A program made the translations under genes and the position numbers. 64,000 nucleotides of DNA from a virus. This document shows, one piece after another, positions 1-64,000 of the stretch; position 1 is the first letter of the stretch, and each line of letters opens with the position of its first letter. The notes beneath the pieces were generated by a model, which had not been told where the DNA came from, did no database searches, and saw nothing but the letters and a program-made list of their open reading frames with translations. The stretch lies in the IMG/VR virus record IMGVR_UViG_3300045988_173642, positions 32,001 through 96,000 of that record, one strand, 5' to 3'.

Positions 1-92
1 AATCTTCATAGCCAAACCAAAATTTGGCTATGCTTTGTCTCTATCTTTGCGCCAAGTTCAATCATGAACGAAACTAAACAAACACAAAAACT

Positions 93-599
93 ATGCAGAT
101 TAAAACTAACAACGGCGACTTCGATGTTGCCAGTAAGGGGCTTGGCAACACGGCCCTTGGTCTTGGCATTGCGGGCTTGGCAACAAGTCTGCTCGGTGGC
201 GGTGCCACTTTGCTCGGAGGCTTCGGCAACAAGCCGACCATGAACACCAATGACCCCGATGCGCGATTCGTCACGAAATCGGAGACTAACCTCATTCAGG
301 AGAACTCTACACTCAAGACGGAGCTTGCTATTCAAAAGAGCGAGAACTACACCGATAAAAAGTTGGTGGAAGTGACGGCTTACATTGAGGGCAAAATCAA
401 TCGCCTCGAAGACAAAGTGAATGCCAATAAGGATGCTCAGCAGGCCATCAATGCTCAGCAAATGGCTTATAACGCCGCAGCAAATGCCAACATCGACGTA
501 CTGAAGTCGCAGGTGGCTGCACTGACAAGCGTCACGAAGATGTACATTCCGTCCAGCAATGTTTGCCAAACGAACTGCGGATGCGGATGCACCGCCTAA
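93..599 (+). CDS. hypothetical protein (Gly-rich hydrophobic N-terminus, coiled-coil centre, Cys-rich C-terminal tip CQTNCGCGC)
   Basis: 168-aa ORF at the head of a tightly packed plus-strand run. Features were read from the translation; no family recognised. Confidence 0.5.
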   Translation: MQIKTNNGDFDVASKGLGNTALGLGIAGLATSLLGGGATLLGGFGNKPTMNTNDPDARFVTKSETNLIQENSTLKTELAIQKSENYTDKKLVEVTAYIEGKINRLEDKVNANKDAQQAINAQQMAYNAAANANIDVLKSQVAALTSVTKMYIPSSNVCQTNCGCGCTA

Positions 600-606
600 A
601 AGATGA

Positions 607-1035
607 ATGAAGATGAATTTCACAAATTCACAAATCCTGGCAGCCGTCGTGTCCGAATGGGCACGGCCTGCCATTTCTCAAATTGCGACGGGAAAGCTCA
701 TGCACCTACCAATGCTGCAATCCATGCAGGCCACCATCGCCTCAATGGGACTGGTTAGCGGGGATTATGCGTTGCAGAAAGACATTGAACCGCTCATTCA
801 GCCCATAATCAACTCGCTCGTCACACCGATTCTCGCCAAATACTTCGCCCAAATCCCTGAAGAGAGCATCCCGCAGATGGCACACGACATTGTGGAAAAG
901 GTCAGATACAACGGCCCATTGTCTGTGCTTGAAGACATGGTGACCTTCGACGAGGAAGACCTTGACGAATTGGCCGACCTGTTGCAGAAGAACCTCCCCG
1001 TTGAAACGACGGAGACTTATCAAATAAAGAGATAG
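607..1035 (+). CDS. hypothetical protein
   Basis: 142-aa ORF starting 8 nt after the previous stop, same strand; no family recognised. Confidence 0.5.
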   Translation: MKMNFTNSQILAAVVSEWARPAISQIATGKLMHLPMLQSMQATIASMGLVSGDYALQKDIEPLIQPIINSLVTPILAKYFAQIPEESIPQMAHDIVEKVRYNGPLSVLEDMVTFDEEDLDELADLLQKNLPVETTETYQIKR

Positions 1036-1042
1036 AAGAAAC

Positions 1043-1519
1043 ATGAAAAGCGGCGGCAAGCATCGTCGCATTACTAAAACAGAAAAGATTATGAACAAAA
1101 AAACGCTTCCGGCCAACATTACGGCCACACTTGCAGTTGGCGCAACGGCCACTGCTCCTTATTATGACATCAACATCACGCAGCAGCTCTGCACACCGGC
1201 CTGCGTGGACGAAACGCCCGTGTTCTCCCCTACTTTCATGGTGAAAAGCATCGCAAATGTCGGCACCTCGCAATATTTGGTGGTGATACACGTGGAGGGC
1301 GTGGTCAACTACATTCCTTGCAACTGCGGCCCATGCTGCACGAGGTCGCAAGTCATCAGTCAGGATTTCACGATTCCCGTCTTTAGTGCAACGCCCGTAA
1401 CCGCCGTCAAGCCATCCATCGGAACGGTGCAAAACGGCATCGCACGCATTTCCTGCTGCGCCTGCTCTAAAACGTTCGTGTCGGACGTACCATTGACGCT
1501 GACCATTACAAATGCCTAA
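1043..1519 (+). CDS. hypothetical Cys-rich protein (CNCGPCC, SCCACS); alternative start MNKKT at 1090
   Basis: 158-aa ORF packed between neighbours; many Cys pairs in the translation. Confidence 0.5.
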   Translation: MKSGGKHRRITKTEKIMNKKTLPANITATLAVGATATAPYYDINITQQLCTPACVDETPVFSPTFMVKSIANVGTSQYLVVIHVEGVVNYIPCNCGPCCTRSQVISQDFTIPVFSATPVTAVKPSIGTVQNGIARISCCACSKTFVSDVPLTLTITNA

Positions 1520-1525
1520 TAAGTC

Positions 1526-1822
1526 ATGCTCTTGCTGACTGCGTTTGCCGCCATGATTTCCGCCACCCTTATTCACCATCTCGGACTGGCACAGGCCATC
1601 GCTGGTGTTGTGAAGAAGGTGACGGATTGCGGACAATGTTTCACGTTTTGGACCACACTCACGGGCCTGCTCTATTCCGGCGGCAACATCATCACGAGCA
1701 CGCTTCTGGCCATCATTATGGCCTACTTATATAATTGGTTTGTTTTACTTTTGTTGCTTTTGCAACGAATATTCACTAACTTGTATGGCAAAGAAACAGA
1801 ACAACGACAAAAAGGCGAATAA
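1526..1822 (+). CDS. small membrane protein, about 3 hydrophobic segments (holin-like size and topology)
   Basis: 98 aa. Hydrophobic stretches LLLTAFAAMISATLI, FWTTLTGLLYSGG, LLAIIMAYLYNWFVLLLLLL, then a charged tail. Confidence 0.45.
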   Translation: MLLLTAFAAMISATLIHHLGLAQAIAGVVKKVTDCGQCFTFWTTLTGLLYSGGNIITSTLLAIIMAYLYNWFVLLLLLLQRIFTNLYGKETEQRQKGE

Positions 1823-1930
1823 GGATGAACAAAAAGTTGGCACAAAACGTGTTGGCTTCTTCGCTACCTTAGTACCGGCAATACCAAAATTCAAAGGCAT
1901 TTGCCCTAACTGTTAAAACATAAACAAAGC

Positions 1931-2431
1931 ATGAAATACATACAACTGATTGAACAGGCAAAAACACATGGTGTGACATCGGAAAAGAAAATGTGGAACG
2001 CAATGGAGAAGATGTCGTGCGACCTCTCCTTGCTGGAAGAGGAAAAACCAGCGCTCTACTGGCGCATCATGCGCAACCAACACGCCGTGCTCTACGACCG
2101 CCACTATAGTGAGAAATTCGCCAACCACGATGTCAACCGCCTTGTCTACAGTAAAACAGACGAGAACGGGGAACCGGCAGGATATGGCGCCCACTGGACA
2201 CGTGCGCAGATCATCGACGCGACCAAGGGCATGAAGTTTCACCAGAAGGTCAACGACTGGGACAAATATGTCGCTTTCAACGCCATGTATGCCGACCTTT
2301 CGGCAAAGATGACCGACGAGGAGATCATCAAAGCTGCTTATCTGTTTTACTTCTGCGATGCCGACTGGCAACCGGAAGACGACAACTGCACGAAAATCTG
2401 GGATTATACGGCGATGCACGCCAATATGTAG
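1931..2431 (+). CDS. hypothetical protein
   Basis: 166-aa ORF followed by a hairpin plus T-tract at 2461-2506. Confidence 0.55.
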   Translation: MKYIQLIEQAKTHGVTSEKKMWNAMEKMSCDLSLLEEEKPALYWRIMRNQHAVLYDRHYSEKFANHDVNRLVYSKTDENGEPAGYGAHWTRAQIIDATKGMKFHQKVNDWDKYVAFNAMYADLSAKMTDEEIIKAAYLFYFCDADWQPEDDNCTKIWDYTAMHANM

Positions 2432-2460
2432 CTCGCTGAATTTCAACGAATAAGAACAGA

Positions 2461-2506
2461 AAGCCCCCTTGCGAAATGAAAACAAAACGTAAAGGGGCTT
2501 TCTTTT
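2461..2506 (+). terminator. intrinsic terminator-like hairpin
   Basis: AAGCCCC ... GGGGCTT stem followed by TCTTTT, directly after the 1931-2431 ORF. Confidence 0.5.
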
Positions 2507-2615
2507 GATGAAAAAATCTGAAAACTAATACGTTTATAAGATATTCTAATCAAAAACGCATCTCGGATAAGATAATCTTTTCTAACTTCGCTATCCTCAA
2601 AAACCACTTGAAAAC

Positions 2616-3521
2616 ATGGAATTACGTCATCTACGCTCTTTCGTCAGTGTCGCCGAAACGCTTTCTTTTTCTTTGGCAGCCATGCGATGTTTTGTCACTC
2701 AGTCGGCCATCAGTCAACACATCAAAGCGCTGGAAGACAAACTTGGCTGCAAACTATTTATTCGCTCTTCACACGAAATCACACTAACGGAAAGCGGAGC
2801 GGCCTTGTTGCCGCGTGCAAAAGAGATTCTCAAACAAGCTGAAGACTGCAAGGAACACATTAACGCCATCAACAACTGCATGAAGGGTGAGCTGCGCATC
2901 GGCGTTGGCTCGTTTATCGCACCATACATCCGCGAGGCAGCACTCCGCTTCATGGAGCGATACCCTAACGTGCGGCTGAATGCGGAACTTACCAAGGCAA
3001 CCAGTCTCAACCGCTTGCTGAAGGAACACACCATCGACCTGGCATTCACGATGAACACGGCCTACCAGGATGAAGGCATTGAAACACAACCTTGCATCCC
3101 CTTCCATATCTACACCGTCATGCGAAACACGCATCCGCTGACGCGCCTGCCGAAGGTGACGTATGAGGATTTGTTGAAGCATAGCGTGATTATGCCAGAT
3201 GTAGGTGACCGCTTGTTCAACACTTTTCAACAATACCTGCAACACGACCTGACGAAACTAAATGTCAAGTGCATCGTCAGTGACCCAGACGAAGACTTGG
3301 CCATTGTGGAACAAACGTCCTACATTACCTTCATGTCGAAACTCTACATGAAGCAACATCCAACGTTGGCGGCACGCCCTATCGTTGGCCTGGAACACGA
3401 ATTAATGAGCAACGCGCATTGGATGCAAGATGTGCCAATGAAACGCTCAGCACAAATTTTTCTTGACATCATCCGACAGGAGGTGGTGCCCTACATTAAA
3501 GAACTGGAAAAACTCTACTGA
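2616..3521 (+). CDS. LysR-family transcriptional regulator
   Basis: N-terminal wHTH signature MELRHLRSFVSVAETLSFSLAA...QSAISQHIKALEDKLGCKLF...TLTESG. About 300 aa with a substrate-binding-size C-terminal part. Confidence 0.85.
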   Translation: MELRHLRSFVSVAETLSFSLAAMRCFVTQSAISQHIKALEDKLGCKLFIRSSHEITLTESGAALLPRAKEILKQAEDCKEHINAINNCMKGELRIGVGSFIAPYIREAALRFMERYPNVRLNAELTKATSLNRLLKEHTIDLAFTMNTAYQDEGIETQPCIPFHIYTVMRNTHPLTRLPKVTYEDLLKHSVIMPDVGDRLFNTFQQYLQHDLTKLNVKCIVSDPDEDLAIVEQTSYITFMSKLYMKQHPTLAARPIVGLEHELMSNAHWMQDVPMKRSAQIFLDIIRQEVVPYIKELEKLY

Positions 3522-4399
3522 GTCTTCTACCAAAACCGAAAAAAAGAACAATTTCCAAATATCCAACTTATCTCATGCAGCTGCACGCCGATGGGCAAAA
3601 GTTCAACTTTGAACTTCTGACCTGTCGGCGTGCGCATTTTTGGACTTTTCGTCTGGAAATCTGAAAAAACGCCGATACAACACAAAACCAAAAGTTCAAA
3701 ACAGATACAAAAGTCCATAAGAAATCCATACTGTGTTCCCTATTTGTCTGTTGATTAATTTGCCTTTTCTTATTGAAACACAATTACTTATCATTCAAAA
3801 GTTCAAAAAAATTATTTTTTCATTAAACCTATACGTGAGAGAAATACATTTTATAAAATAGAAATTCATGAAATACAGTGATTTTATAGCTATTTTTTTG
3901 TGCCATCAATTTGCCTTTTCAAATATCGCTAATACATTGAAAGTCTTTAGTTTACAACAACGTTGTAGATGCTACCTACTACAATGTTGGGGTTCGGGGA
4001 TTTCGATTCCGGTAAAATTAAAAAATACGGCAAAATTTTTATATAGTATTAGGTGATTTCAGTGCATTTTTGGACTTTTAATAGACATGGAATACTGAAA
4101 GCCCACAAAATCAATTAGTTAGAAAAGTTCGTAAAATTGGACAAAGTCCAAACCAGAAATGGACCACAACGGACAGGAGAAAACAAAAAAACGGGGCGCA
4201 ACATCGCTGAAAGATGGCGGCCCGCTTCAAACGAAAGTGCGGCGTTGTTGCGAAATAGAACAAAATACGGGAAGGAGGCGGTTGACCAAGAATGCCGAAG
4301 CCGCTCATCATCAATGCTGCTGAACACAGAAAGAGCGGCAATGCCGCTCATAAGAGTGACACTGCCGCTCACATGGGTTACTGCTGCTGCTCATAAGCG

Positions 4400-7300
4400 T
4401 CACGACTTGCCCTTCATGAATTTTGTTGCCTTGTTCATGCTGTCGTAGAGGTTGCCGTGGCCGAACATATCAATCTTGGCGGGGATTGGTTCGCTCAGGC
4501 GTTTCAAGAGCGCGTTTGCGGCCTGCAAAAGTGCGGCGTTGGCTGCAACATTGCTCGCCATCAAATCATCCGACAGAGAAACGCCAGAGAGCTGAGTGGC
4601 GGAATCCGCCACATTGCCGCCGTCAAAGACACGGCGGACACTTCGCCCAGAATAATTGCGGTCGAAGTTGACAAGCGCCTTCAACAGTTGCGGACTATTC
4701 AGCATCATGGCGCGTGTCGTTTCGCGGCCGATAACGATTTCTGGTCCATTCTCGGCAACGAGCGAGGGTTGGCCGTTGATGATGGTTGCCGTTGGCGTTG
4801 TCAGTAAGTTCACGCCGCCATGCCGCGCGTTGTCTTCCCGTGCCATGAAAATTTCTCCGGTGTCGGCCACGTATGGCCGCAATTCTTGAACGTTTCCGGA
4901 ATCGTAAGTCAGCATTCCGGACGTCACCTTGAATTTGTTGGAGTTGGTATCTGCGGCCTTATTGCCTCCAAAGGCACTCGACAAAGCACCCTTAGCCATC
5001 GACAGAAGACCTCCGAGCACTGCACTGATGACGGCAATAAGCGGAATGCCCCACCAACCGAGTTTACCGATAGTCTTGGCAGAACCTTCAGCAATGCCAG
5101 CGGCCGTTCCGACACTGGCACTTGCAACAGAGGTGTTGGCGTCTTCGATGGCTTGCGCCTTCTTCGTGGCAGACAGTTCAACTTCTGACTCCGCCATCAA
5201 CGTGTTGTAGAGCTTTGTCATCACGAACTGTGTGAGTTTTTGTTTTACATATTCGCCCGTGAGGTCGATGAAGGAATTTATCATGTCGCGCGTAGCTTGC
5301 TTTACCGATTTGCTCTCGTCGGTCAGTGCTTCGCCCAAGGCTGTGCCATATTGTTCAATTGGCTTATACCATTTTATCTGCGCTTCGGCCGTTGCCTTCG
5401 CTTTGGCTGCCACGGCATCCATCAAGGAACTATTGAGTTCTGCGACGCGCGCCGCAGCGGCCATGCGGTCTTCGTCGCTGCCTTTGTGGTCTTCAATAAA
5501 ACGATAATACTCCTTCGCCTGGTTAAGTTTCAATTTCAGCAATTCAAGTTCAGGGTCGGTGCCCTTGCTCTGGCCCCACGGCAAAACGATGTCAGCATTT
5601 GCGCCGAAAGAATAGCGACGAGCACTCTCCTTGTTTGTTTCCTCTTTCGCGTCGATAGCTGCCGTCCATTGTTTATTTTCGTCTGACTTATTCCACCGAT
5701 ATTCATTCAATTTCTTTCGCTCTTGGTCATTCTTCTTCAGCGCAGCAGTATAATCTTCATCATACTTAATGAGCCGTTCGTAAAACAGTTTCCAGGCCTC
5801 TGTGTCATCGCCGAGCGTCTGCTTAATGCGGTTGCCGAAACCATCTGCGTCATCGCCAAAAAGCAGATATATGAGCGAAAGACGGCCTTTCACGCTGCTC
5901 ACATCTATCGAGAGCACCTTCACAATTTCGCGCCGTGCCTGCTCATACATGTCTAAAATCAAGTCCTTGCGCTTATTAAACGCCTGGCGGCCTGCTGCGT
6001 CGTCTTGATTCTCCAGCTCATTCAGATTGGCGAACCCGAAGCTATTAAACGCGCCATACGCTCCGCTCTTCACTGCATTCGTGAAGTCAAGTGAAAGAAT
6101 CTCCTTCTGTCGCGCCTGTTGTTGCTGTGCCGCTAACGTCAAATTGTCTTTCGCATTCTTGGTAGCTTTTTTGAAAATTTCAGCCATTACAGAGTGCAGA
6201 GGGATGCCGAGTTCCTGAGATAACTTGCCGATTTTCTTTCGCAAGGCTTCAACGTCATTATTCATAATGCTCTCCAGCAGTTCCTCAGAAAGATTCACCC
6301 CCGCAGCATCTTCCTGCTCCAACATCTGCTTCCTCAAAGATTGCTTTAGAGCCTCCCAAACGTTCGCCTTTCCGGCGATAGCCAACCGAGCCTGCTCGAG
6401 AGCCTTGTTTTCCGCCGCCTTCAGTGGAGCAACATACAACGCCTGCTCCTCCTTGTCCATACCGCGAGCAATAGCTTCTTCGAGCTTAACATTGATTTGC
6501 CGCTCGAAAAAATTAGTAACATTATCCAACAAGGCGTTGGCGTCCGCCTGTGCCTGTTTTAATTCGTCGCGCCGCGACTTTATTCGTTCGCGACGTTCCC
6601 GTGCCAAACGCTTTTCCCTTTCTTCTTCTGTTTCTCCGTCAGACAAAGTACCGAGGTCGTCAATGGGAGGTTCGTAATTGCCAATCCAGGGTTTGAAAAC
6701 GGCATCGATTTCTGACATTGATTTGACAAGTCTATTGCCGCTATTACGATACCAATTAAGAGCCCTCCATAGTCCTGTATCGCCGTAAGTGATAATCCCA
6801 GGGATGCGTCCATTTGGACCATAGCTTACAATGTTATAATCTCCACCAACTTTCCAGTTTAAACCCTTTTCTAACTTACGACTTGTCGCTCCTTTTATGA
6901 ATTTGCCAGACATTGGATGCTTTCCGCTATTTATGGCTTCTCGAACAAGCCCCAAATAGATGTCCCACACATTCTTTCCATCCTCAATGTCATCGATTAT
7001 AGCGTCATAAGAATCCACCGAAAACCACGGGGTTTTCTGCAAATACCGACGAAGATTAATTGCAGCCCCCTGCTTGTCTCTACGTCTCTCCTCCCCTACT
7101 TCTTCTACCGCCTTCTGCTTGAAACGATAATAAGTTGCCTGGGAAATCGACGTCGACAACTTGTCATAATACTTACGCAAATCGTCAACAGTCTTGATTT
7201 CAATGCCGAGGTTTGTAAGATATTGTCGATATTCCGAATTGATGCGGCGAATGAGTTTCTGCTTATTTTCCTGCGACACGTTGGCATCATCCAAGCGCTT

Positions 7301-9988
7301 TTTGTAGTGATTCAATTTGTCTTGAAGTTTTTCAACCTCCACTGCAGCATCTGTTAACGAGCTCTTCCAAGCATTTGCCTTGCGCTTGGCTTCTTCGGCT
7401 TCCTCCTGAGCCAATTTCTCGGCATTCACAAGCGACATAATCACTTCAACGGCTGTCATCACCAAAGCAATGAAAGCCCCCAGTGCATTGGCCTTGAACG
7501 CATTGTTGAATGCAGTTTGCGCGGCAGTGGCTGCGTTCGTTTCGGTAATCCAGAGGCGAACAAAAAGAGTCACCTGTTTAATGGCAACACCCATATTGCG
7601 AAACAGCGTCACACCACCGATCAAAGCACGAGCAACCAAGAAATTAATCAAAGAAGGAAGTAGATACACCAACGCTTTGATGTTGCCAACCACCAACGAC
7701 AAAGCTCCGCTCAAAGTGCCACGGAACAATGGACTATTAAGCATTTCGTTGGACATGTCATACCACACTTGTGCCAACTGCTTAACCATTTCAACACCTT
7801 CTGTTGACACAAACGCCTTCTCCCAAAGGTTATTGGCGCGATCAAGGATGCCAACAGCACTCGTCTGCTGCATCTCGTATTCATTTGTCACCGCTGTCGC
7901 TTCCTCAAAAGCCGTTTCTGCCTCATAGAGATGGTCTTTCAGCAGGTCAACGTTTTTCGACATTGTAATCATCGTCGTTATCAAGCGCTGACCATCCGAA
8001 CCAAGGTCCTTAAAGATGTCGCCCAGCACGCTCATGTTGCCCTTGTCGCGCATCTTTTCGAGAACCATCACCATTGCTTCCGCAGTTTTCCGCGATTCAA
8101 ACATCTTGGAAATGATGCCCTGCTGCAAACCAAGGTCGGTTTCTATCTCTTTATGATTACGTTGCAGCGACACGATAAATTTAGAAATGGCCGTGGCGCT
8201 AACTTCTGGCATAAGGAACAGCGCATCTGAGGCCGAGCCAAGAGCCAACAATTGGTCGGCCGTGATGCCAGCCGTGCGCGAGACACCTGTCAATCGTTTA
8301 GCAAATTCAACGATATTACCACTCGTCGCAGTACTCGTTGCCGACAATTTAAACATAGCTGAACCCGTTGCAAGCATTGCTTTTTCGATGCCCATCTTCG
8401 GAATCAGTCCCATTGTCTCCACTAGTTTTGCCAATGAAGGCAAAGACTTTTCACCCATCTCTTCACCGATGGCCACGTTGATTTGGTCGGCAGCACGCAC
8501 GAAACCAGCCAAACCTTCTGAACCATATTTACCCATGCCGAGCTTCGCACCTTCATAAGCCAGTTTTGCCAAGCCCTCCATGTTGGTGCGAGTTTCGATT
8601 TTCGCCAACGATGCCGAAAGTTTGTCAATTTCTCCTGCCGTGAGACCGCTGACCTTTCGGATGTCGGTCAGTGAGCTGGAATACTCAAAGTTCTTCTTAA
8701 TGGCCGACGTAATGACACCTTGCAACATACCGAACACCTGAAAGAGGCCGACGTATGCCGTCAAGTTTTTCAACGCCGTTGACCAAGCACCGCCCTGCTT
8801 TTTTGCCGAGCCCGTCACCTTGTCGATGTCGGCTTTAATTCGCTGCATGTTTTTCTGCGTCTCTACAAACTTCTTACTGCGGATGTTCACCTGCTTTAGT
8901 TTCTCTTCCAATTGCTTGTAAGCCTGGCGCAGTTCTTCGAGCGATGCTTTCCCGTTTTTGCTGCGGGCAATAATATCGTTGAGTTGCGTCTGCGTCAGTC
9001 GCGTGCCCTTCAACGTCTGCTCCAACATCGCATACTGCTTGCGAAGGGCAGCAACGGCATTAGAGCCTGCCGGCAATTGCTGAATTTTCTGTGCAATCAC
9101 CTCCATCGTACGCTTGATGTCCTCACCAGATGCCTTGTTAGGCTCAGACAATACCTGACGCATCTGTTTCCAGCTAATGGTGGCTTCACGTGCCTTGCCA
9201 GACACCGCCTCCAGGCGCTCTTCCACCTGCGCCAACAACTCGTTGTATTTTTGGATGGCTTGCGTATCAGTCACCGACGTGTTGTCACGCGCCGATGTCA
9301 GTGTGGTGCGGGCTCTTCTTAAATCGGAAGCGGTTGTGTCTGGCGCCCCAAGAGCGGCGGCAGACGCATCTGCCTCGCTCATCTTCCCCTTACGGCGGTC
9401 TTCTTCCGCCTCCAACTGCTTCAACGTGGAGAGGTTCGACTGATACGAAGTATCCGTTTTCTGCAGCGAACCGACAAGGTCGCGCTGCTGTTTGATGGCC
9501 TTGTCGAGCCATTGGTCGGACTGAACGTATATGTTTTTCAACCCTTCCTCAATTTTCACATACTGACCTTCAATAAGTCGAATCTCGTCGCCCACCTGCT
9601 TCATCTTCTTACGAATTTCCTCAGCACGCTTCAAGTCCGCTTCCGACCCTGTGAGTTTCGCCAATTCCGCCTTTCCAGAACCAAGGGCCCGACGGAGGTC
9701 GCGAAGTTTCGTGTTGGTCAAATCCTCCACCACCTCACTAAGCCGCTTCGTATCGTTGATGTTGTCGCGCTGCACCTGAGACAGCGCCTTCAACGTGCTC
9801 TCTGCTTTCTTGCAGGCCGCAGAGTTGGCCTCACCGGCCGCCGTCATCTTCTGTATATCGGCGGTGTATTTCTCGACGAGTCGGTCAATCTCCTCCAACA
9901 CCTGCTTGGCGGTTGCGGCATTGGCGGTGATGACCACTTTTGCTAATTTTTCTGTTGCCATGTCTATATAATATTGTTTTTGAATCAT
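4400..9988 (-). CDS. tail tape measure protein
   Basis: 1862 aa with long K/E/Q-rich coiled-coil stretches and internal hydrophobic Gly/Ala segments (GLFQVFGMLQGVITS, WWGIPLIAVISAVLGGLLSMA). Start overlaps the upstream stop (TAATG). Confidence 0.85.
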   Translation of the reverse strand: MIQKQYYIDMATEKLAKVVITANAATAKQVLEEIDRLVEKYTADIQKMTAAGEANSAACKKAESTLKALSQVQRDNINDTKRLSEVVEDLTNTKLRDLRRALGSGKAELAKLTGSEADLKRAEEIRKKMKQVGDEIRLIEGQYVKIEEGLKNIYVQSDQWLDKAIKQQRDLVGSLQKTDTSYQSNLSTLKQLEAEEDRRKGKMSEADASAAALGAPDTTASDLRRARTTLTSARDNTSVTDTQAIQKYNELLAQVEERLEAVSGKAREATISWKQMRQVLSEPNKASGEDIKRTMEVIAQKIQQLPAGSNAVAALRKQYAMLEQTLKGTRLTQTQLNDIIARSKNGKASLEELRQAYKQLEEKLKQVNIRSKKFVETQKNMQRIKADIDKVTGSAKKQGGAWSTALKNLTAYVGLFQVFGMLQGVITSAIKKNFEYSSSLTDIRKVSGLTAGEIDKLSASLAKIETRTNMEGLAKLAYEGAKLGMGKYGSEGLAGFVRAADQINVAIGEEMGEKSLPSLAKLVETMGLIPKMGIEKAMLATGSAMFKLSATSTATSGNIVEFAKRLTGVSRTAGITADQLLALGSASDALFLMPEVSATAISKFIVSLQRNHKEIETDLGLQQGIISKMFESRKTAEAMVMVLEKMRDKGNMSVLGDIFKDLGSDGQRLITTMITMSKNVDLLKDHLYEAETAFEEATAVTNEYEMQQTSAVGILDRANNLWEKAFVSTEGVEMVKQLAQVWYDMSNEMLNSPLFRGTLSGALSLVVGNIKALVYLLPSLINFLVARALIGGVTLFRNMGVAIKQVTLFVRLWITETNAATAAQTAFNNAFKANALGAFIALVMTAVEVIMSLVNAEKLAQEEAEEAKRKANAWKSSLTDAAVEVEKLQDKLNHYKKRLDDANVSQENKQKLIRRINSEYRQYLTNLGIEIKTVDDLRKYYDKLSTSISQATYYRFKQKAVEEVGEERRRDKQGAAINLRRYLQKTPWFSVDSYDAIIDDIEDGKNVWDIYLGLVREAINSGKHPMSGKFIKGATSRKLEKGLNWKVGGDYNIVSYGPNGRIPGIITYGDTGLWRALNWYRNSGNRLVKSMSEIDAVFKPWIGNYEPPIDDLGTLSDGETEEEREKRLARERRERIKSRRDELKQAQADANALLDNVTNFFERQINVKLEEAIARGMDKEEQALYVAPLKAAENKALEQARLAIAGKANVWEALKQSLRKQMLEQEDAAGVNLSEELLESIMNNDVEALRKKIGKLSQELGIPLHSVMAEIFKKATKNAKDNLTLAAQQQQARQKEILSLDFTNAVKSGAYGAFNSFGFANLNELENQDDAAGRQAFNKRKDLILDMYEQARREIVKVLSIDVSSVKGRLSLIYLLFGDDADGFGNRIKQTLGDDTEAWKLFYERLIKYDEDYTAALKKNDQERKKLNEYRWNKSDENKQWTAAIDAKEETNKESARRYSFGANADIVLPWGQSKGTDPELELLKLKLNQAKEYYRFIEDHKGSDEDRMAAAARVAELNSSLMDAVAAKAKATAEAQIKWYKPIEQYGTALGEALTDESKSVKQATRDMINSFIDLTGEYVKQKLTQFVMTKLYNTLMAESEVELSATKKAQAIEDANTSVASASVGTAAGIAEGSAKTIGKLGWWGIPLIAVISAVLGGLLSMAKGALSSAFGGNKAADTNSNKFKVTSGMLTYDSGNVQELRPYVADTGEIFMAREDNARHGGVNLLTTPTATIINGQPSLVAENGPEIVIGRETTRAMMLNSPQLLKALVNFDRNYSGRSVRRVFDGGNVADSATQLSGVSLSDDLMASNVAANAALLQAANALLKRLSEPIPAKIDMFGHGNLYDSMNKATKFMKGKS

Positions 9989-10515
9989 TAGAGCGGAATG
10001 TGAATCTCTGAATCCTCAAAGGCCTTGATGAGCGCCGTTTCGCCACGGAATCCGTAAAAATCCACGAGGTAATTCTGCATGCGCGATTGTAAATGGCGCA
10101 ACTCCATCATAATGGCTGGACGTTGAGAGCGGCCTGCGCCAGTACGCTGCCAAGACTTAACATATCGGCGAGCATAATTCGCCTTTCGCGCACTGTCGAC
10201 GTCGTCGTATTTAGTTCCGAGACCAACGCCCATATCAACGAAGCGCATGTAGTCGTTAAACGTGAACTCATAAGTCCAATTCTCTAGCGTGTCACTCACT
10301 ATTCTTCCACGGAATGAATTAACACCAACGCCTTCGGCATGCCACTGCCCACGGGCGGCACGGGCGGCATTCACAGCCATGAAGCCACTGTAGATTTCTT
10401 TCGGATAGATGCACTGCGTCTGCGTATTGATTTTCAACTGACGCAACACATCGCCAAGATACCATCTGGCGGTGTCTTTAAACTCAAAGGCCGGGTCTTG
10501 AATCGGTTTTGCCAT
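9988..10515 (-). CDS. hypothetical protein (position of a tail assembly chaperone)
   Basis: 175-aa ORF immediately upstream of the tape measure, with a 1-nt stop/start overlap. Function is inferred from position only. Confidence 0.5.
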   Translation of the reverse strand: MAKPIQDPAFEFKDTARWYLGDVLRQLKINTQTQCIYPKEIYSGFMAVNAARAARGQWHAEGVGVNSFRGRIVSDTLENWTYEFTFNDYMRFVDMGVGLGTKYDDVDSARKANYARRYVKSWQRTGAGRSQRPAIMMELRHLQSRMQNYLVDFYGFRGETALIKAFEDSEIHIPL

Positions 10516-10520
10516 AATGA

Positions 10521-11117
10521 CTATTTTTTAGTTGTTTCACCCTCTGTTGGTAGAATATAATTCCCATTCATTCCGCAAGCAAAAGCATAGAGCGGCTTGA
10601 ACGTCTTCCAGTCAACGCCAGCCACCAACCATTGCCCCGTGTAGATTTCTGGCATGATGCCGAATGAGAACGATGCGGGGTCGATGCTGCGCACCTCTAC
10701 CATGAGTTGCGCGTCTTCCGCAAACTTTCGCCCTGTGACGGGACAAACGCCCGTGCGCTTCACTTCCATCAACCAGGAGATGAGTTGCAAGCAATGTTGC
10801 GTGAGGTCGTCGGTGGCCCGCTCTAATTGCGTGCCATTGAAACGGCCCAACGTCTGCGAGGAGTCTTTCAATTTGGATAAGAACCAAACTTGGTGCGACA
10901 CCTCGGCCTTGCGTGCGTCTACAAGTTCACCCGTCGTGACCACGCTTTGCAACATACAAGGCGAATGAAGAATGTTAGCATTACGGGAAAACGTATTTTC
11001 AAGGTCGATATAGCGGATGCGGAAGAAACGTTGGTCTTCCAGGCGCTCGCTCTCTGGATTGTGTGACAAAGGCTTGTAGATACTCGCCCAATGTTCAAGA
11101 ATATTGCTGATTGTCAT
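10521..11117 (-). CDS. hypothetical protein (tail-module position)
   Basis: 198-aa ORF 5 nt upstream of the next gene; no motif recognised. Confidence 0.5.
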   Translation of the reverse strand: MTISNILEHWASIYKPLSHNPESERLEDQRFFRIRYIDLENTFSRNANILHSPCMLQSVVTTGELVDARKAEVSHQVWFLSKLKDSSQTLGRFNGTQLERATDDLTQHCLQLISWLMEVKRTGVCPVTGRKFAEDAQLMVEVRSIDPASFSFGIMPEIYTGQWLVAGVDWKTFKPLYAFACGMNGNYILPTEGETTKK

Positions 11118-11275
11118 GATGATTAATTTGGTTGCGTGTCGTTGAAAACAAACGAATGAAAGAATGGATATTTGAATAAACGATTAAACAAACAAACATT
11201 TGAACAGACAAACGTTTATACGAATGAATGTTTGAATAATTGTTGGTTTATATCATTTTTCAGCATCTTCGTGGC

Positions 11276-11848
11276 CTACTCTCCTGCCTTTTCCTCTGCT
11301 TTTTCATCCATCATCTTTTCATCCTTGGCTGATTCATTCTTTTGGTTTTCGTCTTCTTTATTGCCCTCTATCAGTTCTTTCAACTTCATATTGAAATGAC
11401 GTTCCGTCTTATCTGCCACGATTTTCTGCATCACTCGCGCCCATGCCGCCCCGTTGCAAGTGCTCTCGTTTTCGAGGATGGAAACAAACTGTACGGCGCA
11501 ATAAACGGCAGCGAGGTAGTTGGCAAGGTGCAGCTTGTCCATATAGCCAAACAAGCCATCGTCAATGGCCGTTGCCAAAAAGATGGCCATTATAAGCACG
11601 GAGAAGTCCTGCACCATTTTGGCCATTTTCTTCGACCTCAGTTTGCCATCCATTTTACATTTTGGATTTTTCTTGATTTGCTCTCGGAAGCGGGAATAGA
11701 TGCGACGGTTGCAGCGCCATGCCGTGTAGCAATCGAGTACGAGGGCGAAGAAGCACACGGCAATGAAATTAAAACTCGGTTCGATGTAGCACCACACCAC
11801 ACTGATGATGCTGGCCACTACGCGGGCAAGGGAAAAGGTTGTGTTCAT
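11276..11848 (-). CDS. holin-like membrane protein with acidic C-terminal tail
   Basis: Several hydrophobic helices (VVASIISVVWCYI, FIAVCFFALVLDCYTAW, FSVLIMAIFLATAIDD, YLAAVYCAVQFVSIL), resembling phage holin families. No search was run. Confidence 0.45.
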   Translation of the reverse strand: MNTTFSLARVVASIISVVWCYIEPSFNFIAVCFFALVLDCYTAWRCNRRIYSRFREQIKKNPKCKMDGKLRSKKMAKMVQDFSVLIMAIFLATAIDDGLFGYMDKLHLANYLAAVYCAVQFVSILENESTCNGAAWARVMQKIVADKTERHFNMKLKELIEGNKEDENQKNESAKDEKMMDEKAEEKAGE

Positions 11849-11946
11849 ATTTTTTTATGTTTTTGTGTTTGACAAAGCAAAAATAGGGAACAAGCATGAG
11901 ATATATCGGACATCCATCCATTGCCGCAATGTCCTGACGGTGCAAG

Positions 11947-12756
11947 ATGAAAATACTAACTTTACGACAAAACCAACAAAAAACGAACATGTCAGGATTA
12001 ACCAACAATACGCTGGCCCGCATTGATAAATGGCTAAGCTACGGGACGAGCATCGAAGCTGCCTTTCCAAAGTTAGAACAACGCTATCGCATGCAGGTCT
12101 GTTCAGAATTTTACAAACGCTGGGTTCAAAACCGCGACATCGACCCGCGCACCGTGTGTCGCAACATTTCCCGGCGCGACTATGAAATGTTTTTCAATCA
12201 AGCCGCGCAGGGCAATGCAGAAGCGCAGGCCTACGTGCTTGCACTAAAAATCACGCTCGATGACGAGGGAAATATCTGTCCGCGCACCGTCACGGAGCTC
12301 AACAACGACATCATGGTGTGCAACCATCTCATCCGCTTCTTCCAAACGGATGAGAGTCCGCGCCACAAGGCCATGTTCCTCGGTTCGGCAGAATGGCTCA
12401 TCCGAACGGGCAAACAACAAAATAACGACCGCGCCGTGGCAAAGGGCATGGAGGCCCTGGCAAAGGTTTACAAGGATTTCGACGAAGAACGCGACGCGAC
12501 GGACGAGATGCCCGACATGAGCCGCATTGCCATCACGCAAGACGTGAGCATCGTGAAACGCGATCGTGTCAACTATACCGAAGAAGAAAAACTGCGCATG
12601 GCACGCAAATATGGTCTTACGACTAAAGACCTCCAAGAGATTGAAGATGAAGAGCTACTCAGCGGGGGAAAGAATGGGAAAAAGCCAGATTATTTTGAAT
12701 ATTTGGAGATGGAGAACGAGGAAGGAAAAGCGGAAACTAAAGAAGCCAATTTTTAA
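11947..12756 (+). CDS. hypothetical protein (possible small terminase by position; alternative start near 11989)
   Basis: 269-aa ORF heading the plus-strand block that ends with TerL; acidic C-terminus. The function guess is positional only. Confidence 0.4.
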   Translation: MKILTLRQNQQKTNMSGLTNNTLARIDKWLSYGTSIEAAFPKLEQRYRMQVCSEFYKRWVQNRDIDPRTVCRNISRRDYEMFFNQAAQGNAEAQAYVLALKITLDDEGNICPRTVTELNNDIMVCNHLIRFFQTDESPRHKAMFLGSAEWLIRTGKQQNNDRAVAKGMEALAKVYKDFDEERDATDEMPDMSRIAITQDVSIVKRDRVNYTEEEKLRMARKYGLTTKDLQEIEDEELLSGGKNGKKPDYFEYLEMENEEGKAETKEANF

Positions 12757-12891
12757 AACAATGTGCCGACACTTTGCATCAAAACGTTTAGCCATTAAAA
12801 AGCGAATGTTCGAACCTTTTCATCAAAAAATTTGAACTTCAATAAAAACATACCATTGATGGCTTAAAAAAAGTAACAAATCAACAGAGGA

Positions 12892-14040
12892 ATGAACATA
12901 AACATTACGCTTCCAGAAGCCTTAGACCGCGCTTCGGAACGACTACGAAAGAAGATGCTCCACTCGGTGGAACTATTGCAAAAGGCAGAGAAAATTGCGC
13001 TTAGCTATGATACTGAGCAAGGTTATTATTTAGCCTTCAGCGGCGGCAAGGATTCGCAGGCGCTTTACCACATAGCGCAATTAGCAGGCGTGAAGTTCCG
13101 GGGACACATGAACCTCACGAGCGTTGACCCTCCGGAGGTGATACGTTTCGTTAAGCTAAACTATCCAGAAGTAGAACTTATCAAGCCCAAGAAATCCATC
13201 TTTCAAATTGCGATTGAACGGCAGTACCTTCCGACGATGAGAGCTCGTTGGTGTTGCGAAGAATACAAAGAGAAGGCAGGATCGGGCAAAGTGACGCTTA
13301 TCGGCATCCGCAAAGCAGAGAGCGCACGGCGGGCGAAACGCAACGAGGTTGAAATCAGTAGTCGGAAATTCAGCGGCGACCTTGAAGCGCTGGAGGCCTA
13401 CAGGCAGGAACAACGCGCAAAACGCGCACGGCTACAGTCAAAGAAAAAGGGCGTTAACATCACAAATGCCGACAAAGAAACAACCCTTGGTTGCATCCAC
13501 GGCAAAGAGAGTTTGCTCATCTCGCCCATCATCCACTGGGCGGAACAAGATGTATGGGAATTTCTCAACGACGTGGTGAGCGTGTCACATTGCGCGCTAT
13601 ACGATGAAGGTTGGCACCGCATCGGCTGCATAGGTTGTCCGATGAGTTCGTACAAGCAGAAAACACTGGAAAACGAACGCTACCCACACGTGAAACGCGG
13701 TTGGCTTCGGGCCATCAAAAGAATCCGTGATGTGGGGGGACTTCAAAAGAGAATATATCTGGTGGAACATCCGTTCGAACTGGATGCCGATGCAAAACGT
13801 CGGCAGATTGCTCCGAACGCAGGCGGCTACATCAAGCATCCAGCCCCGGAACACAGGATGGGAAAAACGTTCGGGTTTTCATCTTGCTCATCTTCTGACC
13901 GCTTGAACGATGAGCAAGAAAACGAAATAGCGGAGAACATCTACGACTGGTGGATTTCGGGAAAATCATACAAACGATGGTATGCTGAGAAATTCCAACA
14001 GATGAAATTGGATTTTAAAGAGGAAACTAACAATGGCTAA
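12892..14040 (+). CDS. PAPS-reductase-family (PP-loop ATPase) protein
   Basis: PP-loop motif FSGGKDSQ and Cys pairs (WCCEEYK, CIGCP), as in phage PAPS reductase / DndC-like proteins. Confidence 0.75.
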   Translation: MNINITLPEALDRASERLRKKMLHSVELLQKAEKIALSYDTEQGYYLAFSGGKDSQALYHIAQLAGVKFRGHMNLTSVDPPEVIRFVKLNYPEVELIKPKKSIFQIAIERQYLPTMRARWCCEEYKEKAGSGKVTLIGIRKAESARRAKRNEVEISSRKFSGDLEALEAYRQEQRAKRARLQSKKKGVNITNADKETTLGCIHGKESLLISPIIHWAEQDVWEFLNDVVSVSHCALYDEGWHRIGCIGCPMSSYKQKTLENERYPHVKRGWLRAIKRIRDVGGLQKRIYLVEHPFELDADAKRRQIAPNAGGYIKHPAPEHRMGKTFGFSSCSSSDRLNDEQENEIAENIYDWWISGKSYKRWYAEKFQQMKLDFKEETNNG

Positions 14041-14626
14041 AGACTGGACGGGCGGCACGGCTTCCGTGTTCAAAACATTAGGAGCGAGCAACCACAAAGA
14101 CGGGGAACGCCAACGAGAAGATTATTATGCCACAGAGCCGAAAGCAACAGAATGGCTCTGTCGGTTGGAGCAGTTCGAGGGCAGGATATTAGAACCTTCG
14201 TGCGGCGAAGGGCATATCAGCGAGGTGCTGAAGACGGCCGGATATGAAGTGGTGAGCCGAGACCTGATAGATAGAGGCTACGGCGAGGTGGCGGATTTTC
14301 TTGCCATTGACAATCTGGCATGGGATGGCAACATCGTGACCAACCCGCCATACCGATATGCACAGGAGTTTGTGGAGAAGGCACTCAGCATCATTCAAGA
14401 AGGCAAGAAGGTGGCGATGTTTCTCAAACTGACGTTCCTCGAAGGCAAAGCCCGTCGCCATCTTTTCCGTACTACCCCACCCATTCGGGTATGGTGCAGC
14501 TCGTCACGACTGAAATGCGCCATGAACGGTGATTTCTCGTCGATGGATAGCAGCGCGCAAGCCTACGCCTGGTTTATTTGGGAGAAAGGATATAAGGGTG
14601 AGACCGTGGTGAAATGGTTTAACTGA
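14033..14626 (+). CDS. DNA N6-adenine methyltransferase
   Basis: AdoMet motif ILEPSCGEGH followed by catalytic IVTNPPY; overlaps the upstream gene by 8 nt. Confidence 0.75.
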   Translation: MAKDWTGGTASVFKTLGASNHKDGERQREDYYATEPKATEWLCRLEQFEGRILEPSCGEGHISEVLKTAGYEVVSRDLIDRGYGEVADFLAIDNLAWDGNIVTNPPYRYAQEFVEKALSIIQEGKKVAMFLKLTFLEGKARRHLFRTTPPIRVWCSSSRLKCAMNGDFSSMDSSAQAYAWFIWEKGYKGETVVKWFN

Positions 14627-14633
14627 CAAGACA

Positions 14634-15404
14634 ATGATAGAACTCAACAGAATTTACAACGAAAACTGCCTCGAAGGAATGAAGAAGATTCCGGACGAAA
14701 GCGTGGATTGCATTGTGTGTGACTTGCCATACGGCGCATTGAATAAAGGAAACGAAAAAGCGCAATGGGATAACGTTATCCCGACGGAACTGCTATTTCG
14801 GGAGTATTGGCGTGTAGCAAAAGCCGCCGCGCCCGTTATTCTCTTCTGCCAAGGAATGTTCACGGCGCAACTGATGATGGCAGAACGGAAAAACTGGCGA
14901 TATAACCTCGTGTGGATGAAGGACAGACCTACTGGCTTTCTCAACGCGAAGCGCATGCCTATGCGGAAACATGAGGACATCGCCGTGTTCTATCGCGCTT
15001 TGCCGACGTTCCATCCGCAAATGCAACAAGGGGTTCCATCTCATCCGCGAGGGCACAAACACGTGAAGACGAAGGGAAACGCTTGCTACGGCAGTTACGA
15101 CATAGGAATCTATTCCAAGGAAGTGACCACAGAGAAATACCCAACATCCATTATCTACTTTCCCAAAGAGAAACAACTGGGAATGCACCCAACGCAAAAA
15201 CCTGTTGCCCTTCTTCAGTATCTCATCCGCACCTACTCCAACGAGGGCGACACAATCTTAGACAACTGCATGGGGAGCGGCACTACTGCCATTGCAGCCA
15301 TCCGAGAAAAACGCAAATTCGTCGGATTTGAACTCAACAAGGAATATTACGAAAAAGCCTGCAAACGCATCCAAAAGGAACAAGCGCAACTCACGCTGTT
15401 CTAA
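14634..15404 (+). CDS. DNA methyltransferase, beta-class N4/N6 type
   Basis: Catalytic CDLPYG near the N-terminus, then TQKPVALLQYLI and DNCMGSGTTAIAA. This is the motif order typical of the N6_N4 MTase family. Confidence 0.85.
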   Translation: MIELNRIYNENCLEGMKKIPDESVDCIVCDLPYGALNKGNEKAQWDNVIPTELLFREYWRVAKAAAPVILFCQGMFTAQLMMAERKNWRYNLVWMKDRPTGFLNAKRMPMRKHEDIAVFYRALPTFHPQMQQGVPSHPRGHKHVKTKGNACYGSYDIGIYSKEVTTEKYPTSIIYFPKEKQLGMHPTQKPVALLQYLIRTYSNEGDTILDNCMGSGTTAIAAIREKRKFVGFELNKEYYEKACKRIQKEQAQLTLF

Positions 15405-15424
15405 CACACACCAACACTTAAACA

Positions 15425-15652
15425 ATGAGCAAACACGGACGAAGCAAATATTTCAATAAGATTCCGCCTTTTAAGCCCGACCCGGAACACTACACACGGA
15501 AACAACACTCCTGGAAGGCAAAAGTGGCCTACGAAACGGAGGAAGAAGCGTGGGAGTTCCTGCAACAGAATCCAAAGATGATGGCGCAGGGCTATCGGGC
15601 TTACCGATGCAGGGCGTGCCAGAGATGGCACGTGGGACACAAAGCAAACTAA
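15425..15652 (+). CDS. hypothetical small protein (CxxC...H near C-terminus)
   Basis: 75-aa ORF between the MTase and TerL, same strand. Confidence 0.4.
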   Translation: MSKHGRSKYFNKIPPFKPDPEHYTRKQHSWKAKVAYETEEEAWEFLQQNPKMMAQGYRAYRCRACQRWHVGHKAN

Positions 15653-15686
15653 GGAACGAAGAACAATTCAAAACCAAGAACAAGAG

Positions 15687-17687
15687 ATGCAACAGGCACA
15701 CAACATTTATCTAACCAAATTCCAGCAACAGTCGCTCTACATGGGGGCGAAGGATGAGCGCGTGATTGCGGCCCGCCGCGTGGGTAAGACGGACGGACTT
15801 GTGGCTCCTTACGTCTGGACGGCAAGTAACTCAATGCCTGGTATGCTCGGCGCATGGGTGGCGGTGTCGCGCCAACAGGGATTTGGCAAAACGATTCCAG
15901 GGACGATGGCCGCAATGGAGCGTATGTTTGGCTTCACGCAAGGCATTCATTTTGGATGGGGACGACCGCCGAAGCATGCGCGAGAGAGCATTTTCAAACC
16001 GAAGAACTATGACAACTACATTTGGTTTGCCAATGGTGCCGGATGGGTTCTTATTTCTCTCTCGCAGACGGCATCTGCCAACTCCTATACTTTCTCGGCG
16101 ATGGTGGGCGACGAAGCCAGATTCTTTCCTTATAAGAAGGTGACGGACGAACTGATGCCGGCACTGTCGGGTCAAACGCATCCGCTGGGCAATATCAACT
16201 TCTCAGACTACAATCCTTGGTATAAGTCGACACGCTTTCTCTCTGATGCCTCACTCACGGCGAAGGGCTCGTGGCTGGAAAAAGAAGAAGAAAAGCTGGA
16301 AAAGGAAGTAGAGATTGGCCCTTTCAAGGGAAAGACGTATCGTTGGGTGCAGGAACGCTTGGAGGAATATGCCGACAAGGTGATACGCTACAACGACCTT
16401 CTGTATAACGCGAAAAAGACAGGGCACGGAGTACACGTGGTCAACGCCGATCTGCGCACGATGATACGCGCCGTCGCACTGAAGATGATGAACCACGAAG
16501 GGCCGTTTCGCATAATGCCCAACCACGGCAAACACGTGACAAAAGGCATGGTGGAGATGGCCGTCAATTATAAGCTGGTGCCGCAAGAAGATGCCGAACT
16601 CATTTACGATTACGAATATCTGATTACGCCAGAAGAGGACTTTGAAATGCAAATGTTCCTGCGCTCAAAGAAATTCTCCGAGGACTATCTGAGAGAACTT
16701 CGCCGCGTGGCTTTCTGTGTGCGACGGGCATCATCGCTCGACAATGTGGACATCCTGGGTGAAGACTATATCCGGCAGATGAAACGTGACTTGCCCCCAT
16801 ATACCTTCGCGGTTTCAATTCTCAACGTGAAGGTGCAGAAGTCGAACGACGGTTTTTATTCAAACCTCGACATAGACCATGTTCATGGATATATCCCCGA
16901 CGAAATAGACCCTCTCACGGCCGCCAATTTTAAGACTCAGAAGGCCACGGGCATCATCAACGGCAAGCGCATCACGAGCGAGAGCTATCAGCCTGACTTC
17001 CAAGAACTCGCTGAGCGAAACGACTGCCGCATGGATGCTGACTGCATTAACGCGCTTCCGTTGTATATAGCGTTTGACTACAATGCCAATCTGAACACGC
17101 TCGTTGTTGGGCAACGGTATGAACGCGATGGCATGGATTGCTTGAACGTGATAAAGAGTTTCTACGTGAAGAACGAGCGCAAATTGCGCGAACTCATTGC
17201 GGATTTCTCCGACTATTATGCGCCGAAGCGAGCCATCAACCCCGACGTGACGTTCTTCTATGATGCCACGGCCAAGCAGGGGGCATCCTACGCTTCAACA
17301 GACGAACGCTTCTACATGACCGTGATTTCGGAACTGGAGAAACGCGGATGGAACGTCACGGCGATTGACATGGGGGCACCGGAACGCCACGATGTCAAAC
17401 ACAAGATTATTAATGAAGGCTTGGCCCACCAGTCGCCGCCGGCCATCCGCATCAACCAAACAAACAACCCAGACCTTATCATCGCCATGCAGCTCTGCGA
17501 GGTGGAAATATCTTACAGGGGATTCCACAAAGACAAATCGGGAGAGAAAAAGCCGGAGAGCGAAGATTCGGATTCTCTACCGCTCCAGCAACGAACGGAC
17601 TTCACGGATGCTTTCGACACACTGTATCTCGGCGTCAAACTTTTTCTTGGCGGATGGGGATGGGTGGTCATGCCCAGCGGAAGATAG
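15687..17687 (+). CDS. terL: terminase large subunit
   Basis: Walker A-like AARRVGKTDG, Walker B-like MVGDEARFF, 666 aa with a nuclease-sized C-terminal half. Confidence 0.85.
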   Translation: MQQAHNIYLTKFQQQSLYMGAKDERVIAARRVGKTDGLVAPYVWTASNSMPGMLGAWVAVSRQQGFGKTIPGTMAAMERMFGFTQGIHFGWGRPPKHARESIFKPKNYDNYIWFANGAGWVLISLSQTASANSYTFSAMVGDEARFFPYKKVTDELMPALSGQTHPLGNINFSDYNPWYKSTRFLSDASLTAKGSWLEKEEEKLEKEVEIGPFKGKTYRWVQERLEEYADKVIRYNDLLYNAKKTGHGVHVVNADLRTMIRAVALKMMNHEGPFRIMPNHGKHVTKGMVEMAVNYKLVPQEDAELIYDYEYLITPEEDFEMQMFLRSKKFSEDYLRELRRVAFCVRRASSLDNVDILGEDYIRQMKRDLPPYTFAVSILNVKVQKSNDGFYSNLDIDHVHGYIPDEIDPLTAANFKTQKATGIINGKRITSESYQPDFQELAERNDCRMDADCINALPLYIAFDYNANLNTLVVGQRYERDGMDCLNVIKSFYVKNERKLRELIADFSDYYAPKRAINPDVTFFYDATAKQGASYASTDERFYMTVISELEKRGWNVTAIDMGAPERHDVKHKIINEGLAHQSPPAIRINQTNNPDLIIAMQLCEVEISYRGFHKDKSGEKKPESEDSDSLPLQQRTDFTDAFDTLYLGVKLFLGGWGWVVMPSGR

Positions 17688-17708
17688 CAAACACCACGCA
17701 ACAAAAAA

Positions 17709-17740
17709 AGGCAGACGTTTCACAACGGCTGCCTTTTTCG
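17709..17740 (+). terminator. intrinsic terminator after terL
   Basis: AGGCAG...CTGCCT hairpin followed by TTTTCG. Confidence 0.6.
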
Positions 17741-17803
17741 TCTCTTCGCTAAGAGACTCGTTCTTAACTCATGATTTAAATAGTTCACTACATTATTCAC
17801 ACT

Positions 17804-18133
17804 TTACATCATCTCATGCCGCGCCCCTCGGAGCCACGACTTGAGGTTTATATATTGCTCATGGTCGAAATTGGCATCCCGCCATGCAGCATATTGCCTA
17901 TATGTTAGTTCGTTTTCAACGACACGCACCATGTCTTCCACGCCAAGACAATCACATTCTTCAAAATCGCAGACGCCGCCACGCTCATCGGCCACCCAAT
18001 ACCAATTGCGACAACCGTCAAACAACTGGCTGTTGACTTCTTCGGCCAGAGCGTCGCACGCTTCCTTGAACACACGAACAGCGCCAATGGCACCATGCCG
18101 CTCCTTAGTTTTCTTCAATATCTTGTTGATCAT
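17804..18133 (-). CDS. hypothetical protein
   Basis: 109-aa ORF, first of a long minus-strand run of small genes. Confidence 0.5.
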   Translation of the reverse strand: MINKILKKTKERHGAIGAVRVFKEACDALAEEVNSQLFDGCRNWYWVADERGGVCDFEECDCLGVEDMVRVVENELTYRQYAAWRDANFDHEQYINLKSWLRGARHEMM

Positions 18134-18149
18134 ATTCGTTTGGTTTTAA

Positions 18150-18395
18150 TCAAAGCACCGCAAATTCCTGTTGCTTTTGGTCGCGATGTGCCTTGATGTA
18201 TTGTTTGATTTGCTGGATGATGTCGTTTTTTTCTTCGGCCGTTATGTAAGCTTCTAAATCGACGTAACCCATTCCTTTCGCACATCGAAAATAATAGAAA
18301 TCATCTTTGACCGATTCCAAATACAACAGAGTGTCATTAAACCTCGTCAACTCTTTACAGACTTTATTGGCTTTATCTAAATCTTCCTGTTTCAT
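18150..18395 (-). CDS. hypothetical protein
   Basis: 81-aa ORF with a 4-nt overlap with the upstream gene. Confidence 0.5.
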   Translation of the reverse strand: MKQEDLDKANKVCKELTRFNDTLLYLESVKDDFYYFRCAKGMGYVDLEAYITAEEKNDIIQQIKQYIKAHRDQKQQEFAVL

Positions 18396-18847
18396 TGTTC
18401 CAGTATTAATGGTTTAACTCTTAATCTGCATCCCATCGCATCTAACAAGGCTTGCAATTCATGAACGCCGTGTATGCAGTTCAAAACCATTCCGACCTTC
18501 CTATCCACGAAACATCCGGGGAAAACAAAAGGGCAAAATCCGTCTCCGTCCACTGATTTTCGGATGCCGATTAACTTGTCATCAAATAATCTAACCATCA
18601 AAGGACCACCATACACATAGTCCCAGCCGTGCGCCTTCAATATGGCCTCACTCAATGGAAACGGCGACATACTGAGTGCTGATGTTATGCTATTTTGTGT
18701 GCCGCCTTTTTCGTAGATTTCCTTATGGCGTATCATTCCACTTATACTATCAACACCAAGCACGACGGAATACACGTAGCTATTAAAATGATTATTGTCT
18801 TGCACGACGATGTCGCCAATACGCAATGAATTGATGTTAATGCTCAT
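18392..18847 (-). CDS. hypothetical protein, paralogue of 19629-20090
   Basis: N-terminal MSININSLRIGDIVV...GVDSISGMIRHKEIYE...MSPFPLSEAILKAHGW aligns with MINISDIRIGDIIT...GIDNISGTIRHREVYE...MSPFPLSVELLKANGW. Confidence 0.55.
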   Translation of the reverse strand: MSININSLRIGDIVVQDNNHFNSYVYSVVLGVDSISGMIRHKEIYEKGGTQNSITSALSMSPFPLSEAILKAHGWDYVYGGPLMVRLFDDKLIGIRKSVDGDGFCPFVFPGCFVDRKVGMVLNCIHGVHELQALLDAMGCRLRVKPLILEQ

Positions 18848-18862
18848 AGCTTTTGTGATTTA

Positions 18863-19453
18863 TCATTTCTTAATCAGGTTGAAGTCCGCCAAAATTTTGA
18901 TGAATTGTTTGCCACAATACGTGGCGAGATCATTGCTCTTAAAGCAAAGGCAAGAACCGAAGCTCGCATCCGTACACGAGGGGGAGTAAATCGTACCCGC
19001 ATAAGCGAAGCCCGCCCAGTCTCCTGAATAGTCGCCTGTTGATATGAGGTGTCGGTCGGCTTTCCATTCGTCACTCTTCTCCGACAGTTCTTCTTCCGTC
19101 CATAGCGCGAACCAAGGAAACCAACGCCGCTCGTATTTTGTGAACAGAGGTTTCCAACCCTCATTCAGGGCGGCGGCGATGATACAAAGCTTCAAGTATG
19201 CAATAAAGTCGTGACCGTCACTTGTAAAATTTCCGCTTTTCACAATCGCATGATATTGCTCTACGAAAAGGTTGTCTTCTCCCAACTCACGGCAAGCGTC
19301 CTCAAAGGTCTTCACACGTTCTATAATCGGGCGATTTGCGACTGTCTGTGCCTCTGTTTCTTTCAATTCGGGTAAGAGAGCAAGAAGTACTTTTTTGACG
19401 CTCTTGTCGGCGGCTTTCAAAGCAGCTTTTGCGTTTTCAATATTGATTTCCAT
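18863..19453 (-). CDS. hypothetical protein
   Basis: 196-aa ORF between the two paralogues. Confidence 0.55.
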   Translation of the reverse strand: MEINIENAKAALKAADKSVKKVLLALLPELKETEAQTVANRPIIERVKTFEDACRELGEDNLFVEQYHAIVKSGNFTSDGHDFIAYLKLCIIAAALNEGWKPLFTKYERRWFPWFALWTEEELSEKSDEWKADRHLISTGDYSGDWAGFAYAGTIYSPSCTDASFGSCLCFKSNDLATYCGKQFIKILADFNLIKK

Positions 19454-19628
19454 AAATACTGTTATTTTTTGGTTGTTTTCTTTGATGTCTTCTTTTGGGG
19501 TTCGGCAGCGGGCTGTTTTATTCCGCCCGTTTCAGGGTCAGCACCCACAAGGGCTTGCGCACCCATTTCCTGAGCGATAGCGGCTGCAGCTCTTTAGAGA
19601 TTCTCGTATTCTGTAATATCTATGATTG

Positions 19629-20090
19629 TCAGGGTTTGATTTTTACTCTTACTCTTGATATATCTCTTATCTTCCACATATCAAGCAGCGCTTGCAGTTC
19701 ATGCACAGAGTCGATTTCGTACATAAACATCGCATCGTGCATTATTTTTGAACTATCTGGAAACAATATCGGGCAGAACGCATCATAAAATAACGCAGAA
19801 GATATAAGTCCGATGGTAATAGGCTCAAAATCTGCAAAAAGCATGCTTACTCCATTTACTGATGACTTCTGCCATCCGTTTGCTTTCAGTAATTCTACTG
19901 AAAGCGGAAACGGCGACATATCTTCGAATGAAGAAATAGCCATTTGTGTACCTTCATATTCATATACCTCTCTGTGACGAATAGTACCGCTGATGTTGTC
20001 AATACCTTCAACGATAGAGTATTTATAGCCTTCGTACTTGTTTTCTTTGGTGATAATATCACCAATTCTTATATCACTGATGTTTATCAT
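19629..20090 (-). CDS. hypothetical protein, paralogue of 18392-18847
   Basis: See 18392-18847. Confidence 0.55.
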   Translation of the reverse strand: MINISDIRIGDIITKENKYEGYKYSIVEGIDNISGTIRHREVYEYEGTQMAISSFEDMSPFPLSVELLKANGWQKSSVNGVSMLFADFEPITIGLISSALFYDAFCPILFPDSSKIMHDAMFMYEIDSVHELQALLDMWKIRDISRVRVKIKP

Positions 20091-20144
20091 TTTATTCCTC
20101 CTCGTTTATGGCTGGTATCACTTACTCACGTTTAATTTCTTTCT

Positions 20145-20396
20145 TCAATTTAACTTGTAGCACCACCCGAGAAGGCGATTAAATGACAGCGCTAAGTTTT
20201 CTGGGCCATGAAGGGACATCATTAGGAAAAAATAACCGCTTTCATCAACTTCACCATCACAATATCCACGATATACCAGTCCGTTATCCATCACAAAACA
20301 GGCTTCTCGGTTTTCGTCTATTTTCCCCAGTTCTTCTTTGCTTTTCAACACTCTGCGACTTCCATCTGCGAATGTTACTGTTTTTTTTGTTTCCAT
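20145..20396 (-). CDS. hypothetical protein
   Basis: 83-aa ORF in the same-strand run. Confidence 0.45.
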   Translation of the reverse strand: METKKTVTFADGSRRVLKSKEELGKIDENREACFVMDNGLVYRGYCDGEVDESGYFFLMMSLHGPENLALSFNRLLGWCYKLN

Positions 20397-20519
20397 TGTA
20401 TTTGAATTTTAAAAAGCCGTCCGTACTTGCAAATACGAACGACACCTTAGTATGAATTTATGTAATAGAGAATAGCGAAAGCACTAATTACATCTATCCA
20501 TTACGGCCGCCCTTGTTAA

Positions 20520-21173
20520 CTATGGTCTCCCATCATCAACAAGTTTTACATTTAAATTCTTGTTTCCATTAATTAATTCAGCATCCGCCTGCAGGCAACG
20601 CAAGAAATGGTCGTACACGTCTAAATCATACCACCAATCTTCCTTTCCGCTCAGCACATAACGGTTTTCCAGAATCGGCCAGCGGTCAGCCGTCTGAATC
20701 CAATCCGGCGGAATGATGGAATTATAACGCTGAATGTATTTCGTTTGATGCCAAGTATCTGTTGTTCCTTCGTCACGCAACGAACGAACAAACTCTGGGA
20801 AGTCTTCATCCGTGCGAGCATAAAGCGCATAATATTCGCCGTTGAAACGATAACACACGGCCGACAACAGACCACCGACCTTGCTGGTCTTGCACGTCAC
20901 GAGATAGCGATTGCCGCGATGAAGTGCGGCCAAAGTATGAAGATAGTCCTTATGCCCTATGACTGGAACAATGCGCCCCTTCGCGTTGTAGAAGTAATTG
21001 GACCACAAGTCACGGCGGAAAAAATACCACAGGAAATCCATTTCGTCTAAGCTCATCTGTGGTATGGAAGGATAAACAATCTGTTTCCACACGTGCTGTC
21101 GCAAATGACTGCCGCGAGCAAAGCCTTCAACGGCACTGACGAAATCAAAACGATCTAAAAGAAGATGTATCAT
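20520..21173 (-). CDS. hypothetical protein
   Basis: 217-aa ORF with a 4-nt overlap with the upstream ORF. Confidence 0.55.
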   Translation of the reverse strand: MIHLLLDRFDFVSAVEGFARGSHLRQHVWKQIVYPSIPQMSLDEMDFLWYFFRRDLWSNYFYNAKGRIVPVIGHKDYLHTLAALHRGNRYLVTCKTSKVGGLLSAVCYRFNGEYYALYARTDEDFPEFVRSLRDEGTTDTWHQTKYIQRYNSIIPPDWIQTADRWPILENRYVLSGKEDWWYDLDVYDHFLRCLQADAELINGNKNLNVKLVDDGRP

Positions 21174-21433
21174 GAGCGGCCGTTTTTTGATACTCGTTCT
21201 TGCATCTGCCGGCGCCCATCACAAATGTGACGATACATCCGTGCGCTCCATTCATCGCCCGACAAACCATAAAGTTCACGGTCGGCATAGTCAATCAGAC
21301 AATCTAAGGTGATATATGCACCAAGGTCAAGGGCGTTGTCGCCATTCTTGCGGCAGGCATCAGGCGTGATACCACCAAGTTTCTTTATCAGCCACATGCG
21401 GAATTTACGCATGATTTTATTTGTTTTTTTCAT
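21170..21433 (-). CDS. hypothetical protein
   Basis: 87-aa ORF, tightly packed. Confidence 0.45.
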   Translation of the reverse strand: MKKTNKIMRKFRMWLIKKLGGITPDACRKNGDNALDLGAYITLDCLIDYADRELYGLSGDEWSARMYRHICDGRRQMQERVSKNGRS

Positions 21434-21435
21434 AA

Positions 21436-21996
21436 TTAGGAACGGAATAAGTTATACTTAACATCGTCGAATAAAGCCAGCTCCACCTGCTTGCCATCGA
21501 AATGGCCAACGGCGAGGAGCATGCCATTTTCTTCTGTGGCTTCTTCCATGATGGCGTGTTGACGAATAATCATAATATCGAACTCCTTAACACAGTTGAG
21601 CGATTCAATCGGCAGAGGCTGCATCGTCTCGCGAGCAAATTCGCGGATGCGCACAAGGTCGTCTTTAGTGAGCCCAGGCGTTCGTTCTTGTGCTTTGCGA
21701 ACGGCGGCCATCTCCACCTGTATGCGGTGGCGTTCGTAGGCATCCTGAATAATGCGATTGTTTTGCCAAAGTGAAACTTGGTTCAAAAAATTCAGAAAAG
21801 ACTTCCGACCACGCGCCAGTTCGGGCAAAGCCAAACGCTCTTCAATCAGCAAAGCGTTGTCTTTCGGCATCCAATGAATGGCGCCGTCGCGTTCAAAGGC
21901 ATCAAGATAGGCAAATATCTTGGTCAGATCGCGCAAATCCTGCAAGAGGATTCTGTTGCGCGTGAAACCTAATAAGACTTTTAATCGTTTCCACAT
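21436..21996 (-). CDS. hypothetical protein
   Basis: 186-aa ORF preceded by a terminator hairpin at 22019-22050. Confidence 0.55.
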   Translation of the reverse strand: MWKRLKVLLGFTRNRILLQDLRDLTKIFAYLDAFERDGAIHWMPKDNALLIEERLALPELARGRKSFLNFLNQVSLWQNNRIIQDAYERHRIQVEMAAVRKAQERTPGLTKDDLVRIREFARETMQPLPIESLNCVKEFDIMIIRQHAIMEEATEENGMLLAVGHFDGKQVELALFDDVKYNLFRS

Positions 21997-22018
21997 AATC
22001 TAATTTTTAAAAAGAAAA

Positions 22019-22050
22019 GGCCGCCTCTATCCTCACGGACCGAAGCGGCC
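22019..22050 (-). terminator. intrinsic terminator, member of the conserved-apex hairpin family
   Basis: Minus strand reads GGCCGC-TTCGGTCCGTGAGGATAGAG-GCGGCC followed by TTTTCTTTTT. Confidence 0.6.
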
Positions 22051-22088
22051 GTACTTATTCAATAATCAATAACACTTTCAATGTTTTA

Positions 22089-22436
22089 TCAATGCGCCAC
22101 GAAACGTGTGCCGTCAACCTCCAAAACGAGGATGTCGTTGACCACGCGGATTTCCTTACTACTGACGAACTGCACTTTTCGCTGATGGCGCATAACATCA
22201 ACTGAAAGGCACACACATTCGCCTTCATCAACGTGTCCTGTCTTTGTGAGGAATTTTATGTAGAAGGATTTGCGCTGAACGTTGGTGGCCGTCTGCGGAT
22301 GAACGTAGCCAGTCACTTGCTGATGGCTACGCGGGTCGGTCCATTGCCATTTCTCGCAATAGCGACGCAGTTCCGTGAAACTCTGGGTTGGTCTTGTCCT
22401 CATACTAATCATCGTTATATGGCGGAAATTCGTCAT
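22089..22436 (-). CDS. hypothetical protein
   Basis: 115-aa ORF overlapping the upstream ORF end. Confidence 0.5.
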   Translation of the reverse strand: MTNFRHITMISMRTRPTQSFTELRRYCEKWQWTDPRSHQQVTGYVHPQTATNVQRKSFYIKFLTKTGHVDEGECVCLSVDVMRHQRKVQFVSSKEIRVVNDILVLEVDGTRFVAH

Positions 22437-23037
22437 GAAGGAACAACATCAACTCTTTGCAGAGCTTCGCTGGCTTCACCTTGCGAACTTGCTGGCGATG
22501 GCGCAACACGTCGGGGAAGAGCACATTGCGGAATGGATGGCTCCACTCTCTTTCCTTTCGCGAATAGGCGTGCATCGGATAGAAGTTGGCATGGTAGGCT
22601 GTCAGGCCGGAATCGATGTAACGCGAATACATCGGTCCCTGGATGATGACCCCACGTTCTTCGTTGTAGAACACTAAATGGGCAGAAAGGTCGGAAACAT
22701 CACGGTGGCTGACATAGAGCACACGCGAACGATAGTCGGCTAAATAGCGATCAACCATTGCCTGATAGTCGCCAGAAGTTGAAAGCACAAGCGCATTTAT
22801 CCATTTACGTTCAAAACATTGCTGGAGAAAAACGAAGGTCTCCGCAGCGACAACTGGCTGGCTGAGCACCATGACGTGGCCTTCGTCGACAAGATAGGCA
22901 ACAGCACGGTAGAACTTTTCCATCGTCACATCGCCGTGCGTGTAAAACGAGAGAGAAAAGCGCTCCGCCTGCATCAACGCCTTTGGCAAGGTCTTGTCGA
23001 CGCAGCAAGGCTGGATGAAGAGCATGTTATCGTCCAT
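22405..23037 (-). CDS. hypothetical protein
   Basis: 210-aa ORF directly downstream of the clamp gene. Confidence 0.55.
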   Translation of the reverse strand: MDDNMLFIQPCCVDKTLPKALMQAERFSLSFYTHGDVTMEKFYRAVAYLVDEGHVMVLSQPVVAAETFVFLQQCFERKWINALVLSTSGDYQAMVDRYLADYRSRVLYVSHRDVSDLSAHLVFYNEERGVIIQGPMYSRYIDSGLTAYHANFYPMHAYSRKEREWSHPFRNVLFPDVLRHRQQVRKVKPAKLCKELMLFLHDEFPPYNDD

Positions 23038-23062
23038 TTCTTTAGATTTTATTCGTTATTGG

Positions 23063-24250
23063 TTAGTCATCTATGACCATCGGCATACACATGGTGAGCA
23101 CTGACGGTGCAGGAATATCGGCCGTGAACAACATCTGATGTCTCTCATCCGAAAATTGCATGCGGATGTCTGGCGCATCGATGGCACTCAGTGCTGAAGA
23201 AAGGTAAGATGAGTTGACGCCGATGCGGAATCCATCAAGACATTCGGCATTGGAGACCAGCACTTGGTCAGCAGCCGACGTAGAGAAGTCAACGTCGCGC
23301 GAAGAGACATCCAAGAACATACCGTTTTTCTCAAGCACAAGCAGGTTGCTCGACTTGTCGCCAAACAGACTAACGAGCTTGATGGTCTCCAGCATTTCGC
23401 GCTTGTTGAACACAACGTAATACGGATTGCCACGCGGAATGACGGAACCGTAATTCGGATATTTCGCCTCGCAAGTTTTACAAATGTATTCCATCGACCC
23501 TGAAACGAACCTCAAAGAATGTGTGTCACATTCTATGTGAATTTCTTCACATCCGTCAAACACAGAGACGGCGCGGAAATAAAGTTGCGGAAGCAACATC
23601 CTGCTGGGCTGACCACCACGGAAGAAATCTCCACCGCCTGTTGCTGGATTGTTTGTGTAGTTGGTCTTAATAAGTCCGTGTCCATCCGAGGCAACAAACA
23701 CCACATCTGACAAATCTTCTGCCACATCGATGCAGATACAGTTCATCTGCGGCCGGATGATGTCTTTGGCTGTGAACGGAGCGGAATTGTCCAACACCTT
23801 TGAGAAGAACGGAGACGGCAGGGTAATGCACGTCTTATCTTCCATCAAATCTGGCGAAATCGGGAAGTCCTTGCCATCGAAGTAAGCGAAATTGGCTTTG
23901 CCTTCTTTTACTTGCCCGCCGCTCTCCGTGCAATAGGAAAGTGAAACACTCTTGTTGCTGCCATCGAAATCGAAGGTCAGCGTGCAATCTGGAAGAGAGG
24001 AGATAAACGGCAGAATGGTCTTCACTGGCAACGCGATTGGGGAATCAAGATTGCCGTCGAAGATGGTCAAAGGGGCTGGCAGCGTTAACTGAGAACTACT
24101 TGTAGCGGCCACGAAGAAGAAGACTCCGTCGGCATGGCGAACGAGCAACACGTTATCCAGGATGGCCAACGAGTTTTTGGTGGAGATGGCTTTGGAGGCT
24201 TTCTGCAAGACCTCTGCAAGCAGGCGTGAGGATTGAGCTTGTAATTTCAT
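23063..24250 (-). CDS. dnaN: DNA polymerase III beta sliding clamp homologue
   Basis: 395 aa. The N-terminus MKLQAQSSRLLAEVLQKASKAISTKNSLAILDNVLLV matches the clamp pattern (..tlPILsnvLl..), and the length suits three domains. Confidence 0.8.
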   Translation of the reverse strand: MKLQAQSSRLLAEVLQKASKAISTKNSLAILDNVLLVRHADGVFFFVAATSSSQLTLPAPLTIFDGNLDSPIALPVKTILPFISSLPDCTLTFDFDGSNKSVSLSYCTESGGQVKEGKANFAYFDGKDFPISPDLMEDKTCITLPSPFFSKVLDNSAPFTAKDIIRPQMNCICIDVAEDLSDVVFVASDGHGLIKTNYTNNPATGGGDFFRGGQPSRMLLPQLYFRAVSVFDGCEEIHIECDTHSLRFVSGSMEYICKTCEAKYPNYGSVIPRGNPYYVVFNKREMLETIKLVSLFGDKSSNLLVLEKNGMFLDVSSRDVDFSTSAADQVLVSNAECLDGFRIGVNSSYLSSALSAIDAPDIRMQFSDERHQMLFTADIPAPSVLTMCMPMVIDD

Positions 24251-24265
24251 GCTTCGTTTGTTTTA

Positions 24266-24871
24266 TTAAAATGGAAGGTCGTCTTCGTTGAAGTTAGAAC
24301 CAAAGGCATAGGCATCATTCTGTTCGGCCGACGGCACATAAGCCGTTGCTGCGCCTGCCGTCTGATAGTTGGGTTGCGGCGTGGTTGACGGCGCTGCCTG
24401 CTGTTGTGGCTGATAGAGCATAGCCAAACGTTTGTTCATTCGACTGCGAAAGGCTTTAAAGAGATGTGAGGTCTCATCCTGCACGTTCTGCGTGACGATA
24501 CCTGGATCGCGATCTTTGTTCTGCTGCTTCACCTGCTCAACGAGACCGGGAGCCTTGGCAGCAATGTACTTGACATAGTCCGTTGAATAAGACATCTGCA
24601 CTTCGTGTGTCGGCACATTCACGTTTGCATCGCCGCGTTCCTGCGCCGAGCAGCGGACGGCCTTCTTATAGTTTTCGTTGAGTGGCCAGATGTTCACACG
24701 TAATCCTGCAATCTGTTTGCTGGGGTCGTTTCGCGAAACAGTCAGTTTGATTTCGTTGAAGTCTACAGGAATACAGACATACGCACGTTGTGGATTCTTC
24801 TGATCTACTCCTGTCATAACCTGTGCACCATTCAAGGCCAACAGGTCAATACTGCCATTGTAACTTGCCAT
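24266..24871 (-). CDS. ssDNA-binding-protein-like protein with SSB-type acidic C-terminal tip
   Basis: 201 aa. A Q/P/A-rich flexible linker is followed by the terminal ...NFNEDDLPF (compare E. coli SSB ...DDDIPF). Sits next to the clamp and primase-helicase genes. Confidence 0.5.
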   Translation of the reverse strand: MASYNGSIDLLALNGAQVMTGVDQKNPQRAYVCIPVDFNEIKLTVSRNDPSKQIAGLRVNIWPLNENYKKAVRCSAQERGDANVNVPTHEVQMSYSTDYVKYIAAKAPGLVEQVKQQNKDRDPGIVTQNVQDETSHLFKAFRSRMNKRLAMLYQPQQQAAPSTTPQPNYQTAGAATAYVPSAEQNDAYAFGSNFNEDDLPF

Positions 24872-24919
24872 GATTTGTTTGTTTTTTATTTATTGTTGAT
24901 GAATGATTATTTGTCGGTT

Positions 24920-25153
24920 TTAATAGAGCCTACCGCGAGGGTCACTCATGTCGTCCATCGTCTTTACGCGAAACCATTTCTTTGGTCGGTTTTTCTTCTT
25001 ATAGACCGCTCCAAGACTGATATAGTGAGCGCAGGCGAGATGGAAAGGCGAAATACTGCCGCCGAACAACGGCGAACTTTTCTCACGACAACTGTTTTTG
25101 ATTTGGTCGTATGAGATGCAGTTTTCGCATCTTGGGGGGGTATATGTTCGCAT
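24920..25153 (-). CDS. hypothetical small Cys-containing protein
   Basis: 77-aa ORF between the SSB-like and primase-helicase genes. Confidence 0.35.
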   Translation of the reverse strand: MRTYTPPRCENCISYDQIKNSCREKSSPLFGGSISPFHLACAHYISLGAVYKKKNRPKKWFRVKTMDDMSDPRGRLY

Positions 25154-25195
25154 CGTTTTTTTGTTTAAAAATTCTTTCTATAGGTTTTAGGTGCA

Positions 25196-28100
25196 TCAAA
25201 ACGGCAAGTCCTCTTCTTTGATTTCCGGCAAGGTTGGCGCCGTTGTGGACGTTGCTGCAGGCATGACCACTCGCCTACCCTGCCTTCTCATCTTATTGTT
25301 TTCCCAACGTTCTTTTTCTTCGTCGGTGAGCGTAACGATTTTGCCATCATCATCGCGGTATGGCAGAGGGTCTGGCTGCTCGGCGTATTGCTTGGCAATA
25401 CGTTTCAAATCGCGATAGTTCTTCGGTATAACATCCTTCCCTGGACGATAAAAGAAGAATACGTGCTTAGAAGTTTGAAGATAGCGAATGAACTTCGGTT
25501 CGATGGTGTTGTCATTCTCCCACTCGCGGCCGGTGAAATACTCCTGCGTCACCCAGGCCTGCAATTTAAAGCACTTGCGCTGTTTGTCGCTCTCATTCTC
25601 AAAGAGCTGTTTAGGATTGCACGTGATCGACATATTCTCGCAATAGTCGTATATCTTCTTCTTGAACGTGGCTCGGCTGTATTCCTTCGACTTGCCTTCA
25701 GAGGCATCCGCCCAATCGCGCATAAACTCGTTGAACATATCGTCGGTACATATCGGCACTCCATAAACCTCATTGCGAGAAAAGAACCACTCGAAGTAGC
25801 GAACGATGCTCTCGGTGAGTTTCTGAACCATTTGACGGCGACGCACGTTGCCTTGCGGTGCGATGGCAAAAGTGTGGTAGCGCATCAGGAACTGAACGGC
25901 CAAGGCACAGAGATAGATGGTCTGATTGCGGTCGGTGTCGGTGAGCTTTTCGGGATTAGGGTCGAAATGCTTCATAAGTTCGGCCGGCGAACGTTCTGGC
26001 TGTCGCTTCTGCTGATTCTCTCGCGAAAAACGGTCAGAGAAACTGACCAAAGGGAAACGGCCGATAGTTGACGGATCATCGTCGCTCAGCGGACTATTAC
26101 TCGTTATGACATGAATGGGGGAATCTTCCATCTTCAATCCGACGGGGTCGCCAAACTTCTTCTCAACCTTGGTGCCTTGCGTCACCTTGTTATAAAAGTA
26201 TTTCATGGGAAAACTCTTTTGTTTGTCTTCCCAATGAACAACGCGATATTTCCCTGGATATACGATTAAATCCGTGAGGGCAAACTTGGCATCGGTTATC
26301 ACCATGAAGTCTTTCATGTCGACGGGCAACACATTAACAGCCGAGCCAACAACCGTGTTCACTAATACCGATTTGCCGGAACCGCCTGCCGCCTGTTTCT
26401 CGTCGGCAATATTGTCCTCCAAGAGGTAAGGCGCGACATTCTTCATACCTTCCCAAGAACGGAAGCACAAACGGCCGATACATGAGAGCATATTGGCGAA
26501 GTGAGCATTCATCACGGCCGTCTCGTCTTCGGTGAGCGGTTGTTTGTTGCGCTGCGCTTCTTTCTCCCGTTCCCAAAGTGTATTGGAAAAACCACGCACA
26601 ATGCGGAGAATCGGCCACAAGTCTTGCTCACGTTGCCCTTGCCAGTCAACGAACCAGCGATAAGTCTGTGCCCATTCCATGAGTTCGCCACGCAGTTTCT
26701 TTATCTCGTCGTAGGTGAATACGGAAGAGCCATCCTCGTTCTTCATGGCCTCTTTCTTGTTTATCGCTTCCAGGCGGTCGCGGTATTCCTGACGCTCGGT
26801 AATGACAAACGGAGTTTTAAACACACGCATCGTGAAATCATACGGCTTTCGTGCGAGTGAAGGAATGAAGAAACTGATGTCGTTGTATGACACCGGACGG
26901 ATGTTGTCTGGCGTAATCCTTAGCGCCACATTGCGGAAATAGAAATATTCCGTCTTGGCATTAAAGGCGTCAGCGAAGTTGATGACCATGCTCTGCAATC
27001 CGCCTGCCGACTTCTCCGTGAAAGTTTTGTCAACCATATTGGCGCAATCAGACATCAAGCGCTGCTCGGTGTCATTATGTCGCCAGCTCTGTTCAATATA
27101 TTCAAGCAACAAAATTTTGGCTGCCTGGATAATGCTCTTTGCATCAATATACTCAACGAAGCAACGGTCAAGGTGGATGTATTGTCCCACGAGGTCAGTG
27201 CTCTCAGTGTCAATCATGCGATAATATCCGTGCGCAGTCATGAAGAGCCAAAGGCGCGTTGGCGACACTTTGCAGGTTGGCGGTTTAGGCTTTCCGCTAC
27301 GAGGGTCACGGGGGTATTCAATTTCAAATGGCTCCGTGTTTCTCGCTCCGCGCAATCGGGAGTAGAGCGGCAAGCGCAAGTCGTGGTCAAACTGAAAGTT
27401 ATCTTCATCGGTCATATTGTATGACAAGAGATAGTCACGCACACTTCTCGGTGAACACCCAAAGAGCCATTTCCATCGCTGGTTATAACGCGAGCGGAAC
27501 TGCTCCGGCAACATGGCATAGTGAATGGCGCTGAATTTGGTAGCTATTGCACCGCAGTCGCGCTGCGAAGCGATGTCGTTGGGATAGAGGATGATGACAC
27601 GTTCGGCAAAACAATTCATCTTCTGATATTGCACGGCGCTGAAATCCAGTTTTTCTTGTTTCCATTCTCCCCGTTCGATGTACCAGAAGTTTCTTCGCCC
27701 GATGGAGAACGCCACGTGATACCAACAATAATCTGCAAAATGCTGGTCGCCATCCTGCTTATCAAGTCGGAGCGAACGCATGGCGTAATACACGCTCAAG
27801 GCATCTTCGGGGGTGCGGCAGAAAACGATGTTGCGAGCTTTGATTTCATTGGTCGGTATCTTCACGTCAATTCTCTTGAACGTGCCTTTCGGCTCTCCGT
27901 CCTTCGTTTCGTTTTCTTCCCATTCTTCACGGGTCTCGGTGTATTTCTCCTCCGGCTCTATCTGATTGATGGCGGCATGGACGGCGGTGTTGTCGCTCTT
28001 GCGGTGGTCCATCGCATAAACAAAAACGTTGTCGCCCATGAGCCATTTGCTCACCTTCCGCACGCTATGCTCCTCGGCGGTGGAGAACACAATCGGTTCG

Positions 28101-28870
28101 CTGCCCCCCATTGCAGGACGGAAGAAACATCCGTATGAGTTTTGCGGGCCAAATTCTTGAGAGGCGAAACAGACGAAGAGCGGATTCCACGGCGTGCCGT
28201 GGATGATTTCGCTGACATGCTGACCATTTCGGATAACGTCTGGCAGTGTGACGCTCAGCAGGGAATAGATGCGAAAGTCTTTGTTGAGCAAATCTGGTGT
28301 GAACGTCCGACCGAAACCGAAACGTGGAAGACCTTTTTCTAACGTCACCTCACATCCAAGCGCCGCCAGTTCTTGCGGAGAGAAATCCATTTTCGGCATA
28401 AACGAGAATGTCTCAATGGTCTGCTGCGCAACGGTGCGGTAATCCATGTTGCCGAATACTTCTGGGAATGCAGCTCGCGTTTCTTCCGTGTCGCCGTAGC
28501 ATTTCAACACCAATGCCTTGCAGATTCTTAGTAAACTTTGCCCGTGCATCAGAAGGTGATGGACGGCGGCATACAGTTCAATGGCACCATAACCTTTTTT
28601 CCCAGTCTTTGTACACATCCACTTCACGGCGCCATGTTGCGCCAGACTGTCACCTTCAACCCCCACTCCATCGTACAAACCGCCACGTTCATTATTATAT
28701 ATGATGAAATGTGGTGTACGCGCCGATCTGCCGTCTGCAGCAGCTTCGTCTTTCTCACAAAAGGGACAGAAACAGGCTGTCTGCCCTTCGACGCGCTGCT
28801 CGTCAGAAGGCCGCACCAATAATGCCAAGTCGATGTTGGCAAGCTGGTTGAGTATCGGGTGATATATCAT
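25196..28870 (-). CDS. primase-helicase fusion (zinc-finger primase-like N-terminus, D5/P4-type P-loop helicase C-terminal half)
   Basis: 1224 aa. CHC2-like motif CFCPFCEKDE...PHF near the N-terminus, Walker A AAGGSGKSVL in the C-terminal half, ends ...EIKEEDLPF. Confidence 0.7.
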   Translation of the reverse strand: MIYHPILNQLANIDLALLVRPSDEQRVEGQTACFCPFCEKDEAAADGRSARTPHFIIYNNERGGLYDGVGVEGDSLAQHGAVKWMCTKTGKKGYGAIELYAAVHHLLMHGQSLLRICKALVLKCYGDTEETRAAFPEVFGNMDYRTVAQQTIETFSFMPKMDFSPQELAALGCEVTLEKGLPRFGFGRTFTPDLLNKDFRIYSLLSVTLPDVIRNGQHVSEIIHGTPWNPLFVCFASQEFGPQNSYGCFFRPAMGGSEPIVFSTAEEHSVRKVSKWLMGDNVFVYAMDHRKSDNTAVHAAINQIEPEEKYTETREEWEENETKDGEPKGTFKRIDVKIPTNEIKARNIVFCRTPEDALSVYYAMRSLRLDKQDGDQHFADYCWYHVAFSIGRRNFWYIERGEWKQEKLDFSAVQYQKMNCFAERVIILYPNDIASQRDCGAIATKFSAIHYAMLPEQFRSRYNQRWKWLFGCSPRSVRDYLLSYNMTDEDNFQFDHDLRLPLYSRLRGARNTEPFEIEYPRDPRSGKPKPPTCKVSPTRLWLFMTAHGYYRMIDTESTDLVGQYIHLDRCFVEYIDAKSIIQAAKILLLEYIEQSWRHNDTEQRLMSDCANMVDKTFTEKSAGGLQSMVINFADAFNAKTEYFYFRNVALRITPDNIRPVSYNDISFFIPSLARKPYDFTMRVFKTPFVITERQEYRDRLEAINKKEAMKNEDGSSVFTYDEIKKLRGELMEWAQTYRWFVDWQGQREQDLWPILRIVRGFSNTLWEREKEAQRNKQPLTEDETAVMNAHFANMLSCIGRLCFRSWEGMKNVAPYLLEDNIADEKQAAGGSGKSVLVNTVVGSAVNVLPVDMKDFMVITDAKFALTDLIVYPGKYRVVHWEDKQKSFPMKYFYNKVTQGTKVEKKFGDPVGLKMEDSPIHVITSNSPLSDDDPSTIGRFPLVSFSDRFSRENQQKRQPERSPAELMKHFDPNPEKLTDTDRNQTIYLCALAVQFLMRYHTFAIAPQGNVRRRQMVQKLTESIVRYFEWFFSRNEVYGVPICTDDMFNEFMRDWADASEGKSKEYSRATFKKKIYDYCENMSITCNPKQLFENESDKQRKCFKLQAWVTQEYFTGREWENDNTIEPKFIRYLQTSKHVFFFYRPGKDVIPKNYRDLKRIAKQYAEQPDPLPYRDDDGKIVTLTDEEKERWENNKMRRQGRRVVMPAATSTTAPTLPEIKEEDLPF

Positions 28871-28886
28871 AATTAAATTTGAGAAT

Positions 28887-29333
28887 CTACAAGTTCACGA
28901 ATGTTTCCAATTTATAATGCCTAATGGAACAGTTGCATACGTTCTTCATACGTGTAATGAGCAACGAAGTGAAATCTTTCAACGAGATGAATTGTTCGTC
29001 TAAACCATGAATTTGAATCATGGTGCGCCAATAACATTTCCCGTTGCACCAACGGCATGAATGTTCTCGGTCAATCACTAAATCTTCAACCTTTCCGTTC
29101 ATCATATTAAAGACATACAAACAAACATCGCGCAGCAAGTCAAACGGAGCGCCATAAAACAGCAATGTCGGGATATTGTCTTTCTCGCCGCGTAGGTCTT
29201 CTGAATAAGCAATGCGGTGCAGATACGAATAAGGCGTGGGACGGCCCATTTTCTTTTTGTTGCTTCGGTTTGGAACGTATGGAACAGACAAATAACTTCT
29301 TTCCATCTTATTCCATCGATTTCTCGTTAACAC
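28887..29333 (-). CDS. hypothetical protein
   Basis: 148-aa ORF overlapping the exonuclease gene end. Confidence 0.5.
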   Translation of the reverse strand: MLTRNRWNKMERSYLSVPYVPNRSNKKKMGRPTPYSYLHRIAYSEDLRGEKDNIPTLLFYGAPFDLLRDVCLYVFNMMNGKVEDLVIDREHSCRWCNGKCYWRTMIQIHGLDEQFISLKDFTSLLITRMKNVCNCSIRHYKLETFVNL

Positions 29334-29976
29334 ATTGCTTCAACTGCTTCATCATCTGCCACGTAGAATAGATGCTCCGCTTACAATCATAAAGCGGAGA
29401 ATGAACGATGTTTTCTCCGTCGTCGAAATCCTCTGCAAAATCGCTATATCTGATTTCATCGCGACCGCCACGACTTAAAAGCCGAGCCCCTTCCAAGAAG
29501 AAAGTTCGATGGTCGCGAAATTTGGTGTAGCGAACGGGAATTTGCTTATTATATCGATGGCAGATGTGGCGCAAGATGGCTATGTCGAAATCTGTGCCCT
29601 GCGACCATAAATATAGATTGTCTGCCGACAAATCTTCAGACAGCCCCTTAATCCAGGCAAAGAAATGCTCCAGTACGCCTTCAATGGAAAGCAAGGGCGT
29701 GGCATCATCGTCACTAAGAAGTTCTTGCTTGGCCTTAGCGTCTTTCTCCTTCCACCAAATTGAAGTGGAAGCATCAAACGTGAAGCCATCCAAAAACTGC
29801 GAGCGCAAATCAACGTGCTTGTAAAACTGGCAAATGGTTTTCATGCCATTGCCTTCGCCGAAGAACGGCGTATTCTCAAAGTCGCGCCCCCAAGCAACTG
29901 CACCAATACTCATCACGGCGGCCGTTGGGCAAAGCGCACAAGTCTCGAGATCAAAAGTTATATCCAAAATATCCAT
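29308..29976 (-). CDS. DEDDh 3'-5' exonuclease
   Basis: Exo I FDLETCAL, Exo II QGTDFDIAIL, Exo III HSPLYDCKRS (H-x4-D). Confidence 0.7.
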   Translation of the reverse strand: MDILDITFDLETCALCPTAAVMSIGAVAWGRDFENTPFFGEGNGMKTICQFYKHVDLRSQFLDGFTFDASTSIWWKEKDAKAKQELLSDDDATPLLSIEGVLEHFFAWIKGLSEDLSADNLYLWSQGTDFDIAILRHICHRYNKQIPVRYTKFRDHRTFFLEGARLLSRGGRDEIRYSDFAEDFDDGENIVHSPLYDCKRSIYSTWQMMKQLKQCVNEKSME

Positions 29977-30002
29977 ATTGCGAATGTCTTTTTTGAGACT
30001 AA

Positions 30003-30491
30003 TTATTCGTTATTATCATTCCCTGCGGTAAATTCATCAAGAATGGCGCGTACTCCTTTCAGTTCCCACAATTTCCAAGAGTTTTCGGCAAAACGGGTAC
30101 GCACAGTCACCTGTGACTTCATGCCACGTGCGGCCATGAACTCACACAACTTGATACCGATTTTCAAGTCAGTGACCATCCGGTAAAAATCTCGGCGGTC
30201 ATATTCCCCGTCCTGCCTCAGCACATAGCCATAGCCGCGAGAGCCTTCTTCGCCCTCACCATTGTGGTCGGTTCCGCATTGTTCAGTTAGAAAAAATTCA
30301 TACTGAACCTTTGATATTCCCTCTATTTCCCATTCGTCGAAACCTTTCTCAAACAATCGACGATAGCAGGTACTCTGACAGAGTTCATAACGATCAAAGA
30401 GTTCATACAATCGAATTTTTTCGGCAGGAGTAAGGTCTTTTACGCTTAATATGCCGCCACCTTTGACTTTTTCTATAACATCCTTGGTCAT
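30003..30491 (-). CDS. hypothetical protein (start refined to MTKDVIEKV)
   Basis: A TATCTTTG -7 box on the minus strand (complement of 30521-30528) lies inside the longer ORF, so the ATG at 30491 is the likely start. Confidence 0.5.
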   Translation of the reverse strand: MTKDVIEKVKGGGILSVKDLTPAEKIRLYELFDRYELCQSTCYRRLFEKGFDEWEIEGISKVQYEFFLTEQCGTDHNGEGEEGSRGYGYVLRQDGEYDRRDFYRMVTDLKIGIKLCEFMAARGMKSQVTVRTRFAENSWKLWELKGVRAILDEFTAGNDNNE

Positions 30492-30520
30492 TCCGATTAT
30501 AATTTCTAAATTTATCACCG

Positions 30521-30528
30521 CAAAGATA
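30521..30528 (-). promoter_or_regulatory. Bacteroidota-type -7 promoter box TATCTTTG
   Basis: Matches the TAnnTTTG consensus, 30 nt upstream of the ATG at 30491. Confidence 0.5.
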
Positions 30529-30626
30529 CAAAGAAACTTTGTCAATCAAAGACTATTTCAAATTTTAACACTATTCAATACGGATATTCAAAGTTGGATA
30601 ATACAATAACTAAAATTAAAAACATA

Positions 30627-31259
30627 ATGAATATACACAATTTTGTTTACAATTACGGATTCTTGGCCGACTGGATAAAAGCTAACCCTGATATTCTTCG
30701 TAAAGACCTTTTAGAAAGTTTAGAAATGTACGATTATGGCACACTCAACAAATGGATTGACGGAATAACCATGATGCCGCTGGCGCAGATGATGAAGTTC
30801 TGCAATGCTTGGAACGTACCAATCACGGCCTTCTTCTTTGATGAACAAGCAGACGAAAATGATGTGTGCGCCCCCATTACACCAGAATCCCAAATTGAAC
30901 CAAACGGCGGTTGGCCTGACCCAAACAGAAAGAATGGTCCAAAGGTCTGCGACCCTCGAACGACAGTCCACCAAAATTCCAAACTTCCGAATTATGTAAG
31001 AACGGCCAAGACGAGAAGAAGTGCGAGTAATGATGCGCATACGACGGAAAATGAGACTGCTGCGAAAACTCAGACCGAAATACCAAGCATGGAGCGCATG
31101 CGCTATCTTGACATCATCGAAAAGCAAAACGAAAGGATGATGAATCTTGTGAACGAAATCAACGAATTACACCGTCAACTGCAGAAAAAATATTACGTGC
31201 ATTACGAACAAGATACTTCCGTCCTCCCAATGGTTGCTGAAAACGACTCAATGGAATAA
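30627..31259 (+). CDS. HTH (XRE-like) DNA-binding protein, candidate repressor
   Basis: The N-terminal ~80 aa have the HTH pattern (...LLESLEMYDYGTLNKWIDGITMMPLAQMMKFCNAWNVPITAFFFDE). Divergent from the minus-strand genes. The track ORF starts at a TTG at 30594. Confidence 0.55.
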   Translation: MNIHNFVYNYGFLADWIKANPDILRKDLLESLEMYDYGTLNKWIDGITMMPLAQMMKFCNAWNVPITAFFFDEQADENDVCAPITPESQIEPNGGWPDPNRKNGPKVCDPRTTVHQNSKLPNYVRTAKTRRSASNDAHTTENETAAKTQTEIPSMERMRYLDIIEKQNERMMNLVNEINELHRQLQKKYYVHYEQDTSVLPMVAENDSME

Positions 31260-31271
31260 AACAACAAAAAG

Positions 31272-31302
31272 CGTCGCCGATCCTCACGGACAGGCGACGC
31301 CA
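31272..31302 (-). terminator. intrinsic terminator, conserved-apex hairpin family
   Basis: Minus strand reads GCGTCGCC-TGTCCGTGAGGATC-GGCGACGC followed by TTTTTGTTGTTTT, between convergent genes. Confidence 0.6.
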
Positions 31303-31368
31303 CCTAATCTAAAAACCATGAAAACATGAGCCTACGCTTAGGCTCGATACAAAAAACAAATAATAACT

Positions 31369-31893
31369 TCAGCTTTCGTTCACCGCAGCTAAACGGCGGC
31401 GATAAAATTCTTTTTCTGTAATGGGCTGCATATCGGCATGCTGGCTCTCATAAGGCACTCTTACATACCAATATCCATGATGCCGGAACAAAACAGGGGT
31501 TTTGTCGCCAAACGTGAAAGGCGCTTTCATGCCGTTTCTGGTCACACTTGGCTGGAGGGATAAAATGGGCACAAGCTCCGTCTCGGCAACAATCGGAAGA
31601 GCATTTATTTCTTTTATCAATTCGGAGCCTGCCTCTGGCACAAATATTGCGCCGCCGTCTTGTATCTCAATACGATCCCACCCTTTCTTGTATAACACAT
31701 GGTCAAATTCAACGGCCGCGACGCCTCCAGCCATGCCGACTGGCGATTCATAATAATGCTCTGCACCTTGACGCTTCACCCATGCCTTCGCCGCTTCTTC
31801 GGCTTCTTGGCATTTCTTTACAAATAGGGTCAATCGGATGCCAACTTCTGATTCTACTGCTGTTTTATACAGAAAATATTTTGCATGTTTCAT
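31369..31893 (-). CDS. hypothetical protein
   Basis: 174-aa ORF. Confidence 0.55.
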   Translation of the reverse strand: MKHAKYFLYKTAVESEVGIRLTLFVKKCQEAEEAAKAWVKRQGAEHYYESPVGMAGGVAAVEFDHVLYKKGWDRIEIQDGGAIFVPEAGSELIKEINALPIVAETELVPILSLQPSVTRNGMKAPFTFGDKTPVLFRHHGYWYVRVPYESQHADMQPITEKEFYRRRLAAVNES

Positions 31894-31905
31894 AAAATAG
31901 ATATT

Positions 31906-32187
31906 TTATTTGATTTTTGCATAAATGACCGGCTCGCCACATTCATCGTCCACCATCTTAAAGCCGCGTGCTGCCAGTTCTTCTAAGTACAAGGCAAGAG
32001 GATCGCCCAAAGGACAGACAACGGCTTTGAAATACGTGCGCAACTGATAATCAGTGAACACGTCGCAATCTTCTGTCCAATGAGAGCATGGCGCATACTT
32101 GGCGCAAAACGCTTCAATCTTGGCATAGATAACGAAATCTTGCAAGGTCACTTGCGGCTGCTCATCCATCATTATTTCTTTCTTCAT
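31906..32187 (-). CDS. hypothetical protein
   Basis: 93-aa ORF, packed. Confidence 0.5.
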   Translation of the reverse strand: MKKEIMMDEQPQVTLQDFVIYAKIEAFCAKYAPCSHWTEDCDVFTDYQLRTYFKAVVCPLGDPLALYLEELAARGFKMVDDECGEPVIYAKIK

Positions 32188-32191
32188 CTGA

Positions 32192-32788
32192 CTACTTTTT
32201 TATTTTCTTCTCAATAACCAAAACGAAACAAGCAACGACAACGAATAACGAGGCAGCCAATAATAGCATGCTTGTCAGCCGCATACCTCCGAAACGTGTT
32301 TCCGGCGTGTTCCGTTGTTTGTCTGCGGCAATACTATCGTTTGCCTGTCGATGATTCAGCGTTGCCTGGTTCATCTGCAGCGCCATGCTGTCTTCTAATG
32401 TGGACTGCGTTTGTGTGCGTGCATCCGTCGTTGAAGAATGCGTCTCGCTGCCCGTTTGTTGTTGATAATTACCGACGCGGTGTATAACGCGTTCCGTCAC
32501 TCTTATGTGCTGCCCGATACTGTCAGTATATTCTGTCACACGTTCTGTTATAATCTCTTCTTGCCTCGCACTTGCAGCGGAAGAACTCATAGCGGTTTTA
32601 TCAATAGAGACATCATGAGACAGACTGTCTCTTCCGTAGTTTTTCACACTTACTTCTTCCGCCTGCTCAATATGCAGACTGTCGTTACTGCTTCGTGTCA
32701 CCCGCTCCATGCTCTGTCTCGAAGAACTGCAAGCTGACATCAGAACGAGACACAAGCAAAACATTAAACTGTTTTTCTTCATTTTCAT
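32192..32788 (-). CDS. lipoprotein with C-terminal transmembrane anchor (start refined to MKMKKNSLMF)
   Basis: A TATCTTTG box (complement of 32807-32814) lies inside the longer ORF. Lipobox LMSAC, S/T/Q-rich body, hydrophobic tail LLLAASLFVVVACFVLVI. Confidence 0.55.
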   Translation of the reverse strand: MKMKKNSLMFCLCLVLMSACSSSRQSMERVTRSSNDSLHIEQAEEVSVKNYGRDSLSHDVSIDKTAMSSSAASARQEEIITERVTEYTDSIGQHIRVTERVIHRVGNYQQQTGSETHSSTTDARTQTQSTLEDSMALQMNQATLNHRQANDSIAADKQRNTPETRFGGMRLTSMLLLAASLFVVVACFVLVIEKKIKK

Positions 32789-32912
32789 TTTTAATGGTTG
32801 ATGGTGCAAAGATAGGTTTTTGAGTTTGGGCCGTCCGGACATAAAAAAGGCATCGCGCTGCACGTGGCGGCGCGATGCCTAATGAATTGGAAATTTCGAT
32901 TAGTTAGACTGA

Positions 32913-33515
32913 CTATTCTAATTGTACTGGAGGGCACGACGTGGCGACAGATTCAGAATTGGCCATGTCATTAAAGGTAATTAAAAGGGAGTATTCATCA
33001 ACGGAGTCACGGGAAAATATCAAATCTATTTCGCCAATAGGCGAAAACCAAGAAGAAGGTAAGAGCCTATTTAAGAAACCAAACGAAAAACCTTTTTCGT
33101 AGACATTAAATAAGATTTCGCTAAAATCTCTTTTCTTCGTCGGTATTTTATCTATCGTGTAAATGGACTCATATTCCTTCAAAAAGTCGTTTACAAACGA
33201 TTTACACTCCGAACCATTATAAATTTTCATCGTCAACATAACAGTGCATACCTTACGAGTTTTTCCGTTCCAACCCAAGAAAACATTGGCGTTATAACCT
33301 CTAAAATTCCCCATAAAGAACACACCATCTTCATAATATCGTTTCGATAAAGAATTGTCAATGAAGCCTTTTTTCTTCAATTTATCACAAAACGAATACG
33401 CATCCCCATCAATCGGAATACCCAGGAATGTGAGATGCGACTGCGACCGCGCAGACAAGCAAAGTATAACGGCCAAAAAGACCAACGTGATAATTTTTTT
33501 CATTGGTTTAAACAT
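32913..33515 (-). CDS. secreted protein, paralogue of 35661-36260 (likely start MKKIITL at 33503)
   Basis: Signal peptide followed by HLTFLGIPIDGDAYSFCDKLKKKGF, matching HMKFMGIPLTGHVDLFTQKLKAKGL in the paralogue. Confidence 0.55.
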   Translation of the reverse strand: MFKPMKKIITLVFLAVILCLSARSQSHLTFLGIPIDGDAYSFCDKLKKKGFIDNSLSKRYYEDGVFFMGNFRGYNANVFLGWNGKTRKVCTVMLTMKIYNGSECKSFVNDFLKEYESIYTIDKIPTKKRDFSEILFNVYEKGFSFGFLNRLLPSSWFSPIGEIDLIFSRDSVDEYSLLITFNDMANSESVATSCPPVQLE

Positions 33516-33524
33516 TAAGTGATT

Positions 33525-35084
33525 TCAAAATCCGCGTACCAGTACGCGAGCAGCGTTTTTGCCAATCAATTCGGCAAGCAAGTTCATCAAGTTCTCGTAA
33601 TCCGTCTTGTTCTTTGGGTCATCGCAAGCCGCATTAAAGGCATTCAACGTTTCCCGGTCGGCAAAACGGATAGACATGAAACCTGCGGCATTGGCACCAT
33701 AATGACGCGCCTGCAACAATAACGGCTTCAAGCTGCCTTCATACCTTGACAGTAAAATCTTCCATTCTTGGGCGTATTTGCCGGGGAAATCTTCGATTTT
33801 TTTCGTCTGTGCCGTTTTACTTGAAGCATCCAACAGACTGAACAAGTCAGGTTCTACGGACAAAACTGCTTTACGACTATGGTCTTTCAACCATTGTTCC
33901 AAGACATGGAAAACCAATCCTTCATGTGTTCCGCCCCATTGTCTGGGGCGTTCAACGGCCTTTGGAAGTCCGTTATAGGCAAAAGTCTTAAACTCACTCC
34001 AAAGAATTTCCGGAACAGAGACAACAAATGATTTGAGTTTTTCTTCGTCAAGGCTCGGATAAACGCCCATGATTTTTTCGCATACACGCTTAACCGAGGT
34101 GTTACGATGCAGGTTTAAATCACGTGCGACACCAAGCGGTGTACGCTTAATATGGAATCTGATCTTATCAGGATTGCCGCGTTTCGCTTTTCCCGTGTAA
34201 ACGGGTTCATATCCTTCGGGACATTCATCCGTAGACTCCAACATGATTTCGATCTTGTTTTCTTTACATAACCGAACCATATCATTTCTGGCTACGTTGA
34301 GCACTTGTGTGCGGAATCTTGCAAACTTCTGGTATTTATCCTTGGCTATGACGTCTGATTTCGGCATTCTCTCGAAAATACCTAAGAAATCCTTCAATTC
34401 AAAATAATCTATAACAGGGTGCATCTGACCTTTGCTGACATATTTCATCAACAACAGATAAAGGCGTGAAGTGAACACTGAATTACAGAACAAAGCAATA
34501 TGCTCAAGATGATTGAAATAACCATGACTCATGCCGAATATCGCCATTGCAGCTTCAACATTGATGGTCACTTCAACGAATCCATCACGCCTTAACACAT
34601 TCGATGATTTCCCTTCTTCGGTATCACCAGGGTATGTATTTCCCTCTTTAGATGAAACGCTTTGCGGAACGAAAACCCTGCTGAATATCGGCATATAATC
34701 ATCACCTTTCCTCAATCCTGTTTCCAAATCAAAACGAGGTAAATGAAAAGTAATATCTGTAATCTCCTTAATTTTCTCCACTAATTCATTATAATGGTTA
34801 TATACTCCCAATTCGGACAAACTCAAACGGATAGGTCCCATCTTCAGTAAATCTTCTTTAGATATGCCACCTTGCGGGTATTGATCATTCAAAAAACGCC
34901 GTTCGTCCAAATATTTAGTGAAATGGCTTTGCAATTTACCGCTTACATGCAACATAACATTTTGCTGGCACAACGAAAAACTCTTGCAAAATTTCGTATA
35001 AGATACAGGAGTAATTATCCAGTTATGATGCTCCAACGCAGACTTAACATCAATTTCTTCTTCTTTTTTATTCTTCTTAGCCAT
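33525..35084 (-). CDS. plasmid-type replication initiator (iteron-binding Rep candidate)
   Basis: 519-aa ORF starting 47 nt from a block of 22-bp iterons and upstream of the ParA module. Assigned by context; no catalytic motif identified. Confidence 0.55.
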   Translation of the reverse strand: MAKKNKKEEEIDVKSALEHHNWIITPVSYTKFCKSFSLCQQNVMLHVSGKLQSHFTKYLDERRFLNDQYPQGGISKEDLLKMGPIRLSLSELGVYNHYNELVEKIKEITDITFHLPRFDLETGLRKGDDYMPIFSRVFVPQSVSSKEGNTYPGDTEEGKSSNVLRRDGFVEVTINVEAAMAIFGMSHGYFNHLEHIALFCNSVFTSRLYLLLMKYVSKGQMHPVIDYFELKDFLGIFERMPKSDVIAKDKYQKFARFRTQVLNVARNDMVRLCKENKIEIMLESTDECPEGYEPVYTGKAKRGNPDKIRFHIKRTPLGVARDLNLHRNTSVKRVCEKIMGVYPSLDEEKLKSFVVSVPEILWSEFKTFAYNGLPKAVERPRQWGGTHEGLVFHVLEQWLKDHSRKAVLSVEPDLFSLLDASSKTAQTKKIEDFPGKYAQEWKILLSRYEGSLKPLLLQARHYGANAAGFMSIRFADRETLNAFNAACDDPKNKTDYENLMNLLAELIGKNAARVLVRGF

Positions 35085-35130
35085 GATTTCCTATTATTTT
35101 TCGTTTCAATATTACATGCTGCAAATTTTC

Positions 35131-35218
35131 CCTCCCTATTTATGTACCAACTCCTCCCTATTTATGTACCAACTCCTCCCTATTTATGTACCAACTCCTC
35201 CCTATTTATGTACCTCAT
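35131..35218. repeat. iterons, 4 direct copies of CCTCCCTATTTATGTACCAACT (4th partial)
   Basis: Counted directly: 35131, 35153, 35175 and 35197, with a 22-bp period. Confidence 0.9.
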
Positions 35219-35384
35219 TGCACATAACTTTCTGATTTCAAGCGCATTGTGACCCGCGTAAAATAATATAATATAAATAAGGAAAATCTCTTTTTTTATT
35301 AAAAAGGAAGAAGGAACCAATATTATATTATATTATATTACGCAATTTACAACGGGCTGAATATTAATATGTTAAGCTTAATGA

Positions 35385-35468
35385 GGTACATAAATAGGGA
35401 GGAGTTGGTACATAAATAGGGAGGAGTTGGTACATAAAAGAGGAGGAGTTGGTACATAAATAGGGAGG
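35385..35468. repeat. iterons, 4 copies in inverted orientation (GGTACATAAATAGGGAGGAGTT; 3rd degenerate, 4th partial)
   Basis: Copies at 35385, 35407, 35429 and 35451. Together with 35131-35218 they form an ~88-bp inverted repeat around a ~160-bp AT-rich spacer. Confidence 0.9.
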
Positions 35469-35530
35469 TCTATGCAAGGTAAACTATCTTAGTAGAAGTT
35501 TACCTCATTCGCCGATAGAAGGTAAACCAT

Positions 35531-35650
35531 CTTAGTAAGAGTTTACCTCAATCCTCCAACTTATTCCGTCTCAGAAACTCAATCACGGCACGCAAGGCAA
35601 AATCACGGCGGGGGATGCCGGTGCGGATTTTGAGGAAGATATTTGCCGGT
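35531..35650 (-). pseudogene. truncated duplicate of the 3' end of the RHH gene 36306-36773
   Basis: Minus-strand translation ...IFLKIRTGIPRRDFALRAVIEFLRRNKLED* compared with ...SFLKIRTGIPIRDLALQAVIEFLERNKLED*. No start codon; about 80 percent nt identity over ~115 bp. Confidence 0.65.
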
Positions 35651-35660
35651 CTACGAAAAA

Positions 35661-36260
35661 TCACAAATCGTCATAATTATTTTTTTCGTTTTTATTAAAA
35701 TTGGCGACATCACAATAGGAGAGACTGATGCGATAGTATTTTTCATGAATGCCATCTGGCAGGATAGTAGTCTGTATGATGAGCCCCATCAGATTCTTTT
35801 TTTCTTTGTCAAATATGCGAAATTGAATGCCATTGGCGTCGCCATCGCTATTTTTTGACAAACCAAGCACAGCGTCAGGATATTTCTCCTTTAATTGAGC
35901 CGCAATATCAACAAATTGCGATTTTACCGATTCCAATGTAGGGTACTCTATGTCGACTACCACTGAAAATACAGTTTTATCTTTTGAGTTAAACATTATC
36001 ATAAATTCAGCATCCTCCCCCATAAATACTCCTTTGTAATATTTCGTACCAGAAGGAGCTACTTTTGTTTTCGCAACATCGCAAGTAAGTCCTTTGGCTT
36101 TTAACTTCTGCGTAAACAAATCTACATGCCCGGTTAATGGAATACCCATGAATTTCATGTGTGCCTGTCCTTGCACCATCAGACAGAACAAAGACAGCAT
36201 TAAAGTAACTATGATTTTTTTCATTGTTGTTTTAAATTTTATGGTTATTAATATTTTCAA
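35661..36260 (-). CDS. secreted protein, paralogue of 32913-33515 (likely start MKKIIVTL at 36224)
   Basis: Signal peptide plus a shared N-terminal motif. The gene is flanked by the duplicated RHH 3' segment. Confidence 0.55.
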   Translation of the reverse strand: MKILITIKFKTTMKKIIVTLMLSLFCLMVQGQAHMKFMGIPLTGHVDLFTQKLKAKGLTCDVAKTKVAPSGTKYYKGVFMGEDAEFMIMFNSKDKTVFSVVVDIEYPTLESVKSQFVDIAAQLKEKYPDAVLGLSKNSDGDANGIQFRIFDKEKKNLMGLIIQTTILPDGIHEKYYRISLSYCDVANFNKNEKNNYDDL

Positions 36261-36305
36261 TAATATGGCAAATATGTCTGCCAGTTTGTATAGTAAGGGT
36301 TTACC

Positions 36306-36773
36306 TCAATCCTCCAACTTATTCCGCTCCAAGAACTCAATCACGGCCTGTAAAGCCAAGTCGCGGATGGGGATGCCCGTACGGATTTTTAGGAAAGAAA
36401 TTTGTCTGTAATATTTCATCGACACTTTAATACTGATGCCTGCTTCTGATTTCTGCGACTTGGTTGCCAATGTAGGCAAGGGAGTTGATTCGTTTTGTAC
36501 AGCTGCCATTTCTTCTTCTTTTGTTTCTTGATTTGTTTCCTGGTTTGTCTCTTGGTTTGTTCCCTGAACAACTGCTTCTGGTTCTATCACTTCACCCTGG
36601 GCTGATTCCGCTTCGGTTGCCTGATGCAATGCAGGAACGTCATCCTTCGTCGTTGATTGCACTTTATCGCCCGATTGTCCCAAGCAATTTGCATGATCCA
36701 TCGCGCCGTCAATTACCTGCGCACATGGGGTTTTGTCAATTTGGAAGTTATTATTACTTGCTTTTCGTGCCAT
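36306..36773 (-). CDS. ribbon-helix-helix centromere-binding protein candidate (ParG/ParB-like partner of ParA)
   Basis: 155 aa with a low-complexity acidic N-terminal part (NQETNQETNQET). The C-terminal ISIKVSMKYYRQISFLKIRTGIPIRDLALQAVIEFLERN is RHH-like. Lies directly downstream of parA. Confidence 0.5.
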   Translation of the reverse strand: MARKASNNNFQIDKTPCAQVIDGAMDHANCLGQSGDKVQSTTKDDVPALHQATEAESAQGEVIEPEAVVQGTNQETNQETNQETKEEEMAAVQNESTPLPTLATKSQKSEAGISIKVSMKYYRQISFLKIRTGIPIRDLALQAVIEFLERNKLED

Positions 36774-36806
36774 GTTGATTAAATGTTTTCGTGGTTATTA
36801 TTCCTA

Positions 36807-37679
36807 TTATTCTGGCATACTTTCCAGTAATTCGATGGTGAACTGCTTATAGTCCAATCCAACGCGACTATAAGGCGCATAGGTAAATATATCCTCATTT
36901 AACGCCTGCGCTTCCACCATCTTTGTATCACGGCGTGTATAAGAATCAAACATATAGTCGTTGAACTTGCCACCGAGGTATTGTTTAAACTGCTTCGTCG
37001 CATTCGTCTGGTCGTTGCTCATGACCATCAATAAGCCGCGAACCTCCAAGTAAGGGTTCAAATCTTCACGTGTCTCACTGACCGCCGCAATGATGTCGGC
37101 AATGCCCTTCGTTGCCAACATCTCCAGCTGCACGGGCAATACCACGCTCGAAGCGGCCGTTAAGGCATTAAACGTCAACAGAGACATGGCTGGCGGGCAG
37201 TCAATCAAAATGTAGTCAAAGGCATCCAACGCATGGGTAACGCCCTCTCCTGCCAGTTCGTTGCCTTTCATTTCCTTCAGCGGCCGGGAAAGGATTTTAC
37301 AAAGGGCTTTTCTGGGTACGGACATTTGATTCAAAAACGGGTCAATGCCAATCAGTTTTCCACTCGCTGGCGCAAGATAGATGCCTTCACGCATTTGGTA
37401 AACAGGTAACTGACCCTGCTGCACAATTGCATCATAAACCGTTGGTAAATCCGCACTCTGCATCTCGCTCCAGCCAAACAGGAAGGAGACACAAGCCTGC
37501 GGGTCAAGATCAATAATTAAAACACGTGGAAGACAGGATGACCCGTCGGCGTTCTTGCCAAAATATCCCTTGCCAAATCTTCTGAGGCCCGTTGCAAGGC
37601 TTTGCACCGTTGTCGTCTTGCCCACCCCACCCTTGTGGTTGACAAAGGCAAGCACTTCTTTTAATCGCTTAGTTTCCAT
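36807..37679 (-). CDS. parA: ParA-family partition ATPase
   Basis: Deviant Walker A VNHKGGVGKTTT, DLDPQ, and a later IDCPP motif. Confidence 0.85.
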   Translation of the reverse strand: METKRLKEVLAFVNHKGGVGKTTTVQSLATGLRRFGKGYFGKNADGSSCLPRVLIIDLDPQACVSFLFGWSEMQSADLPTVYDAIVQQGQLPVYQMREGIYLAPASGKLIGIDPFLNQMSVPRKALCKILSRPLKEMKGNELAGEGVTHALDAFDYILIDCPPAMSLLTFNALTAASSVVLPVQLEMLATKGIADIIAAVSETREDLNPYLEVRGLLMVMSNDQTNATKQFKQYLGGKFNDYMFDSYTRRDTKMVEAQALNEDIFTYAPYSRVGLDYKQFTIELLESMPE

Positions 37680-37689
37680 TTTTCGCTTA

Positions 37690-38010
37690 ATGTTAGTGTT
37701 CTTTTAAATGTTTGTTCATTGATTTGTTGAAACAAATAAACGAACAAATAAACAAATAAATGAACGAATGTTTGTTTAAACAATTCAACAAAAATATGAT
37801 TGAATAATTAAATAGCCGATTTACAGACCATTAATCATTATTGTTGTCTCATTTCGATTACAAATTTAAATATTATAATTCATTTGAGCAAATAAATTCA
37901 TGAATATTTGTTTGATTGTTTGTTTATTTAGTTGTATGTTTGTTGAAACAATTAAATAAATAAATAATTAAACAAATAAACAAACGAATAAATGAATGTT
38001 TGTTTGCTTG
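37690..38010. repeat. AT-rich AAAC(A/G)AA-type repeat region upstream of parA (candidate centromere/operator)
   Basis: Two ~85-bp degenerate direct repeats sharing TTTGTTGAAACAA (37723, 37938) and AAACAAATAAAC...AATAAATGAA..TGTTTGTTT. Palindrome TTGTTTAAACAA. Confidence 0.4.
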
Positions 38011-38016
38011 TTTAAA

Positions 38017-38565
38017 TCAATTGTCCCACTTATCGTTGATAGTGATGTAAACTGCACTGCTTTCCGCAATGCGTTCGGAGCGAATGGGCAAGATGCAGTA
38101 GTTTGTCTTCTGTCCTGCTTTCGTCACATTGCCATGAGGCACAAAGGTGTAATAGTCGCCTGTACCAAACTGAGTGCTGTCAAGTTGGTAATTCCGGTCT
38201 TCTGGCGCATCGTAGCAGAGGATGCGCTGTCGGCTGTTCCAATAATCAGACGGAAGAGACACGTTTTTCAGTAGCGCCACGACCTCTAATTTCCTCGGGA
38301 TTCTATAACGCGAGCCGTGCAACAACACGGAAGGGCTGGGCAAATCAAACAGGCGCACATCGGTGATTTCGTTTCGCGCAACATAGAACTTCGCCGTGTC
38401 GTTTTGCGCAATCATGATTTCGTCTGGCGTATCGCCAGGGTAGGTGCCGCCTCCTGGCTCCTCGGTTGGTGGTTCTTCTTCGTCATCGTTGAAAACAATA
38501 GGGTGATAGCAGGCAGACAACAAGCAGGCTGCGAAACAAGTAGTGAACAATGCGAAAATCTTCAT
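38017..38565 (-). CDS. lipoprotein (start refined to MKIFALFTT)
   Basis: Lipobox LLSAC after a hydrophobic signal, then an acidic Pro-rich linker. Confidence 0.55.
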   Translation of the reverse strand: MKIFALFTTCFAACLLSACYHPIVFNDDEEEPPTEEPGGGTYPGDTPDEIMIAQNDTAKFYVARNEITDVRLFDLPSPSVLLHGSRYRIPRKLEVVALLKNVSLPSDYWNSRQRILCYDAPEDRNYQLDSTQFGTGDYYTFVPHGNVTKAGQKTNYCILPIRSERIAESSAVYITINDKWDN

Positions 38566-38694
38566 GAGATGGAATTGTGGATTTAATGATGAAACGGACA
38601 GGGCGCCTGCAATCAGACGTAAACATTTAAAACGAAAAGCATCCGGCAAACGCATGAGCGTTAACTCACGCCTCGCCAGATGCTCTTGGTTGTT

Positions 38695-39648
38695 TTAGAT
38701 TTGAATTTCGTTGCCTTCGGCGCTCCAAGCGTCGTTCAACGTAATAGAAAGGCCCTGCTGATGATTGTAGAATGAGCCTGTAATGGTTGTCACCTTGTTG
38801 CGCTCCAGCTTCACGCCCGGCACTGTGATTGTGGAGAAGGGCGTGCCTTGTTTCCGATTGGTAGTGAAGGTGACATCGGTAGTGTAGCCTTCTTCTGGCA
38901 CAAGCAAAAAATAAGAAACAGTAGTTCCTTTCTTGCCTGCCAACGACGATACGTCTGAAATCCTCTGATTTTTCACCTTCCCGATGACGGAGAAGTCGGC
39001 AAAAGAAAACTGCCGGTATTCGTCTAAGTCAACATCGATGGTGGAGCAATCGGCTGGAAACTCATCGGTGCTGTTCACTTTAAGGCGTGCCACCAATCGG
39101 TCTAACACTATGCTGACGGCCTGACTTTGCCCAATGCCCACCGTCACCTCTTTCAGAGCGCCGAAACTATCTGAGGTCTTGTCGCTCGTCCAGCAAACTG
39201 GCACGGAAGCGGATGAAACAGGCGTCAGAATGTTGGGAGTTAACGCCCATGGTGATGCTGCTGCATCCAACAACGAGGGCGACACACTGGCCGTTGCCAC
39301 CACTTTCAAAACGTGATCGCCGTAATCCAACGTTAAATCGGGTTCGGCAAAATCGTCCGCCGTGCTTGTCTGGTGCAGCACTTGCAACAAGCGGCCCGAC
39401 GCTTTGTCGTAGTCGAAGATGTAGAGGTCGGTGAGTTCTCTGCCGTTGGCTGTCAGTACGGCGCGTGGCGCAATGCCTTGCGGCGTTCCCTTCGCCTGGC
39501 TTCCAGCCTTAAATCCGCAAACGAGTTTGATGTGTGCCTTGCCTGCAGGTGTTGTTTCGCCACCTGGTTCAAGGGGTGTGGCTTCATTGTCGCATGATGT
39601 GACCACACACATGGTGGCCATCATCGCCGAAAAAAGGATATTCTTCAT
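38695..39648 (-). CDS. fimbrillin-like (FimB/Mfa2-type) lipoprotein
   Basis: Lipobox VVTSC, ~300 aa, beta-rich, with an LDRLVARLKVN-type motif common in Bacteroidota fimbrial subunits. Family call is from memory only. Confidence 0.4.
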   Translation of the reverse strand: MKNILFSAMMATMCVVTSCDNEATPLEPGGETTPAGKAHIKLVCGFKAGSQAKGTPQGIAPRAVLTANGRELTDLYIFDYDKASGRLLQVLHQTSTADDFAEPDLTLDYGDHVLKVVATASVSPSLLDAAASPWALTPNILTPVSSASVPVCWTSDKTSDSFGALKEVTVGIGQSQAVSIVLDRLVARLKVNSTDEFPADCSTIDVDLDEYRQFSFADFSVIGKVKNQRISDVSSLAGKKGTTVSYFLLVPEEGYTTDVTFTTNRKQGTPFSTITVPGVKLERNKVTTITGSFYNHQQGLSITLNDAWSAEGNEIQI

Positions 39649-39730
39649 GATTATTGATTAATTGATTAAGTAAATAAATTAATGTTTTATGCAAAAAATC
39701 TGCATAATATGCTAATTTGTTGACTTCTCG

Positions 39731-41428
39731 TCATCGCGTGCAGGCAAATCCACCTGCAATCAACGGGAACAAGAAGAAGGGCAAACCAAACAACGACAAG
39801 GCCGCGGAGAGGGCAATAAATGCCAGCACCCAGGTCAGCAATTGACAGAGGATGTTTTTAGGCTTTAACCGCTCGCGCCTGGCCCTTTCCCGTTCTTCGC
39901 GTTCTTCGCGTTCAAATTCTGCGTCTCTCTTCTTAAAGTACTCCTCGTCGTCCACCATAATGTAATGGCGCTTTGGTTGACGTTTTTTAGGTACATCAAA
40001 CATGGCTTTCAGCCGTTCTAATTCGGCCTCGTATTCTGGCGTGCCTTCTTGGTCGACGACGGCACGTTCAAGGGCGATAACTTGTTGTTCGTCTACGGCT
40101 TCATCCGCCGCAGGCGAATCCGTAGTTACCGCAGGCGCATCCGCCGTTATTTCAAGGGCGGTAACTTGTTCCGCCGTAGGCGCATCTTCCATTATGGCAG
40201 GCGCATCCGCCACATTCTCCTGCACTTGTTCTGGCTTTTGAATCTCTGAGACGACCGATTCTTCCACCCTTCCATCTACACACACAATCACGTCACCGTG
40301 CAGACTCACTTCAATCTGGCATCCAGGACTCAATCTCTTCGACATAAAAGAGCGTTCACTGCCGCAGTTGGCATGGGCAAAACGGTGCCCATTCATTTCC
40401 ACTTCGTCAAAGTCGGCCACATAAGTGACCTTACCCGTCTTTTCGCCAATGGTGGTATGATACCAACGGTAAATGGTTACGGCCTTGTGTATCGGGCGAA
40501 ATTTAAACGCGCAGTTGAATTTCGCATCATGATTTGTGCAGCCAATGCGGTCATAAACCGCGTAATCATCAAACTTAAATACCAGTCCATCGGTCGGCCA
40601 CGGCAACTCGGCACGGCGCGTTTCGGCTTCACACACAATTTGCTCCACCGCCTGCTCCAACTCTGCCATGTTGCCATTGAAATGAAAACCATCCACCATG
40701 CCTGAAATCAAGAACCCAAGGCGCTCCAGTTCACGCATCGCATCGCATTGTGTAGAGTAAGCGTCCGACAGCAAGCGGAAAGGGTGGAACTCCAACAGGC
40801 GACAATCGGCAGCCACGGCTATTTTCTTTGACATGATGCCGTTGCTCGTCACGCGCGGTGATTTCCCAGCCTTGCTATAACGAGAGAAGGTGTCAAGAGA
40901 AATGATCACCTCCCCGCGTACCTCCGTGCGAGGTGTGTCGCGCCAGGCTTCCACATATCCAGGCACGCCCTGCACGTGGCGAATGTGCGCCAAACAGTCG
41001 TTGCCCATCAACTCTTTTCCGTGGCCGTAGGTAGCTTCAGCAAGATGCCCATTAATATATACAAGTGCCACCGTTTCGCCGTCAAATTTCCATTCGACAT
41101 CGATAAAGACATCTTCAAGACGTGCAGCCGTCTGCTGCGCTTTAAGGTATTTCACCATGTCTGCCGCGGTATGCACTTTCTTCATAGATAGGCAGGGCGT
41201 GCGGCGTGCCACGGTGCGTTTCCCGTTCCCGTTCTCGCTATAGCACGTCTGCGTCGGCGAATCGGCCAACACGTCCTCCGGGTGCTTGTCCTCATATTCC
41301 TGCAAGGCAAAATAAAGCGCATCATACGCTTCGTCGCTGATTTCCGGCGCATTCAGCGTAAAATATAGGTAATCGTGCTTTTTAACCTGGTCAACGGCAG
41401 CACAATAGTCTTTCTGTGTCTCAATCAT
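39731..41428 (-). CDS. NAD-dependent DNA ligase-like protein (Ia + adenylation + OB) with acidic repeat linker and hydrophobic C-terminal tail
   Basis: N-terminus ...YLYFTLNAPEISDEAYDALYFALQEYEDKHPE...DSPTQ, KxDG motif EWKFDG. No Zn/HhH/BRCT-like part. C-terminus ILCQLLTWVLAFIALSAALSLFGLPFFLFPLIAGGF. Confidence 0.6.
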   Translation of the reverse strand: MIETQKDYCAAVDQVKKHDYLYFTLNAPEISDEAYDALYFALQEYEDKHPEDVLADSPTQTCYSENGNGKRTVARRTPCLSMKKVHTAADMVKYLKAQQTAARLEDVFIDVEWKFDGETVALVYINGHLAEATYGHGKELMGNDCLAHIRHVQGVPGYVEAWRDTPRTEVRGEVIISLDTFSRYSKAGKSPRVTSNGIMSKKIAVAADCRLLEFHPFRLLSDAYSTQCDAMRELERLGFLISGMVDGFHFNGNMAELEQAVEQIVCEAETRRAELPWPTDGLVFKFDDYAVYDRIGCTNHDAKFNCAFKFRPIHKAVTIYRWYHTTIGEKTGKVTYVADFDEVEMNGHRFAHANCGSERSFMSKRLSPGCQIEVSLHGDVIVCVDGRVEESVVSEIQKPEQVQENVADAPAIMEDAPTAEQVTALEITADAPAVTTDSPAADEAVDEQQVIALERAVVDQEGTPEYEAELERLKAMFDVPKKRQPKRHYIMVDDEEYFKKRDAEFEREEREERERARRERLKPKNILCQLLTWVLAFIALSAALSLFGLPFFLFPLIAGGFACTR

Positions 41429-41475
41429 GTCAAATATAATGTTAGTGTTTCTAATTTGTGTCTATAACTGGAGGA

Positions 41476-41946
41476 TCAATCCGCCTCAAACCAGAACTGG
41501 TCGTACTTAACAGCATCGATGGCGGCTGCAACGTTGTCGGCTATTGGATGACCGATGTCTAATTTCGCGTAAACGCTTAAGCGGGCACCAGATTTGAAGA
41601 AAAGCATCATCGCATCTTCTTCAAAATCGCCGCCCTCTTCCGGCGCCCAAAATTGGTAACTCTCCACTTCGCGAGCATCAAAAGTCAATATACTACCGTC
41701 GCAGTCTGACTCTTCGTCAAATCTACGCGCGGAGATATATGGCCACACTCTTTGTCGTTCGCTCTTCGCCGTTCCCTCCTGCTTATCCGGAGAAACGGCC
41801 ATAATTGCGCGGATGGTGTCAGTCAGATATTTGCTGCCACCATGTCCAAAAATCCATTGATGCACATCGTCGGGCACCACATATTGATGCTTTCGGCCTT
41901 CAGCGGCAGGACGACCGACCTTCGCGTTTGTTTCGTTGTTGTTCAT
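41476..41946 (-). CDS. hypothetical protein
   Basis: 156-aa ORF. Confidence 0.5.
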   Translation of the reverse strand: MNNNETNAKVGRPAAEGRKHQYVVPDDVHQWIFGHGGSKYLTDTIRAIMAVSPDKQEGTAKSERQRVWPYISARRFDEESDCDGSILTFDAREVESYQFWAPEEGGDFEEDAMMLFFKSGARLSVYAKLDIGHPIADNVAAAIDAVKYDQFWFEAD

Positions 41947-41980
41947 GTTCGTGTTATTTTTTAATTTTAATCTGCATTTT

Positions 41981-42012
41981 TTTGCTTGACAAAAATAAAT
42001 TTATTATCTTTG
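41981..42012 (+). promoter_or_regulatory. Bacteroidota-type promoter (TTTG -33, TATCTTTG -7)
   Basis: TTTG at 41981-41984 and TATCTTTG at 42005-42012, with a 20-nt spacer. Confidence 0.55.
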
Positions 42013-42019
42013 CAATGTC

Positions 42020-42162
42020 TTCGGAGGCTTTTAATCGAACCATCATGGAATTGAAAGAAAAATACACTTCCGTGGACACGCTCTAAGAGCGAATTTCTAC
42101 TATTGTAGATTGCGAGCGGAAGGCTCGCACCAGCCCTGGCCTATGTGCCGGGGCTTTTTTAT
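42020..42162 (+). ncRNA. candidate ~140-nt small RNA (or 13-codon leader peptide mRNA)
   Basis: The promoter above, an internal hairpin GCGAGC-GGAAG-GCTCGC, and terminator AGCCCTGGC-CTATGT-GCCGGGGCT plus TTTTTT. The only ORF is a 13-aa one (MELKEKYTSVDTL). Confidence 0.4.
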
Positions 42163-42164
42163 TG

Positions 42165-42215
42165 CTTGTCACTCCAACAGGAATCGAACCTGCACCATGC
42201 CGACCACGGAGAGCG
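42165..42215 (-). other. tRNA-like T-arm/acceptor element E0
   Basis: Minus strand reads CTCTCCG-TG-GTCGGCATGGT-GCAGG-TTCGATT-CCTGT-TGGAGTG-A. T-loop fits TTCRANY; the flanks pair at 6 of 7 positions. Confidence 0.35.
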
Positions 42216-42284
42216 GTGGGGCGTCGCTATCCTCACGGACAACGACAGCCTAAAAACAAAAAAGATTATGAATTTAAATAACGT

Positions 42285-42335
42285 GTTGCCGCCAGCGGAG
42301 TCGAACCGCTGCAAGGCCAGACCGGGCGCGGATGC
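42285..42335 (-). other. tRNA-like T-arm/acceptor element E3
   Basis: Minus strand reads CCGC-GCCCGGTCTGGCCTTGC-AGCGG-TTCGACT-CCGCT-G-GCGG. Preceded by hairpin GCCTCG-CGAAAAAA-CGAGGC. Confidence 0.35.
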
Positions 42336-42365
42336 CTCGTTTTTTCGCGAGGCTATAAAGAGGGA

Positions 42366-43250
42366 TTAATCCACTTTTAAGTTAATTACACCAATCGCAT
42401 AGTGCCAGTCGTCTTCTTCGTAATCCATAACGCATCCACCAGGACGCTCAAAGACATCATAGGCCGTCCCGACACGTCGCCACAGGCTCCAGCCGCTGCG
42501 ACGCTCAAAATGCTGAATCTGTAGGTGATTTTCTTTGGCCATTGTTTTTGCTTCATCGAAGGACTTAAAGCCAACGATGGCAGGATGAAGGTGGCTGGGG
42601 TAGCCGATAGCGCTGTTTGTCGTCTGAATAACCTTCAAGTCACCATCCGCCAATTCTTCCAATTCGTCATCTGAAGGGGCAACGATAATGTCCTCTTTGT
42701 CGCAAATCTCTTGCAGGCTCATAACCTCCGGGAAATCGTAATCATTATCTTCCGTGACGCTCTCCTCAAATTCTTCCCTATATTCCCGTATGGTGGCATT
42801 CCATTCTTCTTCAATGCTACGAAAATCTGAATATGGTATCACCTTTTCTCCAGTTTCGTGATCGCGTTCCACCTTATTTTCAATGTCGCCGATAATATCA
42901 TGGAGTTCAGACCAGATAAAACCTTTTCGGCAAAGGTGCTGTTTAACCCTATCAACGGCTGCGTAATTCACCGAAGTCCATACGTCGTCACATAGGTCGT
43001 CATCAGCGGCTTCAACATTAATCACGTCAGCCACCATAATCTCGCAATCATCGACGTACGAACCATAACCGTCTTCATAGTTCATCAACGAGTAGCAGCC
43101 ATTATACTGGCTAACGGGGTAGCATCCAGTGTCATGGGCGACCGCCAGAGGCTCAACGCCGGGCATTTCATACGTATCTGCCAAGAACACCTGCTGGCCC
43201 TTATAGCGATAAATATACTTAGGGAGTTGTTTGTTATTCTGTTTCTCCAT
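42366..43250 (-). CDS. hypothetical, strongly acidic protein
   Basis: 294-aa ORF with many D/E runs. A TAACTTTG box lies on the minus strand (complement of 43326-43333). Confidence 0.6.
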   Translation of the reverse strand: MEKQNNKQLPKYIYRYKGQQVFLADTYEMPGVEPLAVAHDTGCYPVSQYNGCYSLMNYEDGYGSYVDDCEIMVADVINVEAADDDLCDDVWTSVNYAAVDRVKQHLCRKGFIWSELHDIIGDIENKVERDHETGEKVIPYSDFRSIEEEWNATIREYREEFEESVTEDNDYDFPEVMSLQEICDKEDIIVAPSDDELEELADGDLKVIQTTNSAIGYPSHLHPAIVGFKSFDEAKTMAKENHLQIQHFERRSGWSLWRRVGTAYDVFERPGGCVMDYEEDDWHYAIGVINLKVD

Positions 43251-43424
43251 AATCCAGACTTCACCGTGTTGTCGAGGGCTTAATGTGTTAATGTTCTTTA
43301 TTAATTATCTTCTTGTTTACATCTGCAAAGTTAGCAATTATATTTGAATCCGCCAATTAAAAATACATATAAATTCAAATTTAATTGTATTTTATTCGTG
43401 ATTAAACATTTTACAGACGTTTTT

Positions 43425-43480
43425 GCACCCGTCGGCGGAATCGAACCGCCGCAAGGCCATCCAGGCACGGGATTCCTGGG
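43425..43480 (-). other. tRNA-like T-arm/acceptor element E1
   Basis: Minus strand reads CCCGT-GCCTGGATGGCCTTGC-GGCGG-TTCGATT-CCGCC-G-ACGGG. The interior is nearly identical to E3, while both stems differ and still pair. Confidence 0.35.
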
Positions 43481-43485
43481 CTGCG

Positions 43486-43683
43486 TCAAAAGGTTTGGCG
43501 CAAGCAGGTGAACAGTGCGTCTAGTCCCATGTTGTACTCTATGCGCTCCTTGCTGCCGAACTCGTCGGGATTGGGAGAATTGAGGGTGATATACTCTATG
43601 ATGCGTGTCATGGCCTCACGGAGGCTCGCCTTGTCCATATCTATTGTTATAACTGTCTTTTCCATTGTCGTTTTGATTTGCAT
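43486..43683 (-). CDS. hypothetical protein (N-terminus MEKTVITIDMD shared with 44372-44800)
   Basis: 65-aa ORF. Confidence 0.45.
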   Translation of the reverse strand: MQIKTTMEKTVITIDMDKASLREAMTRIIEYITLNSPNPDEFGSKERIEYNMGLDALFTCLRQTF

Positions 43684-43976
43684 TTTAGATAATTGAATTA
43701 TTTGCGAATGTTAATACCTTCTTTATCTTCCCTCAAAGTACGTCTTTATCTCTTGGTCGGTACTCTGTTTTGTTAATTGTTAAATCATATTGTTTTGCCT
43801 AAAAATTGAAAATCTCTGATTTTTCGCACACTCTATAACGAGGCATGTGTTACCACTTTATAGAGATAACCGTCGCTACGAACATAACCACCACGCCGAA
43901 GCCGAGGTACTGCCAAACTTATAATAATCTATTTTTGCCATAATTTTCTGTCGTTTTTTAGGGGTTCTATAATATA

Positions 43977-44228
43977 CTATTCGTTAATAATTTCAATTCG
44001 TAACAATTCATTATCCACATGGATTTCGTACCCCTTATAATTGATGCCATAGCCTATGCAACCATAGCTACAAAAAAGAGGTTCACAAATCATTCTGGAG
44101 CCATACCAGGTGAATCCACATGGATTACGATTATATCCATTAAGCCAATTTTCGCAATCGCCACAACGTTTTAAAATAGTGTTGATTAGGCGCTTCAATT
44201 CGTTAGGTATCTCTTTCGGTGCTCTCAT
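43977..44228 (-). CDS. hypothetical Cys-rich protein
   Basis: 83-aa ORF preceded by the CCTATTATAGA motif. Confidence 0.5.
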   Translation of the reverse strand: MRAPKEIPNELKRLINTILKRCGDCENWLNGYNRNPCGFTWYGSRMICEPLFCSYGCIGYGINYKGYEIHVDNELLRIEIINE

Positions 44229-44371
44229 TTTCCGTCGTTTTTTTTTAAGATTCTATAATAGGTTTTATTTTCTGGGCGTGTGCGGAATCCTTAAAATTTC
44301 ACACACGCTATAAATAGGGAGATTATCAAGCCGCCAGGGTTTGCTGCCCTGGCTGGCTTGTGTGGTGCGTG

Positions 44372-44800
44372 TCATCTCCTTGCAGACTCCTGCATCATTC
44401 CCACCATAACAATTTTTTTTGGGACGGAGAGATGACGGCCGGCAGAGGCGGGGGCGGCACACACGGCTGCTCCGTAGTATATCAGAATGCGGGTAAGGTA
44501 ATCGAGGGAGGAGCACCAAACGGGCAGTGGGGCGGCGTGGGAAACCGAGAGTGCGGCATTCACAGACATAAAATCGGCATCGGCGGGGATGGCGTCGCGG
44601 TCCGCGGTGGGCGCGTTGTGGGCTAACCAATCGCGTACATTTTCGCGTAGACTGGCGGGCGCATTGTATCGCACGCCCAAAATGGAAAAAGTTTTTCCGT
44701 TTTTTCTGCCGTCGGCAATATCAACCAGCGCCAGTCCTTCTGCGGGTGCTTCGTCGTCCTGTGCGGCGTCCATGTCGATGGTGATAACTGTATTTTCCAT
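44372..44800 (-). CDS. hypothetical protein
   Basis: 142-aa ORF preceded by the CCCCCTATTATAGAC motif. Contains a 60-bp exact repeat also present in 47042-48712. Confidence 0.5.
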   Translation of the reverse strand: MENTVITIDMDAAQDDEAPAEGLALVDIADGRKNGKTFSILGVRYNAPASLRENVRDWLAHNAPTADRDAIPADADFMSVNAALSVSHAAPLPVWCSSLDYLTRILIYYGAAVCAAPASAGRHLSVPKKIVMVGMMQESARR

Positions 44801-44838
44801 GTTTTTATCGTTTTAGTGGTTGTCTATAATAGGGGGAC

Positions 44839-45126
44839 TTATCGCAATTCGCTTAATTCCACACTGCCGTATATCAATTTACATTGCAGATCGTAGAAGA
44901 ATCCGGAAGCGTTGTCGCGTTTTTCGTCGGCCTTCAGCCGCTTAATCTGCTCTTCTCGTGGCGCGTTTTCGTCCTCATACGCGAAAGTGCCATCTTCGAT
45001 GCAGCATATAATGGTCTTCACCAATCGCTGAAATCCTGCCTTGGTTGAAGGCCAGGTGCCGAACAAGCTGAAAGAACTAAGCGTTTTCCACTCGTCGCAG
45101 GTGTTCAAAATTAAAATTTGTTTCAT
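44839..45126 (-). CDS. hypothetical protein
   Basis: 95-aa ORF. Confidence 0.5.
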   Translation of the reverse strand: MKQILILNTCDEWKTLSSFSLFGTWPSTKAGFQRLVKTIICCIEDGTFAYEDENAPREEQIKRLKADEKRDNASGFFYDLQCKLIYGSVELSELR

Positions 45127-45138
45127 TATGTATCACTT

Positions 45139-45423
45139 TCAATCATACAATATTACGCGGTCATGTGTGATGGTGATTTCAGCCGGTAGATATATATTAT
45201 CGCAATGGCCGCGGGCATTGGCAAACGTCCAGCGTTCCCCTATCTTATGTGTATAAGCAAGGATGGCGGCGGTTTTCTTGAAGAGTCCTGCGGCTTTGCG
45301 CATGCCATGCAAGAACTTCACCACGTCGGTTTCTTCGCACGACAAAGTTGTAATTAACTGCTTAATTTCTCCGCCGACGCACAACACGAAGGCATAAACT
45401 TTTCGACTTTCCATAATCTTCAT
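45139..45423 (-). CDS. hypothetical protein
   Basis: 94-aa ORF preceded by CCCCCCTATTATAGAAC. Confidence 0.5.
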   Translation of the reverse strand: MKIMESRKVYAFVLCVGGEIKQLITTLSCEETDVVKFLHGMRKAAGLFKKTAAILAYTHKIGERWTFANARGHCDNIYLPAEITITHDRVILYD

Positions 45424-45465
45424 TTTTTAAACGTTCTATAATAGGGGGGAACGTCCCCCGTAGCC

Positions 45466-46149
45466 TTATTTTTCGTCCTTCCTTAATACCGTCCTCACGC
45501 TATAATAGGGCGTATTGAACGGATATTTAACTTCGTAAATGTAGTACACCGCCATCGGTTCGCTCATGAGCAGTGTGTCGCGACATTCCACGCGGCCGGC
45601 CATGCCGTGTGCCATGAAGTTCAAGGCACACATCTTGCACGCGATAGGGTCTTTATCTTGCGCCACATATTCAAAGCGGCGGCCGGCGGAATGGTCTTTT
45701 TGGCTTTTGTCCATATAGTGGGCAAGGAGCAGGCGGCCGCTACCTGCCGCGCAGTCGTTCACCATTCCGCTGTCTTTGTCTCCGCGGTTGAGAATCCGCG
45801 ACATTAGGTCCGACACGTCATGTGGCGTGAAGAACTGGCCCGTTTTCGAGGCTTTTCCGCGACTGAGGTACATTTCCTCATACAAGATGCCGAACACATC
45901 CAGCCATCGGCCCTTTTCCATGTCCTCCGCCACGTCCTGGAGCCATTGCAGCGCAAGCCCCGTAAACTCCGGATTTTTTTCCGCGCAACGCAAAATGTGC
46001 TGGCTATATTCGGCCGTTCCTCCCTTGAAGGCGTCAATGCTGAATAACTCTAAAAGGTAGTCGCAGAAGTCGCTCAAGGCCATTTCTTGTGGTCGGTGGT
46101 TTTTGTCGGCCTGTTCGGTCAATATGTCTATATATTTATTTTTATCCAT
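45466..46149 (-). CDS. truncated N6-DNA-methylase (HsdM-like) AdoMet-binding domain lacking the catalytic NPPY/F motif
   Basis: GQFFTPHDVSDLM and VNDCAAGSGRLLLA motifs, then YVAQDKDPIACKMCALNFMAHG. The protein ends before any NPP[YFW]. Start refined to MDKNKY (the upstream motif lies inside the longer ORF). Confidence 0.55.
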   Translation of the reverse strand: MDKNKYIDILTEQADKNHRPQEMALSDFCDYLLELFSIDAFKGGTAEYSQHILRCAEKNPEFTGLALQWLQDVAEDMEKGRWLDVFGILYEEMYLSRGKASKTGQFFTPHDVSDLMSRILNRGDKDSGMVNDCAAGSGRLLLAHYMDKSQKDHSAGRRFEYVAQDKDPIACKMCALNFMAHGMAGRVECRDTLLMSEPMAVYYIYEVKYPFNTPYYSVRTVLRKDEK

Positions 46150-46381
46150 GATTTCTGATTTTTTAGATGTTTTATAATAGGGGCTGCGCTGCTCTGTTAG
46201 GCACAGCCCGTGACCTATGTCAATAATCACTTCCACATAGCAGAAGGGTAGACGCATGTGCTCAACGCATTATCACGGGCATACGCGCGAATTTCATAAT
46301 CGTAGCCCTTTATTTCCTTCATTATGGATTCCGCTTTTCGCGCAAGGCGCAGATAAGCAGAATACTTCTTCTTGGAATCCT

Positions 46382-46996
46382 TCAATTCTGAATGTCTGCC
46401 ATCAATTCTTTCTTATAGAAAGCTATAACGACGACTGCCTTTTGTGCGTCCAAGCGATCCCCAGTGTTCCATAACCAAAGCCATTCAATATCACAATATT
46501 GATTTCGCCCGTGGCTCGAATCGGCCATCATAGACACGAAGGGTCTATTATTGTTATTGTATTCCCGGCCATAGTACGTTATCTTATAATTATTCCCCCC
46601 AAAACCGCTCTTAAAACCGGTTTCGGCTTCCACGGCATCGTGAAAACGCTTATTAAGCACCTTCCCGTCGAATTGACGGCACACTTGAATCAGGCCGTCC
46701 AGGGCTTTCACTTCCAACTGCGTGCGCTTGATTAGCTTGTCAACATGTTGGCAATATCTTTGCACCTCCTTAGCCTTCTTGACGGTCTTAAAATCCGCCT
46801 CGCTGCCAATGCTGTAAGAAGATGCCGGAATATTGCGCTCGAGGTCTTCCTGGTTGCATAACGCGGCGAACTTCTGCGCATCTTTGTCAGAAGAAAAACG
46901 ATTAAACCACTCTGGACTATCGGTGTTCCATAACCATACATTACCATCATTGTTGATAAGATTCTTCGCTTCATTAAATATTACTTTCATAATCAT
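46382..46996 (-). CDS. hypothetical protein
   Basis: 204-aa ORF preceded by CCCTCTATTATAG. Confidence 0.55.
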   Translation of the reverse strand: MIMKVIFNEAKNLINNDGNVWLWNTDSPEWFNRFSSDKDAQKFAALCNQEDLERNIPASSYSIGSEADFKTVKKAKEVQRYCQHVDKLIKRTQLEVKALDGLIQVCRQFDGKVLNKRFHDAVEAETGFKSGFGGNNYKITYYGREYNNNNRPFVSMMADSSHGRNQYCDIEWLWLWNTGDRLDAQKAVVVIAFYKKELMADIQN

Positions 46997-47041
46997 GTAT
47001 TTTTTTTAAACTATAATAGAGGGCCGCACGCGAGCGGGGGC

Positions 47042-48712
47042 TTACACCCCGAACCACTCGCGCAAGCATGCCACGGCCTCTGGTGCGCTGGCCTGCCACT
47101 GCTGTTCTGCCTTGTTCCAGGTCGCGCCGTGCGCCTTGATGGCCTTGCGGTTGCGGTAGGTCGTTCGCCCATCGCCTACCACCGCCACGCCGTCGGCAAT
47201 ATCAACCAGCGCCAGTCCTTCTGCGGGTGCTTCGTCGTCCTGTGCGGCATCCTGAACGGCTGCGGCTGTATCGGTGCGCTCGTCCAACGTTGGGCTGGCT
47301 GGCGCCGTTGTTGGCGTGTAGCTGCGAAGGGTCCATACGTGACGGGCAATACTATCGGCTGTTGCAGTTGAGCTGTGAAAGAATAAAGGGCGCATATTGA
47401 CGCCAAGGGCGTCGGCAAGGGCGTCCACCTCTTGCAACGAATAGCTATAATAGCCATTCTGCCCATATTCATTTTTAACATTCGCGGCCGGCACAACGGA
47501 GAGTACTTCAGCCAATATCTCATTGCGTGCTTCATCCGACATTTTCCGCTTGATTGCAATATCTCCAGCGTTGTTGCCCATAGTTTTGCGGGCAAAATCG
47601 ACGAACTCAGAATAAAATACATCTGTCGAATCGTCCCAACCGTTGAACGTGTCGCGACGGCTGCAGAACAGATCTAAATCCGTTTTTTCCGAAAATTCTT
47701 CTTCGGTCGGTCCGTCGGTCCAAGTTACCTCGAAATCAGCGCCCCAGCCGCGGCGCACAGATACGGAGAACTTGACGCCGGGGAAAGCCGCGGTGCACAT
47801 CGCCAAAATATTTGCCTTTCGCGCGTTGTCAATCTTTCGCGCCGTGGTCTTACCGTCCTTCTCCAGTTCTTCAACGTTGCGCATGAGGTGAGACCATCTG
47901 GCGCAGCGTTCGCGGTATTCGGCGAGGCGTGCCGCCTTCGCTTCGGCTTCCTGGCGTTCCTCTTCCGCTTTTCTGGCTTCTTCGGCCGCCTTAACGGCTG
48001 CCAATTCGTCGGCGAATAAGACAGGCCACACGATTGGTAGATATATATAGCGGGCATAATCATAGCCCTCAGAATCAATGAGGAAGTACTTGCCAGACGG
48101 TGAAACGACAAGCGCACCGACGGTGTAGAATGTGGCCCAGTCTTCTTCGTTGTACGTACCAGTAGAGGCATCGTCGGACACATCTTCAGAACGACTGAAA
48201 CCGCGCAAGGTGTAGCGGGCCACAAGTTCATCCGCCAATTCTGGACGTTGGAAATATTCTTCCGTTACATTGATTATTCGTTCTACGCAACAGAGTCGGG
48301 CAGGCTGCTCTCCTGCCTTGGTGTAGTAGGTGAGGTTATGCAGTTCCTCGAATAAGCCGCGTCCGCCGTCGCATTTGAGGCCGCTATTGTCGGCCCAAAA
48401 GAAGCCGCCGACGGCGGGAATACCTTCGAGGCGGTCGGCCTCTTTAGCATGCTCTGCATACTTGGTGCGCTGGCGTGCGGCCTCTTTGTTTGCGATAAGC
48501 TCGCGAGCAGCGACTTCGGCTGCCTCTGTCGTGGCCTTGCCGAATGTCTTCACGTACGCCGGGCGTGAGATAGGCGACATAGGGCCGCACCAACCACACA
48601 AGCAAATATATTGTTCGTTATCGCTGTAATACTGTGCACGTTGAGCCTTGTCTTTTAAAACCTTAGATAAGTTCTCGGCAATCACGTTAAGGGGTACATT
48701 CTTTGTAGTCAT
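47042..48712 (-). CDS. large hypothetical protein (multi-domain, coiled-coil centre)
   Basis: 556-aa ORF with a TATCTTTG box on the minus strand (complement of 48751-48758). Resembles polyvalent/anti-restriction-associated proteins of mobile elements only loosely. Confidence 0.6.
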   Translation of the reverse strand: MTTKNVPLNVIAENLSKVLKDKAQRAQYYSDNEQYICLCGWCGPMSPISRPAYVKTFGKATTEAAEVAARELIANKEAARQRTKYAEHAKEADRLEGIPAVGGFFWADNSGLKCDGGRGLFEELHNLTYYTKAGEQPARLCCVERIINVTEEYFQRPELADELVARYTLRGFSRSEDVSDDASTGTYNEEDWATFYTVGALVVSPSGKYFLIDSEGYDYARYIYLPIVWPVLFADELAAVKAAEEARKAEEERQEAEAKAARLAEYRERCARWSHLMRNVEELEKDGKTTARKIDNARKANILAMCTAAFPGVKFSVSVRRGWGADFEVTWTDGPTEEEFSEKTDLDLFCSRRDTFNGWDDSTDVFYSEFVDFARKTMGNNAGDIAIKRKMSDEARNEILAEVLSVVPAANVKNEYGQNGYYSYSLQEVDALADALGVNMRPLFFHSSTATADSIARHVWTLRSYTPTTAPASPTLDERTDTAAAVQDAAQDDEAPAEGLALVDIADGVAVVGDGRTTYRNRKAIKAHGATWNKAEQQWQASAPEAVACLREWFGV

Positions 48713-48750
48713 AATCTTTTTTATTGTTGTTTGTTTCTTGTTTTCGAGTG

Positions 48751-48862
48751 CAAAGATATAAAGATATATTTATATCGCCAAAGATAAAACAAAGAAATAT
48801 TTGAGTTTAACACCTATTAATATAAATATATCTTCATATTTGGTTTTTTACCCGTATCTTTG
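48751..48862. promoter_or_regulatory. divergent promoter/operator region
   Basis: Minus-strand TATCTTTG boxes (complement of 48751-48758 and 48779-48786) and a plus-strand TATCTTTG at 48855-48862. Perfect 15-bp inverted repeat AAGATATATTTATAT (48761-48775) / ATATAAATATATCTT (48820-48834). Confidence 0.55.
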
Positions 48863-48885
48863 CAGCGTTAAAAACATATAGAACA

Positions 48886-49224
48886 ATGAAAGTATATATT
48901 AAAGAGATGTTAGCCCTTAAAGGGCTGACGCAAAAAGACATCGCGGAGAGGATGGGCGTAACGCAATCCAACGTTTCGGCCACAATATCCAGGCCTTCCT
49001 TCCCCACGTTGGAACGCATTGCAGAAGCCTTGCAAGTTGAACCCTGGCAACTGTTGGCACCGCCTTCAATCGTGGAAGAACTCCAACAGGCGAGAGCGCA
49101 GCAGGGATGCGAGCGCGGACTTGTAGGCGTTGTCCGCGTCGGGTGTGAGATATACACGGCCGATTCGGTGAATCAATTACGCGCCATTGTGGAACGGCTG
49201 GAACAAGCAGAAAAAAACAAATGA
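48886..49224 (+). CDS. XRE-family HTH regulator
   Basis: MLALKGLTQKDIAERMGVTQSNVSATISRPSFPTLERIAEALQVEPWQLL is a classic HTH_3 pattern. Confidence 0.75.
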   Translation: MKVYIKEMLALKGLTQKDIAERMGVTQSNVSATISRPSFPTLERIAEALQVEPWQLLAPPSIVEELQQARAQQGCERGLVGVVRVGCEIYTADSVNQLRAIVERLEQAEKNK

Positions 49225-49280
49225 AAAAGAAATCCCGGCAGGCTCAACCTGGCGGGATTTCTTTTGCAATTTTAAAACGC

Positions 49281-49634
49281 TCAATTATTCAGAGCGTCTA
49301 TAATGTTAGTTTTATACCACACTGCCGCCTGGCCCATCGTATCGCGAAGTTCCTGCAGGTATTCCTTATAATTCGCCTGCGTGATCGTGATGCGACGCTC
49401 AGGGTGTTGACCGTCGGTGTCGCCACTTGCCAAGTGGAGAATACAAAAGGTGCGGTCTGTCTCGTGGTGTGCCACGTAGCCCTGTCTTTTGCAGATCTCC
49501 ACGGTGCGGGCGAAGTCCGCGGGCGTGGTCGGGATGACTTGCAACACGCTCCAGGGGTATTCTTGAGCGGTTAAAAGTACTTGCCCTTCACGTTCAGACA
49601 CGCGAAAGGCATGAATAGTTTTGGAAGTTTCCAT
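49281..49634 (-). CDS. hypothetical protein
   Basis: 117-aa ORF. Confidence 0.5.
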   Translation of the reverse strand: METSKTIHAFRVSEREGQVLLTAQEYPWSVLQVIPTTPADFARTVEICKRQGYVAHHETDRTFCILHLASGDTDGQHPERRITITQANYKEYLQELRDTMGQAAVWYKTNIIDALNN

Positions 49635-49699
49635 TTTCTCGTTTTTTTATCAGTCTATAAAGATAGTTATTTTGTTTGGATTGACAAGGGGAGAGAACG

Positions 49700-49860
49700 G
49701 CATAAAGCCACGATGGACAAGGGCGGGCAACGAAAGGGCGGCCTCTACTCAGCCAAGCAGGGCGGCCAACATGAAGCCAGGACGGGCAACGACGGGCAAC
49801 GGACGGCAGCCCCCCATGTAGCCAAGGGCGGCAACATGAAGCCAGGGCGGGCAACATAGC
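49700..49860. repeat. GC-rich GGGC(G/A)GCAAC-type repeat cluster
   Basis: At least 6 copies of (G/A)CGGGCAAC / GGCGGC(C)AAC. A ~40-bp unit AGCCAAG..GGCGGC.AACATGAAGCCAGG.CGGGCAAC occurs twice (about 49751 and 49821). Confidence 0.7.
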
Positions 49861-49889
49861 CGGCACCCCAAAAAAATATAACGCCGTTT

Positions 49890-49927
49890 GCGCCGTGTGC
49901 GTTCCTGATCTGGAACACGCACGGCGC
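49890..49927 (-). terminator. long hairpin terminator after 49949-50305
   Basis: 16-bp stem GCGCCGTGTGCGTTCC / GGAACACGCACGGCGC (1 mismatch, 1 wobble), followed on the minus strand by a T-tract. Confidence 0.55.
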
Positions 49928-49948
49928 GACGTTTGCGAAACAAAACAC

Positions 49949-50305
49949 TCAAAACATATTATAAAGATTATTAAACATTTGGTATTTTTGGTCTTTATTC
50001 AGGTAGGCCAAAAATTCAGCTGAGCGTTTCTTGGTTATTATCTTATAACCGTTTAGGCGCTTAAACGCTTCACGCGCCAAGGCTTTGTCCCGGTCGACGG
50101 CCTCCATAATAACCATACGGATGGCCGTGCGATATTCGTAACTTTCCCAAGTTCGGTCGTAATAACGCAATCTTATCCGCCCTATTTGGTTTGTTCCCTG
50201 ATAGAGGGTAACTTCATGCCCCCAACTGTTACGGGTTTTCCACGTTGAGCAAAAAAGGGTGAAATTGTTTCCATTTATTATTTTTTCGTATATCATAGTT
50301 TTCAT
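49949..50305 (-). CDS. hypothetical protein
   Basis: 118-aa ORF. Confidence 0.5.
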   Translation of the reverse strand: MKTMIYEKIINGNNFTLFCSTWKTRNSWGHEVTLYQGTNQIGRIRLRYYDRTWESYEYRTAIRMVIMEAVDRDKALAREAFKRLNGYKIITKKRSAEFLAYLNKDQKYQMFNNLYNMF

Positions 50306-50332
50306 TTTTAACGGCCTGAAGGCCTTATTTTT

Positions 50333-50566
50333 TTAAAATTGAATACAAAGCAGGAGTGCCACAACGGCCAAAATGCAGTTATACACGACGAGTTTTGCCC
50401 CGGTTAGCCGCAACGGGTCACCGTCGCCAGCAAAAAAATCGTGTTCGGCCTTCAGCCAACGGCGGAGAGATGCAGCGCAACGGCGAAGGGCGCCGGCACG
50501 GATAACGCGTGCAGCTGGAGCGGCGGCGCGTGGTGTGGTGTAAATGGTAGTTGTTTCCATAATCAT
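50333..50566 (-). CDS. hypothetical small protein with C-terminal hydrophobic helix
   Basis: 77-aa ORF with tail LVVYNCILAVVALLLCIQF. Confidence 0.4.
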   Translation of the reverse strand: MIMETTTIYTTPRAAAPAARVIRAGALRRCAASLRRWLKAEHDFFAGDGDPLRLTGAKLVVYNCILAVVALLLCIQF

Positions 50567-50582
50567 TTATTTTTTTCGTTAG

Positions 50583-50634
50583 TGTAGCCGCCGGGGGACT
50601 TGAACCCCCGGCGAGGCCTGGAACCTCCGCGGCT
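50583..50634 (-). other. tRNA-like element E2 (D-arm-less cloverleaf-like fold)
   Basis: Minus strand reads AGCCG-C-GGAGG-TTCCAGG-CCTC-G-CCGGGGG-TTCAAGT-CCCCCGG-CGGCT-A. The 7-nt loop has U33-like T and central CCA. Overlaps the stop of 50634-51032. Confidence 0.35.
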
Positions 50635-51032
50635 TATTTGGCATGCTTACAGGCATTTTCGTAGTCTTCCAATAATTTCCACCGCTCATAAATGGGACCC
50701 CTAACGCCTCTATATTTCCCGGCGTTGGCCGACAAATAAGAGTTAACGGCGGTGAAGGCGTCGCGCCGTACGCGCCCCGTTAGTTCGACGTGTTCTCCGC
50801 AAGCACCGCCGCGCGGTGCGTTGTTGTAGCACTTGTGGGCCACGCCCGCAGCGGTTAAGACCTTGTGCACCTCGTGGGTCTCCACATGATAAGTCCTTTT
50901 GTCACTGTAGCCAGTTTGGGCCACGCCCTTAAGCAAAAGAGTTATTATATGGTTATATGTGCGCGTATTTTTGCGAAGGCCGAAGGGGCGAGGGTCGCGA
51001 ACCACCTGTAATAATATGGAAAACTGTTTCAT
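50634..51032 (-). CDS. hypothetical protein
   Basis: 132-aa ORF. Confidence 0.5.
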   Translation of the reverse strand: MKQFSILLQVVRDPRPFGLRKNTRTYNHIITLLLKGVAQTGYSDKRTYHVETHEVHKVLTAAGVAHKCYNNAPRGGACGEHVELTGRVRRDAFTAVNSYLSANAGKYRGVRGPIYERWKLLEDYENACKHAK

Positions 51033-51034
51033 GG

Positions 51035-51388
51035 TTATATCTTATATCTAATTTCTTTGCAATTCTGTAAATCAAAAATAGCAATTTGCGCGTTACTCTT
51101 TCCAAGCTCCAGCGCGTCCGCCAAGGCATACGCAATGATCACTGCGTCGTAGTAATAGAGGCCGTTTTCTTCATTATACCACCCGCCAAAGGCGTTCACC
51201 TCATGGTGAGTCTTCGCGTATTCAATTACGCGGGCAAGACCCTCAGGGCCGAAACTGTTTTGAGTGGCGGCAACGGCAACGGCGTAGCCCTTTTGGATTG
51301 GTTGCAAGGTGGTGGCGTCGACGGTGTAACCATGTTTGTTGTTGGCGGCTATTAATGATAAGGCCGCAAAAATAGTGTTAGTGTTCAT
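51035..51388 (-). CDS. hypothetical protein
   Basis: 117-aa ORF 2 nt upstream of the next gene. Confidence 0.5.
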   Translation of the reverse strand: MNTNTIFAALSLIAANNKHGYTVDATTLQPIQKGYAVAVAATQNSFGPEGLARVIEYAKTHHEVNAFGGWYNEENGLYYYDAVIIAYALADALELGKSNAQIAIFDLQNCKEIRYKI

Positions 51389-51469
51389 TTCTTTTTTGTT
51401 TTGTGCCGGGTTCCGGCGGTGATTATATAGCGATCTTCACGTCGTTTAACAGGTTTATATTGGACATTG

Positions 51470-51622
51470 TCAAGCAACGCCAAAAACGATCTTTGGTAAA
51501 TTATAATATATCCGTAATGAATGGCATACATTCGTTTTTTCGCGATTGATAGAATCAATCATAATATGCAGAAAACATTGTTCATCTTCTGACAGTTTGA
51601 AGGCGTTTACAATAGATCCCAT
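51470..51622 (-). CDS. possible 50-aa ORF (below track cutoff)
   Basis: ATG at 51622, translation MGSIVNAFKLSEDEQCFLHIMIDSINREK... A TAACTTTG box on the minus strand (complement of 51675-51682) lies upstream. Confidence 0.3.
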   Translation of the reverse strand: MGSIVNAFKLSEDEQCFLHIMIDSINREKTNVCHSLRIYYNLPKIVFGVA

Positions 51623-52259
51623 TTCTTTAACTGTGATTATTTTTTTTCATAATCTTATTTTTTGTTTACGAGTGCAAAGTTACAAATATGATAACGCATA
51701 AGCAAACAAAAAAGATATTATTTTCACCTTCCACCCATTATTTAACATCACAAAACATCTAAATAGTAAAAGTGGAAGGCGTACATGTCAAAAAGCAATG
51801 GCAAAGCGTCTTATATATATAGGAGTGCAGCGGGGCGGGTGCCGCGCTCAAGTTGGCCGCCGCCATTGTCGTTTGCCCGCGACGCTGCCACGCGTCGGCA
51901 TATTCGGGCGGCATCCTCAAGGCGGGGGCAGGCTGTGGAACTCAGTGCGGCGTGGGCTCTCGCTTGAAAACCAACCTTTTAAGGCAAAAAGCAAACTTGC
52001 GATTTCTTTGTATTTCAATTATTTATGTGTCCCTATTGGGAGCAGCCGTTTTTCAAGCTAAATAACGCCACGGGGAAATTTAGAGGATAAATCGCAAGAG
52101 GAACGGGGAAAAAGAATAATATAGCTATATATTAAACATAGTTTAATATATAGCATGAGGATAGACAAAACGGGCAGTGGAAAGAAGCCTTTTTCAATGT
52201 AAAAACAAACAGAAATGCAAAATAGCGCCAATAAATTTGCGTAACACAAACAAAAATGC

Positions 52260-52267
52260 TATCTTTG
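52260..52267 (+). promoter_or_regulatory. -7 promoter box TATCTTTG
   Basis: 29 nt upstream of the ATG at 52296. Confidence 0.55.
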
Positions 52268-52295
52268 CACTATCAAACTATATAACAATGGAATC

Positions 52296-52709
52296 ATGGA
52301 AACAAAGAACGAACCAAAATCAAAAGTGAATCTCCGCAAACTCATGAAAAAGTTGGGCATGAGAACAAGACAATTTGCAAAAGCAACTCATCTCTACGAC
52401 GCGACTTTGGCGCGTTATCTTCGCACGGACTCCATCACTGCAAATCAAATCTACAAAATTGCGATGGCGCTCGATATTGACCCGCGCGATATGTTCTTTC
52501 CAACGGACGAAAAGGAGGACGAAAATTTGCTCTTCACGGACGACGAAGAGGAGCAGGAGGAGATGAAGGAAGAAGTTTCGGAAGAAGTGGTAGAAGAAGT
52601 GGCGGAAAAAGATAAGCAAGACGCTGCACCTGCACAACTGCAAACAACGGCCTTCTGCCCACACTGTGGCGCAAAGGTGCGCGTGGGCGTGGTGCTCATG
52701 CAGGAATGA
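52296..52709 (+). CDS. HTH regulator with acidic linker and C-terminal zinc-ribbon-like CPHCG
   Basis: N-terminal LRKLMKKLGMRTRQFAKATHLYDATLARYLRTDSITANQIYKIAMALDIDPRDMFF (XRE-like), an E-rich linker, then FCPHCGAKV. Confidence 0.65.
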   Translation: METKNEPKSKVNLRKLMKKLGMRTRQFAKATHLYDATLARYLRTDSITANQIYKIAMALDIDPRDMFFPTDEKEDENLLFTDDEEEQEEMKEEVSEEVVEEVAEKDKQDAAPAQLQTTAFCPHCGAKVRVGVVLMQE

Positions 52710-52829
52710 GCGCACGCTAAGTAATGGTAAAAGAAAACTGCGGCATGCAGCCTGCCAACCGTTCCGAAGAACGGCGGACAGGTGCATGCCGCAGTTTTTT
52801 GTTGGTTGAAGGGGAATAGCCCGTGGCAA

Positions 52830-53270
52830 CTATCCGTCGATGTCGCCTCCAGCATCGCCGCCTGGCTTTCCGCTTGGCGGGCTGCCACCAGAGACAACGC
52901 CTCCCGTGAGTTCGTTGCCGTGGAGCATGATTTTCATGTCGTCGGTCACGAGGGAGCGCAAGAAGGAATACGGATTGCCAATCTTGTGCTGCGCCTTAAA
53001 CGCTTTCATAACGGCGAGGTAAGCCTCGGTGCCCGCTGTGTTGGAAGCCGAAGGGCGGTTCTGTCTCCACCAAGAAGCCGCGAATTTCGCCTTTTTGGCG
53101 AAGTCGGCTTTTGTGGCCTGTTGTTTCTCACTGTTCGGCTGAACGCATCCATGATAGCCAGCAGAATACATCTTGCCCGTTTGCTTGTTTACTGCAAGAT
53201 AGGTGGTGTCTTTCTTGCATAACTTACCACTGATAGAAGTAATCAAATGGTTCGTCACAATAATAGCCAT
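52830..53270 (-). CDS. hypothetical protein with Gly-rich C-terminus
   Basis: 146-aa ORF. Confidence 0.5.
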   Translation of the reverse strand: MAIIVTNHLITSISGKLCKKDTTYLAVNKQTGKMYSAGYHGCVQPNSEKQQATKADFAKKAKFAASWWRQNRPSASNTAGTEAYLAVMKAFKAQHKIGNPYSFLRSLVTDDMKIMLHGNELTGGVVSGGSPPSGKPGGDAGGDIDG

Positions 53271-53329
53271 AATGCAAAAATTTTAAGGTTAAACATGGCC
53301 CGAAATGGGCGTTGGTTGAAAAGAGAGCA

Positions 53330-53373
53330 AGTCCTACGAGAGTCCTATGAAAGTCCTACGAAAGTGCTCTGAT
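53330..53373. repeat. four tandem 11-bp repeats AGTCCTAYGAR
   Basis: agtcctacgag / agtcctatgaa / agtcctacgaa / agtgctctgat, located 60-100 nt upstream of the ATG at 53270. Confidence 0.8.
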
Positions 53374-53595
53374 TGTAAAGGTACAAAAGGGCGAGAGAAT
53401 ACACCGGACATAGAGGCGCTGAAGATGGGCACGAAGGGCGTTTTTCTGATGATTCGTTTGATTATTTAATGATTTGTTTGTTTGTTGATTTATTCAAACG
53501 AATCAACAAACGAACAAACGTTTGTTTGAACAAATGAACGAAATAACAAGAGACTAAAACGGAGGGATTTGTTTGGTCGTCCCGTCTGTTTTCGC

Positions 53596-53732
53596 TAACT
53601 TTGCTCGTAATTAAATAATGTTAGTGTCTGCCCGTGGCTCGTGAGAGTAGCAGGCAGTGTTTCAAATCATTTATTATTTTTTTGTTTACAATTTTAGGCC
53701 GCTCGTCTGTGAAGATAGGCGGCCTTGTTTTT
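53596..53732 (+). ncRNA. candidate small transcription unit U1 (TAACTTTG promoter, GTGA-capped hairpin, terminator)
   Basis: -7 box at 53596-53603. Hairpin CTGCC-CGTGGCTCGTGAGAGTAGCA-GGCAG at 53628-53657. Terminator GGCCGC...GCGGCC plus TTGTTTTT at 53697-53732. No ORF. Confidence 0.35.
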
Positions 53733-53796
53733 GCAGGAAAATAAGAGATAGACCAAGATTTTTTCAAAAAGGCTTGGATAAACCAATGATAAGTTA

Positions 53797-53951
53797 TACT
53801 TTTGCAGTGGTAAATTTTGAATATCGTAGTAAATTTCAAACAATTCTTCCCAATTGTCCGTGGTTCGTGAGAATAGCGTACACACAAGACTCTAATAAGA
53901 AAATTCCGTTAGTAGCCCTTCGTCTGAGCGCAGATGGAGGGCTGCTTTTTT
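53797..53951 (+). ncRNA. candidate small transcription unit U2
   Basis: -7 box TACTTTTG at 53797-53804. Internal GTCCGTGGTTCGTGAGAATAGCG. Terminator AGCCCT...AGGGCT plus GCTTTTTT at 53914-53951. Confidence 0.35.
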
Positions 53952-54011
53952 GTTAATGGTCTGTCAAATATTAAAAATGATATTGGCCTTTGACTATCCA
54001 CTAATTTGGCG

Positions 54012-54173
54012 TATCTTTGCAAGTGAAATAGTCAAGATTACATTTTACCGCTGCCAGCGGTCTGCGAAGATAGCTGGCGGGCTTTTAGGCAAAAATGCTG
54101 TAAGAACTAAGAACATAATTGTGTCTATGTAAAGAAGCCGCTCATCTGTGAAGATGGGCGGCTTCTATTTTTA
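54012..54173 (+). ncRNA. candidate small transcription unit U3
   Basis: TTTG at 53989-53992 plus TATCTTTG at 54012-54019. Internal hairpin CCGCTGCCAGC-GGTCTGCGAAGATA-GCTGGCGGG. Terminator GAAGCCGC...GCGGCTTC plus TATTTTT at 54134-54173. Confidence 0.35.
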
Positions 54174-54194
54174 TGCCTGATGGCAGGGGGAGCG

Positions 54195-57100
54195 TTAGAT
54201 TTGCAATTGGAAATCGTAAGAGGCTCCATCGTCTTTCTGCTTCCACGTGAGTTTTCCAGTCTTGTCTTGTCGGCCAGAGGTGAAGTGATAGAGGCGTTCA
54301 AAATAGGCGACATAGTCGGGCGTTGTGCCCATGTCTGGCGTGATGATGGTGGTGTCAGTGGGGTGTACCCCATTGTTGACGGCTGCATACCATCCGTCTG
54401 GAATCAATTCGCCCGTCGGCAAGTCTTGCGCCAGTTGGGCGTTTTGGTAATAAAGACCAAGCTGCTCAGGCGGCGTGTTGGAACTCGTGCCGCCATACCA
54501 ATAGACCACGGCGGTGTCGGTCTTCGTCTGTTTTGGGAAAAACTGATAATAGGGTAGGGCATCTGGGTTGCCAATGTAAGCCACGGCCAACCAAACGTCA
54601 TAGGCATTGTTGACGCTGATGATTTTCAAGCGCGAGATGGGAAAATAGGCCGCAGTGGTGGTGATTTTGTCAAGGCCGTTGGGGCCGAGATTATACATCT
54701 TCTGTCCGTCTTTACTGTAGAACTCCAAGATAGCACAACCGTCGGCATCTACGCCCACTTTGATATTTGGGAAAGCCAACGAGCCAAACATCTCTACCAC
54801 GCCATCATGCACCTCTACGTGGCTGTCGTTGCCGTCAATGCGCATATTGCCGTTGATGACGCTGAATTTATTGCCCGACCAGATGTCGCCCTGGCGATTG
54901 ACGCGCATAACGGCATCGGCAGGTGTTGCCCCACCAAACCAAAGCGGATATTCCATGTCTGTGCCGCCGCCAAAAGCACCGTAGGGCGTGCCGTTTTCGT
55001 CAGTGATCTGAATTTGACTGACCTGCAAGAATTGGATAAAGGCCGTCATGATGTCGGCGAAGGAGGTGCGCAGGGGGCGCAGGTCATTGATAGGTTCCCA
55101 GAAGTCGTTGCCCGTTCCAAAAGGTTTATTCGCTGACTCAGACAGGATGCCATTGTGCGAAGGGCGGGCGAGATACCATTTCGGCGTGCCGCTCTTGAGG
55201 TCAGTCACACTGACTTCGTCGAGATAGCGGTTGCCGTCGGGGGCCGTGGTGTCGCCACTATCGTTGCGATAGAGCACGCCCGCTTCCCATTCTCCGCGAC
55301 GCACTGTCACGCCAGTATATCCGCGTGGGCCTGGGGCACCAGGGGCGCCAGTGTCGCCCTTCGCGCCGTTTTGCCCGTCTTCGCCTTCGCGGTTTTGCGC
55401 GATGGTGGCGGTGGCGGTGGCGGTGCCGTAGTCCGTGACAAGCGTGAAGGTCATGAAAGCATCCTCAGGCGTTGCGCCGTCCACTTCCACGCCCACGAAG
55501 CCTTTCAGCGTGACGTGGTAGGTCAGGCTCTTACCATCGGCGGCAACAACGGCCGTGTACGTCAGTTCAACAGGCGTGGTGGCGTCGCCCGTTCCATAAG
55601 TGGCCTTTCCGCTACGCACATCGAGCGGCTGCGTGCCGGAAAACACTTGTGCCGTGATGTCGAAAGAGATGTCATCGGGGGCGGCCGTATCGTACCAGTC
55701 CGAGATGGCCACACTGATGATGTTCTTATTCAGCACAACGGTCAAGGCCGTGGGGTCGGCAGCATGGAAGGCCACGTTGCTCACGCCATAGGTACCATCG
55801 GAATAAGTGTAGAGCCATTGTTGCCACACCACGCGATTGGAAGGCGAAGGCGTCAGCGGTTCTGTCTGCCATTCGCCTTTGACGTAGGAGAGGTGGTCTT
55901 CAGCAACGCGGATGCCGTCGGGCAGGATTTCCACGGCAGGTGTGGAGAGGAAATAGAGCTGCTGCGTCACGATGGAGGGAACGCGGTCGAACTGGTCGAC
56001 CATGCCCCACATATAGATGTTGCCCGTGGCTATACCTTCGCCCTCCAGTTCTTTGAGCGCTTCGACAAACTCCTTCTTCTCTTTGTCCCAAACACGCTGC
56101 AACATTGTGAAGCCGTTGAGCCAGCCGATGATGAGCTGCATGTTGTCTTGCGTGTACGTCCAATTGGTCATGCCGGCCAAGTGCAGCTGATAAGTCGTCG
56201 TGGTCAAGCAAGAGCGTTGGCGCGTGCTGTCGGTCTCATTGGCATAGCAGGCAAAGTGCATCGCTGGCTGCGGATGTGATTCATCCGTCCATCGGTTGCG
56301 GTCTTCCGCAGGGAGGTCGGCACAGGTGGCGGCACGCAGTTCATAGCGGAAGAACTGGTTGAGGGCTGGCGTGCCATCCGCTGCCGTCTGCTCCTTAATT
56401 GGGGCAGGCAACGTGGCTGGCGTATAAATTTCTTTTACGCGAAAATAGATGGTCGTGAAGCCTGCGAAATGGAAGTTGCCATCGTGAGGGTCAGAGGTGG
56501 AGAGGTCGTTGCGGCGGTTGGTGAAATGAAACACACCCTGGCATTTGTCGTTGACGGCCACGGCACCCACTTCCCCCGTTTCCAATTTCAATTGCACCAC
56601 GCCTTCGAGCGAAGTAAATCCGAGCGCGGAGAGCGCTTCATCGGCACCCGTCCACACCTGCTGGATGATACCGCCGCCCTGCGTCTGCCATTTATTCCCA
56701 ACTGTGATGGTCGTGCGGTTGAAACGCAGTTCGGGCACCTCCAGGAATGACCTTGCAACGATGCCTTCAAATTCAGCATTGCCGTAGAAGTCGACCTTCG
56801 CGCCTTCAACGCCTTTGTTGAACGTACCGACCGTCAAATCGCCATGCAACGTTGTCGGTCGTCGTTTCTCTGGCGTTCCAACCGTCAGAGCGCCCTCCAC
56901 GAGTGCATCCCCGTGGATGACCGTGTTGCCGAAGATGTCGGCCGCGCCGTTGACCTTCAGGTCGTGCATGGCGAGGTTGAAGGGCGTTTCGTCGTCGTGG
57001 CGCTTCGAGAGCGCATTGTCGTCCATGAGCTTCGGCGTGACGATTTTCGTGGCATCGTCTAAGGGGGTGTCGGCATCCCCGATGCCCGTTATCTCGCCCT

Positions 57101-57722
57101 GCTGTCCTTCAAACGTGATGCGGCCGCCGGAAACAATCTTCAGCGTGCTAACGAAGAGGTCGCGGAACACCGTGCCTGCCTTCATCGTGAGGTCTTTGAG
57201 GAACGTCAAAGTTTGGTCGAAAACATCATAGCGATACCAGTCTGTTTCTGCTGGCCCCGCGTTGATGGCTTCATCCGAAGAAAGGTAGCCCGACACGATG
57301 CGCTGCCGCCAGACGCGCTTCTCTGTGCCGTTTTCGCCAGAGGAGGAGAGAATGCCTTGCAGGAAGATATAGTAATACTCCTCTGAGCCTATTTGCTGCT
57401 CTTCGGCGTTCCGTCCGTAGATGTCAATTTCCTCAGAGGGGAACACGATGTTAGCAGCGTTGCCAACGGATTCTGTGCGCGGAATGGCGGCATAGACATA
57501 TTTTTCTGTGTGTGTGTTGAACACTGTCGGAGAGGCTTGCAGTCGCCAGCGGCGGTAATTATGCCCGGCATCATAGTCGATGATGCCTTTGACGTACACA
57601 AGAATTTGCGCATTACCGACACACGAGGCCTGCACGTAGTCGGGCATGGCCAGGGCGTTGCGTTCGATGAAGAGCGCGTCGGGCGAAATCCAATAATCTG
57701 TGGTCGTTGCTTTCGTTGTCAT
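54195..57722 (-). CDS. tail fibre / baseplate-distal protein with collagen-like Gly-X-Y stretch
   Basis: 1175 aa, beta-rich, with GEDGQNGAKGDTGAPGAPGPRGYTG. Confidence 0.7.
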   Translation of the reverse strand: MTTKATTTDYWISPDALFIERNALAMPDYVQASCVGNAQILVYVKGIIDYDAGHNYRRWRLQASPTVFNTHTEKYVYAAIPRTESVGNAANIVFPSEEIDIYGRNAEEQQIGSEEYYYIFLQGILSSSGENGTEKRVWRQRIVSGYLSSDEAINAGPAETDWYRYDVFDQTLTFLKDLTMKAGTVFRDLFVSTLKIVSGGRITFEGQQGEITGIGDADTPLDDATKIVTPKLMDDNALSKRHDDETPFNLAMHDLKVNGAADIFGNTVIHGDALVEGALTVGTPEKRRPTTLHGDLTVGTFNKGVEGAKVDFYGNAEFEGIVARSFLEVPELRFNRTTITVGNKWQTQGGGIIQQVWTGADEALSALGFTSLEGVVQLKLETGEVGAVAVNDKCQGVFHFTNRRNDLSTSDPHDGNFHFAGFTTIYFRVKEIYTPATLPAPIKEQTAADGTPALNQFFRYELRAATCADLPAEDRNRWTDESHPQPAMHFACYANETDSTRQRSCLTTTTYQLHLAGMTNWTYTQDNMQLIIGWLNGFTMLQRVWDKEKKEFVEALKELEGEGIATGNIYMWGMVDQFDRVPSIVTQQLYFLSTPAVEILPDGIRVAEDHLSYVKGEWQTEPLTPSPSNRVVWQQWLYTYSDGTYGVSNVAFHAADPTALTVVLNKNIISVAISDWYDTAAPDDISFDITAQVFSGTQPLDVRSGKATYGTGDATTPVELTYTAVVAADGKSLTYHVTLKGFVGVEVDGATPEDAFMTFTLVTDYGTATATATIAQNREGEDGQNGAKGDTGAPGAPGPRGYTGVTVRRGEWEAGVLYRNDSGDTTAPDGNRYLDEVSVTDLKSGTPKWYLARPSHNGILSESANKPFGTGNDFWEPINDLRPLRTSFADIMTAFIQFLQVSQIQITDENGTPYGAFGGGTDMEYPLWFGGATPADAVMRVNRQGDIWSGNKFSVINGNMRIDGNDSHVEVHDGVVEMFGSLAFPNIKVGVDADGCAILEFYSKDGQKMYNLGPNGLDKITTTAAYFPISRLKIISVNNAYDVWLAVAYIGNPDALPYYQFFPKQTKTDTAVVYWYGGTSSNTPPEQLGLYYQNAQLAQDLPTGELIPDGWYAAVNNGVHPTDTTIITPDMGTTPDYVAYFERLYHFTSGRQDKTGKLTWKQKDDGASYDFQLQI

Positions 57723-58018
57723 GAATGCTTGGAGATTTTAAGAATGAGACGCGAAAACGGCACCATCATGAGATAGGCCCAAGAAAGGCGGCTGGGATAT
57801 TGAAGATCGGCATCCGCCGTGTGTGAGCGCAAGATGTGAAGGCGATAGAGCGCGTTGTGGGCCAGCCATTCCGCTTTCAGCGAGCGCAGACTGCGCTTCC
57901 AAACATTAGAATTAGGAAAGAGCGAGCGCACGTAACGCAATTTGTTGTCCATTTCCGCTTCGCTGTACTTATAGGATTGATGAATGTGGAGATTGTTGTC
58001 AGTGATGGTGTAAATCAT
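57719..58018 (-). CDS. hypothetical protein
   Basis: 99-aa ORF with a 4-nt overlap with the fibre gene. Confidence 0.45.
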   Translation of the reverse strand: MIYTITDNNLHIHQSYKYSEAEMDNKLRYVRSLFPNSNVWKRSLRSLKAEWLAHNALYRLHILRSHTADADLQYPSRLSWAYLMMVPFSRLILKISKHS

Positions 58019-58045
58019 GTTTTCTGAGATTTTTAAACGATAAAA

Positions 58046-58090
58046 AAACGTTCTACTTTTGTCTGTTGTCAGAACAAAGGTAGAACGTTT
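58046..58090 (-). terminator. intrinsic terminator closing the DGR operon
   Basis: Stem AAACGTTCTAC / GTAGAACGTTT, followed on the minus strand by TTTTTTTATCG. It begins at the stop codon of 58090-58611. Confidence 0.6.
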
Positions 58091-58611
58091 TAAGGTTTTT
58101 CATCGGACATTCCCATGTGTCGCGACAAAGAAAGGTGGTGCTGGAGGATGCGGATGTTATGGCGCAAATCGTCGAGCGTGGCGTGCTCTACGTCAATCAT
58201 TGACACCAACACACAAACGTCATGCTCCGCTTCGGTGCGTGAATGATGGGCGTCTTGAGCGGGCGTGGGGGAAGGAGGAGAGGGGAGTGGTTGCACTGAT
58301 GTTCCAGTCTGTTCCGCCAGTTCTTCCGACAACGCAAGCACATAATGTTTACCAGAATCATCCGTGCTGATTTCCACTTCCGGATGCGCCTTCTTCAATC
58401 GTCGCAAAACGCCATCAATGGCGGAGCAGGGGATGCCAAGCTGATGAACAGTGTGTCCAGCAAGCGGAACGGCGCGGATGCGGTAGCCTGTGATGTTCTG
58501 CATGAACGCAGCGCAGGCGTTGAAAGCATGGAAAAACAATCCTTGCTGAATGAGATAGAGCCTGCGGCCATCCGTCTGTTCCTGCTCCGCAATGGCTTCA
58601 GCCACTTTCAT
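58090..58611 (-). CDS. MutS domain I-like protein (DGR-linked accessory ORF)
   Basis: RLYLIQQGLFFHAFNACAAFMQNITGYRIRAV...HQLGIPCSAIDGVLRRLKK aligns by eye with E. coli MutS [32 protein letters not shown]...PMAGIPYHAVENYLAKLVN. ATGA overlap with the upstream ORF. Confidence 0.45.
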   Translation of the reverse strand: MKVAEAIAEQEQTDGRRLYLIQQGLFFHAFNACAAFMQNITGYRIRAVPLAGHTVHQLGIPCSAIDGVLRRLKKAHPEVEISTDDSGKHYVLALSEELAEQTGTSVQPLPSPPSPTPAQDAHHSRTEAEHDVCVLVSMIDVEHATLDDLRHNIRILQHHLSLSRHMGMSDEKP

Positions 58612-59066
58612 GCCTCTTCTATCTTGAAGGCCGGTTTGGCCAATGCCTTGCAGCGTTCGGCAAAGGCTGTCACTTGCTCCAGGTCGGTTGTGTCACCAAG
58701 CAATGCCTTGCGGTGAGCGCACAACTCTTCTGCATAAGAATATCGAGCGCCAATGAGATAAGCGGCCAAGGTATGATAATCTGAGATGCGGTACACGGCC
58801 ACAAGTTCTTTGATGAATGCCGCGTCAAGACTGTCAAATAAGCCCTGCTGATAAATGGTCTGCAGCAATGTCTGTGCCGTCATTCGTCCTTCATGCGAAA
58901 TGGCCAGTGTGGTGCAACGAACGCGCTGCTCTCCTGCATCATTCTTATAAGATGAAGGGGAGAGGTTGATGGTCAAGAACTCCGTGTTCTTGGAATAAGA
59001 GCGAACGATGTGGCGGGGATTTTCCGTCAAATCTTCGCATTGGCGAAGGGGAATTTTTTCTCTCAT
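58608..59066 (-). CDS. hypothetical protein (DGR-linked accessory ORF)
   Basis: 152-aa ORF with 4-nt ATGA overlaps with both the RT stop and the next ORF start. Confidence 0.5.
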   Translation of the reverse strand: MREKIPLRQCEDLTENPRHIVRSYSKNTEFLTINLSPSSYKNDAGEQRVRCTTLAISHEGRMTAQTLLQTIYQQGLFDSLDAAFIKELVAVYRISDYHTLAAYLIGARYSYAEELCAHRKALLGDTTDLEQVTAFAERCKALAKPAFKIEEA

Positions 59067-60538
59067 AAAATAGATGTTTGAATCATTTTACATTTGTTTC
59101 GCAAACGAATCCGCTCAAAATGGCCATGAATGTAAAAGAACTCGTAGAAGACATGTTCAAAAATAGATAGTGTCGTTTTACGTAAGAGGTAAGACCTTTT
59201 ATTCTTGAAAAAACCGAGGTACGAGTTGATGACTTGTTCCATGCGACGAAGGTCGCACAAGGATATAATGGATTTTTCGCGCAACATTTGGTTGAATCCA
59301 AAAACGCGCTCACGGAAACGAGCAACGGTGCGGCTGGACAGGTATATACGATAGTAACGGATGTAGGCTCCAACAAACATAACACCATGTGAAGCTAATT
59401 GAAAATGATATTTGGTGACGTGAAGCGTAATACCAAGTTCAGACGACAGAAACAAGCGAGCGTCAATGATGAAGGCTTTTAAAGCAGACTTGCTGATGCA
59501 AATGACAACAAAATCATCTACAAAACGCGTGTAGTAGACCTCAAATCCACGGAGTTTGAACCATTGAATTACGAAATCATCAAAGAATGACATAAGGAAA
59601 TTCACGAACACTTGCGTTGTGATATTCCCAATTGGCATTCCGAAGGCAACATCGCTGCCGAAAAGCGACTTATGGCGCTCAATATGCTTGTGCCATTCAT
59701 CTGGCGATGTGTTGAACACACAATTTTGCTCGGGACAATGAAACACGATGGTTTTGGATGCGGCGAACAATTGTTTCAAGTATTGGCCTTTGTATTGTTC
59801 GCGGATGAACGGTTCCAGTTTTGACCATAATATACGCTTGTCTATCGACATGAAGAACGAGACGATGTCGCCCTTAAACACCCATGCAGGGCGGCTATAA
59901 TTGCAAGTTGCCTTCTTGATGTTGTCATATACGGCCTTCTGAGCCGCAAGGGTGCCAAATCCTTTTCGGCAATTGAATGACACATTACCTTGTTCAATAA
60001 AACGCCGCTCAAAATACGGATTGAGAAAAAGAATAATGAAATGATGAACGATGCGATCGCGAAAGCAAGCCGCAAAAACCTCTCTATATTTCGGGTATTT
60101 CACAAGGAAACACGTGCTGACGCCTGGCTTATATGCTCCAGTATATAATTCATGTGCCAATGCTGGCAAATCATGTTCGGCTATCTCGCAATAGTCGATA
60201 CATGCACGGCTGGTGCGTTTACGCTGGCAACAATCGTCAAAAGCAAAAAGCACAAGATCAAGAAAGTCGGTAGGAATATCAAAAGCGACGACAGGACGAA
60301 CCACAAACCCGTTGTACTTATTGTTGTTGTTGATGTTGCCATTGCCGAAGTTGCTGTTCCAACTGTTGTTGCGGTTATACTCCGTGGCGCTCCATCGGTT
60401 GGCCTGAACGTTTACTTTGGGCATTGAAATAGCATAACCACTCCAGACATTTTCATACGAACCATTGCCGTATGAACATAAATCTAAATAGGTATGCCCA
60501 CCTTTTAACAGTCCTCTCGGCTCTCTGTCACAATTCAT
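59063..60538 (-). CDS. DGR reverse transcriptase (long ORF; its first ~95 codons read through the TR; possible true start GTG at 60253)
   Basis: RT motifs FRDRIVHHF, GFGT, GDIVSFFMSID, FGMPIGNITTQVFVN, YTRFVDDFVV. The TR is immediately 5'. Confidence 0.85.
   Translation of the reverse strand: MNCDREPRGLLKGGHTYLDLCSYGNGSYENVWSGYAISMPKVNVQANRWSATEYNRNNSWNSNFGNGNINNNNKYNGFVVRPVVAFDIPTDFLDLVLFAFDDCCQRKRTSRACIDYCEIAEHDLPALAHELYTGAYKPGVSTCFLVKYPKYREVFAACFRDRIVHHFIILFLNPYFERRFIEQGNVSFNCRKGFGTLAAQKAVYDNIKKATCNYSRPAWVFKGDIVSFFMSIDKRILWSKLEPFIREQYKGQYLKQLFAASKTIVFHCPEQNCVFNTSPDEWHKHIERHKSLFGSDVAFGMPIGNITTQVFVNFLMSFFDDFVIQWFKLRGFEVYYTRFVDDFVVICISKSALKAFIIDARLFLSSELGITLHVTKYHFQLASHGVMFVGAYIRYYRIYLSSRTVARFRERVFGFNQMLREKSIISLCDLRRMEQVINSYLGFFKNKRSYLLRKTTLSIFEHVFYEFFYIHGHFERIRLRNKCKMIQTSIL
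60281..60407 (-). repeat. DGR template repeat (TR)
   Basis: 127 bp, 114/127 identical to 61179-61305. All 13 mismatches are at TR adenines on the coding strand. Confidence 0.9.
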
Positions 60539-60562
60539 AAGACAAGTGATTTAAATGATTAT

Positions 60563-61024
60563 TTAAGCACTTACAGAATTACTACCTTGCGAAAATCTGA
60601 CCAGAGAAGATGCGCGCCATGCTGAAACCTGTAAGGAACAGGAAGCGACGAGCGACTTAATCTTCTTAAAATCATCATTACTGATGCAGCCCAATGTCTT
60701 CATGATGCAAATAATAGATTTAATAGCATCTATATGAGCTGCAGCAATAGTCAGCTGCGGCACTCGTGAATACATATCAGCAAATGCAATAGACAAACTC
60801 ACCAATAAACCCGCGCATTCTGAATACATCGGATTGACCACAGGACGATATTTGACTGGACACGTCTTGTTGATTTGCGCCAAGACGAGATACAATTGCT
60901 GAGAATCGCGAAACACCTGCTGCTGATGGATGGTCCGAACTTTCTCTTTCTTGAGCTTTTTACTTCTTTCTTTTTGTTCTGTTGTTATTTGTATATATTG
61001 TGGTTCTTTGTTGTCATTTACCAT
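60563..61024 (-). CDS. avd: Avd-like DGR accessory protein
   Basis: 153-aa predicted helical, basic ORF positioned between VR and TR, as in characterised DGRs. Confidence 0.55.
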   Translation of the reverse strand: MVNDNKEPQYIQITTEQKERSKKLKKEKVRTIHQQQVFRDSQQLYLVLAQINKTCPVKYRPVVNPMYSECAGLLVSLSIAFADMYSRVPQLTIAAAHIDAIKSIICIMKTLGCISNDDFKKIKSLVASCSLQVSAWRASSLVRFSQGSNSVSA

Positions 61025-61132
61025 ACAATTTCCAATTTTATAATTAAATTGTTCACCGCAAAGTTAATAACAATTTTTGATATAAACAAAAATAATTCAG
61101 CCGGCTTACGCCGGCAATGGCATTTTCGTTGA

Positions 61133-61156
61133 GCGACGCGCTAAAAAGCGCGTCGC
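61133..61156. other. GC-rich hairpin 22 nt downstream of the VR end
   Basis: GCGACGCGC-TAAAAA-GCGCGTCGC, a perfect 9-bp stem. A second hairpin GCCGGC-TTAC-GCCGGC lies at 61100-61115. Confidence 0.8.
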
Positions 61157-61163
61157 AAAAAGG

Positions 61164-63947
61164 TTAAAGGATGAAGGGAAAAGCGACGACAGGACGAACC
61201 ACAAACCCGCTGTACTTATAGCTGTTGTAGACGTTGCCATCGCCGAAGTAGCTGCGCCAACTGTAGTAGCGGTCATACTCCGTGGCGCTCCATCGGTGGG
61301 CCTGACGAGGATTGCGCACCGGACAGCCCAGATTGGCGTCTTTCGCGCGTTTCTGCAAGTTTGCATAGAAAGGGCGGCGAGCATCCGTCGGCTCATGCGG
61401 TCGCAGTTCGTTGCCTTCGTCGGAAAAATCCGCCGTTGGCGTACCAGTGTCAGATGGCGTCAGCGCACGGCTATTGCGGAAGAAAATATACAGACGGAAC
61501 ATATCACCGCTGCCATGCAGATACCATTTCCCTTTTTCAAACCACGGCGAAAGGCCGTCAATGGGCTTGCCGCCATTGCTCGGCTCGAACAGGGAACAAG
61601 CGTAGGCGGCAGGATAGGCTAACTGACGCCATCGTTTGTCGCCGCCGATATTTCCAAGCGCCACGCAGAGATCGGCCAGCTCTTCCATCGTTTCTGGAAT
61701 GATATGGTCGCGTACTGCGGGAAGGTAGTCGAAGATGGTGTGACCATCGCTATCTGTCAACAGTCCTTCCCCGACATATTGTGTCAGAATACGATTGGCA
61801 TGTGCCACGATTGAGGCGGTGTCCTTTTTGCCATCCCATCTGTTGGGCGCAGTATTACCTTCATAGACCTTGAATCCGTCACTTTCGTTATCATCATAAG
61901 CCTGCAAGTCTTTGATGTAATACGTTTTTTCGCCTTTTTCGTCCACCATACCAACATCTGTACAATCATTACAAGCGGGGATATTCGTCAAATCGTCATC
62001 AGAGACGGATAATGCTTCAGCAATCACCTTGCGTTCGTCGGGTGTAAATCCCAATTCACCAGTGCCTTGCGGATAAATACCCCATGAAAACTCACTGATG
62101 GAGTTAGCCTTATCTGAGGACGTAATGGTCAGTTCTTCCACGTTTTCGATCAACACTTCATACAGTGTTTTGCCCGAATTATATTGCGCCGAGATTTCTT
62201 CATCCTGCAAATATTCGTTCAAAAGATTCGTTGGTAGGTCGGCATAAGGCGTCACCTTATATACCCAGCCAATAACCTTTTTACCCGGATATAACACGGA
62301 ATCAAACTCACCATTATAGTAAGCGAAATCGCCTAATTTCGGAATGCGGTTGAAAAGTTTCAACACCACTGATGTGCTAAGCGATTTTCCTCCAATCAAG
62401 GTAGCTGTAACAGTCAACGTCGCAGTTGGGTTATTACTTTCCTCGCCGACCGATGGCGCATGCAACACGCCAGTCTCTGCATCCACCGTCACATTAAAAT
62501 CATTCTCAGAGATAGACCACCTTAAATCCGTGAAGTTGTTGGCCATCGTTGGCAACACGGAACATTGGTAAGGATAATCTCCTGGTTCGGCAATAACAAA
62601 GCGTTGCGTAATGATATTCAAGCCTGTCACGCTGCGCAAAGAATAAGTGATATACAAATCATTATTCTCAGAGTCGATTTCGCCGAACTTGCGCAACAAG
62701 GCGAGTTTCAATTCTGCATCCACATTCTGCCCTTCTGTCACGGCAATTCGTCCATACAAAGAGCAATATAGAATCCCAGTTATATAGAATAATACGCTTG
62801 GCGCAACATCTGTCCAATCAATTCCATCTATGCGCAACGTGCTCAACTTTGCGCCAGCCTCACTACATCCACGCACCAAAGAGCGCGTGTCAAAACCGCA
62901 ATTGAGGGCGGTGATCGAAGTTAAACGAGCGTAGCCATCCAGCGTGAGCGTCTGTAACTGCGGCATATCGCGCACTTCAAGTTGTGAGAGCTCCGCACCG
63001 AAGCGAGCCACGGTAAGTTGTGGTGAGGACGGCATACGCACCTGCCCGTATTTCGTTCCGCGAAGGTCGAGTGTTTGCAGTCGTGAAGCCTTAGAGAGGT
63101 TGAATGTTCCGCTGGATGTGCTAACACCATTCAGAGACAGACGCTGCAAATTGGCGGCATCTACATCTATCTGCTTCGGCGCAAACGCACTGCTACCTGC
63201 TTTAGGCTCAGCAATAAACTCCGTCATTCGGCGTCCCTGAATGGTGAAGTTATTATTGCCAACCACCATGTTACCCACGTTACCGATGGAACGATAATAG
63301 TTAGTGGCAGCAAGTCCGACTGATGAGTCGCCAGGAATCGGTGTGGAAGCAGGATTTACTGTGAAGGCATAGTGTCGCCCCGGTATCATGCGGAAATGCG
63401 GGTTGATGAGCGCACGGTCGCGCACGCCACAGGGATAGAGGTACTGATGAGGAACAAGGTCAAATGTGTATTCGCCTCCCGTGCGCCCAGAACCAGGCGT
63501 GAACTGCAAACCAGCGCTGGCGTCCACCAATCCAGTAGAACCAGTGTTCACACCACTTGAGAAGTCACCCCATGCCGCATACGAACAGACAAGAGCCAGT
63601 CGGCGTGTCATATACTGAATCTCGCTCTCCAACTGGTCGCCAATGCCCTGCGTGACGGCGAGAATACCACGCGCCTGGTTGCCGTAACTCTCATAGCCCC
63701 ACGATGCGGGCCAGTCGTATCGGATGCGCTGCTGTTCCGCCCATGCTACCTCGGCAAAGTACTTTTGAACTGAGAAGAAATACTTGTGTATACAACCGTA
63801 TGGCGTTTGGCGTTGTGTCGTTGTAAGGCCGTCTATATTCTCATTCGCCCCAACCAACGTACACATGGCCGTCAACACTTCACGCATATTGGCCGGCAAT
63901 GCCGTTTGGTCGAGCGTTTCCCATGCCGCCTCCATGACATTGAACAA
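61164..63947 (-). CDS. DGR target protein, probable receptor-binding tail fibre (LRR-like repeats, Ig-like segment, C-terminal variable lectin-fold-type domain)
   Basis: 927 aa. LRR-like LQRLSLNGV...LQTLDLRGT...LSQLEVRDMPQLQTLTLDG...LSTLRIDG. Ig-like TVDAETGVLHAP...LTVTATLIGGKS. VR within the last 50 codons. Confidence 0.8.
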   Translation of the reverse strand: MFNVMEAAWETLDQTALPANMREVLTAMCTLVGANENIDGLTTTQRQTPYGCIHKYFFSVQKYFAEVAWAEQQRIRYDWPASWGYESYGNQARGILAVTQGIGDQLESEIQYMTRRLALVCSYAAWGDFSSGVNTGSTGLVDASAGLQFTPGSGRTGGEYTFDLVPHQYLYPCGVRDRALINPHFRMIPGRHYAFTVNPASTPIPGDSSVGLAATNYYRSIGNVGNMVVGNNNFTIQGRRMTEFIAEPKAGSSAFAPKQIDVDAANLQRLSLNGVSTSSGTFNLSKASRLQTLDLRGTKYGQVRMPSSPQLTVARFGAELSQLEVRDMPQLQTLTLDGYARLTSITALNCGFDTRSLVRGCSEAGAKLSTLRIDGIDWTDVAPSVLFYITGILYCSLYGRIAVTEGQNVDAELKLALLRKFGEIDSENNDLYITYSLRSVTGLNIITQRFVIAEPGDYPYQCSVLPTMANNFTDLRWSISENDFNVTVDAETGVLHAPSVGEESNNPTATLTVTATLIGGKSLSTSVVLKLFNRIPKLGDFAYYNGEFDSVLYPGKKVIGWVYKVTPYADLPTNLLNEYLQDEEISAQYNSGKTLYEVLIENVEELTITSSDKANSISEFSWGIYPQGTGELGFTPDERKVIAEALSVSDDDLTNIPACNDCTDVGMVDEKGEKTYYIKDLQAYDDNESDGFKVYEGNTAPNRWDGKKDTASIVAHANRILTQYVGEGLLTDSDGHTIFDYLPAVRDHIIPETMEELADLCVALGNIGGDKRWRQLAYPAAYACSLFEPSNGGKPIDGLSPWFEKGKWYLHGSGDMFRLYIFFRNSRALTPSDTGTPTADFSDEGNELRPHEPTDARRPFYANLQKRAKDANLGCPVRNPRQAHRWSATEYDRYYSWRSYFGDGNVYNSYKYSGFVVRPVVAFPFIL
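61179..61305 (-). repeat. DGR variable repeat (VR) at the 3' end of the target gene
   Basis: See TR. Encodes ...HRWSATEYDRYYSWRSYFGDGNVYNSYKYSGFVVRPVVAF versus the TR-encoded ...NRWSATEYNRNNSWNSNFGNGNINNNNKYNGFVVRPVVAF. Confidence 0.9.
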
Positions 63948-64000
63948 AGCCGATGCCGTGCCTTCATAGTCCTTCTGCTTTTTCAGTCCGTCCTTCGTGT

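What the first reader, a model, noticed from the sequence alone, without database searches (positions are those of the whole stretch)
58046..59066. Two extra ORFs translationally coupled to the DGR RT; one looks like a stand-alone MutS mismatch-binding domain I
The RT stop overlaps the start of a 152-aa ORF (ATGA, 59063-59066). That ORF's stop overlaps the start of a 173-aa ORF (ATGA, 58608-58611). A strong hairpin plus T-tract (58046-58090) follows only after the second ORF, so the operon appears to be target-avd-TR-RT-orf152-orf173. By eye, orf173 residues ~17-85 align with E. coli MutS domain I: G-x-F-[FY]-x-x-F...A, then the GIP...A[IV]...L..L block (QLGIPCSAIDGVLRRLK versus MAGIPYHAVENYLAKLV). 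The mismatch-stacking Phe position is kept, but the Glu of the F-x-E motif is His. DGR homing must create A-mismatch-rich cDNA:VR heteroduplexes, so a mismatch-binding module hard-wired to the RT could shield or channel these intermediates away from host MMR. From memory, large DGR surveys list a MutS-like accessory class, but I cannot verify that here, and I know of no mechanism assigned to it.
Basis: partly seen in the sequence, partly recalled or inferred. Interest (0 to 1): 0.8.

Follow-up and report, generated by a model that had tools for sequence, protein, structure and literature searches.

The report
Mini-MutS accessory gene in phage DGR
A phage hypermutation cassette (a diversity-generating retroelement, DGR) carries two small genes coupled to its reverse transcriptase: one is the already-known "MutS-like" accessory protein, shown here to be a cut-down MutS (mismatch-binding domain plus C-terminal dimerisation domain), and the other is an uncharacterised partner gene that travels with the cassette.

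Summary
On the minus strand the order is target, avd, TR, RT, orf152, orf173. Both junctions are ATGA overlaps, and a strong hairpin with a U-tract follows orf173.

- **DGR:** it is genuine. All 13 TR/VR differences fall at TR adenines.
- **orf173:** it belongs to the known MSL (MutS-like) class of DGR accessory proteins (Wu et al. 2018). A GenBank protein in the same 90%-identity cluster is already labelled "MutS domain I". Homology to MutS domain I is supported three ways. 38 of 45 family members hit Pfam MutS_I. The family profile's best PDB hit is Taq MutS. The top 22 Foldseek hits of a confident AlphaFold model are all MutS.
- **Mismatch motif:** the stacking Phe is invariant (45/45). The Glu of Phe-X-Glu is never kept (His 38, Arg 5, Lys 1, Gln 1).
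- **New here:** the C-terminal helix-loop-helix is homologous to the MutS C-terminal oligomerisation domain (hhalign probability 95%, far above shuffled controls). The tetramer residues D835 and R840 are not kept. MSL is therefore MutS without domains II-V.
- **orf152:** no detectable family or fold match. It always follows the RT and is absent from DGR-less relatives.
- **MSL distribution:** it is optional, present in 4 of 9 RT clusters.

The anti-mismatch-repair role is plausible but untested.

The parts
61164..63947 (-). DGR target gene (927 aa, LRR-containing tail-fibre-like protein). Its C-terminal Lcl_C/C-type-lectin-like end holds the variable repeat (VR, 61179-61305).
   Evidence: ORF. 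Weak Pfam LRR_4 and Lcl_C hits. VR defined against TR.
60563..61024 (-). avd (accessory variability determinant), 153 aa, pI 9.6.
   Evidence: PHROG 3206 'Avd protein of DGR' at E 1.4e-4 and Pfam bAvd at E 0.016. pI.
60281..60407 (-). Template repeat (TR). It lies inside the 5' end of the long RT ORF.
   Evidence: 127-nt direct repeat, 90% identical to VR. All 13 mismatches are at TR adenines.
59063..60538 (-). DGR reverse transcriptase ORF. The true start is probably downstream of TR.
   Evidence: Pfam RVT_1 at 3.5e-12 and PHROG 1423 at 8.5e-60.
58608..59066 (-). orf152: a cassette-specific gene of unknown function, translationally coupled to the RT by an ATGA overlap.
   Evidence: AF2 pLDDT 92.6, pTM 0.85. 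No Pfam, PHROG or PDB-sequence match. No PDB fold match. It lies directly after the RT in every related locus that has upstream sequence. It is absent from DGR-less relatives.
58303..58611 (-). orf173 (MSL) residues 1-103: MutS domain I-like mismatch-binding domain. The Phe wedge is F26 (58534-58536). His replaces the Glu at H28 (58528-58530).
58234..58302 (-). orf173 residues 104-126: Pro/Ser-rich linker, predicted disordered.
   Evidence: AF2 pLDDT below 50 for residues 113-123. This stretch is the most variable in the close-homologue alignment.
58102..58233 (-). orf173 residues 127-170: helix-loop-helix homologous, at family level, to the MutS C-terminal dimerisation/tetramerisation domain (E. 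coli residues about 821-853).
   Evidence: AF2 helices 127-138 and 146-170. hhalign of family against MutS C-termini gives probability 95% and E 2.3e-8, with real score 31.6 against a shuffled maximum of 13.6.
58046..58091 (-). Intrinsic-terminator-like hairpin with a U-tract, closing the cassette.
   Evidence: dG -21.6 kcal/mol, z -5.3. Equivalent hairpins are present in all MSL-bearing related loci.

Best explanation
The window holds a phage DGR cassette: target, avd, TR, RT, orf152, MSL.

orf173 is a member of the known MSL (MutS-like) class of DGR accessory proteins. Structurally it is a MutS from which the connector, core, clamp and ATPase domains (II-V) are missing. It consists of three parts:
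- a complete domain I, with an invariant stacking Phe and a basic or His residue in place of the Glu of Phe-X-Glu;
- a flexible Pro/Ser-rich linker;
- a C-terminal helix-loop-helix homologous to the MutS C-terminal oligomerisation domain, which keeps the helix-capping and core positions but lacks the tetramer-interface residues D835 and R840.

It is made together with the RT and orf152 by translational coupling.

Inferred mechanism: MSL dimerises through its C-terminal domain and uses its two domain I modules to bind the mismatch-dense cDNA:VR heteroduplex formed during mutagenic retrohoming. It has no ATPase, clamp or connector/ATPase surfaces to form a sliding clamp and load MutL, so it cannot license repair. 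It would instead occlude the intermediate from host MutS, so that the adenine-mutagenised strand is not reverted or rejected.

Loss of the Glu is expected to lower mismatch specificity, because in E. coli MutS a Glu38-to-Gln substitution abolishes discrimination between matched and mismatched duplexes. Tighter general DNA binding is my own inference.

orf152 is a second, cassette-bound partner with no recognisable fold. Its role (RT or MSL cofactor, or assembly factor for the variable protein) is open.

Shown here: gene structure, DGR authenticity, both homologies, residue patterns and synteny. Inferred: dimerisation, heteroduplex binding and MMR evasion.
For: **Identity and architecture**
- ORFs and overlaps.
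- Genuine DGR with A-only TR/VR differences.
- Domain I homology by member-wise Pfam (38/45, best 9e-7), profile against PDB (Taq MutS, E 0.0095), hhalign (E 2.9e-4), and AF2 (pLDDT 86.8) followed by Foldseek (top 22 hits all MutS, best E 3.3e-4).
- Phe is 45/45 and Glu is 0/45.
- C-terminal domain homology: BLASTP of member P0012 against E. coli MutS 821-853 gives 42% identity, E 7.5e-5. The only NCBIfam hit of that fragment is TIGR01070 mutS1, at positions 809-839 of 840, E 0.005. A MutS C-terminal HMM built from 79 proteobacterial MutS sequences hits MSL C-termini, and picks an MSL as the best of 776 decoy ORFs. hhalign gives probability 95%, E 2.3e-8 over 35 columns end to end, with score 31.6 against 200 column shuffles of mean 7.1 and maximum 13.6.
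- D835 and R840 equivalents are not kept.

**DGR linkage**
- MSL subfamilies at 24-30% identity lie next to bAvd and RT.
- The literature defines MSL as a DGR accessory, and three DGR RTs carry a weak MutS_I motif in their C-terminal extensions.

**Functional plausibility**
- Host mutS deletion raises retrohoming 5-10 fold in a Bacteroides DGR that lacks Msl.
- Engineered DGR systems in E. coli add a dominant-negative MutL or delete mutS.
- Glu38-to-Gln abolishes mismatch discrimination by MutS.
- D835R abolishes tetramers but not dimers.
Against: - No experiment or computation here shows that MSL binds DNA, dimerises or affects MMR.
- orf173 alone is below the Pfam MutS_I threshold (12.8 against 20.6 bits).
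- Its own C-terminus gives no direct signal against MutS (score -1.2), and the conserved Thr-Pro is Thr-Leu in this protein. The C-terminal claim for this particular protein therefore rests on the family alignment and the AF2 helix-loop-helix.
- In MutS, mismatch binding also needs the clamp domains of both subunits, so an isolated domain I may bind weakly.
- MSL is dispensable in this phage lineage: 5 of 9 RT clusters lack it.
- The two constitutively active Bacteroides DGRs in the literature lack Msl.
- A published BPP-1 result quoted by Wu et al. found mutS not required for retrohoming.
Confidence: 0.55

Rival explanations
1. MSL acts on the host MutS protein rather than on DNA. Its C-terminal helix-loop-helix pairs with the C-terminal domain of host MutS. 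This would either cap MutS dimers and block the tetramer-dependent functions, or tether a domain I to MutS and misdirect it.
For: The C-terminal domain is homologous to the MutS oligomerisation domain. In E. coli that domain is critical for tetramerisation and for MMR and anti-recombination (abstract). Loss of the D835/R840-type tetramer residues in MSL is what a capping subunit would look like.
Against: Domain I, with an invariant Phe wedge (45/45), is the best-conserved part of the family, which argues that DNA contact is selected. The MutS sequences of the likely hosts (Bacteroidota) were not obtained, so interface compatibility is untested. About a third of full-length family representatives lack a recognisable C-terminal motif.
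Confidence: 0.2
2. MSL works earlier in retrohoming, independently of mismatch repair. It would act as a nucleic-acid-binding subunit of the RT complex, for example holding the RNA:cDNA hybrid, the cDNA 3' end or the target junction. The MutS domain I fold would be reused simply as a DNA-kinking or wedge module.
For: There is tight translational coupling to the RT. Some DGR RTs carry a weak MutS_I motif fused at their C-terminus. The Glu needed for mismatch discrimination is never kept, so mismatch recognition as such may not be the selected function.
Against: MSL is optional among closely related cassettes that keep RT, avd and orf152. Per my recollection of Handa et al. 2018, which was not retrieved here, bRT-Avd alone suffices for adenine-mutagenic cDNA synthesis in the BPP-1 system. 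Retention of a MutS-type oligomerisation domain is not explained.
Confidence: 0.15
3. orf152 is not a retrohoming factor at all. It would be a chaperone or assembly factor for the large variable tail-fibre-like target protein, or another structural-module gene that merely rides in the same insertion unit.
For: The cassette is embedded in a tail-fibre module and is tightly packed with orf99 and a 1175-aa fibre gene. orf152 has no nucleic-acid-binding signature and most family members are acidic, with pI 4.2-5.5. The unit that comes and goes with it also contains the target gene. The weak fold hits are to uncharacterised phage proteins.
Against: It always sits immediately after the RT, overlapping its stop codon in 11 of 13 loci, and not next to the target gene. 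It is followed directly by MSL when MSL is present. In L095 the orf152-MSL pair is kept although the downstream gene is different. It is absent from relatives that keep orf99 and the fibre gene.
Confidence: 0.3

Closest known systems
MSL (MutS-like) DGR accessory proteins, 'Architecture D' DGRs (Wu et al. 2018, PMC5758913); Msl of the Bacteroides pilus DGRs Bfr/Bth/Bun (bioRxiv 10.1101/2024.11.15.621889)
   Same: It is a small protein (173 aa; class range 112-283) with near-neutral pI (6.0). It is related to the MutS mismatch-recognition domain. It is encoded inside a DGR cassette that also has avd, and none of the seven cassette-region proteins scanned matched an HRDC domain. Homologues from the same HMMER family sit in pilus-type and other DGR cassettes.
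   Different: It is located in a roughly 92-kb tailed-phage genome, after an extra gene (orf152), rather than in a bacterial pilus operon. The published descriptions mention only domain I. The C-terminal MutS oligomerisation-domain homology and the family-wide Glu replacement described here were not found in the literature searched.
Bacterial MutS (MutS1), e.g. E. coli MutS and Thermus aquaticus MutS (PDB 1E3M, 1EWQ)
   Same: The domain I fold and topology match element by element. The stacking Phe is conserved, as is the G-[IF]-P motif (E. coli G70-I71-P72). There is a C-terminal helix-loop-helix with the D-x4-T-P-x2-A...L motif, attached by a flexible linker.
   Different: It lacks domains II-V (connector, core/levers, clamp, ABC ATPase, HTH). 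The Glu of Phe-X-Glu is replaced by His, Arg, Lys or Gln. The tetramer-interface residues D835, R840 and Y847 are not kept. No beta-clamp-binding motif was detected in the linker.
Engineered MMR suppression in synthetic DGR and recombineering systems (dominant-negative MutL E32K, or mutS deletion)
   Same: The proposed purpose is the same: to let a mismatch-dense heteroduplex escape MMR so that the mutagenised strand is retained.
   Different: The engineered systems disable MMR globally. MSL would be a natural, cassette-encoded factor. Whether its action would be confined to the retrohoming intermediate is speculation.
CH1 (conserved hypothetical 1) DGR accessory class (Wu et al. 2018), as a candidate identity for orf152
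   Same: It is a small protein (family 142-172 aa against 160-169). Most orf152-family members are acidic (pI 4.2-5.5 against 4.7). There are no identifiable motifs. It flanks a DGR RT.
   Different: CH1 is reported only in DGRs that lack avd, HRDC and MSL, and with a much smaller RT. This cassette has avd and MSL. The window's own orf152 has pI 6.4.

Membership tests
Diversity-generating retroelement (DGR) | Reverse transcriptase gene, plus a TR/VR repeat pair whose differences fall at TR adenines, with VR at the 3' end of a target gene. | tested here: met
   RVT_1 at 3.5e-12 and PHROG 1423 at 8.5e-60. TR 60281-60407 against VR 61179-61305, with 13 of 13 differences at TR adenines. An Avd match is also present.
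MSL (MutS-like) DGR accessory class | Small protein (112-283 aa) of roughly neutral pI, encoded within a DGR cassette. | tested here: met
   173 aa, pI 5.97. It lies two genes downstream of the RT, with overlapping start and stop codons.
MSL (MutS-like) DGR accessory class | Detectable homology to MutS. | tested here: met
   A protein in the same 90% cluster is named 'MutS domain I' in GenBank (DAU56234.1).
MSL (MutS-like) DGR accessory class | Co-occurs with avd and not with HRDC. | tested here: met
   avd is at 60563-61024. There is no HRDC hit on any of the seven cassette-region proteins scanned.
MutS domain I (Pfam PF01624) | Score at or above the Pfam gathering threshold (20.6 bits). | tested here: not met
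   orf173 scores 12.8 bits, E 0.14. The relationship is recovered only at family level (38 of 45 members at E <= 1, best 9e-7).
MutS domain I (Pfam PF01624) | Domain I fold. | tested here: met
   The AF2 N-terminal domain has pLDDT above 93. The top 22 Foldseek PDB hits are all MutS, with probability 1.00 and best E 3.3e-4.
MutS domain I (Pfam PF01624) | Phe-X-Glu mismatch-recognition motif. | tested here: not met
   Phe is kept in 45 of 45 members. Glu is never kept: His 38, Arg 5, Lys 1, Gln 1. It is His28 in orf173.
MutS C-terminal dimerisation/tetramerisation domain (E. coli 801-853) | Sequence-profile homology to the extreme C-terminus of MutS. | tested here: met
   At family level, hhalign gives probability 95%, E 2.3e-8, with score 31.6 against a shuffled maximum of 13.6. 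Member P0012 gives BLASTP E 7.5e-5 and TIGR01070 E 0.005 at positions 809-839 of 840. For orf173 alone there is no direct signal, so this protein taken singly is inconclusive.
MutS C-terminal dimerisation/tetramerisation domain (E. coli 801-853) | Tetramer-interface residues (D835, R840). | tested here: not met
   The D835 equivalent is Asp in 1 of 19 MSL sequences, against 73 of 77 in MutS. The R840 equivalent is Lys in 1 of 19 and hydrophobic in 17 of 19, against Arg/Lys in 76 of 77 in MutS.
MutS C-terminal dimerisation/tetramerisation domain (E. coli 801-853) | Self-association (dimer or tetramer formation). | not testable with these tools
   This needs multimer modelling or biochemistry. 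Only a monomer model was available.
Canonical MutS mismatch-repair ATPase | Domains II-V, including the ABC ATPase with Walker motifs. | tested here: not met
   The protein is 173 aa. Only domain I and the C-terminal motif align to MutS. There are no MutS_II to MutS_V hits.
CH1 DGR accessory class (for orf152) | 160-169 aa, acidic (pI about 4.7), found in DGRs without avd, HRDC or MSL. | tested here: not met
   orf152 is 152 aa with pI 6.4, in a cassette that has avd and MSL. Other family members are acidic, with pI 4.2-5.5.
CH1 DGR accessory class (for orf152) | Sequence homology to CH1 proteins. | not testable with these tools
   The supplementary sequences of Wu et al. are not held, and no CH1 record was reachable in the collections.

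The most novel reading that the evidence does not exclude
MSL is a natural, cassette-encoded anti-mismatch-repair factor built by deleting the whole signalling body of MutS. A dimer of mismatch-binding heads, held together by the MutS dimerisation domain, would sit on the cDNA:VR heteroduplex or cap host MutS. This would selectively blind MMR and heteroduplex rejection to DGR intermediates. orf152 would be a previously unrecognised DGR accessory protein with a new fold that works with the RT and MSL.
Probability: 0.3. Interest if true: 0.7.

Novelty: new member of a known kind. Interest (0 to 1): 0.45.

Why it matters
How DGR cDNA replaces the variable region, and how its dense mismatches survive host mismatch repair, is still unresolved. 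MSL is the one DGR accessory whose ancestry points directly at that step, yet it has no assigned mechanism.

The domain dissection here turns a label into testable hypotheses. MSL has domain I with a Phe wedge but no Glu, plus the MutS dimerisation domain without the tetramer residues. The two hypotheses are occlusion of the heteroduplex and capture of host MutS, and specific point mutants follow from them.

This phage lineage also offers a natural comparison. Otherwise syntenic cassettes occur with and without MSL, and one DGR-less relative keeps an MSL relic. A second, unannotated gene (orf152) is a candidate new cassette component. For DGR-based directed-evolution tools, a compact cassette-encoded MMR blocker, if that is what MSL is, would be preferable to disabling MMR genome-wide.

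Tried and rejected
1. Direct sequence searches of orf173, or of its close-homologue profile, against PDB gave only noise (NrdH, TIRAP, acylphosphatase). The MutS signal appeared only with the 45-member family profile.
2. Phage GenBank records hold no relative by megablast or tblastn.
3. The C-terminal motif profile did not hit MutS in PDB by hmmsearch. Its top hit was the flagellar P-ring protein, E 0.036. Against E. coli MutS alone it aligned at the right place (838-852) but only at E 0.06. Nine of ten C-terminal fragments gave no MutS match against NCBIfam; two of them gave weak, unrelated matches. Profile-profile comparison with shuffled controls was needed.
4. The whole 45-member alignment was too diverse for locus scanning, so subfamily alignments were used.
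5. For orf152, Pfam, PHROG, PDB-sequence and PDB-fold searches all came back empty. The viral fold library gave only marginal hits to uncharacterised phage proteins, with TM 0.3-0.5.
6. The idea that orf152 belongs to the downstream tail module (orf99 plus the 1175-aa fibre) was tested by searching from orf99. Seven relatives keep orf99 and the fibre but have no RT, avd, target or orf152. That reading was rejected, although a role as a chaperone for the target protein remains open.
7. A beta-clamp-binding motif in the MSL linker was sought and not found.
8. Rfam and tRNA scans of the window found nothing.
9. The supplementary sequences of Wu et al., needed to compare orf152 with CH1 and PAG1-4, are not held.
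Full report
**1. The observation**

The minus strand of 54-64 kb carries a compact gene string:
- a 927-aa gene (61164-63947);
- a 153-aa gene (60563-61024);
- a 491-aa ORF with a reverse-transcriptase domain (59063-60538);
- orf152 (58608-59066);
- orf173 (58090-58611);
- a 99-aa ORF (57719-58018);
- a 1175-aa gene (54195-57722).

The 66 nt after orf173 fold into a long hairpin followed by seven U. The energy is -21.6 kcal/mol, with z = -5.3 against shuffles. The consensus terminator scan missed it because that scan allows loops of only 3-8 nt.

The cassette is a genuine DGR. The RT matches RVT_1 (3.5e-12) and the PHROG reverse-transcriptase family (8.5e-60). The 153-aa protein matches Avd. 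A 127-nt direct repeat links 60281-60407 (TR) to the 3' end of the 927-aa gene (VR, 61179-61305), and all 13 differences are at TR adenines.

**2. What orf173 is**

Taken alone, orf173 only grazes Pfam MutS_I (E 0.14, 12.8 bits, below the 20.6-bit threshold). The register is full-length, though: residues 16-82 align to profile positions 16-83.

The word-indexed search found only relatives at 82-93% identity. An exhaustive HMMER search of 1.84 billion representatives found 43 proteins at E below 1e-3. All but one are 72-348 aa; the exception is a 4975-aa protein matched only in short stretches. The small proteins share the N-terminal 85 or so residues.

Five independent lines support the homology:
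- 38 of 45 family members match MutS_I, best E 9e-7.
- The family profile's best hit among all PDB sequences is Thermus aquaticus MutS residues 30-91 (E 0.0095). It aligns G-l-F-Y-H-A-Y with G-D-F-Y-E-C-F.
- hhalign against E. coli MutS gives E 2.9e-4 for orf173 17-82 against MutS 27-93.
- An AlphaFold2 model built on the family alignment is confident (mean pLDDT 86.8, above 93 across residues 1-100). Its 22 best Foldseek matches in the PDB are all MutS proteins (best E 3.3e-4, probability 1.00).
- A GenBank protein in the same 90%-identity cluster (DAU56234.1, Caudoviricetes sp.) is already named 'MutS domain I'.

The domain I assignment is therefore secure at family level.

The stacking Phe (F26 = E. 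coli Phe36) is invariant in 45 of 45 sequences. The Glu38 position is never Glu: it is His in 38, Arg in 5, Lys in 1 and Gln in 1. In MutS, Glu38 hydrogen-bonds the mismatched base, and replacing it with Gln abolishes discrimination between matched and mismatched duplexes (review PMC3848065).

**3. It is a known class**

Wu et al. 2018 (PMC5758913) defined MSL ('MutS-like') as one of four DGR accessory classes. It occurs in 16 of 372 DGRs, is 112-283 aa with pI about 7.2, and is always accompanied by avd. They also noted three DGR RTs with a weak MutS_I motif in their C-terminal extensions.

[quoted passage not shown] It also shows that deleting host mutS raises retrohoming 5-10 fold, in an all-or-nothing manner, in a DGR that lacks Msl.

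No paper in the library assigns a mechanism to MSL. The core finding is a new member of a known kind.

**4. What is added here: a second MutS-derived domain**

Beyond domain I, the family alignment showed a conserved C-terminal motif, roughly I-x-x-F-D-L-x-x-S-T-P-x-x-A-x-x-F-I-x-x-L-Q. It is present in about 22 of about 31 full-length representatives. It resembles the last 30 residues of E. coli MutS ([25 protein letters not shown]; sequence taken from NC_000913).

Early tests were mixed. The motif profile did not find MutS in the PDB. It aligned to E. coli MutS 838-852 only at E 0.06.

Later tests were stronger:
- Family member P0012 aligns by BLASTP to MutS 821-853 at 42% identity, E 7.5e-5.
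- Its C-terminal fragment has a single hit among 18,950 NCBIfam models: TIGR01070 (mutS1), positions 809-839 of 840, E 0.005.
- I collected 80 proteobacterial MutS C-termini. Their HMM hits the C-termini of P0012 (E 5e-4) and P0013 (E 0.013). It ranks an MSL as the best of 776 decoy ORFs.
- Profile-profile alignment of 19 MSL C-termini against 79 MutS C-termini gives probability 95%, E 2.3e-8, over 35 columns end to end.
- With 200 column-shuffled controls the score distribution has mean 7.1, sd 1.7 and maximum 13.6, against 31.6 for the real alignment. The reversed alignment scores 7.1.

In orf173 this region is predicted as helix 127-138, loop, helix 146-170. It sits after a disordered Pro/Ser-rich linker. 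orf173 taken singly gives no direct signal, and its Thr-Pro is Thr-Leu.

In E. coli this domain (residues 801-853) mediates the dimer-tetramer equilibrium, and D835R abolishes tetramers but not dimers (PMC1636413). MSL keeps D833, T838, P839, A842, I846 and L849. It has lost D835 (1 of 19 against 73 of 77 in MutS), R840 (hydrophobic in 17 of 19, against Arg/Lys in 76 of 77) and Y847.

MSL is thus MutS minus domains II-V: the mismatch-binding head joined to the oligomerisation tail. I did not find this stated in the literature searched.

**5. orf152**

orf152 has no Pfam, PHROG, NCBIfam-type or PDB sequence match. Its AF2 model is very confident (pLDDT 92.6, pTM 0.85). The fold is a four-stranded antiparallel sheet followed by five helices. 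It has no PDB fold match (best E 0.05, TM at most 0.23). It has only marginal similarity to uncharacterised phage proteins.

The family has at least 168 clusters at 90% identity, all unannotated.

In every related locus with upstream sequence it lies immediately after the RT. It overlaps the RT stop by 4 nt in 11 of 13 loci examined.

To separate 'DGR gene' from 'tail-module gene' I searched from the downstream orf99. Seven related phage contigs carry orf99 and the fibre gene but no target, avd, RT or orf152. orf152 therefore travels with the DGR unit. In L095 a distant orf152-MSL pair is followed by an unrelated gene.

Because the unit also contains the target gene, a role as an assembly factor for the variable protein cannot be excluded.

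orf152 does not fit the published CH1 definition, which requires no avd or MSL and pI about 4.7. However, most family members outside the window's clade are acidic (pI 4.2-5.5).

**6. Distribution**

- MSL homologues at 24-30% identity from other subfamilies lie in cassettes with bAvd, RT and Lcl_C or Mfa-type targets.
- One (L009) follows type V pilus genes, with no RT within 5 kb.
- Within the window's phage lineage MSL is optional. It is present in 4 of 9 RT clusters (10% divergence), in two separate groups.
- A DGR-less relative (L134) keeps a 74-aa MSL fragment just upstream of orf99. This looks like a relic of cassette loss.
- Every MSL-bearing locus has a hairpin with a U-tract after MSL. 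Several MSL-less loci have only 2-26 nt between orf152 and orf99.

The phage is a roughly 92-kb tailed phage. It has a tape-measure protein, an NAD-dependent ligase and a sliding-clamp-like factor. Contigs of 93-100 kb carry the locus. Records assigned to Alloprevotella hold the same protein.

**7. Mechanism**

Shown: the gene structure, the two homologies, the residue pattern and the cassette linkage.

Inferred: MSL dimerises through its C-terminal domain and binds the mismatch-dense cDNA:VR heteroduplex through its Phe wedges. Having no ATPase, clamp or connector/ATPase surfaces for MutL loading, it would block rather than trigger repair.

This fits two published facts. Host MutS suppresses retrohoming. 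Engineered DGR systems add MMR inhibitors.

The main rival is that the C-terminal domain captures host MutS. A second rival is an MMR-independent role in the RT complex.

The optional nature of MSL, and the activity of Msl-less DGRs, mean it is a modulator and not a core component.

**8. Verdict**

The kind is already known (MSL-type DGR). New elements are the two-domain 'mini-MutS' architecture, the family-wide loss of the Glu, the loss of the tetramer residues, and a cassette-bound gene of unknown fold. Interest is moderate: a specialist would not be surprised by MSL itself, but the dissection makes its role directly testable.

Noticed in passing
window 60281-60538 (minus strand): The TR lies inside the 5' end of the long RT ORF. 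As a result the first 90 or so codons of that ORF encode a pseudo-copy of the target's C-terminus (NRWSATEYNRNN...VVRPVVAF), which even gives an Lcl_C hit. Gene callers in related contigs also call this long ORF (482-491 aa). The true RT start is probably downstream of TR.
   Followed up: partly
L134 6465-6689: A related phage lacks target, avd, RT and orf152 but keeps a truncated 74-aa MSL fragment immediately upstream of orf99. This looks like a relic of deletion of the DGR cassette.
   Followed up: partly
L105, L106, L111-L116, L118, L119, L121-L125, L005, L007 against L004, L102-L104, L107-L110, L117, L120: MSL is present or absent between orf152 and orf99 in otherwise syntenic cassettes. 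It is found in 4 of 9 RT clusters, in two separate groups, which implies repeated gain or loss.
   Followed up: yes
L121 and L125 (same 184,950-bp contig, positions 21365-28832 and 113791-121258): The same cassette appears twice, 92.4 kb apart, on one metagenome contig. This is most simply a head-to-tail concatemer assembly, and it suggests a genome length of about 92 kb for this phage group.
   Followed up: no
P0045 (348 aa): One representative fuses the MSL N-terminal domain to HisKA and HATPase_c histidine-kinase domains (Pfam hits). This is an unexpected architecture. It may be a real fusion or an assembly or gene-calling artefact.
   Followed up: no
L009 1-10429: An MSL homologue sits directly after type V pilus genes (Mfa2, FimA, DUF4906 tip pilin). 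It is followed by a 285-aa ORF with no family, a primase-like gene and a serine recombinase. No RT or avd was detected within 5 kb.
   Followed up: partly
window 58018-58091, and equivalent intergenic regions in L004, L104, L107, L110, L117, L120, L121: The hairpin's U-tract lies just upstream of the orf99 start: it abuts the ATG (UUUUUUU(U)AUG) in related loci, and ends about 28 nt upstream in the window. The stem sequences differ between lineages while the structure is kept. One MSL-less locus (L121) has it after orf152.
   Followed up: partly
window 39731-41428, 23063-24250, 12892-14040, 4400-9988: The phage encodes an NAD-dependent DNA ligase, a sliding-clamp-like processivity factor, a PAPS-reductase-like protein and an 1862-aa tape-measure protein. 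No tRNA or Rfam family is present in the window.
   Followed up: no
orf152 homologues P0059, P0064, P0066-P0068: Several orf152-family proteins end in long acidic Asn/Glu/Asp repeat tails (NENENDSEND...). These are absent from the window's copy. Cys51, His118 and Cys139 are invariant across the family.
   Followed up: no
window 54195-57722: The 1175-aa gene downstream of the cassette is a second tail-fibre-like protein with a short collagen-like repeat (residues about 780-804). It stays in place in DGR-less relatives.
   Followed up: partly

Follow-up and report, generated by a model that had tools for sequence, protein, structure and literature searches.

The window analysed here, a stretch of 64,000 nucleotides of viral DNA, ends on its minus strand with a short direct repeat, one copy of which closes a large open reading frame while the other lies beside a reverse transcriptase (RT) domain. 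The locus therefore raises the question of whether this is a working diversity-generating retroelement (DGR), and if so, which protein it diversifies and how its template is expressed. A first-pass annotation, made from the sequence alone, had described a complete DGR. All of the defining parts are present, with adenine-specific differences between template repeat (TR) and variable repeat (VR), which supports the DGR reading, although only part of the cassette is in the window, whose end cuts the target gene. We consider it very likely that the locus is a functional DGR of an uncultured ~95-kb long-tailed phage infecting Bacteroidales, probably Prevotella.

The two repeats were returned by a repeat finder as a 127-nt direct repeat of 90% identity, with the TR at 60281-60407 and the VR at 61179-61305, both on the minus strand. 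Base-by-base comparison gave 114 of 127 identical positions, and the 13 mismatches (plus-strand positions 60312, 60322, 60324, 60331, 60334, 60343, 60352, 60357, 60358, 60367, 60370, 60376 and 60400) are exactly those listed in the first-pass annotation. All 13 fall on an A of the TR coding strand. Because 38 of the 127 TR nucleotides are adenines, the probability of this occurring by chance is 2.8e-8 (hypergeometric). As had been reported, twelve codons are altered and the two repeats are identical over their last 31 nt; the altered codons comprise 11 for Asn and one for Ile. The VR forms the final ~42 codons of the target ahead of a terminal PFIL-stop, placing its end 4 codons from the target stop. 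The TR contains 11 AAC codons and has 37 of its 38 adenines in the first or second position of a codon, and just one of its codons is able to mutate to a stop. Up to 23 codons could be recoded by the DGR, corresponding to ~7e21 protein variants. No further VR was found in the 64-kb window by a scan that allowed any base at TR adenines. Because TR and VR share the same final 31 nt, IMH and IMH* are indistinguishable inside the repeat and any discrimination between them must lie downstream, an arrangement reported for some DGRs (Wu et al., PMC5758913).

The RT ORF (59063-60538, minus strand) spans 491 codons including a leader and the TR, with the RT domain starting at ~60280. It matches RVT_1 (3.5e-12) and phrog_1423 (8.5e-60), and its best PDB match is 8ub7_A, the bRT of Bordetella phage BPP-1 (E=5e-18), ahead of Cas6-RT-Cas1 and a group II maturase. 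The FVDD box that had been noted is the catalytic box, contained within YTRFVDDFVV. The DGR-specific signature of RT motif 4 is [I/L/V]GxxxSQ. Here the motif reads PIGNITTQ and aligns to bRT PIGSLTSQ, with Thr in place of Ser throughout the phage family. Residues equivalent to those of bRT are retained in PKYR and PIGN..TQ, including those aligning to I181 (Ile) and R74 (Arg of the upstream PKxR), and an insertion of ~36 aa separates the segments aligning to bRT 157 and 174. Both RFVDDF and PIGNITTQ are conserved across the family, and the RT is under purifying selection (dN/dS ~0.1). A disrupted RT in homologues had been named in the first-pass annotation as a sign against a DGR; the ORF is intact in every relative.

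Between the target and the RT, the 153-aa helical ORF that had been assigned to the Avd position (60563-61024, minus strand) encodes an accessory variability determinant, which is basic and forms a four-helix bundle. At the sequence level it matches phrog_3206, "Avd protein of DGR", weakly (E=1.4e-4), and the bAvd-like family PF22296 matches 19 of 20 family members, also weakly and below cut-off. Searching the PDB by sequence, whether with the single sequence or a profile, returned nothing meaningful, and it was fold comparison alone that worked: an AF2 model (pLDDT 83) has four helices, and Foldseek matched it to 2gsc, 4dwl (BPP-1 Avd, TM 0.84) and the Avd chains of 8ub7.

None of 50,697 phage records was matched by the 4.9-kb cassette in a megablast search, and so relatives had to be sought via proteins. 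This identified 13 related cassettes beyond that of the window, each with its own A-biased TR/VR pair and an intact RT, and in 8 of the 13 every difference is at A. In the two closest relatives the counts are 10/10 and 19/19, while the 11 further cassettes include 12/12, 10/10, 9/9, 20/21, 23/23, 19/19, 12/12 and 13/14. Within the lineage of the window, the VRs of three ~95%-identical genomes differ at 21-28 of 127 sites compared with ~5% in the flanks. Close relatives have conserved TRs, and the rare non-A changes in the TRs of the three genomes reappear in the cognate VR. Furthermore, three genomes with identical TRs (L006, L007 and L008) differ from one another at 16-19 sites over 8,858 nt, with 12-16 of these in the 128-nt VR. 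Substitutions scattered outside TR-adenine positions in related genomes had been proposed as evidence against a DGR; among near-identical genomes the variation is instead almost entirely confined to the VR, at TR-adenine positions. Taken together, the A-biased relatives, the TR drift copied to the VR and the VR-restricted differences indicate, from comparison between genomes, that the DGR has been recently active.

These comparisons also bear on whether the TR could be nothing more than a gene end duplicated by an unrelated or dead RT, with an A-bias that is coincidental or ancient. The evidence for this genome comes purely from sequence comparison and the Avd sequence match is weak, both of which would suit such an origin. 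Nevertheless, 14 cassettes independently show a pattern that is adenine-specific or adenine-biased, drift in the TR is mirrored in the VR, near-identical genomes vary almost only in the VR, the RT is intact and constrained, and the TR has the codon design typical of DGRs (AAC codons, A at positions 1 and 2). We give almost no credence to an inert duplication, which the comparative results have already largely refuted.

Immediately downstream of the VR is a GC-rich hairpin (61133-61156, minus strand) with a 10-bp stem, GCGACGCGCT/AGCGCGTCGC, and the loop TTTT, which is a candidate DGR target-recognition hairpin or cruciform. It begins 22 nt past the end of the TR/VR homology and is absent after the TR. 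It is found in all relatives with differing stem sequences, three pairs being changed on both sides, and its covariation score was reached by 0 of 500 shuffles; as judged from this comparison, compensatory changes maintain the post-VR hairpin. It lacks a following T-run and was not called by a terminator scan. The inverted repeats described downstream of the VR in DGRs have a 7-10 bp stem and a 4-nt loop and are located 4-34 bp from the VR, ranges that include the stem, loop and spacing seen here, whereas the loop TTTT is unlike the GRNA consensus, which is that of proteobacterial phage DGRs (PMC3240598). A second hairpin (61100-61115, minus strand), GCCGGC-GTAA-GCCGGC followed by a T-rich tail, is terminator-like in the same scan and is probably the terminator of the target gene. 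Both hairpins are visible in the DNA fold of 61095-61166 (-23.7 kcal/mol, z=-4.8). Further along, 35 nt upstream of the avd start, is the motif TTTG-N20-TAACTTTG (61059-61090, minus strand), which we take to be a Bacteroidota-type promoter from the known Bacteroides -33/-7 consensus. It is one of 10 occurrences of TTTG-N18-21-TAnnTTTG in the window, compared with 1.3 expected; a scan for sigma-70 promoters was uninformative (5 found, 5.2 expected).

We propose that this promoter would drive an avd-TR-RT transcript, whose TR portion the RT, together with the Avd four-helix bundle, would copy into cDNA with misincorporation at template adenines. The cDNA would then replace the VR at the 3' end of the gene for a giant (~2,232-aa), putatively virion-associated protein, and the targeting would be aided by the 31 nt of invariant 3' homology together with the GC-rich hairpin that follows. 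The predicted outcome is recoding within a C-terminal, DUF1566/C-type-lectin-like ligand-binding tip, the ligand of which would most likely be a host surface receptor.

The part of the target gene in the window (61164-64000, minus strand; stop codon 61164-61166) is open at the window edge, and the orthologous targets in relatives are 2,232-2,234 aa long (2,232 aa in a relative with 97% RT identity), so the window holds just the C-terminal ~944 codons. The "927-aa ORF" of the first-pass annotation is a window-edge artefact that starts at a TTG because the window stops short of the true start; no stop is found between 63947 and 64000. The homologue of the target in Bacteroides phage BS-TP1 is the 2,187-aa gp27, with which it aligns over gp27 residues 1229-2187 (26% identity, E=7e-78). 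Scanned against Pfam and PHROG, the full-length target and its neighbours received no functional assignment, and no tail-fibre family matched the target: matches to LRR_4 are weak, and the full-length relative matches only phrog_24896, a PHROG of unknown function. An Ig-like segment is weakly suggested by faint sequence hints and context. For the tip, the Lcl_C domain (PF07603, DUF1566) matches the window protein at E=0.006, below the curated cut-off, the TR-encoded peptide at 0.005, likewise below cut-off, and 5 of 15 target homologues, the best at a sub-threshold 4e-4. A profile matches PDB 8q4e_A over the last 43 aa only (E=1.2e-3); this entry, deposited as "HbP1", is cited in the paper on the structure of Legionella Lcl (PMC11162425). 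The C-terminal 378 aa had no match in the PDB, and the AF2 model built for the final 398 aa from a 15-sequence alignment was unusable (pLDDT 45). A DUF1566/Lcl_C-like VR domain with a C-type-lectin fold is plausible.

Most characterised phage DGR targets are receptor-binding proteins, and from the weak sequence hints and the context a receptor-binding fibre is a plausible identity for this target. A 1,175-aa collagen-repeat ORF with a weak match to a tail-fibre PHROG is located three genes downstream of it, a BS-TP1 protein five genes downstream has a Baseplate_J-like structural match, and targets of ~2,000 aa were regarded as potential tail-related proteins by the BS-TP1 authors (PMC12694917). 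Against this, the PHROG matches of the target are only of unknown function and include no tail-fibre family, the tape-measure gene is ~50 kb away within the window, and the DUF1566/Lcl_C domains of Legionella Lcl bind glycosaminoglycans (PMC11162425). These observations would fit a genuine DGR that diversifies a mucus or glycan adhesin, a virion decoration or a non-structural giant instead of a receptor-binding tail fibre, which we consider rather unlikely. Whichever role applies, comparison shows the tip to be the sole fast-evolving part of a ~2,200-aa target, and this makes the target a prime candidate for the protein by which these phages recognise their host or adhere.

The first-pass annotation placed the TR just 5' of the RT domain. 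The position is correct, but the TR is in frame within the 491-codon RT ORF, preceded by a leader (60408-60538, minus strand) whose ATG at 60538 is 43 codons upstream of the TR. The leader ATG ("MNC/MNF...") is located 4-24 nt past the avd stop in 10 lineages. Across lineages, the leader contains no stops in the RT frame, compared with 3-4 and 0-3 in the other two frames, its indels are in-frame only, and pN/pS is 0.50 in the RT frame against 1.04 and 1.04 in the others, a moderate difference from non-independent pairs. The leader upstream of the TR thus shows signs of coding-type constraint. Among 27 related Bacteroidales cassettes, the TR is within the open RT frame in 21, and 18 of these have an ATG upstream of the TR. 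This TR-RT in-frame fusion across a Bacteroidales clade raises the question of how the template is expressed and selected in these DGRs.

One answer, which we regard as unlikely, is that the TR is a translated part of the RT gene here and in most Bacteroidales relatives, giving the RT an ~86-aa N-terminal extension and making the RT mRNA double as the mutagenesis template. The extension may then consist of the constrained leader plus an Asn-rich, TR-encoded "proto-VR" peptide. Better odds, though still short of even, go to translation of the RT from an internal start past the TR, such as the in-frame GTG at 60251-60253, with the open frame through leader and TR being incidental and the TR untranslated as in a textbook DGR. 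That GTG, in "...LDLVLF...", is conserved in 5 of 10 lineages of the ~95-kb phage family. Three related loci have their first ATG only past the TR despite an open frame, six others have a stop between TR and RT, and the constraint on the leader is only of the moderate kind described above. According to Wu et al. (PMC5758913), no translation of the TR takes place in vivo, published surveys treat it as untranslated, and our literature search for a statement of a translated TR returned only the "group 3" overlap class of DiGReF. The leader constraint and the prevalence of the open frame argue the other way, as do two further observations. In BS-TP1 the stretch from the end of the TR to the conserved AFEDCC contains no ATG, GTG or TTG. 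In addition, alignment to bRT suggests that the N-terminal helix of the RT starts right at the TR end (DIPTDFLDLVLFAFDDCC... compared with bRT residues before 27), and a GTG start would therefore truncate the helix. A search with RNAalifold for a counterpart of the BPP-1 spacer RNA structure, covering the TR 3' end and 170 nt downstream in 9 lineages, found no convincing conserved structure (consensus of only -12 kcal/mol, covariation term -1.5). If the TR is translated, this may couple translation with template capture, a cis-preference like that of LINE-type elements; alternatively, the extension might take part in an RT-Avd-RNA particle.

Members of the ~95-kb phage family were found in human gut samples, including those of the Hadza, and more distant relatives of the RT are in rumen and other animal-gut genomes. 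A crAss-like identity was considered for the phage and rejected because a tape-measure protein is present. The locus adds a well-supported and evidently active DGR to a large, uncultured family of Bacteroidales phages, and its natural series of VR variants is available for tropism studies. The element itself is a further DGR of the sort already described in gut Bacteroidales phages and leaves existing DGR knowledge unchanged.

The nearest described system is the DGR of BS-TP1 (PQ571274.1; gp27 target, gp26 four-helix bundle, gp25 RT), which was called by myDGR (Gut Microbes 2025, PMC12694917). Both phages have a Bacteroidales host and share the order target, avd, TR inside the RT ORF and RT, with RTs that are 43% identical and targets of similar size (2,187 aa in BS-TP1, ~2,232 aa here) that are homologous over the last ~960 aa. 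BS-TP1 also carries a TR/VR pair of its own, likewise A-biased, with a GC hairpin past the VR. However, the two show no similarity at the nucleotide level, their Avd proteins are barely alignable, the hairpins differ in stem and loop, and the present phage, with a genome of ~95 kb compared with 112 kb, is known from metagenomes alone.

The BPP-1 prototype (mtd-avd-TR-brt) likewise has the order target/VR, avd, TR and RT and adenine-specific mutagenesis, and it supplies the closest solved structure for the RT (8ub7) and the fold match for Avd (4dwl). In BPP-1, a ~140-nt untranslated spacer separates the TR from brt, whereas the TR here abuts the RT domain in frame. The BPP-1 target, Mtd, is 381 aa long and has the Mtd-type CLec fold, in contrast to ~2,232 aa with a putative DUF1566-like tip, and the ~36-aa RT insertion is a further difference. 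In both, a GC-rich inverted repeat follows the VR (PMC3240598), but the loop is GAAA in BPP-1 and TTTT here, where IMH and IMH* also cannot be told apart within the repeat.

A further comparison is with the Bacteroides uniformis phages Bacuni_F1/F2/F4 and the Legionella-type "CLec2 / DUF1566" class (Wu et al. 2018, category d). The resemblance is that of a Bacteroidales phage DGR with the order avd, TR, RT and a DUF1566-like VR scaffold, which is putative in the present element. The Bacuni RTs are 32-35% identical to that of the window, and an ORF runs through the TR directly past avd. The target of Bacuni_F1 is a 253-aa DUF1566 protein, making the one here about nine times larger, and its TR ORF is a separate one of 81 codons overlapping the RT start by 4 nt, as opposed to the in-frame fusion seen here. 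Finally, the DiGReF "group 3" overlap class also has the TR within an annotated or predicted RT ORF. That work classifies annotations only, whereas here the leader shows indirect signs of coding constraint and the fusion is common across one clade of Bacteroidales RTs.

A repeat search of the window returned a 127-nt direct repeat of 90% identity, pairing 60281-60407 with 61179-61305. On the minus (coding) strand the two copies agree at 114 of 127 positions, and all 13 mismatches correspond to adenine in the downstream copy, the template repeat (TR, 60407 to 60281), as compared with the variable repeat (VR, 61305 to 61179), which lies four codons ahead of the target gene stop. Because the TR has 38 adenines among its 127 nt, the probability of 13 of 13 mismatches falling on adenine by chance is 2.8e-8. 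Twelve codons are altered between TR and VR (11 Asn and one Ile), and the final 31 nt of the repeats are identical. The first-pass annotation had listed the same 114 matches and the same 13 plus-strand positions, all TR adenines, which our recomputation reproduced exactly, and codon comparison confirmed its 12 changed codons and invariant 31-nt 3' end. The TR contains 11 AAC codons; 37 of its 38 adenines occupy the first or second codon position, and adenine mutation could turn just one codon into a stop. The 23 recodable codons correspond to about 7e21 protein variants.

The reverse transcriptase (RT) matches RVT_1 and phrog_1423 (8.5e-60), and its best PDB match is bRT of the prototype diversity-generating retroelement (DGR) of Bordetella phage BPP-1 (8ub7_A, 5e-18), with Cas6-RT-Cas1 and a group II maturase far behind. 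When aligned to bRT, PIGNITTQ is opposite PIGSLTSQ and RFVDDF is opposite RYMDDI. Both motifs are invariant throughout the phage family, including the FVDD box singled out in the initial reading. Upstream, a 153-aa ORF (61024 to 60563, minus strand) occupies the position of the accessory variability determinant (avd). Its sequence matches to Avd are weak and a sequence search of the PDB gave no match; an AlphaFold model (pLDDT 83) consists of four helices, in keeping with the helical protein originally proposed here, and matches the folds of 2gsc, of BPP-1 Avd (4dwl, TM 0.84) and of the Avd chains in the bRT-Avd-RNA particle.

Comparison between genomes indicates that the element has been at work recently. 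In the two ~95%-identical relatives, every mismatch between a VR and its own TR falls on an adenine (10/10 and 19/19). Furthermore, the few non-adenine substitutions that set apart the three TRs (the window's and theirs), such as C18T, G99T, G105T and T45C, recur in each genome's own VR, and therefore the VR has been overwritten from the TR since the lineages split. Three genomes from different samples with identical TRs (L006, L007 and L008) differ at only 16-19 positions in 8,858 nt, 12-16 of which are inside the 128-nt VR. Eleven further cassettes show a like adenine pattern, some carrying an indel of 3 or 6 nt where AAC is repeated; indels opposite AAC are a known by-product in other DGRs (PMC5758913). 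In the related loci L011/L012 (9692-9825 versus 10558-10688) and L016 (7632-7764 versus 8574-8700), the VR exceeds the TR by one or two codons at AAC runs, and L011 has a few non-adenine TR/VR mismatches. VR substitutions away from TR adenines, or a disrupted RT in relatives, had been named as evidence against a DGR; in related genomes the VR changes are adenine-specific or adenine-biased, and the RT ORF is intact in every relative examined, with dN/dS near 0.1. The component parts, the adenine pattern and the comparison between genomes all support the DGR proposed at 59063-63947, and we hold with high confidence that the element is canonical and recently active.

The intergenic interval from the stop of the target to the start of avd (61025-61163, minus strand) contains two hairpins and a promoter motif. 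Three genomes with flanks ~5% divergent differ at only 2 of its ~140 nt, so that it is better conserved than the coding sequence around it. The first hairpin (61156 to 61133, minus) is GC rich with a 10-bp stem and TTTT loop, begins 22 nt past the end of TR/VR homology, and has no T-run after its stem in a terminator scan. The second (61115 to 61100, minus) carries a T-rich tail and is terminator-like; the stretch spanning both (61095-61166) folds at -23.7 kcal/mol (z = -4.8). The post-VR hairpin is kept across relatives with differing stem sequences, with three pairs altered on both sides, and its covariation score was reached by 0 of 500 shuffles, with slid controls much lower. This is as expected of the DGR target hairpin, which is structure-dependent and sequence-independent (PMC3240598), although the loop is TTTT here and GRNA in the published hairpins.

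The motif TTTG-N20-TAACTTTG follows at 61090 to 61059 (minus) and is of Bacteroidota type. The consensus TTTG-N18-21-TAnnTTTG, which we take to be a promoter based on the Bacteroides -33/-7 consensus, matches 10 sites in the window, compared with 1.3 in shuffled sequence (~8-fold enrichment), including 30521-30550, 37861-37892, 48751-48782 and 61059-61090. These are candidate transcription starts along the phage genome, and their enrichment hints independently at Bacteroidota as the host phylum. Among species-representative genomes, those carrying related RTs are overwhelmingly Bacteroidales, and one homologue of the target C-terminus is labelled Prevotella sp.

The target gene (64000 to 61164, minus) is cut by the window edge. 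Its frame has no stop before the TTG at 63947, up to the window end, and therefore the 927-aa ORF described initially is an edge artefact. The full-length target is 2,232 aa, about 2.4 times larger, in the two nearest relatives, which are IMG/VR contigs of 98 and 93 kb with RTs 97% and 95% identical to the one here; more remote relatives have targets of 2,232-2,234 aa. Pfam and PHROG scans gave no functional assignment, returning weak LRR_4 matches and PHROG families of unknown function. The extreme C-terminus gave sub-threshold Lcl_C/DUF1566 matches and a profile match to the last 43 residues of 8q4e_A (E=1.2e-3), a code cited in a paper on Legionella Lcl, whose DUF1566-containing C-terminal domain is called C-type-lectin-like (PMC11162425). 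Modelling of the last 398 aa reached pLDDT 45 and gave no usable fold. The initially proposed role of the target as a receptor-binding fibre, its Ig-like segment and a C-type-lectin fold of its tip are putative. In databases, the target C-terminus (P0022-P0031) and Avd (P0001-P0002) are often found on very short contigs of about 0.9-1.9 kb, which may reflect assembly breaks at a heterogeneous VR or simply short-contig assemblies.

The window also encodes a 1,862-aa tape-measure protein, and this is therefore a long-tailed phage; other products include an NAD-dependent ligase, a sliding-clamp-like processivity factor and a PAPS-reductase-like protein (12892-14040, plus; phrog_424, 9.6e-35) on the strand opposite to most window genes. 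Its closest cultured relative is the temperate Bacteroides phage BS-TP1 (PQ571274.1), for which the authors found no chromosomal prophage copies. Together with a ParA-like partition protein (36807-37679, minus; phrog_164, 3.9e-38) in this ~95-kb phage, this is consistent with plasmid-like (phage-plasmid) lysogeny. Three genes past the RT, a 1,175-aa ORF (54195-57722, minus) has a collagen Gly-X-Y run and a weak tail-fibre match; its orthologues in L006-L019 range from 1,103 to 1,551 aa, and the product appears to be a second host-interaction protein next to the DGR, evolving in modules. In some relatives, mobile elements have inserted near the cassette: IS605-type OrfB/TnpB genes flank the L016 locus on both sides (1-266, 15195-16441), one followed by a Y1 transposase, and an rve-family integrase/transposase gene is located two genes past the RT in L011/L012 (12528-13142).

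The TR was initially placed 5' of the RT domain. That position is correct, but the TR is embedded in frame within a 491-codon ORF (60538 to 59063, minus), composed of a 43-codon leader, the TR and the RT domain. An ATG (MNC/MNF...) is found 4-24 nt past the avd stop in 10/10 family lineages, and the frame through the TR is also open in BS-TP1 and MT835523. Stops are absent from the leader in the RT frame, whereas the two other frames contain 3-4 and 0-3; the leader varies in length by whole codons only (33-43) and has a pN/pS of 0.50 versus 1.04 and 1.04 in shifted frames. Of 27 related Bacteroidales cassettes in which a TR/VR pair could be detected, 21 have the TR inside the RT open frame, 18 of those with an ATG upstream of the TR. 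The 21 include chromosomal fusions in B. xylanisolvens XB1A, B. congonensis, B. acidifaciens and Palleniella muris. BS-TP1 lacks any start codon from the TR to its conserved AFEDCC, and the bRT alignment suggests that the RT N-terminal helix begins right at the TR end. These features make translation through the TR plausible. Conversely, the TR is described as untranslated in a major survey (PMC5758913), and an internal GTG (60251-60253) is a possible alternative start. A search for conserved RNA structure downstream of the TR found none. A translated TR would be the only potentially new biology of this element, and we think it unlikely to be both real and mechanistically meaningful. DGRs with a TR that overlaps the annotated RT ORF form a recognised class (DiGReF group 3, PMC3521204); in Bacuni_F1 the TR is in a separate 81-codon ORF overlapping the RT start by 4 nt, whereas here it is fused in frame.

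A megablast of the 4.9-kb cassette against 50,697 phage records found no nucleotide similarity to deposited phages. At the protein level, the BS-TP1 RT is 43% identical to the RT here, and its DGR target, gp27, is homologous to our target over ~960 aa (E=7e-78). BS-TP1 shares the gene order and likewise carries a TR/VR pair and a hairpin of its own. The paper on BS-TP1 used myDGR to call DGRs whose targets, about 2,000 aa long and unannotated, it describes as potential tail-related proteins (PMC12694917), and therefore this kind of DGR is already published. The element is a new metagenomic member of the BS-TP1-like DGRs.
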